Positions 1 through 36,843 of a stretch of DNA of 36,843 nucleotides are shown here, in pieces. Source of the stretch: Candidatus Omnitrophota bacterium (lineage in GTDB: Bacteria > Omnitrophota > Gorgyraeia > B26-G9); NCBI GenBank assembly GCA_023819605.1, contig JAMWCB010000002.1, positions 1 through 36,843 of the forward strand, written 5' to 3'. Below the pieces are notes generated by a model. It made no database searches. It had not been told where the DNA came from and saw nothing but the letters and a program-made list of their open reading frames with translations. The position numbers were made by a program, and so were the translations under genes. Within the stretch, counting starts at the first letter, position 1. Each line of letters starts with the position of its first letter.

Positions 1-440
1 GAAACGTGATCCTCGAAAGGGATGACCTCGCCTTCTTTCTGCTTTAACTCGATCTCACTCAGCTTCGCGCGGTTCTTGCGATATTCCTTGTCCCAATAAT
101 CCTTGCCGTTGTCCTCTTCCGATCCCTGCTTTTTATAGAACCACTTGAAGACATCCCCGACCTTAAACCGCGCGATCTCACCGACCGCATCCCTGAAGAC
201 CGGCATGCCCTGCTGGACATACCGCCTGATCATCCGCGGAGATTTCTCGAGATAAACACACAAGGTCGGCAAATCTACCGTTCCATCGATAACCCCCGCT
301 GGCCGCTGTTCGGATTTCTCGAACTCCTCAAGCTCTTTAAGCTCCTTGGACGACAGCGAACCGCGCCCCAGCTTTTCGACAAGGGCGATGTAGCGTTTCT
401 TTTTTGCGATCTCAACAAGGTTGCGGTTCTTTTCATCCAT
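1..440 (-). CDS. terminase small subunit-like phage DNA-binding protein, partial (3' end lies beyond window start)
   Basis: Absent from the ORF track because no stop lies in the window. Hand translation from ATG 440-438 is stop-free to position 3: MDEKNRNLVEIAKKKRYIALVEKLGRGSLSSKELKELEEFEKSEQRPAGVIDGTVDLPTLCVYLEKSPRMIRRYVQQGMPVFRDAVGEIARFKVGDVFKWFYKKQGSEEDNGKDYWDKEYRKNRAKLSEIELKQKEGEVIPFEDHV. An HTH-like segment followed by a basic coiled segment resembles Nu1/terS-type proteins. The start overlaps the upstream methylase stop by 8 nt. Confidence 0.5.
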   Translation of the reverse strand, partial: MDEKNRNLVEIAKKKRYIALVEKLGRGSLSSKELKELEEFEKSEQRPAGVIDGTVDLPTLCVYLEKSPRMIRRYVQQGMPVFRDAVGEIARFKVGDVFKWFYKKQGSEEDNGKDYWDKEYRKNRAKLSEIELKQKEGEVIPFEDHV

Positions 441-1737
441 TACTATCCCTTATCGCTTTTTTTCCTGAAAATTCCTCCCAACGCCTGACCGCCACATCGC
501 AGAAGACCGGCTCGATCTCCATAGCGAACACCCTCCGATTCAGCCGTTCGCCCGCGATAATTTGCGATCCAGAACCGGAAAACGGCTCATAACAAACATC
601 CCCGGGTGTCGTATGAACCCGCATGGGTATGGCAAAAACCTCGGTCGGCTTTACTGTCGGATGATCAAGGCCCGGGTTGCGCTTCTTGCCTTCCCAGTCC
701 AGCTCCCAGACATCGGTGTGATACTCCGGAGTTTCAGGATCGCCCGTCCTTAAGAATCCAACCGTCCAGACACTGCCGATCGCCTTGTTTTTCGGCTTAT
801 ACTCCGGCTTATGGCCCTTGACCCACATCAAAAGACACGGCTCATGCCGCCACGAATAAAACGAATAGGTCAAAATGACGCACGGCTTGACCCAGACAAT
901 TTCCTGATGAATCAGAATGCCGATCTCTTTGCAGAGGCCCTCAATATCCGAACGCCGCTTTGAGGCATGCCACATATAAAGCGCGGTCTTTTCTTTGATA
1001 AACCCGAGGCCCACGGTCAGAAACTTGCGCATGAAATCCACCGCGTCCGGAATATCAATCTCATGATAAACATTCGACCAGTCCCGGCCGCCGTTGGGCC
1101 GGTCGGCACCGGTATAATCCACGCAGTACGGCGGGTCGGTTGCCAGCAAACTTGCCTTGCGGCCATCCATAAGCCGCGCGACATCTGCTTCGCTGGTAGA
1201 ATCCCCGCACAAAAGCCGGTGTTCACCAAGGATCCACAGGTCGCCCTTCTTGGTGATCGGCTTTTCGGGCGGCTCAGGGATATCATCCGGAAGCGTCTTA
1301 CCGCTTCCCAGATTCTCGACACCCATGTCCCCGACACTCTCCCGCAGGCTTTGAAGCCGCAGGTTGAGGTAATCATCACCGGCTTCTTTTCTCAACCTCT
1401 CCAAAAGCGGGATCAGCGCGGCCGTCCATTGACCGGCAATCTCGCTGTTATTAAGCGTCAGATTCATGGCCTGCTCTTGGATTTCGTCCAAGTCGACCAT
1501 AATGACATCGACCATCTCCACGCCATCAGACTGCAAGACCTTGTACCGCTGATGCCCGGACACGATCCGCATGTTCCGTTTATTAACGATCAACAGATCC
1601 ACATACCCGAACTTCTCCAAGCTGTGCTTAAGCCCCGCATAGGCAGGCTCGGTTATTTCCCGGGGGTTATACGGCGCAGGCCGCAGATCCGCCACCCTGA
1701 CCTCAGCGATTTCCGGTTTAACATTGATTTTTGCCAC
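433..1737 (-). CDS. ParB-like nuclease domain fused to a beta-class N6-adenine/N4-cytosine DNA methyltransferase
   Basis: 434-aa ORF with a GTG start and AAGGAG 7 nt upstream. The N-terminus is ParB/sulfiredoxin-like (VRVADLRPAPYNPR, SGHQR). The C-terminal half has motif IV DPPY (LLATDPPY) preceding motif I FxGxG (YEPFSGSGS), the order typical of beta-class amino-methyltransferases. Confidence 0.85.
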   Translation of the reverse strand: MAKINVKPEIAEVRVADLRPAPYNPREITEPAYAGLKHSLEKFGYVDLLIVNKRNMRIVSGHQRYKVLQSDGVEMVDVIMVDLDEIQEQAMNLTLNNSEIAGQWTAALIPLLERLRKEAGDDYLNLRLQSLRESVGDMGVENLGSGKTLPDDIPEPPEKPITKKGDLWILGEHRLLCGDSTSEADVARLMDGRKASLLATDPPYCVDYTGADRPNGGRDWSNVYHEIDIPDAVDFMRKFLTVGLGFIKEKTALYMWHASKRRSDIEGLCKEIGILIHQEIVWVKPCVILTYSFYSWRHEPCLLMWVKGHKPEYKPKNKAIGSVWTVGFLRTGDPETPEYHTDVWELDWEGKKRNPGLDHPTVKPTEVFAIPMRVHTTPGDVCYEPFSGSGSQIIAGERLNRRVFAMEIEPVFCDVAVRRWEEFSGKKAIRDSNG

Positions 1738-1937
1738 GATTTTCTCCTTTTTTATGTCCGCTCATGTCCATCAAAATGCCCTTTTTGAACCCCTTGCAGA
1801 CGTGTCTTTTAATCAAAAAAAGCCCGTATTCCCGACGGAAACAAGCCGTTTGGCCGTTTTTACCCCAGATGTGCAAAACCTCAAAAGTGATGGACATGGA
1901 CATCGATTTTTTTACCCCTCATCACTGAAGGCTCGCG

Positions 1938-1959
1938 CCTCGCCCGACCCTCGCCCGAC
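1938..1959. repeat. tandem direct repeat, 2 x 11 bp (CCTCGCCCGAC)
   Basis: Two exact copies, at 1938-1948 and 1949-1959. They form a GC-rich island in an otherwise AT-rich intergenic region upstream (in the minus-strand sense) of the methylase/terS genes. Confidence 0.9.
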
Positions 1960-1986
1960 ACCCCCTTCCAAGGACCCGTAAACTTT

Positions 1987-2277
1987 TTAAGCGCGCGTCT
2001 CCCATATAAACCTGATCTGCTTATGTAAAGTAAAGTCATGGCAACAAATCTCTTTCACATTATGATTAATGATCACAATTTGTTTTACCGGACTACCCTC
2101 AAGCACCCACAATTCAACTCGGTATCTGTCATCCTCATAGGAATCTTTCGGTACTGCTTTAAACCATTTCCTTCTATCGGCTTCGGTAAACCGCGGACTC
2201 GAGTGCCAGATCTCATCAACGTACTTTTGAAGCTTATTTATTGCATCATTAAGACTTTGACATTTTACGGTTCTCAT
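1987..2277 (-). CDS. hypothetical phage protein
   Basis: 96-aa ORF with an ATG start and GGAGGA about 8 nt upstream. No recognisable motif. Confidence 0.6.
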   Translation of the reverse strand: MRTVKCQSLNDAINKLQKYVDEIWHSSPRFTEADRRKWFKAVPKDSYEDDRYRVELWVLEGSPVKQIVIINHNVKEICCHDFTLHKQIRFIWETRA

Positions 2278-2371
2278 TGGTAATTCCTCCTCAGCGTTAA
2301 AACGAGTTATTCACAGAATTCACAACCTCTACTACTATTTTTTGTTAGTTATCTCTTGATAATATCTTTTG

Positions 2372-2806
2372 TTAGGGTGACATGGGTGTCACTACTTCTG
2401 GTGACACCGGTGTCACCACTCCAGTGACAGGCCTGTCACTGGTGACATCCGTGTCACTACTTGGTTGTGGATAACTTTTCGTCCCCGAAACGTTAAGCAA
2501 TTTATAAATATTCGGCTTTCCCTTCTTTCGTTCAATCGCGATAGCATTCAGACACTCTAATTGTTTAATAGCGCGCATGATTGTGCGCCGGGATATTCCG
2601 CAATGCCACGCCAGCGTAGTAATAGACGGAAAGCAATCCTGCGCTTTGAAATTCGCGTAATAACAAAGCCAAGAATAAACGGCAACACCCATGGTACCGG
2701 CGCTCTCGCTGATTAACCTGAGCGCTGACTTATCTATCCAAAGGAATTTACCATCGCGCAAATCCCTGATATCGATCTTTTCGCTTCCCATGAAAAACCT
2801 TCTCAC
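2372..2806 (-). CDS. phage HTH DNA-binding protein, candidate replication initiator/organiser
   Basis: 144-aa ORF. The winged-HTH-like segment FPSITTLAWHCGISRRTIMRAIKQLECLNAIAIERKKGKPNIYKL is typical of phage replication-module HTH proteins. The GTG start overlaps the upstream stop (GTGA), and ATG 2791 is an alternative start. The last ~28 codons coincide with the palindrome array. Confidence 0.65.
   Translation of the reverse strand: MRRFFMGSEKIDIRDLRDGKFLWIDKSALRLISESAGTMGVAVYSWLCYYANFKAQDCFPSITTLAWHCGISRRTIMRAIKQLECLNAIAIERKKGKPNIYKLLNVSGTKSYPQPSSDTDVTSDRPVTGVVTPVSPEVVTPMSP
2377..2457. repeat. array of four GTGACA-N4-TGTCAC palindromes (candidate iterons)
   Basis: Copies lie at 2377-2392, 2401-2416, 2424-2439 and 2442-2457. 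The second extends to a perfect 18-bp palindrome (2400-2417) and the third to a perfect 22-bp palindrome (2421-2442). Confidence 0.9.
2466..2474 (-). promoter_or_regulatory. perfect DnaA box (TTATCCACA on the minus strand)
   Basis: TGTGGATAA at 2466-2474 is the exact reverse complement of the 9-mer DnaA box consensus. It lies 9 bp from the last palindrome. Confidence 0.5.
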
Positions 2807-3060
2807 GAAGAAACAACTTCATACCAAGCCATGTTGCCTTTGAGGTTGCGCCGGATGCATTCATCCTTGCCGATCTTCCTCACGATGCCCTGCAGAACAA
2901 AGTCCCTGATCGTTCTCTCGGCCCGCAAATAATAATTACTAGTGCCAAAAGATATGGCCTCGGCCTTTGAGAAAATCCTTTTTTGCCTGCACCAGCGCAA
3001 AAGCTGTTCTTCTTTTGATAAAATTTTGTCTACCGGCTCATTCATCTCCATTTTTCTCAC
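2803..3060 (-). CDS. hypothetical phage protein
   Basis: 85-aa ORF whose stop overlaps the next gene's start by 4 nt. No recognisable motif. Confidence 0.6.
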   Translation of the reverse strand: MRKMEMNEPVDKILSKEEQLLRWCRQKRIFSKAEAISFGTSNYYLRAERTIRDFVLQGIVRKIGKDECIRRNLKGNMAWYEVVSS

Positions 3061-3072
3061 CTCCCGACCAAT

Positions 3073-3390
3073 TCATCTTGCCCAGCTGATCCAGCCCCAC
3101 AAGGCCAAGAAAAAGTACACAACGAACAAGAACGCCTGAGCGTATAAACGTTTTCTAAAATCGATCACTGCCCAGCATGCGTTCGTAAACATCCACACCA
3201 CAAACCCGGCCGGGTCTTTATGCACGTTCAAGACAACACCGAAGATAGACAGGCCAGCGAGCATCCACATCACCAGCTCTTTAAACTCTTTCGGGTCCTT
3301 GCCGAACGGCCGGTTGGCTTCAACAAGCTTGCGCCGGTTGTACCAGCTCAAGTTTTTGTATAATTCCTTCCATCCATTATTGACTCTCAT
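3073..3390 (-). CDS. small phage membrane protein (3 predicted TM helices)
   Basis: Start moved to ATG 3390, which has AAGGAG 6 nt upstream. The longer 3501 start would overlap most of the upstream gene. Hydrophobic helices: LVMWMLAGLSIFGVVL, GFVVWMFTNACWAVI, AQAFLFVVYFFLALWGWISW. Confidence 0.6.
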   Translation of the reverse strand: MRVNNGWKELYKNLSWYNRRKLVEANRPFGKDPKEFKELVMWMLAGLSIFGVVLNVHKDPAGFVVWMFTNACWAVIDFRKRLYAQAFLFVVYFFLALWGWISWAR

Positions 3391-3670
3391 CCGGTCTCCT
3401 TTCTTTGCTCTTTGGAACTCTTTCAACGATAAAAAATTCTTCCCCGATCTTCTCGGTCGCGCATTCAGTAAAGACGCTGGCCAGAAGCGCGCCGACATCA
3501 TCAGTCACATGAATGATCACGCGATGGCCGGACAGAAGAAACGACCCGTCCATCTTGACCCGGGCCTTGCCGAACACCCCGCGCGCCGCGCGCATCGCCG
3601 ATTCCATCTGATCTTGAATCAGCTGTTTATCGATCCTTTCATCGAACTCGAACTTATAAACGAACTCCAT
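3377..3670 (-). CDS. hypothetical phage protein
   Basis: 97-aa ORF with an ATG start preceded by GGAGGA. No recognisable motif. Confidence 0.6.
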   Translation of the reverse strand: MEFVYKFEFDERIDKQLIQDQMESAMRAARGVFGKARVKMDGSFLLSGHRVIIHVTDDVGALLASVFTECATEKIGEEFFIVERVPKSKERRPDESQ

Positions 3671-3688
3671 GCAAATCCTCCTCTCTGA

Positions 3689-4228
3689 TTACCTCAGATA
3701 TTCCTCAAGCCCTTCTTTACGGAAAACTTCCCTGATACGCTTCACCTCTTCATTCAGCGTCGTGCGAGGTATTCCCATTTTTTCTCCCGCTTTTGCGATG
3801 CTTATTCCTTCCATCAGAAAACGGCACAATTGTTTTTGCCTGAAAGTCAGGTTGGCCGTCGCACGCCCCATAGCATCAGGAAGTTCCGCGGCCGTTATTT
3901 TTGAAACTGTCTGTTCTTCAACCATTAAAATCTTCTCCTTTGCACTAATCGATTCTTCGTCTTCGCCCATCGCATCGAGCGATTCACTCACATATGAAAC
4001 CTTGCGTATACTTGCTTCTCTCCTGCGGATAAGGTCAGCGATTTTGTTTTTCATGATTCTGTTTAAAAATGTCCGTTCGGATGCTCCGGATTCAGGACGA
4101 TGCTGGTCTTTTGCAAAAAACCAATGGATTAAGCATTCCTGCAGAAGATCATCCGTCCCTCGATTCTCAGGCTGACGTAGTCGTGCTGAGCCTCCCTGAT
4201 CAAGCAAAGAATCTCCCGTAATTCCCAC
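3689..4228 (-). CDS. sigma-70 family (ECF-like) RNA polymerase sigma factor, phage-encoded
   Basis: Region-2-like segment (LIHWFFAKDQHRPESGASERTFLNRIMKNKIADLIRR) and region-4 HTH (LTFRQKQLCRFLMEGISIAKAGEKMGIPRTTLNEEVKRIR). The start is GTG. TTG 4207, preceded by GGGAG, is an alternative start. Confidence 0.7.
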   Translation of the reverse strand: MGITGDSLLDQGGSARLRQPENRGTDDLLQECLIHWFFAKDQHRPESGASERTFLNRIMKNKIADLIRRREASIRKVSYVSESLDAMGEDEESISAKEKILMVEEQTVSKITAAELPDAMGRATANLTFRQKQLCRFLMEGISIAKAGEKMGIPRTTLNEEVKRIREVFRKEGLEEYLR

Positions 4229-4314
4229 TCTTGAAATAGGCCTCGATAGTTTTGGCTAATACGGACACTCCTTTTTTTGAGGGTGTCCGCAGAGATCCCA
4301 TATCCTCCGCCAAC

Positions 4315-4530
4315 TTATAAATATTTTTCCTTTGTAATTGGTTTGCATCCCAGTAATTCATCTGGCGTCGGCTCTCTTTTTAATATTCCGGTTAAGACTG
4401 CCTTCACGGCATCAAAGATTCTTTGATTCTGTATCCGCCTTTCCTCGCCCTCCAAGGGCTTGTCCGGATACGCAAGAAAGAATCCATTCTTGAACCGTTT
4501 TTGTAAGTTTGAATTTTGCCGTTCGCCCAT
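4315..4530 (-). CDS. hypothetical phage protein, divergent from the integrase
   Basis: 71-aa ORF with an ATG start and GAGGAG 5 nt upstream. No motif. The overlapping 4404-4610 ORF in another frame lacks an SD. Confidence 0.5.
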   Translation of the reverse strand: MGERQNSNLQKRFKNGFFLAYPDKPLEGEERRIQNQRIFDAVKAVLTGILKREPTPDELLGCKPITKEKYL

Positions 4531-4755
4531 AACGCTCCTCTACTGACTACATACGCAGACTTTTTGAAAACAGACGAAAAAAAGTTCGAAAACAAAAAAA
4601 TTTCCGTCACCCTGCAGGAAATCTGCGTATATAGAAAGAGAGAATGTGCGAGTGTGCGATCTCCAAGCAGAACAGCTCTAAGTTGTTGTAATAGCTTGAC
4701 TTGTGGATGGTTCTATTATAGGGTTGGGTCGCAAAACGAAAAACGAGTTTAAGCG

Positions 4756-6492
4756 ATGGGCATGACACCAATTATCAAATCGAAAGAGAAAAAAAGATTC
4801 GTGATCTACACCCGGTGTTCAACCGACGATCAAGCGCAGGGTGATTTCACGACACTGGACGCGCAAGCGCATCACTGCAAAAACATGCTCGATGCGTTTG
4901 GCTATGAACTGGCAAGTTTTGGTAAAAACGGAGTTATTAACGATGATGGCTATTCAGGGAAAGACTTAAACCGGCCCGGAATTCAATCGATCCTTAAGGA
5001 TATCCAAAAAAATAAATCTTTTGACGGCATCATCTTCTTCAGGCTTGACCGCCTGACCCGCAACCCGCGCGACCTCTACGGCATGATTGACCTCTTCAAA
5101 GCTCAAGAGGTTGATTTCTTATCAGTCCGCGAGAATCTCGATAGTTCAACAGCCATAGGCCGCGTGGTCATCGGAATCATTGGTTTGTTATCAGCATTCG
5201 AACGAGAACTGACCGGCGAACGCGTGAAAGCCTCTGCGATCGCAAGAGCCAGACAAGGTAGGTGGGTCGGAGGAAAACCTCCGTTCGGTTACAAACTGGT
5301 TAAAAACGGCGATCCCCTCCCTAACGGAAGGCAACCGCACAAAATCGAAGTTGATGAAATAATCGCCCCTTATTTAAAAACAATTTTCCGAATGGCCGCA
5401 GACAATAAGACCTTATCAGAAATTGGATCCCTCCTCTTACAACACAAGGTGCCAACTTCTAAAAGCATGGTATGGAGAAAACAAACTGTGGCCAAGATAA
5501 TCAAGAATCCCTTCTACAAAGGCATAATTGCCTATTCGGGCGAAAAACACAAAGGCACCCATTTGGCCATCGTTGATGAAGATCTCTGGGATAGGGCCAA
5601 CAGAGTGATTTCCGCGAAACTACCCGGGCACAAGTTCTCAAAAATATCTAAGGATTATGCTAATCGGCTGAAGGGAATCGTACGGTGCGGAAAATGCGGG
5701 AGCTATTTCGTCTCCACAATAGCCCACGGACATGGAGATAAACTCTTTTATTATTATGAGTGTAGCCGGGCAAGGCAGAAACTCGGGTGTGATGCCAAGC
5801 GGATATCCGCTACGGCATTTGATGAAGCGGTGATAGATTTCTTCAGGCGGGCGTCAGAAGATCAGGATATCCTCGTCAAATGCATGATAAGCGCGGTTAA
5901 GGACTGCACCGAAAAGCTGGACAGCTGTGAAAAAGAAATCAGGATAATTGAAAAGAAACTCAAGAAAAACAAGAAGACCGCGGAAGACCTGCTCAATCTT
6001 GCGATGGAGCAAAAGATCTCGAAAGGCGTGACCTATACCGAGAGAATGACCGGCCTTGAGAAAGAGATCGCCGAATTAGAAACCAAGCTATCGAAGCTCG
6101 AAGCTCAAAGACGGGCCGCGGATATCTCCGCCAACTCCGGCCAGTATTTATATCAAACCCTGCAATTTGCCATGAAATATATAGACGAATCCCCCGCTGA
6201 TGCCCAGATCGGCTTATTAAAAGCCCTGATCCGGGTAATCGATATCCACGACGATCACGTGATGATGCGGCTATATGTGGGGGAACCTTCGCAGGAAATG
6301 GCCTGTCTTATAGGCCCTGAAAAGCAAGGAACCCCGCCCGATATCTCTACCGGACAGGGTTCGCCTGTGCGTCAACTATGGCGGAGAGGCAGGGATTCGA
6401 ACCCTGGGACCCTTGCGAATCACACGCTCTCCAGGCGTGCCCGTTCAACCGCTCCGGCACCTCTCCGCATTAATTTCAAATATTTTTTGTAG
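4756..6492 (+). CDS. large serine recombinase (phage integrase)
   Basis: Resolvase catalytic motif FVIYTRCSTDDQ, a recombinase domain, a zinc-ribbon (CGKCGSYF...YYYECSR) and a coiled-coil stretch (EKEIRIIEKKLKKNKKTAEDLL...). The last ~38 codons are antisense to the tRNA-Ser gene. Confidence 0.9.
   Translation: MGMTPIIKSKEKKRFVIYTRCSTDDQAQGDFTTLDAQAHHCKNMLDAFGYELASFGKNGVINDDGYSGKDLNRPGIQSILKDIQKNKSFDGIIFFRLDRLTRNPRDLYGMIDLFKAQEVDFLSVRENLDSSTAIGRVVIGIIGLLSAFERELTGERVKASAIARARQGRWVGGKPPFGYKLVKNGDPLPNGRQPHKIEVDEIIAPYLKTIFRMAADNKTLSEIGSLLLQHKVPTSKSMVWRKQTVAKIIKNPFYKGIIAYSGEKHKGTHLAIVDEDLWDRANRVISAKLPGHKFSKISKDYANRLKGIVRCGKCGSYFVSTIAHGHGDKLFYYYECSRARQKLGCDAKRISATAFDEAVIDFFRRASEDQDILVKCMISAVKDCTEKLDSCEKEIRIIEKKLKKNKKTAEDLLNLAMEQKISKGVTYTERMTGLEKEIAELETKLSKLEAQRRAADISANSGQYLYQTLQFAMKYIDESPADAQIGLLKALIRVIDIHDDHVMMRLYVGEPSQEMACLIGPEKQGTPPDISTGQGSPVRQLWRRGRDSNPGTLANHTLSRRARSTAPAPLRINFKYFL
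6379..6466 (-). tRNA. tRNA-Ser (anticodon GGA), CCA encoded
   Basis: The minus strand reads GGAGAGGTGCCGGAGCGGTTGAACGGGCACGCCTGGAGAGCGTGTGATTCGCAAGGGTCCCAGGGTTCGAATCCCTGCCTCTCCGCCA. It has a 7-bp acceptor stem (GGAGAGG/CCTCTCC), an anticodon stem CACGC/GCGTG with loop CTGGAGA, a long variable arm and a T-loop GGTTCGAATCC. Confidence 0.9.
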
Positions 6493-6676
6493 CTCTTTTC
6501 TTCCGCTGCTTGTCTTTAAAACCATACCCTACGAGGGCTAGTGCAGTATAGATTATCATACTTTCCCGGCAAAGGCAATGAAGCTCAACGGGCGGGCTCA
6601 CCCGGGCGCCTGTCCCGCGTACTGTGGCGGGAAAAGCCCGGGGTATCTGAGCGGAATCCCGCAATTCCGCTTTCAC

Positions 6677-6700
6677 CCCCGGCCTAAAGGCCGGGGTTTT
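6677..6700 (+). terminator. intrinsic terminator-like hairpin
   Basis: CCCCGGCC-TAAA-GGCCGGGG is a perfect 8-bp GC stem with a tetraloop, followed by TTTT on the plus strand only. Confidence 0.45.
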
Positions 6701-6771
6701 CAAAGATGCGTGGATAAACACGCCTCGCCGGCGTCCATACCGACCAACGCCTGCCCAGACTACATTTTTTT

Positions 6772-6800
6772 CAGACAGAACTCTAATTTTATATTATAAT
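6772..6800 (+). promoter_or_regulatory. candidate sigma70 promoter of the L,D-transpeptidase gene
   Basis: CAGACA-17 nt-TATAAT. The -10 hexamer ends 20 nt before ATG 6821. The -35 is weak. Confidence 0.3.
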
Positions 6801-6820
6801 TACCGCAGGAGATATCCCCC

Positions 6821-7636
6821 ATGCGCCCGTTCCGAAACATGCTATTATCAGTTGTCGTTCTGACTCAAGCGGTTACTTCGCCGGCCACTGCCGCTCCGGA
6901 AAAATCGACTGCCGCGCCACTACCGCTTCCCACCGCCGCCGCACGCCTGCTCGCCCAAGCAGCCGCGGCAGAAAAAAACAACGATCTGCTCAACGCGCAG
7001 GAATTGTATGAAAAATTTTTGGAAGACTTTCCGGAAATCGGCAATCAAACATCCGGCGCGAAAAAAAAACTCTGGGATATCAATACCAAAATCATCCTGT
7101 CGTCATTATACACGCCGGATTGCATACTCTACACCGTCGAGCCGGGGGATACCTTGGCAAAAATTGCCAAGCGTTTTTCCGTCACGCAGGAATTACTTAA
7201 AATCAGCAACGGACTCAAATCGGATACGATATACTACGGGAAAAAATTACGCATCTGGACGAAACCATTGCAGATCGTCATTGATAAATCAAAAAACCGC
7301 CTGACCTTGAAATCCGCGGACCAGGTTATTAAAATATATCCGGTGGCAACCGGCGAAAATGGCGGGACGCCGGCCGGCGAATTCACCATAACTTCCCGCC
7401 TGGAAAATCCCGTCTGGTTCCGCAAGGGAGAACCGATCGCGCCGGACGACCCGCGTAACGCGCTGGGGACGCGCTGGCTGGGATTCAATTATCCACAGTA
7501 CGGCATCCACGGCACAATCCGACCTGACTTGATCGGCCAACAGGTAAGCCACGGCTGCGTACGCATGCGCAACAAGGATGTGGAAGAATTATACGTGCTG
7601 GTTCCGGAAGGGACAAAAGTAACTATCCACGACTAA
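6821..7636 (+). CDS. LysM domain-containing L,D-transpeptidase (YkuD family)
   Basis: Signal peptide (MRPFRNMLLSVVVLTQAVTSPATA), LysM domain (YTVEPGDTLAKIAKRFSVTQELLKISNGL), and the YkuD catalytic motif HGT...SHGCVRM. GGAG lies upstream of the ATG. Confidence 0.9.
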   Translation: MRPFRNMLLSVVVLTQAVTSPATAAPEKSTAAPLPLPTAAARLLAQAAAAEKNNDLLNAQELYEKFLEDFPEIGNQTSGAKKKLWDINTKIILSSLYTPDCILYTVEPGDTLAKIAKRFSVTQELLKISNGLKSDTIYYGKKLRIWTKPLQIVIDKSKNRLTLKSADQVIKIYPVATGENGGTPAGEFTITSRLENPVWFRKGEPIAPDDPRNALGTRWLGFNYPQYGIHGTIRPDLIGQQVSHGCVRMRNKDVEELYVLVPEGTKVTIHD

Positions 7637-7696
7637 ACCCCGCCGGCGCGCTGTCCCGCACACCTGGCCGGCCGGATTGCCGCTGGACACAGTCTA

Positions 7697-8092
7697 TTAT
7701 AACGGATAGGTTCCGCCCCACACGTCGTCCTGAGTAACGGTAAGCGTCTTAGTATTATGCGGGCCGCCGGTTCTGGTTGCTTGCAGCGTAAACGTCGTAA
7801 CGGCAACCGCCGGGACGGAATAGGCCCAATCAGTATCGGAATTATCCATGGCGACAAAATCAGCCCCGACTTCCGCACCTAAGAGAACCAATTGGTTGGT
7901 ATATGTTTCCGCGGCCGAAAAATAATGATTCTGGGCAGATTGCAACGCTTTGAGGTTATTGACCGCTTTTGACGCCCGGCTACGCTCCACCGCCGTCATG
8001 TACGCCGGAACGGCTATGCCCACCAGAATACCAATAACTACGACGACCACCATTACTTCCAGCATCGTAAACGCGCTGTTCTTCTTATTCAT
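7697..8092 (-). CDS. type IV pilin-like / pseudopilin protein with prepilin-type N-terminal cleavage/methylation domain
   Basis: Start moved to ATG 8092, which has AGGAGG 5 nt upstream. MNKKNSAFTMLEVMVVVVVIGILVGIAVPAY is the class III signal peptide (A/G-F-T-x-x-E) plus a hydrophobic helix. The protein is 131 aa. Confidence 0.85.
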   Translation of the reverse strand: MNKKNSAFTMLEVMVVVVVIGILVGIAVPAYMTAVERSRASKAVNNLKALQSAQNHYFSAAETYTNQLVLLGAEVGADFVAMDNSDTDWAYSVPAVAVTTFTLQATRTGGPHNTKTLTVTQDDVWGGTYPL

Positions 8093-8144
8093 GATCCTCC
8101 TTACTACTTTATCAGTTAACCGTTTATTAGTTTTTCTATTATTA

Positions 8145-8173
8145 ATTATACTGCCTTTTTTCTGGAAAAACAA
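8145..8173 (-). promoter_or_regulatory. candidate sigma70 promoter of the pilin-like gene
   Basis: The minus strand reads TTGTTT-17 nt-TATAAT. The -10 is about 50 nt upstream of ATG 8092. Confidence 0.45.
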
Positions 8174-8180
8174 GAATTCG

Positions 8181-8209
8181 TTGACGCACTGTCCGGAACA
8201 CGTTATGAT
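8181..8209 (+). promoter_or_regulatory. candidate sigma70 promoter of the TPR gene
   Basis: TTGACG-17 nt-TATGAT on the plus strand. It lies back to back with the pilin promoter, the two -35 elements being 7 bp apart. Confidence 0.5.
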
Positions 8210-8394
8210 AGTAATAAGCCTCATCCGGGCGCTGCCGCGTTGCGGAGGGGCGTGCATGTCTGCCCGCGGGCCGTCGCGTGCGCACGAGCGCGGAGCGTGC
8301 CAACCGGAAAACAGCGCGGCATCCGGAATATCGAACATATGCCGATGAACGTCCGCCGGCGAATAGTGCATGTTCGAAAATCGCGCAGCTATCT

Positions 8395-10071
8395 ATGACC
8401 GTACGCCCGACACGAACACCGCCGTTTATTACCGCCGGGAAAAAATTGATTCCCTGGCTGCTTTTTTTTTCTCTCTGCGCCGCTGCCGCCGTGTATTTTT
8501 TTTCCGCGCATCCGCGGGCCGAACAGTACCTGTGGGAAACAACGGAAGAATCAAAATCGCACCTCCGCTCGTTTTTCCACGGGTTGCTGTCTATTGCACA
8601 TACCGACCGGTCCCGGCCTCCTGCAGCGTCGGAAAAACATGCGGCAACCTACGAAACCTTCCAAAATTCTTTTTACTATGGAGAAACCGGGCCGCAGCTT
8701 TCCGAAGCAATCCGCCAGGCGAAATTATTGCTCGCCGCAAACCCCTCCGACGTGGAACTCAAACGGAAGCTTGCCTTTTTGCTCTTCATAAACCGCGATT
8801 ATGTCGCCGCCCGGCGTTTCTACAACCAGATACTCCGTACTTTTTTTCTGACGCACAAAAAATTCGCAACGCTCTCCGACGACCCGGACTCCTATCAAAT
8901 CCGCCGCAGCATCATCGAACTAACCGCGCTTCATGCCGAACACGGCAATGAAAAAAATTTTCTTTACCATTACGAACGCACGGTCCGCGCCACCATTCCC
9001 GGCGATGATTACCGGACGCGGAACGCCGGCAGCGCTGTTGCCGCGCGCATCGATATCGCCGCGCAGCTATCCGGCGAGGGCATTTATTCCTGTCAAAAAT
9101 CGATCGAACAATTACGGGCTATTCTGCAGAAACACCCCCATCACCCCGACGCATTTTATCACTTAGGGTTAAAATACGTCGAATTAGCGCACCTCCGCGA
9201 TGTGCGCGGCCAAAACACGCCGGCGGCGCTTGCCGAAACAGCCGCGTTGCTTCAGGAAATTATGGCCCGGCTCTTTCCGCAGCACACGGCGGACAAAATC
9301 CAACGGCAACTGAACGAATTCCGGCAAACCGCTCAGGAGGCGCAGAATGCCCTGGACACCTATTCCGATCTGCTGCGCTGGCTGGGCGGACATGGGGTGT
9401 ACGCCGGCGCGTATTCCCTGGAACGCCCGGTCATGGAAATCTTTACTGCGCTGCCGCGTCTGGAACTGGCGCTCGGGCAATTCGCCGCGACGCTGCGCGC
9501 CGAACTGCCGCCGTTTCTGCGTATAAAAAAAATTCTTGCGGAAGCGTATGGCCATTTCGACGAGCTTCCCCAGCCGCTGAGTTTCGCGCCAGCCGATGAA
9601 CACGCGCTGTACTTTATTTTTCCACAGCTAAGCCATCCGCTGCCGATAACCTACTTCCTCAAAGACGTCTACCGCGAGGAATTTGAATCCGCGCTCGCGC
9701 AGATCAACGAACTTTTACGCACCCTGATCGAGCGGGGATGGGGACGCCGGCTCCGCGCCCTGCTCGTCGGGCAGGGGGACATCGCTTTTTACCGGCAGGA
9801 TTTTCACCGCGCGCGCCTTTACTACCAACAAGCGCTGGCCTGGTCATTCTCTTCCGACTATTCCCCCGAGAATTTTTCAATCCATGCCAAAATAATCGAT
9901 GCGCTCATTGAAATCAAAAATTATGACGACGGGCTGCGGTATATCCAACACCTGTATGCGGCAAACATTCCCCTGCCGGCGCGCCAAACGCTGATCAATC
10001 AGCTGCGTCGAATTTACACCGCGCGCGGCGACCATCTGCGGTTACGCCGCCTCAGTCCGCCTTCCCCGTAA
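8395..10071 (+). CDS. membrane-anchored TPR/helical-repeat protein
   Basis: The stop is fixed at 10071. The start is taken as ATG 8395, just before the TM segment LIPWLLFFSLCAAAAVYFF. The longest ORF starts at GTG 8278, and neither start has a clear SD. TPR-like repeats are present (e.g. GDIAFYRQDFHRARLYYQQALAW). Confidence 0.65.
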   Translation: MTVRPTRTPPFITAGKKLIPWLLFFSLCAAAAVYFFSAHPRAEQYLWETTEESKSHLRSFFHGLLSIAHTDRSRPPAASEKHAATYETFQNSFYYGETGPQLSEAIRQAKLLLAANPSDVELKRKLAFLLFINRDYVAARRFYNQILRTFFLTHKKFATLSDDPDSYQIRRSIIELTALHAEHGNEKNFLYHYERTVRATIPGDDYRTRNAGSAVAARIDIAAQLSGEGIYSCQKSIEQLRAILQKHPHHPDAFYHLGLKYVELAHLRDVRGQNTPAALAETAALLQEIMARLFPQHTADKIQRQLNEFRQTAQEAQNALDTYSDLLRWLGGHGVYAGAYSLERPVMEIFTALPRLELALGQFAATLRAELPPFLRIKKILAEAYGHFDELPQPLSFAPADEHALYFIFPQLSHPLPITYFLKDVYREEFESALAQINELLRTLIERGWGRRLRALLVGQGDIAFYRQDFHRARLYYQQALAWSFSSDYSPENFSIHAKIIDALIEIKNYDDGLRYIQHLYAANIPLPARQTLINQLRRIYTARGDHLRLRRLSPPSP

Positions 10072-10094
10072 AACCGCCCGGCACGCCGGCCGCG

Positions 10095-10589
10095 TCATAC
10101 CCCGCGGACTTTAACGACGATTTTGTGCACTAAACACGCACGCTCCCGTTGAATTCCCGGCGCATGCGCGTCGCTCGGAGCAAAAATCGCGGCCATCCCC
10201 GGCTGCAAAACAAAACAGGTTGCGCACGCAAAATCCGCCGCCGTGGTTTGAAAAAACATACAATCATTTTCCTCATCATACGCAGTTTCCAGGCGGTGCC
10301 GCTGATCCACCGGCCGGACATACATACGTTCCTCGCCGCCGATGAGATACTGGATATCGTAATAGCGGCGGTGCGCTTCAAAACGCGCCGCCGTAGGCGG
10401 CTTAGTCAGGTACGCCTGTTCGATAACCACTACGTCCTCTGCCTGTACGGCGCGGCGCTGCGCAAACCCCGCGCCCTGTTCCAAGAGATCGCGTGAATTA
10501 TACTGCGCCGCATACCGGAGGCCTTCGGACAATAATCCCGTACCGATTTTCTGCCGGAGTAAATCGGGGAGCATTCCAATGATTGCCAT
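10095..10589 (-). CDS. yhcH: YhcH/YjgK/YiaL (DUF386) family protein
   Basis: Start moved to ATG 10589, which shares one base with the upstream stop (TGATG). EAHRRYYDIQYLIGGEERM and VLQPGMAAIFAPSDAHAPG...KIVVKV align with E. coli YhcH segments ELHEQYIDIQLLLNGEERI and ILKPGMFAVFMPGEPHKPG...KVVVKV, recalled from memory. Confidence 0.8.
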   Translation of the reverse strand: MAIIGMLPDLLRQKIGTGLLSEGLRYAAQYNSRDLLEQGAGFAQRRAVQAEDVVVIEQAYLTKPPTAARFEAHRRYYDIQYLIGGEERMYVRPVDQRHRLETAYDEENDCMFFQTTAADFACATCFVLQPGMAAIFAPSDAHAPGIQRERACLVHKIVVKVRGV

Positions 10590-11881
10590 CAGCCGCCTCC
10601 GTTCAAGATCATCCCCGGCGCAGGCCGGGTATGGCGAAAGCATTCTTTGGGAACATTAAAATACCCCTGCCTTATCCCGGGAAATTCCCGGGAGACATTT
10701 TCGATAACCGTCCGCACTCCCAACAAACGCTCTGCTTCCGCGCCGATGATCCGGTAATACTGTTGCGGGTCGATATTCAAATTTCGCCACTGAATCATAT
10801 CCGGCTTGGCGCTGCGCAGCAGCTGCCGCAACCGGGCCCACTCCCGGGGATGATCCGTCACCCCCGGCATCACCAAGTAGTTCAAGGAAATAAATAGGTT
10901 ATAGCGTTTCGCGACGGCGATTGTTGCGCGCACATCCGCGAACGTATACCCCTGCGGCCGATAATAGCGCCGGTACCAGTCCGCCTGGCAGCTATTTAAA
11001 CTGACCCGTATACTGTTGAGCCCGCTGCGGCACAACCGCGCAATCGCCGCCGGCAAACTGCCGTTGGTATTGAGATGAATCGTTCCTTTTGCCGTGCGCG
11101 CGCGAATCAGCCGGATAGCCGCGGCGATAACCTCCGCCTGCAGGAGCGGTTCTCCCTCGCACCCCTGGCCAAAGCTGACCATGGGCCGCCGCACCCGTTG
11201 AATATGCGCCAGCGCAATTTCCGCCACCTCTTCCGGGTCCGGAACAAAACAAATACGCTGCTGCGACGCCGGCGGAGAGTACGCCGGCTGGAAAGAAATA
11301 CAGCCGGCGCATCGCGCATTGCATGCCGGCGATACCGGCAGCGGGCATTCATACCGGCCCACAAAAAAATTTATCGCATTCGCGCAGCGGGACGACAGGG
11401 CGCACTGCTGCAACCGGCGGAGCAGGCGATTGGGCGTGGCGCGGTACGGCCGCACGGCGCGCCGGATCATCGCCGGGCTGATCTGGCCGGTATCATGCAC
11501 GCCGCGGCGATCAACACGCACCGCCGGCACGGCGTAACCGCCGCGGTACCAGGCAACCGGCGCGTAAGAAAACAGCGGCAGCGTTTGCGCCTGCGGCTGT
11601 TGCCGGTACGCAGCGCAGTACAATTGCGTATACCCGGGCGGCACCAGCGCAGCCACCGCGTTCACGTCGGCGATTTCTTCAAACACGCCGCGGCGCCGGT
11701 CGAATCCGACCGGCGTGCGCAACGGCAAAACGAATAAACGCCCTGCCGCCGGCAGCGGCACCAAATCGGCGGGCCGCAAAACCGATACCTGTTCTCCGGC
11801 CAATCCGCAGGCTTGGAATCCCGGCGCTTCCACGATCCGCCGCTGTTGATCAACGGCCAGTAAGCGGGGATACTCCTTCAC
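10589..11881 (-). CDS. radical SAM protein, subfamily unknown
   Basis: 430-aa ORF with a GTG start. It carries the CxxxCxxC cluster motif CNARCAGC, followed by a TIM-barrel-like region (VSFGQGCEGEPLL, HLNTNGS). Confidence 0.8.
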   Translation of the reverse strand: MKEYPRLLAVDQQRRIVEAPGFQACGLAGEQVSVLRPADLVPLPAAGRLFVLPLRTPVGFDRRRGVFEEIADVNAVAALVPPGYTQLYCAAYRQQPQAQTLPLFSYAPVAWYRGGYAVPAVRVDRRGVHDTGQISPAMIRRAVRPYRATPNRLLRRLQQCALSSRCANAINFFVGRYECPLPVSPACNARCAGCISFQPAYSPPASQQRICFVPDPEEVAEIALAHIQRVRRPMVSFGQGCEGEPLLQAEVIAAAIRLIRARTAKGTIHLNTNGSLPAAIARLCRSGLNSIRVSLNSCQADWYRRYYRPQGYTFADVRATIAVAKRYNLFISLNYLVMPGVTDHPREWARLRQLLRSAKPDMIQWRNLNIDPQQYYRIIGAEAERLLGVRTVIENVSREFPGIRQGYFNVPKECFRHTRPAPGMILNGGG

Positions 11882-11950
11882 ACATATTATCCTTTAATTG
11901 ACGCCGGCAGCCCGTTATTTGTTCTTACGATACATAACGCATTTCGGCGC

Positions 11951-13237
11951 TTAAAATTGTTTTTTAAACTCAATCTGCACTTTTTGATCCGGTTTAGCCC
12001 CCGTACCGTTGACCGTGCTCATCACCGATTCCGCTTCAATGCTGATCCTTTTATCATCGGCGACCTTGGAACTGACTCCGACACTATGGGTTAGTTGCGG
12101 CACCTGGTTCTGCGCATTTTTCTGTTCAACCCCGACATGGACCGCTGTACGGCCATCCAACTCTTTCAATACTTCTACTTTGCGCTTCTCGTCGTCATAA
12201 CGCAAATCACTAATACTAATCCCCAACATCTGGGAAAATTTCCGGCCTTCCCCTGCAAATAAAAAATAATCCACAAAATCTTTCACCAGCTCCGCATTGT
12301 TCACCTGGCCGGACGTTAATCCCGTGCGGGTATCCGCCCAATTGGTTCCGGTCGCCAACATTACCATCAATTCTTCTTGCGAATACGGAGGATTCGACGC
12401 CAATTGCAGTTCCGGCAGTTCCAATGATCCTTGTAAGACAATGGTTATGCGCACATCCGCGTCTTTTACCTTCACCGCCGTTGTTCCCCGGCAATCGACC
12501 GCCGGCTCGCGGAAATTTCCCTGGTAATTGATTTGGCAGGATTCCGCCGCGATCGTTAAATTTTGCTTATGCAAATAAACCGTGCCGCCATTGGCCCGCG
12601 CATAGCCATACAGGCGCGGCGGCCGCCGGCCCCGCAATTCCAAATCAAAAACACCGGCAGACGCATACGCCTCAAACGTCGTGCCGCTGAGCGCTTCGAT
12701 ATAAAACGTTCCGCGGACGCGCGGGCCAAATAGCGGCCCCGCAAAAACCGCATCCAGATCCCGAATCCGTCCGCCGACATTTTTAACCGCCGGGCTCTCG
12801 GAAACTAAATTTAAAATTTCTTTTACCCCCACATATTTTCCGTACAGTTTAATATCGAAACTTCCCCGCCGGAGATTGCCGTAAAAAATAATCGTATCCG
12901 AACCCGGAAAATTCAGCCGGCCGTTCTCAATTTCAACGGCAATACCGGAGAGAGACGGGGCTTGCACACTTATCGACAACGCGGCGATTTTCATCTGCGC
13001 GCCGGCCGGCAGCTTATTCATATTTTTAATTTCAACGTCGCGAAACGATAATCCGCCCGCTAATGTCCCTTCAATCGTCCCGATCGTAATCGTCCGGGAA
13101 TCGATATAATATCCCAATACCCGCCGCGCCAACATACTTGAGCCGCGCGGCGTAAAAAATAAAAAATTTATCGCCGCGGCCGCCATGCTCACCGCCGCCA
13201 GCAGGAATACCGATTGCAACACATATTTTATTCTCAT
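11951..13237 (-). CDS. TamB/AsmA-like (DUF490) translocation-and-assembly-module-type protein, short form
   Basis: N-terminal membrane anchor (VLQSVFLLAAVSMAAAAINFLFF), a beta-rich body, and a C-terminal DUF490-like signature LQLASNPPYSQEELMVMLATG. The protein ends in ...VQIEFKKQF (terminal Phe). Confidence 0.6.
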   Translation of the reverse strand: MRIKYVLQSVFLLAAVSMAAAAINFLFFTPRGSSMLARRVLGYYIDSRTITIGTIEGTLAGGLSFRDVEIKNMNKLPAGAQMKIAALSISVQAPSLSGIAVEIENGRLNFPGSDTIIFYGNLRRGSFDIKLYGKYVGVKEILNLVSESPAVKNVGGRIRDLDAVFAGPLFGPRVRGTFYIEALSGTTFEAYASAGVFDLELRGRRPPRLYGYARANGGTVYLHKQNLTIAAESCQINYQGNFREPAVDCRGTTAVKVKDADVRITIVLQGSLELPELQLASNPPYSQEELMVMLATGTNWADTRTGLTSGQVNNAELVKDFVDYFLFAGEGRKFSQMLGISISDLRYDDEKRKVEVLKELDGRTAVHVGVEQKNAQNQVPQLTHSVGVSSKVADDKRISIEAESVMSTVNGTGAKPDQKVQIEFKKQF

Positions 13238-13438
13238 CGCTCGCCGCCTCTTGCCTCGCGCAAACGCCGCGTGGCCTCATGCCGGGTACACATCGCTGGT
13301 ACACCTCCGTCTACGGTTATTGTACGGCAACCGGCAACCCGGATAAAGCTTTTTTATCCACAGCCGCGGGAAGCTCGCCCGGGCTGCCGCCCAGGGTTTC
13401 CGAGCGGCATCCCGCGGTTTGCGGCGGAAGCGCAGAGC

Positions 13439-15361
13439 TTACCGTCCTGGTGATCTATTCAGGATCGACTGTATATCGGCGATCGACTGTTCCAGGCAGC
13501 GCCCCAGGAATTGCGCGCCCTGCCGCACTGACCGCAGGAAGTGGACGTCCTCTTGAAAATCGTTCGCCGCGTCTTTCCATTGTTTATCCCGGACGGCGCC
13601 GTCCGGAATGCCCCCTTCCCGGATCAATTGCATCAGCGCGTTAACCACATCCGCGTGAATTATACGCAAAACATCCTCATGTTCGCGTATGGTTGACGTC
13701 CATGCCGTTATATTCCGTAAGCGCTGCGCCGCGTCCGCCGCTTCGCCGGAACCGGCGGAGGCGGAAGCGATGACTCGCTCCAGTTCGGTTGCGCCGAAAC
13801 CGGCGGTTGCTTCGACAACCGCCGCCCGCTGCCGCAAATCCCTCATCTTCTCCAGCACCGCGCCAAAATCCGGCGGCGTCCACTGCCGGCGAACCTGTTC
13901 GAAAATTTCCCGCGCCGCACAGTCGCGGCATCCATAACGGGCGATCGCCTCGCGCAACGGCAGGGGCACGGTGCCGGCAATTCCCGCTCCGCCTTCGGTG
14001 GCGTTGATACACGTCCTGCCTGACTCCTGCACCAACCGCTCAAAATGCCGCAAATAAATATACATCGGTTGATTAGTCAGTACTTCTTCTCCGGTCAAGG
14101 TGCTGGAAATACGCAAAAGCTTTTCCCGTTTTAAACGCCGAATCGATTCAACCTCCTGCCGTGACGCCGTTCCCTGCGCGTGGGTAAAGCCGCCGGGAAA
14201 CGACAAATCCTGCCCGATAAAAATAATCGGATCACAGCCCAGGCGCACCGCGATATTAAAAATAAAATGCGCCACCGACATGCCTTTCGGCAAAATTCCT
14301 TTATCCTCGGCTAACGTATTGACCCAGGCGGAAAACGGCTTTGCCGAAGCTGCCACAAAACGCGGGCCCCGATAGGCTTCCAACGACGCCCAGGACGCCT
14401 CGATTTCGAAAACCAGCGGAATATCGTGCGTCGGCACCTGCTCAAAATGCTCCCGGCTGACCTCGTTAAAATCCGCAGTAAACACCAAATCCGGGCGCAG
14501 GCCGTGCTGCTGGAGAATCCGCAACGCCGTATCCGTCGCTAAAACGAGGAGTTTACCATTAACCTGATGGAGCGCAGCTATATTTTTATCTAAGGATGGC
14601 CCGGCGGAAACGATAATCGCCGGAACTCCCCGAAAGGCACCGAAGAGCCGGCTAACCCCCGGATTGGTAATCGCCTCTTTCAGATTCAACGCGGCATTTC
14701 GAAGCAACGTCCATCCGGCGCGCCGCACCGTGGCGATATTCGACGCGGCGGTGCGCATCGCGTCAAGAATCCGCCCTCGGACCAAACTGAAATACTGCCG
14801 TTCCACGTGCACGTTCGGATACCAATCTAAAATAACTAACGGCGCGGCCATCAATACCAACGGATAGCGGCTCAGCCAAGCAAAGACATCCAGATCGCTC
14901 ATCCCCACCAAAAGATGCACGCGCGGATCGGCAAAAACATCGGACAGATCTCGCGCCGTCACTGCGGCGCGTAACACCTCCGGCAGCGGCTCGATAATAA
15001 AAAGCGCGTTGAACCGGCGCGGTGCGCGCAGCAATGCCTGGGCGACATACCCCAGGCCGAAACCAAAGAGCACCAGATGAGCCTGCTGCGAGTACGATTG
15101 CCGGGACAGCCAGGCGGCTGCCTCCGACGCCGGCTCATAACGGCTATGGGCAAACCGCTCTTTAATCCGGAGCGTCGGCTGCCCGTTTCGCGCGGCAAGC
15201 ACCGTCACCGGCGCAGCCGCTGCGGCCACCGGCGAACCAATACGTGCGAATGCCTCCGGGTGTTTGTCCCGCAGCATCGTTTCATTGCGTTGCCGCAGTT
15301 CATCACGCGATCCCGGCTCAGCCGGATCTTTTCCCGCGTCAACTAATTCCGATTCGGCCAT
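13439..15361 (-). CDS. maf: motility-associated factor (Maf, DUF115) glycosyltransferase family protein
   Basis: 640 aa, with an ATG start and AGGAGG 8 nt upstream. Maf hallmarks: FAHSRYEPASEAAAWL, SAGPSLDKNI, IIFIGQDLSFPGGFTHAQGT, CINATEGGAGI. It aligns over its full length with ORF 16214-18052. Confidence 0.8.
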   Translation of the reverse strand: MAESELVDAGKDPAEPGSRDELRQRNETMLRDKHPEAFARIGSPVAAAAAPVTVLAARNGQPTLRIKERFAHSRYEPASEAAAWLSRQSYSQQAHLVLFGFGLGYVAQALLRAPRRFNALFIIEPLPEVLRAAVTARDLSDVFADPRVHLLVGMSDLDVFAWLSRYPLVLMAAPLVILDWYPNVHVERQYFSLVRGRILDAMRTAASNIATVRRAGWTLLRNAALNLKEAITNPGVSRLFGAFRGVPAIIVSAGPSLDKNIAALHQVNGKLLVLATDTALRILQQHGLRPDLVFTADFNEVSREHFEQVPTHDIPLVFEIEASWASLEAYRGPRFVAASAKPFSAWVNTLAEDKGILPKGMSVAHFIFNIAVRLGCDPIIFIGQDLSFPGGFTHAQGTASRQEVESIRRLKREKLLRISSTLTGEEVLTNQPMYIYLRHFERLVQESGRTCINATEGGAGIAGTVPLPLREAIARYGCRDCAAREIFEQVRRQWTPPDFGAVLEKMRDLRQRAAVVEATAGFGATELERVIASASAGSGEAADAAQRLRNITAWTSTIREHEDVLRIIHADVVNALMQLIREGGIPDGAVRDKQWKDAANDFQEDVHFLRSVRQGAQFLGRCLEQSIADIQSILNRSPGR

Positions 15362-16217
15362 CCGCCGTTCCTCCTGCGCCGCATTGGACGCGATAGCGCT
15401 GCCGCCGGCCGGCTAAAGCGCCCGGCCGCACCGGTTCCGGCGACACGGCCCAGCCTGTTGGACGGCATACCGCCAAAATCTTATTCGCTAAAAACAGCGG
15501 ATAATTACGGCACGCCTCTGCGGCATCCGGAAAACGAATCTCCAGGCTGACCATATCCGGTGTGCGGAACGGTTCCGGCGGCAGCCTGAGGCATTGCTGC
15601 CCCGCCGGCAAAATTTTTTCCAATGTTTCGGCGCCCGGCGGGAAAATCAGGTGCAGCTGCTCTGCGCTATAGCCGCTCAACGCGAGCATTTCCTGTAAAC
15701 CCTGCAACGTAAACCACCGGATGTGATCTTCATTCATGATACCGCCGGCGGCTCCATACGGGAAATAGCCGCGGACGATCTGAACCAGGATCTGCCAGTT
15801 TTGGACGTTCGGGGTAACGATAATCAACCGTCCGTCGGCGGCAAGGCAGCGGCGCAATTTCGCGCAGACATACCAGGGATCATACAAATGCTCAACAACA
15901 TCGTGCATGACGATGTAACGAAAGAATCCCGAAAATTCCGCGCCTAAATCCGCATCCGGCGCCGCCAAATTAATATTCCAAAAACCGTCGAGCAGATCCG
16001 CCAGCGGCACACGGATCGACGGGTCGATGTCCACGCCATACAACTGCCGGCAGGCTTTATCGCGCGCAAGCCGGAAGAGCAATTCGCCTTCATGGCAGCC
16101 GAAATCCAGAATCCGCTCCGCTCCCTGCGGAATAATACCGAATACCTGCTCCCGAAACGGATTGCGGCGGATTATTTCATCGCGCAGCGCCGCGTTTATT
16201 TCCGGATGGTTATTCAC
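15339..16217 (-). CDS. class I SAM-dependent methyltransferase
   Basis: Motif I RILDFGCHEGELL and the downstream VMHDVVEHLYDP. The start is taken as GTG 16217, which overlaps the upstream Maf stop (GTGA) and has GGGAGAG upstream. The longest ORF starts at GTG 16259. The stop overlaps the downstream Maf gene by 23 nt. Confidence 0.8.
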   Translation of the reverse strand: MNNHPEINAALRDEIIRRNPFREQVFGIIPQGAERILDFGCHEGELLFRLARDKACRQLYGVDIDPSIRVPLADLLDGFWNINLAAPDADLGAEFSGFFRYIVMHDVVEHLYDPWYVCAKLRRCLAADGRLIIVTPNVQNWQILVQIVRGYFPYGAAGGIMNEDHIRWFTLQGLQEMLALSGYSAEQLHLIFPPGAETLEKILPAGQQCLRLPPEPFRTPDMVSLEIRFPDAAEACRNYPLFLANKILAVCRPTGWAVSPEPVRPGALAGRRQRYRVQCGAGGTADGRIGIS

Positions 16218-18052
16218 GGCCGCTCTCCCTGCAACTGCTCGTCGGCTTTTTCCAGGCACGCCTCAAGCACCGCGGCAGCCCGCTGCACCCCCTGTTGCAG
16301 GGCGTAATCATGCTTCAAATCCGCCGCCAATGCCGCCGGATCCGGCGCCAGCCGCTCTTCGCGAGCGCGCACGCCGCCCTCGTGTTCGATGCCCATCATC
16401 GATTCCATGATAAATGGATGCATCATCCGCAACAGCAATTCTTCCCCGGATATCAGCCGCGATAAGGGTTTAACCTTTTCCCACAAACGCGCTACCTGCT
16501 GCCAGTCCGGCGCCGGCCGGCTGGTGAGCCGAAGCATCTCGTCGAATAATCCAATAATCTCTCCGGATGCGCGCCGCAGCCGCCCTACCAGATCCCGTAT
16601 CTGGGCTAAACCGGCACGCACCAGCGCGCGGTCGGCCGGCGCCGCCGCCTGCCGCAGCGCTTCTATCCGCTCCCGCACCGGCACCGGCTTCGCGCAGTAC
16701 GCTGCCACCGCTTCCGCCGCCGTCGCCGCTGTTGTGCCGCGAATGCCGGCGCCGCCTTCGGTCGCATTAATACAACGGCGCCGGCTGGCCGCAACCAGCT
16801 TCTCAAAATGCCGCAAATAAATATACATGTCCATGGACGTTTCGCAGGATTCGCCGGTCAATTCGCTGCGTACCTGCAATAACCTCCCGTTGTCGTAGCG
16901 GTCGCTCGGGCGACGGGAGCGCGTTCCGCCGGCATGCGTTACCCCGCCGGTAAACGCCAAATCCTGCCCGATAAAAATAATCGGCTCGCAGCCCATCGCC
17001 GTCGCCACGGCAAAGGCAAAATGCGCCACGGACAGCCCTTTATCCACAATACCTTTATCGCCGCATAACGAATTTATCCAAAACGGCAGCGGCGCGCTGG
17101 TCGCCGAAACAAACCGCGCACCGGTATAAGCTGTGACAACTGCCGGAGAAGCTTCCATATCGAAAAGCAAGGGAACCCGCTCGCTGTCCACGCCGGCGAA
17201 ATGCCGCGCGCTTTCCGCTTGATAATCCATGGTCAAAACAAAACTCGGCGCAATCCCGGCGCCGCGCACCCGCGGAAACGCCGTATCCGTGCAGAGCAAG
17301 ACCGCGCGCTCCGCGGCAGCGGGCAGTTCATGAATATTCTTATCCAAAGACGGGCCGGCGGAAATAATGAACGCCGGCACCGCCGCAAATGCCCCGCGCA
17401 ACGCGCGGATACCAGGGCTGCCGACAATCGCGGGTAAATTTCCGAAAACATTTTCCAACATGAGCTGACCGAGTTTGTTGACCGTCGCAACACTGGCCGC
17501 CGCCGTCCGCAAACTATCCAATACCCGCTGGCGGACTTCCGCAAAATACGCCGGCGCCGCCTGCACCGAGCCCGGATGTTCCAGTAGTACCGTCCGGCTG
17601 GCCATCAACGCCACCGCCCGACTGCTCAGACAATCCATTACTTCCAATGGTTCCATACCCACGCAAAAAATTATGTCCGGGTGCGCGAGAAAAGGCCGGA
17701 AATCGTTGAGCAGCAATGCCTGATGAAACAAATCCCAATCAGGCTCGATGACAACCACGGTGTTTAACGCGCAAGCCTGCCGAAACAACGCGGCCAGATG
17801 ATAGCCGAGGGCAAACCCCAAAACAATGACATTTTCCCGCGCTTGAATATTTTGCGCGCGCACAAACGCGGCGGCTTCCGCTGCCGGATCATAGGCGCTG
17901 TGCAAAAATTTTCCGTTTCGTTGTATCGTCGGTTTACCGCAGCGGCTGGCTTCGATCTTCAAGGCGGGAAGGCGGCGTGTTTGCAGGCGCTGCGCAAGCT
18001 GTTTATACCGCGCCTGCAGAACAGCGAGATTATCGGCAAAACAATCGGTCAT
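16214..18052 (-). CDS. maf: motility-associated factor (Maf, DUF115) glycosyltransferase family protein, second paralogue
   Basis: 612 aa. Same hallmarks as the first Maf: FLHSAYDPAAEAAAFV, SAGPSLDKNI, IIFIGQDLAFTGGVTHAGGT, CINATEGGAGI. Confidence 0.8.
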   Translation of the reverse strand: MTDCFADNLAVLQARYKQLAQRLQTRRLPALKIEASRCGKPTIQRNGKFLHSAYDPAAEAAAFVRAQNIQARENVIVLGFALGYHLAALFRQACALNTVVVIEPDWDLFHQALLLNDFRPFLAHPDIIFCVGMEPLEVMDCLSSRAVALMASRTVLLEHPGSVQAAPAYFAEVRQRVLDSLRTAAASVATVNKLGQLMLENVFGNLPAIVGSPGIRALRGAFAAVPAFIISAGPSLDKNIHELPAAAERAVLLCTDTAFPRVRGAGIAPSFVLTMDYQAESARHFAGVDSERVPLLFDMEASPAVVTAYTGARFVSATSAPLPFWINSLCGDKGIVDKGLSVAHFAFAVATAMGCEPIIFIGQDLAFTGGVTHAGGTRSRRPSDRYDNGRLLQVRSELTGESCETSMDMYIYLRHFEKLVAASRRRCINATEGGAGIRGTTAATAAEAVAAYCAKPVPVRERIEALRQAAAPADRALVRAGLAQIRDLVGRLRRASGEIIGLFDEMLRLTSRPAPDWQQVARLWEKVKPLSRLISGEELLLRMMHPFIMESMMGIEHEGGVRAREERLAPDPAALAADLKHDYALQQGVQRAAAVLEACLEKADEQLQGERP

Positions 18053-18066
18053 CGGTCAAAATCCGG

Positions 18067-18699
18067 TCAAATACCGTTTTTCTCCCGGGCCGTGAGCTCG
18101 GCGGTCAAGCTATCCACGACACCCCGGATTGTATCGGTCAGCGGAATCAATTCATAACGCAGCAAATCCTGCAAATACACGACATCCTGTTCCTGCACTG
18201 CTGTTTTTATTTGTGTAAAAATACCCGCCATGTCGTCGGAAACAGTATCAATGCTGCGTTCACCGACCATCAAACGGCTGAAATCCAGTCCGTACATCGC
18301 CCGGACATTTTCGAATAATCCGACAATCGTCCGCAATCCTTCCAAGTCGGCGATAAACGTATCGTACGCGCTTTCCTCGCCGCCTAACTGTAAAACATCA
18401 AGAAATTTTTCAATTTGCCCCTGGAACGCCCCCAGGTAATCCCGGCTGCGCGCCAGCGTGCTGATCGTCAAGCGAAACGGCGATTCGGTCAAAATTTCCA
18501 ACCGCTCCACCCCGTCTAATTTTTGACCGCGCCATTCCGTCTCGCGACCGACAACCATGCACGCGCCGTTAATACAAATATTACTGATGATTTTATTTTC
18601 CTTATCGACAATCGGCTTAAGCAACTCAATAAAATCCTCTACCGTAACCGAATTGCCCGGCGCAATATCCCGCTGCTGCCCATCAATTATCACTTTCAT
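18067..18699 (-). CDS. hypothetical protein of the Maf locus
   Basis: 210-aa ORF with an ATG start preceded by GGAGAGGAG. Its stop lies 14 nt before the Maf start. No recognisable motif. Confidence 0.7.
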   Translation of the reverse strand: MKVIIDGQQRDIAPGNSVTVEDFIELLKPIVDKENKIISNICINGACMVVGRETEWRGQKLDGVERLEILTESPFRLTISTLARSRDYLGAFQGQIEKFLDVLQLGGEESAYDTFIADLEGLRTIVGLFENVRAMYGLDFSRLMVGERSIDTVSDDMAGIFTQIKTAVQEQDVVYLQDLLRYELIPLTDTIRGVVDSLTAELTAREKNGI

Positions 18700-18857
18700 T
18701 GCCCGCTCCTCTCCTCTCTGCCGCTGCCGTTCTCCCGCGTTTTGTACCGTTCGTCTCGGATGCCCGCTGCCGGCGGGAATACCCCGCTGGTTACCGCGTA
18801 TACATTAGAGCGCGGCCGGGTGGACGAACATTTCACCCGCCTGATAAACTGTTCGGG

Positions 18858-20270
18858 TTAACACTGCAGGGCCGGCATCCGTTCTTCCCGCATCCGCAGG
18901 CACGCCTGGCACAGCGGATATTCCTCAACGGAAAAATCGATCAACGCGCGCTGAAGACGCGCGAGCGCCCGGCTCTGCCACAACGTATCGATGCCGCCGG
19001 CGACCGTACCGATGCTCATGCGCCCGTCGATATCGCAACAACACGGCGCCACGGTTCCATCCCATAACACGTTCATTTTTTCGAAAGGTTCCCGGCAGAG
19101 CGGTTCGGTCGCGAATTCCCCTGCCTCGGGGTGTCCATAGGTGTAGGTTTTCAAGCTTCCCTGCTCATCGAAAAATTCCGGATTGTAGTGACATTTTAAA
19201 GGAATCAGCCTGATCTCATCGACAAATTCGCGCAAGGGCGCTAAAAACCGCTGTACTGCCTGCGCGTATTCCGGCCGGGCAGCGGGAATAATCGTGGAAA
19301 TGTAGAGCTTCACCTGCTCGCGCAAACCCATGCTTTCCCGTTCGGCATGCAGCGAACGCAGGCCGGCATGCATGCGCGACCACGCGCTTCCGGCGCGCAG
19401 CACCGCATAAGAATCGGCGTCAAACCCGTCGATGGACAAACCAATCGCCGCCGGGGCAGCCGTTAAAAGTTTCCGCCGCACTGCCGGCCGCTCCAACAGC
19501 AGGCCGTTGGTCTGAATCCCGCTGATACACCCTTCCTGTTTTGCCCGCAGAACCAATTGATGAAACTTCGGATGCAGTAACGGCTCCCCTAAAAAAAATA
19601 ATTTTATTTCGCCGGCGCGGCGCTGTGTGAACGAAATATCCGAGAACTCCAAGTGAGCGAGGCGTAACGATACTGACCGGCTGCGCCAATGGCCGAAAAT
19701 ATCATCAAGCATCGCCACGGAAATAAAGCCCCGCTTGCGGCTCATATGTGTACGCGGGCACATGCGGCACTGGAGGTTGCAACAATTGGTCGGTTCAATC
19801 TGCAAAACGTACGGCGAATCCGGCATAATCGCTATCCGGCTGCCGTCACGACTGATCATCAAACGCTGGCGCAGCCGTTCCGCCTGCCGCATGACCAGCC
19901 GGTCTCCGGTTTGCGCGCCAAGCTCCAGCGCAAGCGCGGTTGCCTGCTCGAAAATATACGGCCGGGACGGCACATCGACACCATAGAGCAATTCCGCTAA
20001 TTGACCGCATTGCAGCGCTGCCTGGGCATTAAATGCCGCCTCCGCCGGTTGCTCTCGCCCCTGCGCCGCCCGTGCCTGCTGCAGCAACAAGAAAAAATGC
20101 GCAAATGCCTTCCGGTATTCTTTCCGCCACAGCCATGCAATGGCCGCACAATACCGCAACCGGCAATCAGCGGTATCGTCTTGCAGGAACAGTTCCGCTG
20201 CCTGCGCCGCGTCGGTAAATCTCTGCTGCCGCACTAATCCGGCCAGCACGCTTTTTTGACTAACATCCAT
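18858..20270 (-). CDS. TPR-like N-terminal domain fused to a radical SAM/SPASM domain protein
   Basis: Start moved to ATG 20270, which has AAGGAG 6 nt upstream. The helical N-terminus spans about 150 aa. The radical SAM motif is CCNLQCRMC (CxxxCxxC). The C-terminal SPASM-type Cys cluster is CREPF...GTVAPCCCDIDG...EYPLCQAC. Confidence 0.85.
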   Translation of the reverse strand: MDVSQKSVLAGLVRQQRFTDAAQAAELFLQDDTADCRLRYCAAIAWLWRKEYRKAFAHFFLLLQQARAAQGREQPAEAAFNAQAALQCGQLAELLYGVDVPSRPYIFEQATALALELGAQTGDRLVMRQAERLRQRLMISRDGSRIAIMPDSPYVLQIEPTNCCNLQCRMCPRTHMSRKRGFISVAMLDDIFGHWRSRSVSLRLAHLEFSDISFTQRRAGEIKLFFLGEPLLHPKFHQLVLRAKQEGCISGIQTNGLLLERPAVRRKLLTAAPAAIGLSIDGFDADSYAVLRAGSAWSRMHAGLRSLHAERESMGLREQVKLYISTIIPAARPEYAQAVQRFLAPLREFVDEIRLIPLKCHYNPEFFDEQGSLKTYTYGHPEAGEFATEPLCREPFEKMNVLWDGTVAPCCCDIDGRMSIGTVAGGIDTLWQSRALARLQRALIDFSVEEYPLCQACLRMREERMPALQC

Positions 20271-20309
20271 ATTTTTCTCCTTGCCATTACGTTTTAATTC
20301 ACAAAAAAT

Positions 20310-20325
20310 AGCAATTATTATGCCA
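20310..20325 (-). promoter_or_regulatory. sigma54 (-24/-12) promoter
   Basis: The minus strand reads TGGCAT-AATAA-TTGCT, against the consensus TGGCAC-N5-TTGCW. The GG and GC dinucleotides are correctly spaced. The element sits about 40 nt upstream of ATG 20270. Confidence 0.55.
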
Positions 20326-20514
20326 AACATTATTCAAACTACCGGAGAGAATTATTTCCCCTTTCACGACGGCATATTACCGTGCATCCGCTGCTTAGAC
20401 ATGATCGATGTGCCGGCCTTGATCATTTCCCGGCGGCATACCGGTAGGAAATTTTTTCTCAGGTGAACGATCTCAGGATACCCCGCGTGGCAAAATATGT
20501 TTCGATAAAGGTGC

Positions 20515-20544
20515 TTGCCGAGTATTTACGAACAATGCTATACT
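20515..20544 (+). promoter_or_regulatory. candidate sigma70 promoter of marC
   Basis: TTGCCG-18 nt-TATACT, about 70 nt upstream of ATG 20615. Confidence 0.35.
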
Positions 20545-20614
20545 GTTTATGTTTCGGAAACAGGCCAAGTAAAGCCGGCGGCAGGGGATCCCGTGCCCGG
20601 TTAGGGGAAAGACT

Positions 20615-21211
20615 ATGGCGGAAGCGCCGTCGATTTTTTGGAACTGCTTTGTCCCGCTGTTTGTCGCGGTTGATGCCATCGGAGTGTTGCCGATTTATTT
20701 AAATCTTACCGAAGGCATCCAGCCGCTGCGGCAAAATTCCATTGTGATTCAATCGGTAATAACCGCCTTGCTGGTTGCGGTGCTCTTTTTGCTCGGCGGG
20801 CAAAAAACATTGGCTTTGCTGGGAATCACGGTCGCCGACTTTATGATTGCCGGCGGGCTGGTGTTACTCATCATCGCCGTCAGCGACCTGCTCACCGGCA
20901 CTAAAGCCCAGCGAAAACTTGACGTGGCGACTATCGGCGCGGTGCCGATCGGAGTCCCCTTGATTACCGGCCCGGCGGTGCTGACCACCTGTGTTTTACT
21001 CATGAACCATTACGGTTTTATGCCCACCCTGATCGCCACGGTGCTGAACATCTGCATTGCCGGTATTATCTTCTGGTTCAGCCGGCCGATCAGCCGTTTC
21101 CTCGGCAGCTCCGGCATGCGGACGCTGTCCAAAATCGCCAGCCTGCTGCTGACTTCGATTGGGGTTATGATGGTACGCAAGGGAATCAGCGCGTTTATCC
21201 CCGCGGGGTAG
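20615..21211 (+). CDS. marC: MarC family (UPF0056) integral membrane protein
   Basis: 198 aa and polytopic. The N-terminal signature FVPLFVAVDAIGVLPIYLNLT is typical of MarC-family proteins. Confidence 0.8.
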   Translation: MAEAPSIFWNCFVPLFVAVDAIGVLPIYLNLTEGIQPLRQNSIVIQSVITALLVAVLFLLGGQKTLALLGITVADFMIAGGLVLLIIAVSDLLTGTKAQRKLDVATIGAVPIGVPLITGPAVLTTCVLLMNHYGFMPTLIATVLNICIAGIIFWFSRPISRFLGSSGMRTLSKIASLLLTSIGVMMVRKGISAFIPAG

Positions 21212-21223
21212 GCCGGAACCGCA

Positions 21224-21571
21224 TCAACCGCCGCCGGAAAAATCGTCTTCCAGCGCGGCGAATGCGTCGCGCAATTGCGCGAATAGCTGCGGGATGGCCG
21301 CCGGGTCGCTGCCATCTTTTGCCAAACGTTCAAGCGCAGCGGCCGGCTCGACCAACGCCTGCAGCCTTAAATTCGCGGCAGCGCCTTTAATGCTATGCAC
21401 GATCGTTCCGATCAGGGCAAGATTATTCGCGGCGAGAGCCGCCGCCGCCTGTGCCAATTGTTCACGCGTCTGCTGCCGAAACAACCCGATCAATTCCAGA
21501 TAAATATCCTCGCTGATACCCCCGAGCGCGGAGAGTATCGCTTGCCGCTGTAGTTTATCCCGATAATCCAT
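21224..21571 (-). CDS. Hpt domain phosphotransfer protein
   Basis: Start moved to ATG 21571, which has AAGGAG 6 nt upstream and overlaps the kinase stop as TGATG. The phospho-accepting motif is HSIKGAAANL. Confidence 0.8.
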   Translation of the reverse strand: MDYRDKLQRQAILSALGGISEDIYLELIGLFRQQTREQLAQAAAALAANNLALIGTIVHSIKGAAANLRLQALVEPAAALERLAKDGSDPAAIPQLFAQLRDAFAALEDDFSGGG

Positions 21572-24500
21572 CACGTCTCCTTCTGCGCGCCGCGCTGTCC
21601 CCATTGCCGGAATAACTTACGAATCTTCCCGGAATCAATCGGCTTGGTAATGTAATCGTCCATTCCTCCGGCAATCGCCGTTTCCCGGTCTTCCAAAGTA
21701 GCCGCTGCGGAAACCCCGACAATCGGCACCGGATTAGCCAATTCGGTGCGGATAATCCGCGTTGCCGCCAACCCGTCCATCTGCGGCATCTGCACATCCA
21801 TCAAAACAATATCATACCGGTTATAACGTATTTTTTCGATGGCCATGCCGCCGCTGTCGGCAATATCCGTAGCACAGCCGAAGCGCCGGATCAGCGCTTC
21901 CAGCAGTTTATAATTTATCGGGTTATCATCGACAATTAAAATGCGTAAATTCTTAAATTCTTCCGGATTATCGGCGGGATCACGGCTTGCCGGTTCACCG
22001 GCAAATAACGACTCCAACGTCTTAACCAGGTCGTTCTTAAAAATCGGTTTCGTCAAAAAAGCCGAGAATCCGTACTGCCGGGAAAGGAAGGCGGTACCGA
22101 TATTCGTGTCCTGGGTTGTCGCAATAATTTTCATTTTTTCCAACGCTAACTCGCTGCGCACGGCTCGGGCTAATTCATAACCGTCCATACCTTTCAGGAC
22201 AATATCGGACAACAGAATGTCCGGGGCGGAACTTTGCTGTTTCAGCCAGTCCAAAGCGCTCTCGGCATCGGGAAATGTCTCCGCGACAACCAATCCCTGC
22301 TCTTCGCAATATTGCTTCAACAAATCGCGCGCGGCCGGATGATCTTCAACAATAACCACGCGTTTGCCGACAAGACCGGCAGACACGGCTGCCGGCCCCT
22401 CCGGTTCGCCGGATTCCGCGTTATCCAAAAACAGCGTAAAAAAGAATTCACTGCCGACGCCCTCCTGGGACCGGAAGCCGATCGCGCCGCCCATCCGCTC
22501 GACCAACGATTTACAAATCGCCAATCCCAATCCTGACCCGCCGAAACGGCGCGCCGTCGAAGGATCCGCCTGCATAAACGGCTTAAATATGTACGGTTGC
22601 TTCGCTAACGGAATACCGATGCCGGTGTCGCGCACGAAAATTTCCATCCGCGTTTTTCCCTGTTCCGGCGCCGCCGCGGAAACACGCAGCCGAACTTCGC
22701 CCTGTTCGGTAAATTTCACGGCATTACTGAGTAAATTCAGGAGGACCTGCCGGAGGCGCGTCGGATCTCCGGTAAACCGGCGCGGCAGCGCATCGGCATA
22801 TTCACAAAAAAACTCGACGCTTTTACCCTGCAGGCGCGGCTTGATCATATTAAACGTCGATTCAATCAACTGATGCAAATCAAAATCAATATGTTCTAAA
22901 AGCAAATTTCCCGCTTCAATTTTCGAAAAATCAAGGATATCGTTGATGATGCCCAATAACAAATTACAGCCGTCAAGAATCGTTTGCATATATTTGCGCT
23001 GTACTTCATCGACCATCGTTCCGGCTAAAAGTTCCGCGTATCCGACGATGGAATTCATCGGCGTGCGAATCTCGTGCGACATACTGGCCAAAAACCGCGT
23101 TTTCATTTCACTTGCCTCTTCGGCAATACGGCGCGCCTCCTGCATCGCCGTTTCCGCCTGCTTGCGCGCTGAAATATCGCGCACAATGGCGATTGAATTC
23201 AGCAGCCGACCCTGCGCATCGCGCACGACGCTCAAGGAGATATCCACATCCAGCAAGCCGGTGCGCGTAAACATCTTTGTCTCCAAATGGTGCTGCATGC
23301 CTTTTTGCCGCACATTCTGCGCCCGGATTTTCTGCCATTCTTCCGCCGGATACAACGTTTGCACGGATCGCTGGCGCAAATCGACCTCGCTAAAACCGAG
23401 CATCGTTTCCGTATACGCATTCCAGGAAACCAATTGTTCATTCTCATCGGCAAGCATAATCGCCACCGCCGAATTTTCATAAATCGTTTTCAAGCGGTTT
23501 TGGGTCATCTGCAATTCTTCTTCCGCGCGCTTCTGCGCGGTGACGTCATCGTACATCATGACCAGGTCGCGCGAAGAAATTTTATACACATAGGTTTCCC
23601 GCCAACTCCAAATCCGGTGTTCCCGATAATATGTAAACGGATGCGTCTCGGGAATCCCGTTCATCCACACTCTGCGTAAAATCTCCACCAGCCCGACTTC
23701 ATGAAAGGATGGGAAAATTTCACCCAGCCGGCGCCCCAAAACTTCCGCGCGATTGCGCCGTTCGATCGTTTCCGCGGCGCGATTAAATTCCTTAATGACG
23801 AATTCCTGCCCATTGTCGGTCACGGTCAAGACCATAACCCCGCTGCGCATATGGTCGAACATTTCCCGAAAACGCTGCTCGCGCATACGCAAGTTTTCCG
23901 CATACCGATACCGCTGGTCTAAGACATAGAGGAATAAACCGCCGAGGCCGCTCAACAGCAGAATCATTACCGCGCCGAATCCCCAATACCAGTGCAGCGA
24001 AAACGGCGCGGCGACCATAACCAGTCCGCGCAGATCGCCGCCCAGCGGTTCGTGCCGGATCAGCGGCTGAAGAAACGCCGCGGGAGACACGTATTTGCAC
24101 AGGCGCGCGAGCGCGATTTTTTGCGCCGCATCCGGCGGCCAGGCAAGCGGCCACAACGATACGCCGGCCGCTCCCGCCGCGTTCGATTCCGCAATCGTGC
24201 CCTGCCGGTCGACGATAAAATAAAACATATCCGGCGACAGCCGCGCGTCGTGCAGTGAAAACGGCGTATACCCGCCGATCACCCCGCGGACATCACCCTG
24301 CGCGTCACGCAGCGGGCTTGCCGCAAGGCTTGCCGGCGTGCCGTTCTCGCTGAGCATAAACTCAGTGCCGTGTTCGCCGGCTAAAGCCCGCCGGACACCG
24401 CGCAGTTCTTTCAGCAACCGCTTCCCCGCAAAGGCGGCATGCTCCTCCGGAAAAAAACCGCGCACCTCCCCCTGCGCGTCAAGGACGAACCCGGCGCGTA

Positions 24501-24792
24501 TCCCCGTTGCCCGCGCATACTGCCGTAAAAAAGCGGCGGTTTCCGGCGGCAAGCCGGCTTCCGGAACCGCCCTCACCGCCGGCACCGCCGCTAAACCGCC
24601 GATCGCGGCGATAAGGCGTTGCTGTTGACTATATATCGCCGTCAGCACCTTTTCCCGCGCTGCGTCGACGCGCTCTTCAAATTCCACCCGGCCGTGCCGC
24701 ACCAGGCGCCCCAGAATCAGCCCCCCGAGCGCCACAACAATGGCGATACCGCCGGCGATCAGCTTAATTTTTTTATTTCTTTCCGGCATCAT
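21571..24792 (-). CDS. hybrid sensor histidine kinase (periplasmic sensor, PAS, HisKA, HATPase, two receiver domains)
   Basis: Start taken as ATG 24792, because the 24858 start lies inside a terminator hairpin. Two TM segments flank a sensor region of ~270 aa. H-box FLASMSHEIRTPMNSI. N and G boxes LLSNAVKFT, DTGIGI, GGSGLGLAI. Receiver domains VVIVEDHP...LLSDIVLKGMDG and ILIVDDNP...VLMDVQMPQMDG. Confidence 0.9.
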   Translation of the reverse strand: MMPERNKKIKLIAGGIAIVVALGGLILGRLVRHGRVEFEERVDAAREKVLTAIYSQQQRLIAAIGGLAAVPAVRAVPEAGLPPETAAFLRQYARATGIRAGFVLDAQGEVRGFFPEEHAAFAGKRLLKELRGVRRALAGEHGTEFMLSENGTPASLAASPLRDAQGDVRGVIGGYTPFSLHDARLSPDMFYFIVDRQGTIAESNAAGAAGVSLWPLAWPPDAAQKIALARLCKYVSPAAFLQPLIRHEPLGGDLRGLVMVAAPFSLHWYWGFGAVMILLLSGLGGLFLYVLDQRYRYAENLRMREQRFREMFDHMRSGVMVLTVTDNGQEFVIKEFNRAAETIERRNRAEVLGRRLGEIFPSFHEVGLVEILRRVWMNGIPETHPFTYYREHRIWSWRETYVYKISSRDLVMMYDDVTAQKRAEEELQMTQNRLKTIYENSAVAIMLADENEQLVSWNAYTETMLGFSEVDLRQRSVQTLYPAEEWQKIRAQNVRQKGMQHHLETKMFTRTGLLDVDISLSVVRDAQGRLLNSIAIVRDISARKQAETAMQEARRIAEEASEMKTRFLASMSHEIRTPMNSIVGYAELLAGTMVDEVQRKYMQTILDGCNLLLGIINDILDFSKIEAGNLLLEHIDFDLHQLIESTFNMIKPRLQGKSVEFFCEYADALPRRFTGDPTRLRQVLLNLLSNAVKFTEQGEVRLRVSAAAPEQGKTRMEIFVRDTGIGIPLAKQPYIFKPFMQADPSTARRFGGSGLGLAICKSLVERMGGAIGFRSQEGVGSEFFFTLFLDNAESGEPEGPAAVSAGLVGKRVVIVEDHPAARDLLKQYCEEQGLVVAETFPDAESALDWLKQQSSAPDILLSDIVLKGMDGYELARAVRSELALEKMKIIATTQDTNIGTAFLSRQYGFSAFLTKPIFKNDLVKTLESLFAGEPASRDPADNPEEFKNLRILIVDDNPINYKLLEALIRRFGCATDIADSGGMAIEKIRYNRYDIVLMDVQMPQMDGLAATRIIRTELANPVPIVGVSAAATLEDRETAIAGGMDDYITKPIDSGKIRKLFRQWGQRGAQKET

Positions 24793-24847
24793 CGTTTCAT
24801 TCCTTGTCCGTCCGGACGCGAAAAAAACTTTTTTCCGGAACACATCG

Positions 24848-24877
24848 AAAAAAAGCACCCGGGCGTCAAGCCCGGGC
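24848..24877 (-). terminator. intrinsic terminator between cheX and the hybrid kinase gene
   Basis: The minus strand has a stem CCCGGGC/GCCCGGG (7 bp plus a G-U pair), loop TTGAC, then GC and TTTTTTT. Confidence 0.6.
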
Positions 24878-24977
24878 TTCGCTTATATATACGGATAAAC
24901 GCACGTTCACCGCACGACACTCCAACGACAGACACCCTGTCCACACGCGCCCGGTTTCGGACGCTCCCGCGTAGCGG

Positions 24978-25454
24978 TCAAATTTTATTCGTTTTAAGGC
25001 ACACTTCAACCGTAAAATTCCCTTCTTCCGTGGCAAAGGGAATCACAATGTACGGAAAATCTTTCACGCGGCTCAATTCATGGTTATCGCCGATCACCAC
25101 CGTCGGCAGGGCGATTTTAAAACTAAACCCTCGCTGGGTCAATTCGCCTTTCGCGCCGCCGGCAATCATATTGACAATCTCGCCGACCGCGTCGCGCACA
25201 TCCGCGTCGATTTCCTGTTTTTCCTCGCCGAGCATATTCGCCGCAATCTTCACGGCCAATTGCCGCTGCAGGCAAAACGCCACCCAGCCGTTCGCATCCC
25301 CGGCCATGCCGATAATCGCTGAAATATCGCGGTTAAACTCGTTTTCGTCCGTCGTTTTTATATAGGGACTGCCGCGCGTAACCGTGAGCATCGCCATCGT
25401 CGTCAATGCGTTGACCGTGGCATTGATAAAGGAATTAATCATATCGACGTTCAT
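24978..25454 (-). CDS. cheX: CheY-P phosphatase CheX
   Basis: 158 aa. The N-terminus MNVDMINSFINATVNALTTMAML and the central IIGMAGDANGW...GEIVNMIAGGAKG are CheX/CheC-superfamily hallmarks. GAGGAG lies upstream. Confidence 0.8.
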   Translation of the reverse strand: MNVDMINSFINATVNALTTMAMLTVTRGSPYIKTTDENEFNRDISAIIGMAGDANGWVAFCLQRQLAVKIAANMLGEEKQEIDADVRDAVGEIVNMIAGGAKGELTQRGFSFKIALPTVVIGDNHELSRVKDFPYIVIPFATEEGNFTVEVCLKTNKI

Positions 25455-25490
25455 TACCGCTCCTCAGGTTGTCAACATTGTTATCCGCAT

Positions 25491-25865
25491 TTACGCGCTG
25501 ATAAAACGCGTAACTTTTGCTTTCAGGGCTTCCGGGGTAAACGGTTTTACGATATAGTCGTTGACCCCTTGTTTCAAAGCCTCGACCACTTCCGTTTTTG
25601 CCGCTTCGGTGGTGATCATAATGACCGGAATCATCTTAAACGTATCGCTGCCGCGCACGGATTTCACAAAAGTCAATCCGTCCATTTCCGGCATATTCCA
25701 ATCGGTAAGAATAAGATTGAATCCCCCGGCTTTTAATTTCGATAGCGCGTCGATGCCGTTTTCCGCTTCCACGGAATTTTCAAAGCCGATTTTCTGCAGC
25801 GTATTCTTAATTATCCGGCGCATGGTGGACGAATCGTCTACCACTAATATTTTTACGTTGCTCAT
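25491..25865 (-). CDS. cheY: chemotaxis response regulator CheY
   Basis: 124-aa single receiver domain: KILVVDDSSTMRRII, ILTDWNMPEMDG, ITTEA, YIVKPF. The ATG overlaps the fliY stop (ATGA). Confidence 0.9.
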   Translation of the reverse strand: MSNVKILVVDDSSTMRRIIKNTLQKIGFENSVEAENGIDALSKLKAGGFNLILTDWNMPEMDGLTFVKSVRGSDTFKMIPVIMITTEAAKTEVVEALKQGVNDYIVKPFTPEALKAKVTRFISA

Positions 25866-26779
25866 TTGCCGACCTCCGTGATTTTTGCACCAAAATGTTC
25901 TGCGATCGTTACAATTTCCGCGCGGGCGAGGATACGGCGGCCAAACGCCACCGCAACCGGCTCGCGGATCGTTGCGTCAAACTTTAAAACCAGGCCGCGC
26001 CGGCCGGCGGTCCATAACTGCCGCAACGTCATTTTCTGCCGCGCTAATTGCACGGCGACCGGAACTTTAATTTTCGCAACGGTATCGAAGTCTCCATACC
26101 GCCGACAGTATTCGGCGATCGTTTGCAGCCGGTCTTTTTTTTCCGGCTCTTCCGTTGGCTGCGCGGCAACCTCATCAAATCCCTCCATTTGATTCATGAT
26201 CGCCTGCTCAAAATCAGCTACCGCGGCGCGGGCGAACGGAATGGAGACAAAACTCAGCAGTGTGCTGTCCACCATATCCGCAACCTTAAAACGGAACAGG
26301 ACTTTCACAATCCCTTCCGGAAACAACCCCGCAAAATCCGTCGGTTCTCCCAGAGTTATCGATCCGGCGTCAAACTTAATCGTTTTCCGAATGCTCTTGG
26401 TAAGCACATCTTCGCCCATGCGGGTAATTTCCTGCATCATCACTAAAATGGCCTGCTTACCTTCTGCCGCATGCGTGGGCGGAACGAAAATTACTTTTTT
26501 TTCCACCATGCGCGTGGCAATCTGCTCGGCGGTACCCACGTCCATGGCAAAAAACCATTCGCCGCGATAGTCGCCGGAAAATGAAAAACGCAGGACGACA
26601 CTTTTTTCCTCCGTGGCGGCAACCGCCTCCGCCGCTTCGACGATCGTCACTTTCGGCGGCGCAAATTTTACCTGGCCATGCAAACGGCCGGTCAATTCAT
26701 TAGCCGGCGCGCCGAAGGCGATATTACAGATTTCCGCAAACGAATCGGTTTCTTCCTTGCGCATCAATGGCTCATCCAT
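25862..26779 (-). CDS. fliY: flagellar motor switch protein FliY (CheC-like domain plus FliN/SpoA domain)
   Basis: N-terminal CheC-like motif DSFAEICNIAFGAPANEL. C-terminal SpoA/FliN segment VPVAVQLARQKMTLRQLWTAGRRGLVLKFD...VAFGRRILARAEIVTIAEHFGAKITEV. Confidence 0.8.
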   Translation of the reverse strand: MDEPLMRKEETDSFAEICNIAFGAPANELTGRLHGQVKFAPPKVTIVEAAEAVAATEEKSVVLRFSFSGDYRGEWFFAMDVGTAEQIATRMVEKKVIFVPPTHAAEGKQAILVMMQEITRMGEDVLTKSIRKTIKFDAGSITLGEPTDFAGLFPEGIVKVLFRFKVADMVDSTLLSFVSIPFARAAVADFEQAIMNQMEGFDEVAAQPTEEPEKKDRLQTIAEYCRRYGDFDTVAKIKVPVAVQLARQKMTLRQLWTAGRRGLVLKFDATIREPVAVAFGRRILARAEIVTIAEHFGAKITEVGK

Positions 26780-26957
26780 GGCCGCTCCGCATCAGGTACG
26801 GGTCATTGCGCACCCACTCTTTGAGCTGCTCGCGCTCGAACCGCCACTTATGCATAATTTTCCGAGCAGGGATCTTACCTTCTTTCAGCAAACGGTAAAT
26901 CGACCGCTCGCTCAATTTTAAAAAATCCGCAGCTTCCTTCAACGTCAAAATATCCAT
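26772..26957 (-). CDS. excisionase-family (MerR-like) helix-turn-helix DNA-binding protein
   Basis: Start moved to ATG 26957. MDILTLKEAADFLKLSERSIYRLLKEGKIPARKIMHKWRFEREQLKEWV matches the excisionase-type HTH pattern. The stop lies 8 nt inside fliY. The longer 27095 start adds an implausible R/G/C-rich extension. Confidence 0.65.
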   Translation of the reverse strand: MDILTLKEAADFLKLSERSIYRLLKEGKIPARKIMHKWRFEREQLKEWVRNDPYLMRSGHG

Positions 26958-27195
26958 GATGCTGCCACCGCTTATCTTCTCCAAACAATCCCCCCTGGAT
27001 AGGCATTCCCTGCCGGCACTCCGCTGCCCGGCGCGGTCCCGGCAGCCGCCACGGTGCCAAAGGCACAAAACCCGCGCTGGTTTACCCGGTGGCATTTCAC
27101 CGGCCCGGCGAACTATACGGGCTACTGCCGCTTTCCTCTTTACACCTATATTATCGGAGTTTTACGAAAAAACTTGAGGATTTTCTATAAGATCG

Positions 27196-28233
27196 TTATG
27201 TTTTACGCCGCGAAGGCACCGCCGGCGCTACGGGCGCTGCCGCCGGCAGCGCAGCCGGAATTTTGGGGATATCCATTTTTTTATTAACAACCGCAATAGT
27301 TTTGTTATTCCGCAAGCCGATCGTGGCGGAAAAGATCGGTTTTTTCGCAACCGTCAAAACGACCGCCGGTTCGGCCGGTTTGTCTAAACGAATAATATCG
27401 CCTTCTTTCAATTCGGCAATTTCCCGGACTTTCAGAACGGTCGTATCTAAAACCGATTGGACCGTCAACGGCAGCCGGAGCAGCTCGCTGCGGAACTGCT
27501 TTTCCAGTTCGGCGCTCACATTTTGTTGTATACTGCGCACATCGGAACCGATCGACGGCAGGAGTTGTTCGAACGTCGCCATGGGAAAACACACATTAAT
27601 AATACCGGAGGCTTTGCCCAGTTTAACTTCAAAACAAAGCAACAGCACTAATTCGTCCGTATCCAGTCCCTGCGCGAATCGCGGATCGGTTTCCGTGCGT
27701 TCAACCTGGGGCGAAAAAGAAAAAACCTGTTTCCAGGCCAGGCGGTAGGCTTCCAACAGCCGATGGATTATTTTTGAAGAAAGCGATATTTCCAGGGGGG
27801 TCAACGGCCGGATCGACGCAGACTCTTCCGCGCTGCCGCCGAGCAGCCGCTCGACAAAAAGCAACAAAATATTCAGGTTTATTTCAATAATAAAATTTCC
27901 TTTTACCGGCGGAATACTGATGACGTTCAAACAGGTATATTCAGGCAGGGAGAGCATAAATTCATTGTAGGTCAACTGGTCTGCCGAAACTAACTCGACA
28001 TTGACCAATGCCCGCACAAATCCGGAAAGCATAAACCCAAACTGCTGGGCAAAATTTTCATGAATTGCCCGCACCACGCGCAAAACCTCTTTCGGAATGC
28101 GGCTGGGCTTGGTAAAATCATATACCCTGATTTTCCGCTGTTTGGTGTCGCTTTTTTGCAGCGCGACCTGCCCGCCGTCCACGGCGTGCAATAAAGCATT
28201 GACCTCATCCTGATTGAGAGTATTTTCCGCCAT
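27196..28233 (-). CDS. fliM: flagellar motor switch protein FliM
   Basis: 345 aa. N-terminal CheY-P-binding peptide LNQDEVNALL. C-terminal SpoA domain LKVREIAELKEGDIIRLDKPAEPAVVLTVAKKPIFSATIG. GGAGGAG lies upstream. Confidence 0.85.
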   Translation of the reverse strand: MAENTLNQDEVNALLHAVDGGQVALQKSDTKQRKIRVYDFTKPSRIPKEVLRVVRAIHENFAQQFGFMLSGFVRALVNVELVSADQLTYNEFMLSLPEYTCLNVISIPPVKGNFIIEINLNILLLFVERLLGGSAEESASIRPLTPLEISLSSKIIHRLLEAYRLAWKQVFSFSPQVERTETDPRFAQGLDTDELVLLLCFEVKLGKASGIINVCFPMATFEQLLPSIGSDVRSIQQNVSAELEKQFRSELLRLPLTVQSVLDTTVLKVREIAELKEGDIIRLDKPAEPAVVLTVAKKPIFSATIGLRNNKTIAVVNKKMDIPKIPAALPAAAPVAPAVPSRRKT

Positions 28234-28263
28234 CCGCCTGGATATCTCCTCCCGCCCCGGCGA

Positions 28264-28797
28264 TTACACCTCCGGCGGTGCACTGTCGTCGACTTTATGT
28301 ATCTTCTGCACGAGCGCGCGAAGTATTTCCCGCGTTCGCCGGGCCTTTTCCAGCGTTTCTTCCAATAATTCCTTCTGCAGGCTCGCATCCGCTAATTTTT
28401 CATTATATTTTGTCAACAGCGTATAGTAGCGCAACCCCCGGTCAACGGCATTTTTCACTTCGAGAATGCTGCGAAACGGTTTAAGCAGATAATCATACAC
28501 CCCTTCGGCGACCGCCCGCGTCGCAATATTATCACTGCCGTATCCGGTCATCAAAATCGTAATAATATTCGGGTGGCGGGACTTGGCGTGATAGAGCACA
28601 TCCAAACCCGTTTTACCTTCTTCCAGCTTATAATCGGAAAGCACCAGGGCGTACGGATCGGCATCAAGTTTACGCTCGGCAATCTCGGCGCTTTGCGCGC
28701 AATCGACCAGGCACTCCGGCGGACGGGAAAGAATCCTATTCAGTAAATCACAAATATCTTTTTCATCATCAACAACAAGTATTTTCAAAGGCGCCAT
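28264..28797 (-). CDS. response regulator (receiver domain plus C-terminal coiled-coil, no known output domain)
   Basis: KILVVDDEKDICDLL, VLSDYKLEEGKTG, YLLKPF. The C-terminal ~55 aa are helical and charged. Confidence 0.85.
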   Translation of the reverse strand: MAPLKILVVDDEKDICDLLNRILSRPPECLVDCAQSAEIAERKLDADPYALVLSDYKLEEGKTGLDVLYHAKSRHPNIITILMTGYGSDNIATRAVAEGVYDYLLKPFRSILEVKNAVDRGLRYYTLLTKYNEKLADASLQKELLEETLEKARRTREILRALVQKIHKVDDSAPPEV

Positions 28798-28814
28798 ACA
28801 TTATCCATCCTGCA

Positions 28815-29231
28815 TTAATTCACCAAACACTCCGCTCCCACATGCCGGGAAATTTTTTCCCGCGCCGCCGCTGGAATATTCTCAAAGGCCATACCGATCC
28901 GGCACCGATTACTGCCGCGCGCGCCGGACAGCTCACGCCGCCAGACCACCACTCCCTGTGCATACACCGACTCGATCACCGCCGCTTTATCATCTTCCGG
29001 AACATACACTTCCATCCACACGCGCGCGCCGGCCGGAATATCAAACGGCACATCAACGGCAACACCGCCGCCGCTGATATTCGTGGTCAGCAACTCCACC
29101 GCGGTTCCTGCCGCGCCATATCCGAAACAAACCATTACTAACTGTTCTTCACTCCGGGGGTTTTTACGCTGCTCGGCAACAGTTGCCCCCCTGCCAAAAT
29201 TATTTCGATCCGCCTTCCTTTGCATGTCCAT
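28815..29231 (-). CDS. PilZ domain protein (c-di-GMP receptor type)
   Basis: RxxxR motif (RKNPR) and D/NxSxxG motif (NISGGG) at the expected spacing. 138 aa. Confidence 0.75.
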   Translation of the reverse strand: MDMQRKADRNNFGRGATVAEQRKNPRSEEQLVMVCFGYGAAGTAVELLTTNISGGGVAVDVPFDIPAGARVWMEVYVPEDDKAAVIESVYAQGVVVWRRELSGARGSNRCRIGMAFENIPAAAREKISRHVGAECLVN

Positions 29232-29264
29232 CTCTCCTTAAAAAAATTTCCCGCACCGGAACGC

Positions 29265-29852
29265 TCAACGCATAGAACGCATAATCGTCCACAGCATCGC
29301 CGCTTCTTTACCCCCTAAATTTTTAATACCGGTAAATATCGGACGAACCAGATAAATACTATCACCCGGTTCAAGAATAATTTCTTTATTATTTACCGCA
29401 ACCTGCACACGCCCCTGGGTCGGCAATCCCAACATTTCGCCGCCTTCCGGGCAATGTTCCGAAGGAATAACTTCGTGCGGGTGCAGCCGCAACAACAACG
29501 GCAATATCTGCAGATCCAATACGCTCGCCGCTAAAATTTCGTAGCGGCCGTGAATCTGCGTTGGCGCATGCCGTCGAATAAAAACAAATTCCGAAGATTC
29601 GTCTTTTTTAAAAAAAGCCGCTACCGATGTTCCCAATGCTTCGGCTATCCGACGGAGCGAATCAACCGAGGGAGATGTCACGCCTTTTTCCAATTGCGAC
29701 AAAAAACTTGAAGTCAATCCGGTGCGCGCCGCCAGCTCCTTCAATGCTAAACGCTTTTCCTGCCGTAGCTGTTTAACTTTGTACCCTATTGAATCCACTG
29801 CTGCCGCCCTTCTCTGCGCGACTATCATAATAATACCACCTATCCGCCCCAC
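29265..29852 (-). CDS. XRE-family HTH transcriptional regulator with C-terminal cupin domain
   Basis: HTH IGYKVKQLRQEKRLALKELAARTGLTSSFLSQLEKGVTSPSVDSLRRIAEAL, and a cupin-like C-terminus (GDSIYLVRP...). The start is uncertain: GTG 29852 gives the longest ORF, and ATG 29828 or GTG 29798 are alternatives. Confidence 0.8.
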   Translation of the reverse strand: MGRIGGIIMIVAQRRAAAVDSIGYKVKQLRQEKRLALKELAARTGLTSSFLSQLEKGVTSPSVDSLRRIAEALGTSVAAFFKKDESSEFVFIRRHAPTQIHGRYEILAASVLDLQILPLLLRLHPHEVIPSEHCPEGGEMLGLPTQGRVQVAVNNKEIILEPGDSIYLVRPIFTGIKNLGGKEAAMLWTIMRSMR

Positions 29853-29894
29853 AAGTCAAATATATTGTAGTATACGTTTCCGACATCCACAGCA

Positions 29895-30989
29895 TTATGC
29901 GTTCTTTTCCTGTCCGGATATTTCTGCCTGGCCCAAAAAAATTTTTCTGAAAATATCGATATTTTCCTGAATGAAATCCCGCTGCGTTGCCGCTATTGCC
30001 TTGCTTTCCACTGCATAACGCGCAATAGTATTCAGTGCGCAGTGGATATCGCGCAGCGAATCTGTCCCTTTTATCGAAATATTTTGCGCCCGCAGCTGAC
30101 AATATTGCATCGCTACGGCCGCCTGCCCGGCAAGCACGGCCAGTACATTTTTATCCCGTGTACTAAAAACATCCGCCGCGGATTTTTCCGCGACATTCAA
30201 AACGCCCATCATCGTCTCGCGGCCATCTCCGGAATTAATCCCAATCAGCGGCACACTCAAAAATGACCCGCTGCGGTAATGCCGCTGCTCACCGTGTACC
30301 AACCGCAACTCATCGGCGATTTCTCTGACTAAAAGCGGCTCGCCGCTCTTCAAAACTCTGCCGGCGATCCCCTCACCCAAACGTATCCTGGTACTCTGGA
30401 TAACCGCACCTTCCAACCCCTGCGCGGCGGCGATCCGCAACTCTTGCGATTGTTCATCAAAAAGCATCAACGATCCTCGCAATGCCCCGGTAACCTGCAA
30501 CCCAACCTCCAAAGCACGACGGGCTATATCAGTGACGCTCTGCGCGACGCCGGCTACCCGCGTAATTTCCCAAAATGCATGCAACTCCTGTGTGCGCCCC
30601 AAGCCTGCCTGCAGTTGTTGCTTCTGCAGGCATTGCTGGATCGTCAAATATACGACGTTTAAATCAAACGGTTTGCAAATAAAATCAAACGCGCCGATTT
30701 TTATCGCCTCAACCGCAGCGGCAATGGTCGGATAACCGCTCAGCACGATAACTTCCACTTCCGGATTAGACCGCTTGATTTCCCGTAATACATCCATACC
30801 ATTTACTTTAGGCATCTGCAGATCCGTCAGGAGAATCTGGAAGCAAGTATTCCGCGCTTTTTCCAAAGCCTGCTCCCCATCTTCAGCGGTTTCCACGGCA
30901 TAGCCGCGGTCGCCGAGCGCGCGTTTGAGCAGATCGCGGATTACTTGTTCATCATCGACGATAAGAATGCGGGGCGTTTCTTTCAGCAT
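29895..30989 (-). CDS. response regulator with GAF domain
   Basis: Receiver domain (RILIVDDEQVIRDLL, LLTDLQMPKVNG, FICKPF), followed by a GAF-like domain (RGSLMLFDEQSQELRIAAAQG...GIAGRVL...SFLSVPL). Confidence 0.8.
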   Translation of the reverse strand: MLKETPRILIVDDEQVIRDLLKRALGDRGYAVETAEDGEQALEKARNTCFQILLTDLQMPKVNGMDVLREIKRSNPEVEVIVLSGYPTIAAAVEAIKIGAFDFICKPFDLNVVYLTIQQCLQKQQLQAGLGRTQELHAFWEITRVAGVAQSVTDIARRALEVGLQVTGALRGSLMLFDEQSQELRIAAAQGLEGAVIQSTRIRLGEGIAGRVLKSGEPLLVREIADELRLVHGEQRHYRSGSFLSVPLIGINSGDGRETMMGVLNVAEKSAADVFSTRDKNVLAVLAGQAAVAMQYCQLRAQNISIKGTDSLRDIHCALNTIARYAVESKAIAATQRDFIQENIDIFRKIFLGQAEISGQEKNA

Positions 30990-31156
30990 GGACGCAGAAT
31001 CCCAAACCTGTTCTTCCGATGTGTTCCGATCGAGACAAGTCTCCGATACTACCCCGGATATTATTTCGCCAGTGCAAAACAGCGAAACCTCGCCAGGGCT
31101 CCCGGCAAATATCCCGATACATGCCGGAGTTTTGAGCGCGGGCGTGAATAAACCGG

Positions 31157-31804
31157 TTAATGCGACAAATCCGTACCGGCAGACTGAGCGCTGGACAGAA
31201 AACCGGTGAGAAGCTTTTCCGATACGGCAAGTTCCTGGAGCAACTCCGGAATCGAGCCTGCGACGGTGTCCTGATGCCGCAGCTGCTCCAACATCTGCCG
31301 CGCCGACTCCAATGCTGCCGTTGCTTGACGGGCGACAAAAACTCCAGTTTTGGCTAAAGGAATCAATTTCTCCGCCTGCGCGAGCTGCCGGACAAACTCC
31401 AACGGCTGCCCTTCCAGACGGCGCAACCAGGAAAGCCTCCGAATACAGCTGACGATCTCATCAATATTAAAAGGTTTCAAAATAATATCAAAACAGCCCA
31501 AGGCGACCGCTTCATTGGCTGCATCCGCATCCATACTGCCGGCCAAGACCACCGACACGATGTGGTATTGTGCGGCCTGGATACGCCGAAGCAATTCCAA
31601 ACCGTCCATGCGCGGCATCATCATATCAACAAGAAGAATATCAAATGATTCCCGCTGCACCATGTCCCACGCCTGCGCGCCGTCTTCCGCGAAAAAAACA
31701 GTACAGCCGGCCTGTCCTAAAACCCGCGCAAGCAAATCGCGCACTACCTGCTCATCATCGGCAACCAGAATACGGCAGCTTTCGCTGCGGTTGCTGGTAT
31801 TCAT
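31157..31804 (-). CDS. response regulator with uncharacterised helical C-terminal domain
   Basis: Start moved to ATG 31804, which has GGGAGGG 4 nt upstream. Receiver domain (RILVADDEQVVRDLL, LLVDMMMPRMDG, IILKPF) plus a helical tail of ~90 aa. Confidence 0.8.
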   Translation of the reverse strand: MNTSNRSESCRILVADDEQVVRDLLARVLGQAGCTVFFAEDGAQAWDMVQRESFDILLVDMMMPRMDGLELLRRIQAAQYHIVSVVLAGSMDADAANEAVALGCFDIILKPFNIDEIVSCIRRLSWLRRLEGQPLEFVRQLAQAEKLIPLAKTGVFVARQATAALESARQMLEQLRHQDTVAGSIPELLQELAVSEKLLTGFLSSAQSAGTDLSH

Positions 31805-31855
31805 AAACCCTCCCTGGCGTATCGGTATCGTTGCGGACATTCTTCCCATTTTTTA

Positions 31856-31883
31856 TTATAACAAAAAAAATTTTTATTGCTAC
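31856..31883 (-). promoter_or_regulatory. candidate sigma70 promoter at the head of the signalling/switch cluster
   Basis: The minus strand reads TAGCAA-16 nt-TATAAT in a very AT-rich tract, about 50 nt upstream of ATG 31804. Confidence 0.35.
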
Positions 31884-31939
31884 TTTTAAATGCGCGGACT
31901 TAACGCCGGAGTTTTAAAACGTACGCGGATAAATCGGTT

Positions 31940-31983
31940 AAAAAAACAAATCGCGGAAATCTCCTGCAAGACTCCCGCGATTT
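31940..31983 (-). terminator. intrinsic terminator downstream of the CxxC-x17-CxxC gene
   Basis: The minus strand has a 9-bp stem AAATCGCGG/CCGCGATTT, followed by G and TTTTTTT. Confidence 0.6.
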
Positions 31984-32047
31984 GCTTAAAATTCCACCGC
32001 TCGTCTGCCGACGAGTAATGAACGATGCGCTACGACAGAAAATTTCG

Positions 32048-32218
32048 TTACCGCCGCCCGCCGCCATCATTGCGTTTTGAGAAACAATCCTTACAAAATA
32101 CCGGACGATCTCCGCTGGGCTTAAAAGGAACTTCGCATTCCTTTTTGCATTCCGAACAAGTCGTCTTGTGCATTTCCCGCGGCCGACCTCCGAATCTACC
32201 ACCCTGTTGAAAACCCAT
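32048..32218 (-). CDS. CxxC-x17-CxxC domain zinc-ribbon protein
   Basis: CSEC-17 residues-CKDC counted directly, with Gly/Arg-rich termini. The start is taken as ATG 32218, which has AAGGAGG 5 nt upstream. The longest ORF starts at 32254. Confidence 0.8.
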   Translation of the reverse strand: MGFQQGGRFGGRPREMHKTTCSECKKECEVPFKPSGDRPVFCKDCFSKRNDGGGRR

Positions 32219-32354
32219 ACTACCTCCTTCTTCGTTGCGGTATTTTTTATCCACTCAGACCCAGGCCCTCGCCCAGGCGAGTTCCATACCGTGTTAAACA
32301 ATCTTCTCCGTTGCCGCGCGCGGCACACCCGCGGATGGCCTATGCGCGCAAATT

Positions 32355-32699
32355 TTATCCGCGGCGCTTACGTCGTTGATAAAAAGGCTTTTGCCGCTGC
32401 CGGAACGCCCCGGCTCCCTCGCTCTTCTGCGGTGGTTCATACGAACGTTCTGCGGGAAAATGCGATTCCCTGCCGGCGCGCCGGCCCGCCCCCTCCGGGC
32501 GGAACGCCGCATCAAAAGGGCGTCGTGATTTGGAAAAATTTCGGCTTTCCACCGGCCGCTCGCCGGATTGCCCAAGCAGCAAATCAATCTTTCGTTCTAA
32601 AAAAACCAACTGCTGCTGCATTCTTTTCATCATCGCCGCTAACTCACTCTCGGTTTGTTGCGGCGAAGACGAATGTTCCCGTTGAAAATATTTTCTCAT
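32355..32699 (-). CDS. hypothetical small basic protein with N-terminal coiled-coil
   Basis: 114-aa ORF with an ATG start preceded by AAAGGAG. It has a coiled segment ESELAAMMKRMQQQLVFLERKIDLLLGQ and an Arg/Gly/Pro-rich tail ending in QRRKRRG. Confidence 0.6.
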   Translation of the reverse strand: MRKYFQREHSSSPQQTESELAAMMKRMQQQLVFLERKIDLLLGQSGERPVESRNFSKSRRPFDAAFRPEGAGRRAGRESHFPAERSYEPPQKSEGAGAFRQRQKPFYQRRKRRG

Positions 32700-32971
32700 C
32701 GCGCTCCTTTTAAACGTATGCCGGAAGGAAAACCTCTCCGTTCATTACACCGCATCCCTGGCCTTTTACCTCAACTGCTGCGCCGGGGGGCTGCCACGTT
32801 CAACAGCCAATCGATTCCCTTGTTAATTCCCGTATACCTGCAACGCGCTACCAATCCCAGCGCGCACTGTGGGTGAGAAAATATACCCCCGAACCTTTTT
32901 ACCTTAATCCATTACAACAACCGCCTAACCTTCGGGCGTATTTTTCACCAGCGGGGTAAGATATGCTCAAT

Positions 32972-33000
32972 AGTATACTGCCAAAAAAAAAGAAAGTCAA
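32972..33000 (-). promoter_or_regulatory. near-consensus sigma70 promoter
   Basis: The minus strand reads TTGACT-17 nt-TATACT, about 265 nt upstream of ATG 32699. Confidence 0.5.
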
Positions 33001-33026
33001 AACTTATAATTTGAACTTATAATTTG
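33001..33026. repeat. tandem direct repeat, 2 x 13 bp (AACTTATAATTTG)
   Basis: Two exact copies, at 33001-33013 and 33014-33026, followed by a partial third (AATTAC). On the minus strand the repeat abuts the -35 element directly. Confidence 0.9.
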
Positions 33027-33047
33027 AATTACTCATCCGGCGCGCCG

Positions 33048-33575
33048 TCACTGTTTCACCGGAAAATTCGGTTCTTTTTCTGTGGCGGTTACCCGTTCGG
33101 ATAGTAATGCCTGCCGCGCCTCGGAGAGCGCCGGCGGCTGATTGGCCCGAAAAAAACCATGGCAGGCATACCCGCGGCGCGCTGAGCCGACCATGATCAA
33201 ACGGTAGAAGAACTGCTCATCGCCGTTTTCACCGGTCAGGTAAATCATTACTCCGGACCGGTCAGGCATGGGTTCAAAAGCAGTAGCGCGCAGGATTCGC
33301 GGATACGCCTGCGGGTGCAACTGATGCACTACCTCCACATAACGCGCAACGGGAATTGCCTGCCGCGCTGCCGGAGCCAATGCGCGGTATCCGTACTGCG
33401 CGTCGTATTCCACAAACGCCGTTTGGGCAAAACGCAGAGCGGCCTGTGCCGCTGCCGCTTCATCCTGCCGGGGATTTTTTTCCGCGCAGCCAAAACATAC
33501 GACCAGGACACTTACCAATAAGAAGGTCTGCGCGTTATAAAAAATCCGCCCGGCTCGTCGGGAAATAATCGGCAT
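33048..33575 (-). CDS. putative lipoprotein, function unknown
   Basis: Start moved to ATG 33575, which has GGGAGGG 7 nt upstream. Signal peptide with a lipobox-like LVVCFGC. Confidence 0.6.
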   Translation of the reverse strand: MPIISRRAGRIFYNAQTFLLVSVLVVCFGCAEKNPRQDEAAAAQAALRFAQTAFVEYDAQYGYRALAPAARQAIPVARYVEVVHQLHPQAYPRILRATAFEPMPDRSGVMIYLTGENGDEQFFYRLIMVGSARRGYACHGFFRANQPPALSEARQALLSERVTATEKEPNFPVKQ

Positions 33576-33744
33576 GAATATCCCTCCCCCGCAAAAACAC
33601 CGAATACAATCGGCCATCTTTTTCTATTTTCCCGCATGCGAATTTTTTTGCAATGATTACTTTTGGAAAAAACCGTCGATTGAGAGCAACGGCATCGCGT
33701 TATCCCTTATCCTATTACTGTACCGGGCGAATCCAATCAACGGG

Positions 33745-34947
33745 CTATATCGACTGATCGGCGGCATCGCGGGCACACAAAGCTTTTTTTTCCTGAACGA
33801 CAGGCGTCGCAACAAATTCTACGTCCACCGGATAGAGCGCCACGTCCCCGGCGTGGAAGTTTGCGGCAACCACCGACATCCCATTCCGCGCGCTAACCCG
33901 GCGACCAAAAGTCAACGTATCCAAAGCAACTTCTACATTATTTCCGCTTTCCTCAATCAGCTTCACACGACCGGCTGCCGCGGTAATCCGGGGACTCGTA
34001 ACCCGCACCAGTCCCAAAGATCCGCCGCCGTAACCATTATTTTTATATCGCGCGATGACATAATATCCTTCCGCCGCGGGATAAGATTTATCCGTAACAT
34101 AAACCAATTTTCCCACCAACTCCGGCGCGCTATTCGCCAGCGTGATCGGTTTATCCTGCCGCCGCAAGCAGTACTGCCCCTGCCACAACCGAAGCGCGGA
34201 AAATAATTGCGCAAAGCTTTCCAGCAAGCGCCGCGCGTCCGCAGCGCCGGGCTTGAGCGACCGTTCCACTGCCTGCAGGCTTTGTACTAAATCTGTCCTG
34301 CCGCGTACCCGCGTTGCTTCAACCGTCGCATATGATACCGGAAACCCGATTTGTACTGCCGCATAACGTTGCGTAAACATCTCCCGCGATTCATTGCAGA
34401 TGTACGATCGTTCCGGATCAATAATCGTACGCCAGTCAGCATGCGCGGCAAAGTGCGCGTCCAAAAACGCCGACAGAGAAAGCACCCTCACCGTCGCTTC
34501 ATCCACGGCAACCACTACGTAGACTGCAGACGACGCTCTCGCCCTCGACAGAACAATGCTCCCCAACAAACGTTCTCCCGCAGCCTTAGCGTCTACGGAG
34601 TCAAGCTGCATAAATACCGGCAGATGCCCTTGCGCTGCAGCTCGCGCAAGTATCTCCCCGCTGCTGCGCAACAACCACAGTTCTTCCGTATCCGTGTCGG
34701 GCGTAAGGCGCAAAACCGCCTCACGCACATTCATTGCTGCCAGTGAAACGCGCGCCGCTTCGGCGATAAAACTGCGCTGCATTCCGTCTTCGGAAAGCTG
34801 CAGCGACGGCGTCAACGCATCCGTTAAGGTAAACGTATCGGCGCTGATCACCGCGGCCGGCGCACTCGTCAAAAAAACCAATAAATTGCCCAATACACAA
34901 ACACCGCACTTCCGTCCGACCTGCATCTTCTGCCTCTTCTGCGTCAT
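33745..34947 (-). CDS. hypothetical exported protein
   Basis: 400-aa ORF whose ATG overlaps the upstream stop (ATGA). N-terminal signal-like segment VCVLGNLLVFLTSAPAAVISA. No recognisable domain. Confidence 0.65.
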   Translation of the reverse strand: MTQKRQKMQVGRKCGVCVLGNLLVFLTSAPAAVISADTFTLTDALTPSLQLSEDGMQRSFIAEAARVSLAAMNVREAVLRLTPDTDTEELWLLRSSGEILARAAAQGHLPVFMQLDSVDAKAAGERLLGSIVLSRARASSAVYVVVAVDEATVRVLSLSAFLDAHFAAHADWRTIIDPERSYICNESREMFTQRYAAVQIGFPVSYATVEATRVRGRTDLVQSLQAVERSLKPGAADARRLLESFAQLFSALRLWQGQYCLRRQDKPITLANSAPELVGKLVYVTDKSYPAAEGYYVIARYKNNGYGGGSLGLVRVTSPRITAAAGRVKLIEESGNNVEVALDTLTFGRRVSARNGMSVVAANFHAGDVALYPVDVEFVATPVVQEKKALCARDAADQSI

Positions 34948-35468
34948 TTTTTATCATATCCAAATCGTAAAATTGAAAAAACAATGAAGCTCACCCGGGC
35001 TAAAGCCCGGGGTAGATGCATTGCCGCCGCCGGAATCGCGAACGTATCTCCATGCCAGTGCAATACCGGGACTACCTGCGGCAACCCCTGAAAAAAAACC
35101 GCATCCGCGGCACCCTTGGTCAACGTGATCGGGAACCAGCCGATTTCCGGGGTGCGGTTCTTTTTTACCGCCGCCCCCAGCACGCGCGCAATCAGCTGTG
35201 CTCCCAAACAAATCCCCAGAACAATTTTCCCGGCGTTGATCGCCCGGCCGATAAACTCTTTCTCCGCGGCCAGCCATGGATAAACATACTCCTCGTCGGC
35301 ATTCATCGGCCCGCCCATAATGACGAGCCAATCAAAATCATTCAACGCCGGAAATATATCGTGCGCATACAGACGCGTTTTCGTCACCGCGTAATTCCGC
35401 GTCCGCGCCCAACGCCGGATATATCCCAACCCCTCATGCGGCACATGTTCTAAATAATGAATACGCAT
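34944..35468 (-). CDS. class I glutamine amidotransferase-like protein
   Basis: Nucleophile elbow ILGICLGAQLIA and the downstream HWHGDTF. The start is taken as ATG 35468 (MRIHYLEHVPHEGLG). The longest ORF starts at TTG 35504. Confidence 0.75.
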   Translation of the reverse strand: MRIHYLEHVPHEGLGYIRRWARTRNYAVTKTRLYAHDIFPALNDFDWLVIMGGPMNADEEYVYPWLAAEKEFIGRAINAGKIVLGICLGAQLIARVLGAAVKKNRTPEIGWFPITLTKGAADAVFFQGLPQVVPVLHWHGDTFAIPAAAMHLPRALARVSFIVFSILRFGYDKK

Positions 35469-35560
35469 GCTTTCGACCGTACTCCTTTCTTCATTCCTTG
35501 CCAAATCTGTCCGGCAAACAAATACTTTCTACCACGACGCATCATTCTCCCAGCGCAGAG

Positions 35561-36843
35561 TTAAATTGCGGAAAGAAAAGTCTTATTCCCGGTAATCGTG
35601 CTGCGGGGGGAGAGCGGTACGGCGGCTGCCGGAAACTGCGTTGCAGGAAAATCTTCAGAAAAACCATATTGCTGCAAAACCTCATGCTGCGCGGCAGTGA
35701 ACGGGTGCGTTCCGGTTTCGTTAAATATCGCGACTAAGGCGCGTTGGTCGTCTGGTTTTAACGGACAACGGGGCATTCTCTGATCATTCTTCGCTTTCGG
35801 TATCGATCCATTTTGTTGCCGCAAAACATTCGTTATGTTTTCATCAAGGTAGGCATACAGCGGATGCCGGAGCGATGGCGGCTGCAGGCTCACTACCCAA
35901 TCGGATAAACCCGCCGCAGATAACCGTGCCCAGCGTTCATCCTCGCCGGTTTTTTGTATCCAGTTGCTGATCGTTGTAGTTTCAAGACTGGTAACAAATT
36001 GAGTGAATCGCCCGAACACGCCGGGATCATACATCGCAATAACCAGGTCACGCAGATATAATATTTCTTGCATCATCCCCTGCACATACTTTTCACGCGT
36101 AAACCCTGACTTGCCTTTGAGAGACACACACGCTTCACGAAAGCGGCGGTCAAAGAACTGCTTTGTCAAACAATACGCCTGCTGCCGCTGATAAAACCGT
36201 TGCCGCTCAACCGCAAACAACCGTATTTCACCCAATAAACCATGCCGCGCCGTCGCGCGTACCGAGGCACCCCCGACAAATGCTCGGGTGGCCTGTTCAA
36301 GCCGCGTACAAGATTCGCGCAGTTCTTTAAAATGCTGCGCTTCCAAAACTGGCAGCGGTAAGGTCGCGGCTGCTGCGGTCAATCGCGGCCAGACATCGGA
36401 TAGGCGTTTGTAACGAACATTTTGCTTTGTGCGTCCGACCGGCGACAGCGCTACCATCCGCAACAGCGATTCCACCGCGGCCTGGAATTGCCGTATCTGC
36501 TGAATTCCGACCAAATGCGGAACTTGTTCCTGCAATTGCTGCTGAATATCGCCGCGCAGATCAACCACCACCGCTTTTCCGTTTTGTTGAACCAGCGGCA
36601 GTCCCTGCGCATCGGCAATAAAGCGCGCAAACCGCGGCTCTCCTTCAAGAACCTTAAGTTCAACAGTTGCGTTTCCGAACCAGCCGATATATTTGCGGTA
36701 GGATCCCAGCGCCAACGTTCCAAGATTATCCAGCGAAATCCCGCTGACGATATAATTTTTCAACGGCGGCGTCTTTTTCGCCACGGTGCGCGACAACGGT
36801 TTACCCTGATGCCGCTGCCGCCGGCGCTGCACGTGAGACAACC
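35561..36843 (-). CDS. hypothetical protein, probably 5'-truncated by the window end
   Basis: The reading frame is open from the window edge to the stop at 35561 (at least 426 codons). The TTG at 36841 is only the first in-frame start-like codon. No recognisable motif. Confidence 0.6.
   Translation of the reverse strand, partial: LSHVQRRRQRHQGKPLSRTVAKKTPPLKNYIVSGISLDNLGTLALGSYRKYIGWFGNATVELKVLEGEPRFARFIADAQGLPLVQQNGKAVVVDLRGDIQQQLQEQVPHLVGIQQIRQFQAAVESLLRMVALSPVGRTKQNVRYKRLSDVWPRLTAAAATLPLPVLEAQHFKELRESCTRLEQATRAFVGGASVRATARHGLLGEIRLFAVERQRFYQRQQAYCLTKQFFDRRFREACVSLKGKSGFTREKYVQGMMQEILYLRDLVIAMYDPGVFGRFTQFVTSLETTTISNWIQKTGEDERWARLSAAGLSDWVVSLQPPSLRHPLYAYLDENITNVLRQQNGSIPKAKNDQRMPRCPLKPDDQRALVAIFNETGTHPFTAAQHEVLQQYGFSEDFPATQFPAAAVPLSPRSTITGNKTFLSAI

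Follow-up and report, generated by a model that had tools for sequence, protein, structure and literature searches.

A putative Maf-type flagellin glycosylation module with a proposed partner protein and sugar-tailoring enzymes in an Omnitrophota genome

Described systems and organization of the locus

The Maf systems used for comparison were Campylobacter PseD/PseE, Aeromonas Maf-1, the solved Magnetospirillum Maf 5MU5 and Shewanella Maf-1/Maf-2. BtrN, DesII and BlsE are radical SAM enzymes with sugar or aminocyclitol substrates and a C-terminal auxiliary-cluster (Twitch/SPASM) domain. The TPR-less Maf-2 of Shewanella oneidensis requires GlfM, a four-helix bundle encoded in cis whose last helix contains an essential aspartate (Unay, Kint and Viollier, bioRxiv 10.1101/2023.12.03.569772). 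The gene for the DUF386 protein HP1029 belongs to the flhF-fliA-fliM-fliY operon of Helicobacter pylori (PMC10655999).

The window analyzed here is a 36,843-nucleotide stretch of a Candidatus Omnitrophota contig. A 10-kb block within it contains eight genes on the minus strand, in the order given by the first-pass annotation (Table 1). The overlaps and very short gaps described there are present from the 210-aa gene to MafB, where neighboring genes overlap or sit 14 nt apart, but 158 nt separate the radical SAM/SPASM gene from the 210-aa gene, and the gap after MafB, put at 200 nt, measures 201 nt. Profile searches of every protein upheld most domain calls, with the exception of a TPR assignment discussed below. 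The RNA fold of the 201-nt spacer has an energy of -100.6 kcal/mol (z = -2.63; none of 200 shuffles folds as well), and no canonical terminator or promoter was called in it. The spacer probably splits two transcription units, and the block is best read as unit 1 (13439-20325) and unit 2 (10095-13237). With moderate confidence, we interpret unit 1 as a Maf-type flagellin O-glycosylation module with a proposed partner protein and sugar-tailoring enzymes, and unit 2 as separate.

Table 1. Features of the 10-kb block, in order of transcription
Feature	Position	Strand	Assignment
Sigma54-type element	20311..20325	minus	TGGCAT-N5-TTGCT, 5' of radical SAM/SPASM start
Radical SAM/SPASM enzyme, 470 aa	18858..20270	minus	Pfam Radical_SAM and SPASM
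210-aa TP0873_N/DUF8042 protein	18067..18699	minus	Precomputed Pfam PF27299 and PF26154
MafA, 612 aa	16214..18052	minus	MptE-like and Maf_flag10_N
Class I SAM-dependent methyltransferase, up to 306 aa	15339..16259	minus	Methyltransf_23
MafB, 640 aa	13439..15361	minus	MptE-like and Maf_flag10_N
Structured 201-nt spacer	13238..13438	minus	RNA fold; probable boundary of transcription units
TamB-like protein, 428 aa	11951..13237	minus	C-terminal part of Pfam TamB
Second radical SAM protein, 430 aa	10589..11881	minus	Pfam Radical_SAM
DUF386 (YhcH/YjgK/YiaL) protein	10095..10643	minus	Pfam DUF386

The probable start of the radical SAM/SPASM gene is ATG 20270, preceded by an AAGGAG site, rather than 20330; the sigma54-like element consequently lies 41 nt upstream of the start and is not intragenic. 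It is the sole match in the window at one mismatch or fewer, with 3.09 expected by chance. A related locus (L013) contains a perfect TTGGCAC-N5-TTGCT 115 nt upstream of its homologous 210-aa gene. The sigma54 promoter proposed earlier is therefore plausible based on the position of the element and the perfect element at L013, not on a motif count that does not exceed chance. No sigma54 activator domain was found among the profile matches in the window. Unit 1 may well depend on sigma54 and would probably be transcribed from this promoter; despite the 158-nt gap before the partner gene, the radical SAM/SPASM gene may be co-transcribed with the rest of the unit.

Maf paralogues and their conserved partner family

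Both Maf calls pass profile searches. MafA matches the Pfam families MptE-like (125.7 bits) and Maf_flag10_N (33.6 bits) as well as the solved Maf 5MU5 (E = 2.2e-8), with no family match for its C-terminal 178 residues. MafB matches MptE-like at 144.1 bits and Maf_flag10_N at 23.6 bits, at the cut-off of 23.5. The two are paralogues, 39% identical over 587 residues, and profile search found no TPR domain in either. The gene between them overlaps both and, as proposed earlier, encodes a SAM methyltransferase (Methyltransf_23, E = 2.2e-14; PDB entry 3CC8, a putative methyltransferase, E = 3e-14).

The family of the 210-aa protein is a conserved partner of this Maf clade and recurs more consistently than any other feature of the locus. 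A homologue is found just upstream of a Maf gene at five other loci from different samples and phyla (L006, L014, L015, L016 and L025); at L013, the contig ends before any Maf gene. Conservation of the neighborhood does not extend to the whole block: no homologue of a unit 2 gene and no sequence homologue of the methyltransferase is present in any related locus fetched, the canonical island L007 carrying a different Methyltransf_23 gene after its Maf. The 210-aa protein has no match in local copies of Pfam or NCBIfam and was listed as an unknown in the first-pass annotation, which missed its partner status; precomputed Pfam assignments place it in TP0873_N/DUF8042, a family of 318 representatives. 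Its AF2 model (pLDDT 95.6) consists of an N-terminal beta-grasp and a four-helix bundle and has no match in the PDB. D172, D178 and E183 of the last helix are invariant. By analogy with GlfM of Shewanella, the protein could serve as an acceptor adaptor for the Mafs.

Radical SAM/SPASM enzyme, downstream genes and flagellar setting

The radical SAM/SPASM enzyme is composed of an all-alpha N-domain (residues 3-134), a radical SAM core with a CX3CX2C motif and a C-terminal auxiliary-cluster (SPASM/Twitch) domain. Its affinity is to sugar-type enzymes: BtrN, BlsE and DesII are nearest in sequence (family profile against solved enzymes: 1.6e-16, 9e-10 and 1.6e-5, respectively) and are the best Foldseek matches of its AF2 model (pLDDT 82.8), and alignment with BtrN matches up the CX3CX2C motif and four C-terminal cysteines. 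A search of 5.8 billion proteins yielded only 7 relatives. The N-terminal 143 residues have no Pfam match even at E ≤ 1 and the AlphaFold model gives only a seven-helix, all-alpha domain, so the TPR part of the earlier designation has to be dropped; real TPR repeats are present in two homologues. Homologues adjoin DegT aminotransferases, sugar epimerases and acetyltransferases, and core-domain homologues belong to sugar clusters carried by plasmids of Roseibium, Lawsonia and Azospirillum, ordered in Azospirillum as TPR protein, radical SAM/SPASM and GT41. A 37%-identical homologue adjoins DUF2920, methyltransferases, two radical SAM genes, DegT and a split transketolase; the flagellar glycosylation locus of Campylobacter typically contains DUF2920 genes (PMC7099621).

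None of the closest homologues (35-40% identity) adjoins a Maf gene on the available contigs, which are mostly short, and their contexts differ. This indicates that the enzyme is an accessory and not a core part of the system. The gene might even be a mere neighbor belonging to another glycan or cofactor pathway, with the Maf module beginning at the 210-aa gene, as the contexts of these homologues and the 158-nt gap would allow. L013 and L025, the loci that show what precedes the partner gene, contain no radical SAM gene there: in L013 the sigma54 promoter directly precedes the 210-aa homologue with a response regulator upstream, and in L025 a glycosyltransferase is found upstream. We nevertheless consider this arrangement unlikely, as the window's only sigma54-type element precedes the radical SAM/SPASM gene with none in the 158-nt gap, the 37%-identical homologue adjoins DUF2920, and more distant radical SAM/SPASM enzymes adjoin Maf or an MptE-like gene. 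The former is the case in a Phycisphaerae MAG (L008), where the relative is found beside Maf and NeuB, the latter in a metagenome contig (L024) with the order sub-threshold MptE-like, radical SAM/SPASM (31% identical), B12-radical SAM.

It is quite unlikely that the enzyme acts on a polypeptide, flagellin or other, like a RiPP/anSME maturase, with the helical N-domain binding the substrate and a thioether bond, epimerization or formylglycine-type oxidation as the outcome. A Pfam SPASM domain is present, but the C-terminal cysteines fit the single-cluster Twitch of BtrN and not a seven-cysteine SPASM. The best NCBIfam matches, all sub-threshold, are metalloenzyme maturases and Foldseek also returns SkfB, CteB, EpeE and PqqE, yet the three sugar-acting enzymes match best in both sequence and fold. 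The all-alpha N-domain could bind protein and two homologues carry TPR repeats, but the homologues lie beside sugar genes and no small precursor-peptide gene is evident. We consequently favor a sugar substrate.

Unit 2 has no conserved association with the Maf genes and most likely does something else. The TamB-like protein possesses an N-terminal hydrophobic segment and a C-terminal DUF490 part, matches positions 152-381 of the 381 in the Pfam TamB profile (E = 1.7e-12), has no NCBIfam match and is probably outside the Maf system. The second radical SAM protein has 7703 relatives, including Omnitrophota and Elusimicrobia, the best 120 of which are 47-56% identical and span phyla; its sole PDB match is a weak one to NifB, and it is probably unrelated to Maf. 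The DUF386 gene probably starts at ATG 10589, overlapping the radical SAM stop codon. Its product, previously described as a sialic-acid-operon protein (YhcH), is a DUF386 family member (100.4 bits) but reaches only 70.6 bits against the N-acetylneuraminate anomerase model (cut-off 160) and is not a called NanQ; its best solved relative is HP1029. The link of DUF386 to sialic acids and the H. pylori flagellar operon indicate that unit 2 may not be wholly unrelated. The first-pass annotation went further and joined the complete eight-gene set, from the sigma54 promoter through YhcH, into one glycan tailoring or attachment pathway using two radical SAM enzymes. Common strand, short gaps and the lack of a clear terminator call in the 201-nt gap agree with this, but the spacer is strongly structured, five independent neighborhoods of the widespread second radical SAM family are devoid of Maf, DUF386, TamB and sugar-pathway genes, and no homologue of a unit 2 gene, including those for the TamB-like and DUF386 proteins, occurs in any locus fetched via relatives of Maf, the 210-aa protein or the first radical SAM enzyme. 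A single eight-gene pathway is distinctly unlikely; the earlier proposal is supported in part, by the Mafs, their flagellar setting and the sugar-type radical SAM enzyme.

The flagellar setting is provided by fliM, a fliN/CheX fusion, cheY and cheX, located 5-8 kb upstream of the block on the same strand, a cluster the earlier annotation did not mention. A PilZ gene is also found upstream on the strand of fliM and cheY. The large ORFs of the window include, as previously noted, no flagellin or Pse/Leg/Neu biosynthesis gene, which makes acceptor and donor both assumptions. Maf relatives at about 31% identity occur in the canonical islands L007 and L008. In L007, FliD and flagellin are divergent from Maf-TPR, methyltransferase, WbuX, HisH and HisF, with NeuB, PseG/GNAT and PseB further out on the opposite strand; the order in L008 is Maf, radical SAM/SPASM enzyme, unknown gene, NeuB and NeuC-type epimerase. 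Glycosylation of another surface protein such as a pilin or S-layer protein, as a window lacking flagellin but encoding a type IV pilin-like protein (7697-8371) might suggest, is highly unlikely given that characterized Mafs all act on flagellin (PMC4065374, PMC3426422, 10.1101/2023.12.03.569772), that the contig also carries flagellar switch genes and that related Mafs adjoin flagellin and FliD in L007.

In the mechanism we propose, MafA and MafB would act in the cytoplasm, transferring a CMP-activated nonulosonic acid, made by genes outside the contig, onto serine or threonine residues of flagellin. The TP0873_N/DUF8042 protein would most likely bridge Maf and flagellin, as GlfM does for Maf-2. 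The methyltransferase and the BtrN/DesII/BlsE-like enzyme would tailor the sugar, the latter by abstracting hydrogen at a carbon of the sugar, for instance to oxidize a secondary alcohol as BtrN does. Its substrate could be a nucleotide sugar or the glycan already on flagellin, and the helical N-domain may serve to dock the enzyme onto a protein.

Comparison with described systems

Similar to known Maf systems, the locus encodes two proteins with MptE-like (MAF_flag10) and Maf N-terminal domains, and combines several maf paralogues, a flagellar neighborhood and a SAM methyltransferase between the Mafs. In contrast to them, no flagellin or pse/leg/neu gene is adjacent, and the operon includes a radical SAM enzyme and a TP0873_N/DUF8042 protein. 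The window Mafs are 31-39% identical to their nearest relatives found in public genomes, score about 95 bits (92 for MafA) against the PseD model with its cut-off of 670, and at 612 and 640 residues are longer than Shewanella Maf-2 (441).

As in the GlfM-Maf-2 system, a Maf lacking TPR pairs with a small soluble protein whose gene is adjacent, and the pairing is kept across distant bacteria. Both partners contain a four-helix bundle with acidic residues in the last helix, as judged from the published description of GlfM. The partner here is larger (210 instead of 89 residues), carries an additional N-terminal beta-grasp, belongs to Pfam TP0873_N/DUF8042 and is encoded upstream of maf instead of downstream.

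The radical SAM/SPASM enzyme shares its cysteine motif, the positions of its auxiliary-cluster cysteines and the presence of homologues in sugar-modification clusters with BtrN, DesII and BlsE, at about 16-21% identity. It differs in its extra 135-residue all-alpha N-domain and in belonging to a putative protein-glycosylation operon instead of an antibiotic pathway. The DUF386 protein has the fold family and the E-x-H...D motif (FEAHRRYYD) at the metal-ligand position in common with HP1029 and E. coli/Haemophilus YhcH, and like the HP1029 gene, which is near fliM and fliY, its gene is near flagellar switch genes. It falls below the anomerase cut-off, however, and its translation is coupled to that of a widespread radical SAM protein, a pairing not seen in five other contexts of that radical SAM family. 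The literature searched describes no radical SAM enzyme that tailors flagellin nonulosonates. The gene content is unusual, as claimed earlier of a locus said to match no described island, but overall the locus represents an unusual variant of a known Maf system and not a new kind.

Organization and surroundings of the locus

Eight genes, all on the minus strand, occupy positions 10095-20330, in the order that the first-pass annotation had given for them. From the 210-aa gene through MafB, neighboring genes overlap or lie 14 nt apart. Two gaps are present, one of 158 nt behind the first radical SAM gene and one of 201 nt behind MafB. The first radical SAM gene has its longest open reading frame from 20330, and its likely start codon is the ATG at 20270, preceded by an AAGGAG site.

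Features of the window, with the profile or program match on which each assignment is based
Feature	Position	Strand	Basis or remark
ParB-N/DNA methylase fusion	433-1737		
Sigma70-region-2 protein	3689-4228		
Large serine recombinase	4756-6492	+	
tRNA-Ser(GGA)	6379-6466	-	ARAGORN; not at Rfam gathering score
597-aa protein	8278-10071	+	weak TPR matches
DUF386/YhcH gene	10095-10643	-	Pfam and NCBIfam
Second radical SAM gene (Radical_SAM)	10589-11881	-	Pfam
TamB-like gene, 428 aa	11951-13237	-	Pfam TamB, C-terminal part of profile only
Spacer	13238-13438	-	
MafB	13439-15361	-	MptE-like (MAF_flag10) and Maf N-terminal domain
Methyltransferase gene (Methyltransf_23), between the Maf genes	15339-16259	-	Pfam
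MafA	16214-18052	-	MptE-like (MAF_flag10) and Maf N-terminal domain
210-aa gene	18067-18699	-	no match in local Pfam/NCBIfam
First radical SAM gene (Radical_SAM and SPASM)	18858-20270	-	Pfam
Sigma54-like element	20311-20325	-	TGGCAT-N5-TTGCT
Flagellar switch and signaling cluster	21571-31849	-	
ORFs of 142, 189, 400 and 426 aa	31900-36841	-	no family or PDB match
Class I glutamine amidotransferase	34944-35504		

The sigma54 promoter claimed for this locus survives as a candidate. The element is located 41 nt upstream of the ATG at 20270, carries the GG and GC doublets at -24/-12 and has the spacing and orientation expected for sigma54, but with up to one mismatch allowed the window as a whole contains a single match to the motif where shuffled sequences predict 3.09, a count not above chance. 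Contig L013, which encodes the nearest homologue of the 210-aa protein (43% identity), carries a perfect TTGGCAC-N5-TTGCT at 623-637 (plus strand), within the intergenic region 474-751 and 115 nt upstream of the 210-aa homologue. As this perfect site precedes the homologue, sigma54 control of the module is plausible. A LuxR-type response regulator gene is found just upstream. No Sigma54_activat domain was detected in the window by profile search.

The same strand carries flagellar and chemotaxis-type genes 5-10 kb farther upstream, namely fliM, a fliN/CheX fusion, cheY, cheX, a PilZ gene and several response regulators. The cluster containing them also encodes a 1095-aa hybrid histidine kinase (dCache, two PAS, HisKA, HATPase and two REC domains), an HTH_17 protein, an HTH-cupin protein, a REC-GAF protein and another REC protein. 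The absence of flagellin and Pse/Leg/Neu biosynthesis genes, noted in the first pass, was borne out by profile searches of the 36.8-kb window, although the contig, which makes up the entire record, may be too short to include them.

The far left of the window (433-6492) looks like a mobile-element remnant, with HTH proteins in addition to the ParB-N/DNA methylase fusion, the sigma70-region-2 protein and the recombinase, whose 3' end is overlapped by the tRNA gene. An Rfam scan of the window returned no RNA family. The 597-aa protein, encoded convergently with the DUF386 gene, faintly matches the C-terminal region of FlcA, the flagellar collar protein of spirochaetes, far below threshold (E 9e-4, 17.7 bits, cut-off 300). 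At the right end, the glutamine amidotransferase lies amid ORFs without family assignment, those at 33745-36841 lacking any PDB sequence match, and the 426-aa ORF runs off the contig end.

The Maf proteins and a conserved partner family

Both proteins annotated as Maf pass the Pfam cut-offs for the MptE-like domain PF01973 (MafB 144.1 and MafA 125.7 bits, cut-off 34.6) and for the Maf N-terminal domain PF20157 (MafA 33.6 bits; MafB a borderline 23.6 against 23.5), which confirms their identity. Scores for the PseD-type model NF050051 (95.7 and 92.2 bits) are far under its curated cut-off of 670. The two proteins are paralogues with 39% identity, MafA matches the solved Magnetospirillum Maf 5MU5, and no TPR was found in either with Pfam. 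A scan of the genome collection with MafA yielded only matches of 31-37%, and the best relatives of the window proteins in general are only 31-56% identical. Beyond domain identity, functions are inferred for all proteins of the locus; MafA and MafB would move a nonulosonic acid onto Ser/Thr residues of flagellin.

Among the 25 related loci retrieved with window proteins, a Desulfobacula MAG (L007) with a 31% identical Maf contains a canonical island. FliD and a 1125-aa flagellin are encoded divergently from the Maf gene. One strand carries a Maf-TPR fusion followed by a Methyltransf_23 gene, WbuX, HisH and HisF, with NeuB, PseG/GNAT and PseB beyond on the opposite strand. The pairing of Maf and methyltransferase in the window thus has a parallel, and the two methyltransferases share no detectable homology beyond their fold. 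The giant flagellin of this island (L007:6248-9625, minus strand) has a central insert with hexapeptide and left-handed beta-helix matches. A search of all 25 loci for homologues of the window methyltransferase, the DUF386 protein and the TamB-like protein found none.

The 210-aa protein belongs to a family that is a conserved partner of the window's Maf clade. Precomputed Pfam data assign it to PF27299 (TP0873_N) and PF26154 (DUF8042), both newer than the local Pfam copy. An exhaustive HMMER search recovered 318 representatives of the family, mostly 200-210 residues long, whereas a word-index search returned only the protein's own copy. No match was obtained by exact look-up in public assemblies or in plasmid searches, and a metagenome scan with a narrowed family alignment yielded four short loci. 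In five other loci, a homologue is encoded upstream of a Maf gene (L006, a Planctomycetales MAG; L014; L015; L016; and L025, whose family member is distant at 28% identity). In L016, a 215-aa gene lies between the two; its product has no Pfam match and, by eye, a GT-A-like DXD. The L013 contig stops before the gene following its 210-aa homologue.

The AlphaFold model of the 210-aa protein (pLDDT 95.6) comprises a beta-grasp domain (residues 1-72) and a four-helix bundle (residues 74-207). A fold search found no solved structure matching the whole model, with none below E 0.1. Residues D172, D178 and E183 of the last helix are invariant across 35 family sequences. A link to FliS/FliT was considered and found unsupported, with FliS appearing at low probability in the fold search and a PDB profile search with the family returning designed helical bundles only. 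Our literature search found no papers on TP0873 or DUF8042.

The two radical SAM genes and the downstream unit

A search of 5.8 billion proteins recovered only 7 relatives of the first radical SAM enzyme. The enzyme matches Radical_SAM (41 bits) and SPASM (37.3 bits) in Pfam, and the best solved relatives of its family profile are BtrN (1.6e-16), BlsE (9e-10) and DesII (1.6e-5). The same three enzymes are the top Foldseek matches of its AlphaFold model (pLDDT 82.8), followed by SkfB, MoaA and CteB. BtrN, BlsE and DesII have sugars or aminocyclitols as substrates, and by profile and predicted structure the window enzyme resembles a sugar enzyme. The family alignment is invariant at the three cysteines of its CX3CX2C motif (C164, C168 and C171). 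The alignment to BtrN spans this motif and a C-terminal block holding the invariant C392, C410/C411, C454 and C457, which we read as counterparts of the four ligands that bind the single auxiliary cluster of BtrN. A check for a seven-cysteine SPASM pattern showed only five invariant C-terminal cysteines in an alignment of seven sequences.

The TPR label initially attached to this enzyme was not borne out, residues 1-143 having no Pfam match of any kind even at E<=1. In the AlphaFold model this N-terminal domain is all-alpha with seven helices, and Foldseek relates it only weakly to OGT and SPY. One homologue (P0006) does have true TPRs, but within an extra N-terminal extension.

Genomic contexts of relatives of the first radical SAM enzyme
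Locus	Identity	Neighboring genes
L001-L003	37%	DUF2920, methyltransferases, two more radical SAM genes, DegT, split transketolase
L004	35%	fucosidase and Rex-like genes
L017	40%	SIS-domain gene, rubrerythrin
L018	35%	contig too short to show neighbors
Roseibium plasmid	29% (core)	DegT, GNAT, heptose genes
Lawsonia plasmid	27% (core)	acetyltransferase, DegT, methyltransferase, WbmS-like, AsnB
Azospirillum plasmid	25% (core)	rfbC, TPR protein, then GT41 protein glycosyltransferase
L024	31%	behind MptE-like gene (32 bits, just under cut-off); B12-radical SAM gene next
L008, Phycisphaerae MAG	very distant	directly after Maf; then unknown gene, NeuB, NeuC-type epimerase

These contexts are mixed, but they indicate that radical SAM/SPASM enzymes recur beside Maf-type genes and in sugar clusters. 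DUF2920, found in L001-L003, is a family characteristic of the flagellar glycosylation locus of Campylobacter (PMC7099621). The L008 protein (11518-13485, plus strand) resembles the spiro-SPASM family, scoring 105 bits where the cut-off is 250, and bears a long extension at its N-terminus. The Azospirillum sp. B510 plasmid pAB510f (L021:7463-12979) encodes a stand-alone TPR protein, a radical SAM/SPASM protein and a TPR-GT41 protein glycosyltransferase in a row after rfbC, a split order that recalls the window's fused helical-domain radical SAM enzyme beside protein glycosyltransferases. In L024, the MptE-like, radical SAM/SPASM and B12-radical SAM genes are preceded by two small paralogous ORFs (1-801, plus strand) without a family match, which have in common the motif KLVG.G.SDS.WRMSF and, at the C-terminus, G-F-I-[IV]-S-G-P.

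No radical SAM gene is found upstream of the 210-aa homologue in L013 and L025, the loci where the upstream side is visible, the related contigs being mostly short. The first radical SAM subfamily is consequently not a fixed member of the partner-Maf module. Across the related loci, conservation is shown for the pairing of the 210-aa protein with Maf.

The first-pass annotation had combined all eight genes into one pathway using two radical SAM enzymes. Against this stands the second enzyme, whose very widespread family yielded 7703 relatives in the search, the best 120 of these being 47-56% identical, about 415 residues long and derived from Omnitrophota, Elusimicrobia and other phyla. Maf, DUF386, TamB and sugar-pathway genes are all lacking from five independent neighborhoods of this family, which have nothing in common with the window. 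Homologues of the second radical SAM, TamB-like and DUF386 proteins are likewise missing from the loci retrieved via Maf, the partner or the first radical SAM enzyme. The spacer behind MafB is GC-rich, includes the palindrome GGATAAAAAAGCTTTATCC and folds far better than shuffled sequences (-100.6 kcal/mol, z = -2.63); neither a terminator nor a promoter was called in it. On the basis of the differing neighborhoods, the homologues missing from the related loci and the structured spacer, we conclude that the TamB-like, second radical SAM and DUF386 genes form a separate unit.

The TamB-like protein matches profile positions 152-381 of 381, a C-terminal match, but with 428 residues it is not a full-length TamB; TamB proper exceeds 1000 residues and has a full TamB/DUF490 domain. 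An AsmA/DUF748 gene near a second radical SAM homologue in L009 proved unrelated to it, with no similarity. The protein called YhcH, a sialic-acid-operon protein, passes the broader DUF386 and TIGR00022 family models but reaches only 70.6 bits against the equivalog cut-off of 160 of the N-acetylneuraminate anomerase NanQ/YhcH model. Its best solved relative is H. pylori HP1029, whose gene sits in the flhF-fliA-fliM-fliY operon (PMC10655999), and a loose flagellar link is conceivable for the DUF386 gene alone.

Proposed pathway and comparison with known systems

In many bacteria, filament assembly and the evasion of phages and of the immune system depend on flagellin carrying sialic-acid-like sugars. 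How Maf proteins choose their acceptor and how the variety of sugar derivatives arises are poorly understood. For the present locus, the Maf proteins would attach to flagellin a CMP-activated nonulosonate supplied by genes elsewhere in the genome, with the 210-aa partner presenting the acceptor. Tailoring of the sugar would fall to the methyltransferase together with the first radical SAM enzyme, which would abstract hydrogen from a sugar carbon, in the simplest case for a BtrN-like alcohol oxidation. The helical N-terminal domain of the radical SAM enzyme may dock it to protein, and the candidate sigma54 promoter would drive the operon.

The locus as a whole is a known type of system. Maf systems, multiple maf paralogues, methyltransferases in glycosylation islands and a four-helix-bundle adaptor have all been described, and annotated radical SAM genes occur among the phase-variable genes of Campylobacter fetus together with methyltransferase and formyltransferase genes (PMC6321876). 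For a radical SAM role in tailoring flagellin nonulosonates, our search found no paper, and mentions that link radical SAM to flagellin glycosylation or to pseudaminic acid were incidental. Two leads emerge. The widespread TP0873_N/DUF8042 family preceding one Maf clade could represent a second adaptor type next to GlfM, and the sugar-type radical SAM enzyme of the same operon would bring radical chemistry to nonulosonate tailoring. The far-reaching version of both leads together strikes us as rather unlikely: that BtrN-like radical SAM enzymes are overlooked recurrent Maf partners making an undescribed radical-tailored nonulosonate or radical-modified flagellin glycan, and that TP0873_N/DUF8042 proteins form a second, independent adaptor class for TPR-less Mafs from spirochaetes to Planctomycetota.

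In contrast to canonical Maf islands such as L007 and L008, where flagellin and/or nonulosonate genes lie beside Maf, the window has neither. A functional analogy is offered by Shewanella, where Maf-1 binds flagellin via a C-terminal TPR domain and the TPR-less Maf-2 requires GlfM, an adjacently encoded four-helix bundle of 89 residues with an essential Asp in its last helix (bioRxiv 10.1101/2023.12.03.569772, Unay, Kint and Viollier). Because the window Mafs also lack TPRs and GlfM serves a TPR-less Maf, we propose that the 210-aa protein works like GlfM, as a functional analogue. Like GlfM, it is encoded beside a TPR-less Maf, a pairing kept in the window and in L006, L014, L015, L016 and L025. 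The invariant D172, D178 and E183 of its modeled four-helix bundle may or may not include an equivalent of D77 of GlfM. In contrast to GlfM, which has about 89 residues in a single domain and is encoded downstream of maf, it is 210 residues long, possesses a beta-grasp domain in addition and has its gene on the upstream side of maf.

Follow-up and report, generated by a model that had tools for sequence, protein, structure and literature searches.

A conserved flagellar switch operon and a separate hybrid HK-Hpt pair within a mosaic cluster of twelve genes

The window analysed here is a whole metagenome-derived contig of 36,843 bp. Pfam searches recovered all twelve genes and domains that a sequence-only reading had named on its minus strand, to which all coordinates below refer, and confirmed its count of six REC domains, one Hpt and one HK. 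The tight junctions described in that reading held for most of the genes, but three were wider: 167 nt between REC-tail and REC-GAF, 238 nt between FliM and HTH_17, containing a promoter candidate, and 185 nt between CheX and the HK, containing a terminator. The twelve genes form about four transcription units and are a mosaic rather than one conserved package. REC-tail stands alone; REC-GAF, XRE-cupin, PilZ, REC-cc and FliM make up the second unit; a sigma-28-like promoter, HTH_17, FliY, CheY, CheX and a strong terminator the third; and the hybrid HK and its translationally coupled Hpt the fourth. GC content varies from 0.45 to 0.61 along the window, and flagellin-glycosylation (Maf) genes are present further downstream on the contig.

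FliM (27196..28233) was assigned by Pfam (FliM, E 2.2e-45, plus FliMN_C) and by NCBIfam TIGR01397 (255.7 bits, cut-off 219.6), and its N-terminal CheY-P-binding peptide is LNQDEVNALL. In front of HTH_17-fliY-cheY-cheX, a motif scan found a sigma-28 (FliA)-type promoter candidate (27151..27177), TCAAGTTT-N11-TCCGATAA, the single match in the window with up to two mismatches, where 0.03 were expected. Both boxes are invariant and in the same place in the related lineages L116/117, L119, L120 and L121-123, and the spacer around them is otherwise unconserved in the five intergenic regions aligned. HTH_17 (26772..26957), a 61-aa DNA-binding protein of the excisionase family (Pfam HTH_17, E 1e-15; NCBIfam 'excise', 45.2 bits, cut-off 28.8), has a stop that reaches 8 nt into fliY, and such a gene also lies between fliM and fliY in L119 (70% identity), L120 and L121-123. 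The FliY-type switch protein (25862..26779) combines a CheC/CheX-like N-terminus (Pfam CheX, E 5.3e-7) with a FliN C-terminus (FliMN_C, E 8.8e-12) that matches PDB 1yab/1o6a; the FliY models of NCBIfam score best, yet under their cut-offs. Its residues D12, E16, N19 and P42 (D-x3-E-x2-N-x22-P) are invariant in eight relatives. FliY and CheC of B. subtilis and T. maritima have two active-site motifs, whereas the CheC-like domain of the window FliY keeps one of them as a conserved phosphatase motif.

The best PDB match of CheY (25491..25865) was H. pylori CheY1 (E 4.2e-44), followed by the CheY proteins of Vibrio, Salmonella and E. coli, and the CheY model was the top NCBIfam hit at 141 bits, under its cut-off of 189. 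The protein is 77-85% identical to the orthologues compared, which are 72-91% identical among themselves, and shares their alpha1, active-site and alpha4-beta5-alpha5 motifs; over the related operons as a whole, the range is 73-85%. Judged by these comparisons, it is a canonical CheY, no more divergent than CheA-linked orthologues. CheX (24978..25454; Pfam CheX, E 2.2e-28; PDB 3hm4 CheX, E 6.7e-36) shares 54-64% identity with its counterparts in the relatives and is a predicted CheY-P phosphatase. With a canonical CheY, CheX, the CheY-binding peptide of FliM and a FliY bearing D-x3-E-x2-N-x22-P plus FliN, the window resembles CheA-CheY-FliM/FliY chemotaxis of the Thermotoga/Bacillus/Borrelia/Helicobacter type; unlike in those systems, CheA, CheW and MCP are not on its contig.

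The window was compared with seven related uncultured lineages (L116/117, L119/120, L121-123, L033, L030, L032 and L113), one of them, L033, labelled Candidatus Omnitrophota. The core fliM-(HTH_17)-fliY-cheY-cheX recurs in all seven in the same order and orientation, with identities to the window of 40-49% for FliM and 26-43% for FliY, and it is to fliM-fliY-cheY-cheX, not to the whole twelve-gene order, that conservation extends. Where CheY is most similar to that of the window (82-85%), in four lineages, che genes come directly after cheX: cheA, cheR, cheD and cheB in L116/L117, mcp, cheW and cheA in L119/L120, mcp in L121/L122, and cheA in L033. The other three have flg genes (flgFGAHIJ) after cheX and cheA elsewhere. 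A hybrid HK-Hpt after cheX was found in none of the seven; while the operon of the relatives runs on into che or flg genes, that of the window stops at the terminator and is followed by the HK-Hpt pair.

This terminator (24827..24877), already noted in the sequence-only reading, was the top site of the scan and was confirmed by folding. It consists of a GC hairpin, GCCCGGGC/GCCCGGGU, followed by U7 (24877-24857) and then by a second U/A hairpin with a U-run; the region has an MFE of -31.9 kcal/mol and a z-score of -4.05, equalled by 0 of 200 shuffles. It ends the cheX unit. Since no HK-Hpt promoter was identified between the terminator and the HK start codon, some read-through from cheX into HK-Hpt is possible.

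The hybrid HK (21571..24792), whose start at 24792 agrees with the database gene call P0011 (100% coverage), is ordered TM, periplasmic domain, TM, PAS, PAS, HisKA, HATPase, REC, REC. Its periplasmic loop of about 240 aa gave a weak dCache match (25.6 bits, cut-off 45). It belongs to a huge PAS-HK-REC(-Hpt) family, in which the searches returned no close orthologue anywhere, and none in a flagellar context; the best matches reached 28-40% identity and covered about half of the protein. Hpt (21224..21571, within a reading frame of 21224-21604) is a stand-alone protein of 115 aa (Pfam Hpt, E 6.7e-14) with the motif HSIKG, and its best NCBIfam match was the TorS Hpt region. Translation probably begins at the ATG at 21571, which overlaps the stop codon of the HK as TGATG and has AAGGAG 5 nt upstream, an arrangement that points to translational coupling. 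Similarity to CheA P1 of the relatives was not detectable. The HisKA H-box, the HATPase, the receiver Asp residues and the Hpt HxxKG are all intact, as in the ArcB, BarA, TorS-TorR, RcsC-RcsD and LuxQ-LuxU relays. Many homologues of this HK likewise carry an Hpt fused to the kinase; the window differs from those relays in that Hpt is a separate, coupled gene and in the two tandem receivers of the kinase. A tightly spaced HK(REC-REC)-Hpt pair also occurs in L116, where it heads an array ending in REC-cc and fliM and coexists with a full che operon including CheA. The two pairs are 30-32% identical (32% for the stand-alone Hpt proteins), no better than the generic paralogue level, and therefore their orthology is unproven.

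Upstream of fliM, the relatives have REC-PAS kinases, in contrast to the PilZ, XRE-cupin and REC-GAF of the window. REC-tail (31157..31804), an orphan response regulator (Pfam Response_reg, E 1.6e-28), has Ala in place of the conserved T/S switch residue, and a single-sequence AF2 model gave a REC fold followed by a tail of about 90 aa with three C-terminal helices, the tail at low pLDDT. In REC-GAF (29895..30989; Response_reg, E 2.8e-31; GAF_2, E 3.8e-18), Pfam recognised no output domain. Against related loci, both proteins gave matches only at the level of the receiver domain. XRE-cupin (29265..29852) is a transcription regulator with HTH_3 (E 1.4e-13) and a Cupin_2 match of 24.3 bits, slightly under the cut-off of 27.2; the scan placed a promoter-like site at 29859-29830 by its gene. 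PilZ (28815..29231; Pfam PilZ, E 3.4e-10) carries both c-di-GMP motifs, RKNPR (RxxxR) and NISGGG (D/NxSxxG), and is likely a c-di-GMP receptor. Its small size, its two motifs and its place in a flagellar switch operon recall the PilZ-domain flagellar brakes and clutches YcgR, MotI/DgrA and FlgZ; in contrast to YcgR, it lacks the N-terminal domain and consists of one PilZ domain, and, in contrast to these brakes and clutches, it is not conserved in relatives. Homologues of PilZ and XRE-cupin were found near fliM in none of the related loci. The genes for PilZ, XRE-cupin and REC-GAF upstream of REC-cc are specific to the present contig and, together with the division into about four units, this does not bear out the single packaged module claimed earlier.

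REC-cc (28264..28797), with fliM immediately downstream and probably co-transcribed with it, is a single receiver of 177 aa (Pfam Response_reg, E 1.7e-16) with a complete phospho-acceptor set (D10, D11, D55, T84, K106) and an Arg-rich tail, TLEKARRTREILR, that is invariant and predicted to be helical. Its positional counterparts in L116, L119, L120 and L121/L122 share 58-66% identity with it. In the relatives, REC-cc is always just upstream of fliM with a gene of 189-213 aa in between, and the REC-PAS kinases just upstream of it are non-CheA kinases and not hybrid HKs. A search with the tail alone returned one representative among 1.84e9.

The sequence-only reading had suggested a CheA-less sensory input to the motor, in which the HK-Hpt relay would feed CheY or the orphan receivers, a chemoreceptor-independent route to the switch. 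Spelt out for CheY, the model has the HK-Hpt pair replacing the che operon that relatives have after cheX, with Hpt~P phosphorylating CheY and so acting on FliM/FliY. The pair does occupy the place of mcp or cheA in L033, L116, L119 and L121, and tblastn with the che proteins of the relatives found no CheA, CheW, MCP, CheR, CheB or CheD in any frame of the 36.8 kb, as had been stated. The CheY-P phosphatases are kept, and Hpt-to-CheY chemistry is plausible because CheA P1 itself has an Hpt fold. However, the missing cheA says little, since one contig is a small part of the genome. In three of the related lineages, too, cheA lies apart from the operon. CheY lacks extra divergence and its partner-facing motifs are identical, a strong terminator stands between cheX and the HK, Hpt has no detectable similarity to CheA P1, and L116 has both such a pair and CheA. 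This model is thus very unlikely, and a CheA-less motor input is unsupported because close relatives carry CheA chemotaxis genes beside the same operon. As for the relay, its feeding CheY is not supported, given the canonical CheY, the intervening terminator and the lack of an orthologue there in the relatives, while the weaker idea that it serves orphan receivers acting on motility survives, in view of REC-cc beside fliM, the adjoining non-CheA kinases and the L116 pair. That assembly wrongly joined two genomic regions or two organisms between cheX and the HK is hardly credible: GC shifts across the window and synteny breaks exactly after cheX, but the genes on both sides of the break are intact, a well-formed terminator lies at it, neither a repeat nor a truncated gene is present there, and the downstream Maf genes fit a flagellar neighbourhood.

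A rearrangement might also have made the pair a mere neighbour, unlinked to motility, with an acceptor encoded elsewhere and other kinases serving the orphan receivers. The absence of the pair from the position after cheX in all seven lineages, the lack of an HK orthologue in a flagellar context, its place in a separate unit that lies behind a terminator and converges on marC, the higher GC of the HK sensor part (0.57 versus 0.52) and the REC-PAS kinases, rather than hybrid HKs, before REC-cc in the relatives all agree with this. Against it, the window encodes a single kinase for three receivers that lack an output domain, and the L116 pair heads a REC-cc/fliM array, so that we regard this possibility as rather unlikely.

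Our preferred reading, which is probable, is a four-unit mosaic of a late flagellar switch/CheY operon, REC-cc with fliM, and a separate HK-Hpt relay parallel to CheA-CheY. The sigma-28-promoted HTH_17-fliY-cheY-cheX right after fliM would be a lineage-conserved late flagellar operon encoding ordinary switch and adaptation machinery. CheY would be phosphorylated by a CheA that, as we have one contig of this organism and saw no cheA on it, we infer to be encoded elsewhere in the genome; CheY-P would bind the FliM N-terminal peptide and be dephosphorylated by CheX and by the single CheC-like site of FliY. PilZ, XRE-cupin and REC-GAF may add c-di-GMP and small-ligand inputs. The HK-Hpt pair would form a separate multistep phosphorelay of the ArcB/TorS/BarA kind, whose terminal acceptor is most plausibly one of the three orphan receivers that lack an output domain; the best candidate among them is REC-cc. 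The relay would then tune the motor or the expression of flagellar genes alongside CheA-CheY, not in its place. Points against this explanation are that the pair occupies the exact che-gene position of the four closest lineages, which can be read as replacement, the merely paralogue-level match to the L116 pair and the possible read-through from cheX.

The novelty of the region is modest and rests on REC-cc, a conserved, undescribed receiver with an invariant Arg-rich tail. In Caulobacter, the Cle proteins, CheY-like receivers extended at the C-terminus by an Arg-rich segment, bind first c-di-GMP and then FliM (PMC5677366). REC-cc is likewise a single receiver whose C-terminus carries a conserved Arg-rich extension, a likeness without demonstrated sequence relationship, and is encoded with motor/chemotaxis genes, beside the gene of a likely c-di-GMP receptor. 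In contrast to Cle, its tail is longer (about 60 aa) and predicted to be helical, its receiver is NtrC/NosR-like rather than CheY-like (NCBIfam), and it retains all phospho-acceptor residues.

The minus-strand cluster at 21,224-31,804 had been read from the sequence alone as a CheA-less phosphorelay of 12 genes packaged with the flagellar switch, and all 12 genes were indeed recovered by ORF listing and Pfam scans. In transcription order, they code for a receiver (REC) with a three-helix tail (REC-tail, 31,804-31,157), a REC-GAF protein (30,989-29,895), an XRE-cupin protein (29,852-29,265), a PilZ protein (29,231-28,815), a receiver with an Arg-rich, coiled-coil-like helical tail (REC-cc, 28,797-28,264), FliM (28,233-27,196), a small HTH_17 protein (26,957-26,772), a FliY-type protein (26,779-25,862), CheY (25,865-25,491) and CheX (25,454-24,978). 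Beyond a terminator, placed by a terminator scan between cheX and the next gene, follow a hybrid sensor kinase (HK, 24,792-21,571) with two PAS domains, HisKA, HATPase and two receivers, and a stand-alone phosphotransfer protein (Hpt, 21,571-21,224). According to the translations, the acidic pocket, the phospho-Asp and the Lys are kept in every receiver of the cluster. The switch Thr/Ser position of REC-tail is Ala, and an AF2 single-sequence model of this protein yielded only a REC fold and helices, with low confidence in the tail. The single PilZ protein carries RKNPR (RxxxR) at residues 22-26 and NISGGG ((D/N)xSxxG) at residues 51-56 and scores 40.6 bits in Pfam versus a cut-off of 22.5, so that by motifs and Pfam match it is a predicted PilZ c-di-GMP receptor.

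When aligned with E. coli CheY and 18 relatives, the CheY of the window is a single REC domain with equivalents of D12/D13/D57/T87/K109 and of Y106, and the motifs DDxSTMRR, DWNMPxMDG and YxVKPF are all present. Its best PDB matches are H. pylori CheY1 (E 4e-44) and then Vibrio, Salmonella and E. coli CheY, down to 1e-38, and its top NCBIfam match is the CheY equivalog, with 141 bits under a strict cut-off of 189. Its identity to CheYs whose genes adjoin cheA is 77-85%, with orthologues at 82-85% among these; they share 72-91% with one another, and its alpha1 (DDSSTMRRIIKNTL), active-site (LILTDWNMPEMDG) and alpha4-beta5-alpha5 (TTEAAKTEVVEALKQGVNDYIVKPFTPEALK) segments essentially match those of these cheA-linked orthologues. 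By all these comparisons, the protein can be assigned to CheY and is in no way special with respect to the cheA-linked proteins. FliM bears the CheY-binding peptide LNQDEVNALL at its N-terminus, and the FliM alignment shows no variation at the Q, E and V of this motif; with Pfam matches to FliM and FliMN_C and a TIGR01397 score exceeding its cut-off, an LSQxEIDALL-type peptide, a middle domain and a FliN-like C-terminal domain can all be recognised. The FliY-type protein has one of the two usual phosphatase sites, and its D-x3-E-x2-N-x22-P motif (D12, E16, N19, P42) is invariant in 8 sequences. It reaches 30 bits with Pfam CheX (cut-off 27), and its C-terminal FliN (SpoA) domain is detected by Pfam FliMN_C (E 8.8e-12) and matches the PDB FliN chains 1yab, 1o6a and 8umd. 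As it misses the NCBIfam FliY equivalog threshold (PRK08119, 80.3 bits versus a cut-off of 218), it is a divergent member of the family. CheX contains the E-x2-N motif within DAVGEIVN, scores 98.6 bits with Pfam CheX and matches the solved CheX structure 3hm4 (E 6.7e-36). This match, together with the invariant FliY motif, indicates that the machinery for the removal of CheY-P is ordinary.

The window is one complete contig of 36,843 bp and, in the searches made, the sole carrier of these proteins. An exact look-up of the window FliM returned no other contig, and among species representatives there was no close genome, the best FliM match being 37% identical. Searches with FliM (45-49% identity) and CheY (73-85%) gave related loci from uncultured bacteria that represent seven independent lineages with usable flanks; one FliM relative is labelled Candidatus Omnitrophota. 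A metagenome scan contributed only two close loci among 80. All seven lineages share the core fliM-fliY-cheY-cheX. Directly after cheX, locus L033 has cheA; L116/L117 have cheA, Hpt-HATPase, cheD-REC, cheR, cheD and cheB, then flgF; L119/L120 have mcp, cheW, REC, cheA, Hpt-HATPase, cheD-REC, cheR and cheD; L121/L122 have mcp, with cheR-cheD-cheB upstream; and L030, L032 and L113 have flgFGAHIJNK, with an additional cheD in L030. The HTH_17 gene is common to the window, L119/L120 (70% identity) and L121-123, and our literature search returned nothing relevant on such a gene between fliM and fliY. None of the fetched loci gave a match to PilZ or XRE-cupin, and REC-GAF and REC-tail matched there at the level of the receiver domain only. 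Conservation of the 12-gene order was thus not found: only the core and REC-cc recur.

Directly after CheA, the relatives' che operons encode an unusual Hpt+HATPase protein of 526-533 aa, in which no dimerisation or CheW domain was called, and they also contain a CheD-REC fusion of 316-318 aa (L116 12052-14610, L119 9633-12176, L120 9540-12109). In L033, the Omnitrophota-labelled relative, cheX (7264-7740) has an in-frame TGA in an otherwise intact reading frame, for which a sequencing error, pseudogenisation or recoding may be the reason.

The junctions of the cluster had been described as mostly overlaps or gaps under 40 nt. Three spacers, however, are wide: 167 nt after REC-tail (before REC-GAF), 238 nt between fliM and HTH_17 and 185 nt between cheX and HK. 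Overlaps comprise 8 nt at HTH_17/fliY and 4 nt at fliY/cheY, and the HK stop and the Hpt start share TGATG, with AAGGAG 5 nt upstream. The cheX-HK spacer holds the best terminator-like site of the region, in agreement with the terminator proposed there: GCCCGGGC-loop-GCCCGGGU with U7 is followed by a second hairpin with a U-run, and the site folds with -31.9 kcal/mol (z-score -4.05), a value not equalled by any of 200 shuffles. The fliM-HTH_17 spacer contains a candidate sigma-28 promoter, TCAAGTTT-N11-TCCGATAA, with 2 mismatches to the sigma-28 consensus, which is the enterobacterial one. It is the sole such site within the window, where 0.03 would be expected, and both boxes are invariant and identically positioned in five aligned spacers of the relatives, the remainder of which is unconserved. 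Based on the terminator, the sigma-28-like promoter and the pattern of gaps and overlaps, the 12 genes form about four units rather than a single transcript unit: REC-tail; REC-GAF through fliM; HTH_17-fliY-cheY-cheX from the candidate sigma-28 promoter to the terminator; and HK-Hpt, which is convergent with marC. The idea of a sigma-54 promoter between fliM and HTH_17 was dropped, as the site has 2 mismatches and the window shows no enrichment of the pattern (7 matches versus 17 expected). The spacer alignment also revealed a 'CTGGCA' element that is conserved in the relatives' fliM-fliY spacers (L116 7400-7440, L119 1955-1975, L120 1850-1870, L121 8765-8785) and follows the sigma-28-like -10 box at a distance of about 24 nt. 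It reads GCGGCA at the aligned position of the window (~27115-27105) and may belong to the 5' UTR, serve as an HTH_17 operator or represent a degenerate sigma-54 -24 box. No RNA families were found in the window with Rfam.

REC-cc is 58-66% identical to a receiver of 180-181 aa at the same position in L116, L119, L120 and L121/L122 (tail in the window, 28264-28485; entries L116 5250-5792, L121 5052-5597, L119 1-309). Its C-terminal segment LQKELLxxTLEKARRTREILR is almost invariant across the relatives, and the last ~60 aa bear the Arg-rich, near-invariant motif TLEKARRTREILR. Used as sole query, the tail found 1 representative among 1.84 billion cluster representatives, which makes REC-cc a small lineage-specific family; such a tail could be a peptide that binds a ligand or a partner. 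The Cle proteins of Caulobacter are CheY-like receivers with an Arg-rich C-terminal c-di-GMP-binding peptide and bind FliM (PMC5677366). Whereas their receiver belongs to the CheY clade and their peptide is short, REC-cc has an invariant Arg-rich tail on an NtrC/NosR-like receiver. REC-cc might bind the switch as Cle does, or it might act on the assembly of flagella or the expression of their genes.

Between REC-cc and fliM, the relatives have an unannotated gene of 189-213 aa in a conserved position (L116 5782-6351, L119 293-895, L121 5566-6207), without Pfam or NCBIfam match and, by tblastn, without counterpart in the window; in other bacteria, fliL is often found there. That it is a diverged PilZ was considered and rejected, since both a Pfam match and tblastn similarity are lacking. 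On the other side of REC-cc, the relatives encode REC-PAS histidine kinases that overlap or abut it upstream. At the head of the L116 array stand an ORF that is truncated by the contig end and finishes in tandem receivers and an overlapping stand-alone Hpt, which are 30% and 32% identical to the HK and Hpt of the window, respectively, and the same locus has a full che operon. Judged by the kinases beside REC-cc and the L116 pair, a fliM-linked two-component input other than CheA appears to recur in this lineage, side by side with CheA-CheY.

The translated HK shows the H-box SHEIRTPMN and the receiver motifs LLSDIVL and VLMDVQMP, and Hpt shows VHSIKG (HxxKG). All Pfam domains of both proteins exceed their cut-offs except the periplasmic domain of HK, which is weakly dCache-like (25.6 bits versus 45), and the two proteins have what a multistep phosphorelay is predicted to need. 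The homologue search gave no close HK orthologue and no informative gene context; the best matches are 28-40% identical across about half the HK length, and the homologues are generic PAS-HK-REC(-Hpt) kinases from many phyla, many with a fused C-terminal Hpt. HK is a generic unorthodox/hybrid kinase whose Hpt has been split off as a coupled gene. This Hpt is similar to the Hpt region of TorS and to the stand-alone Hpt in L116, and no similarity between it and the P1 domains of CheA in the relatives was detected. A CheA P1 remnant was discarded, as the relatives' CheA proteins give zero tblastn matches in the window.

The absence of CheA, CheW, MCP, CheR, CheD and CheB (methylesterase) noted in the sequence-only reading holds for any frame of the 36.8-kb window, which covers this contig and not the rest of the genome (tblastn with the relatives' che proteins). 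Its combination of HK-Hpt and a CheA-less switch into one module is not borne out, because the relatives' core is attached to a canonical che operon and the order is not conserved. If true, that model would have provided a natural case in which a conventional phosphorelay, and not CheA, drives the flagellar switch, relevant to the evolution and rewiring of chemotaxis. We consider it very improbable that HK-Hpt replaces CheA: a changed phosphodonor should mark the alpha1, active-site and alpha4-beta5-alpha5 surfaces of CheY, and the lack of any trace speaks against such a change, as do the dissimilarity of Hpt to P1 and the coexistence of both systems in L116. Just as small is the chance that in this organism HK-Hpt took the place of the che operon found after cheX in the four closest lineages, with the relay phosphorylating an otherwise canonical CheY or the fliM-linked REC-cc; a periplasmic or PAS sensor kinase would then drive the switch in the absence of chemoreceptor arrays. 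An assembly chimera, which would join the parts artificially, is even harder to believe. That HK-Hpt is an unrelated neighbour is unlikely too, though clearly less so than any of these. In its favour, a hybrid HK-Hpt follows cheX in none of the seven related lineages; against it, a distantly similar pair heads the L116 array.

The best supported interpretation is that CheY, FliM, FliY and CheX constitute an ordinary chemotaxis output in which CheY would be fed by a CheA encoded elsewhere; in three related lineages, too, cheA is away from the core operon. Alongside chemotaxis, an accessory two-component input would act, with the HK-Hpt relay most plausibly ending on one of the three output-less receivers, among which REC-cc, whose linkage to fliM is conserved, is for this reason the best acceptor candidate. 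The genes for PilZ, REC-GAF and XRE-cupin are contig-specific additions that would bring in c-di-GMP and ligand inputs. The evidence points to a normal CheY/FliM/FliY/CheX operon whose che partners are not on this contig. What remains of interest in this little-studied, uncultured Omnitrophota-like lineage is the conserved REC-cc with its invariant Arg-rich tail, apparently undescribed and encoded directly upstream of fliM, the small HTH_17 protein whose gene is inserted between fliM and fliY, and the footprinted sigma-28-type promoter splitting fliM from fliY-cheY-cheX, which together suggest an accessory two-component input that acts on the motor or on the expression of late flagellar genes.

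Upstream of REC-tail, ~1.2 kb (31850-33047) are without a convincing gene and contain only Arg-rich ORFs of 114-142 aa, which have no family match and no Rfam match. Further upstream, at 33048-36841 (minus strand), neither Pfam nor NCBIfam gave a match for three sizeable ORFs (189, 400 and 426 aa), of which the 400-aa one starts with a stretch that by eye is hydrophobic and signal-peptide-like; between these ORFs there is also a class-I glutamine amidotransferase-like ORF (34944-35504). Downstream of the cluster, a flagellin-glycosylation-like island (13439-20330, minus strand) encodes two Maf/MptE-like paralogues (13439-15361 and 16214-18052), a SAM methyltransferase (15339-16259), a radical-SAM/SPASM enzyme (18858-20330) and an unknown protein of 210 aa, and a sigma-54-like site, TGGCATAATAATTGCT, of the same non-enriched pattern is located at 20325-20310 on the minus strand. 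At the other end of the contig, 433-6492 is likely an integrated mobile element at a tRNA gene, with a ParB-N/N6-N4 DNA methylase (433-1737, minus strand), HTH proteins, a sigma70_r2-like ORF and a large serine recombinase (4756-6492, plus strand), the 3' end of which overlaps tRNA-Ser(GGA) at 6379-6466 (minus strand). The GC content is 0.45-0.46 at 2-6 kb versus 0.52-0.61 elsewhere in the window.
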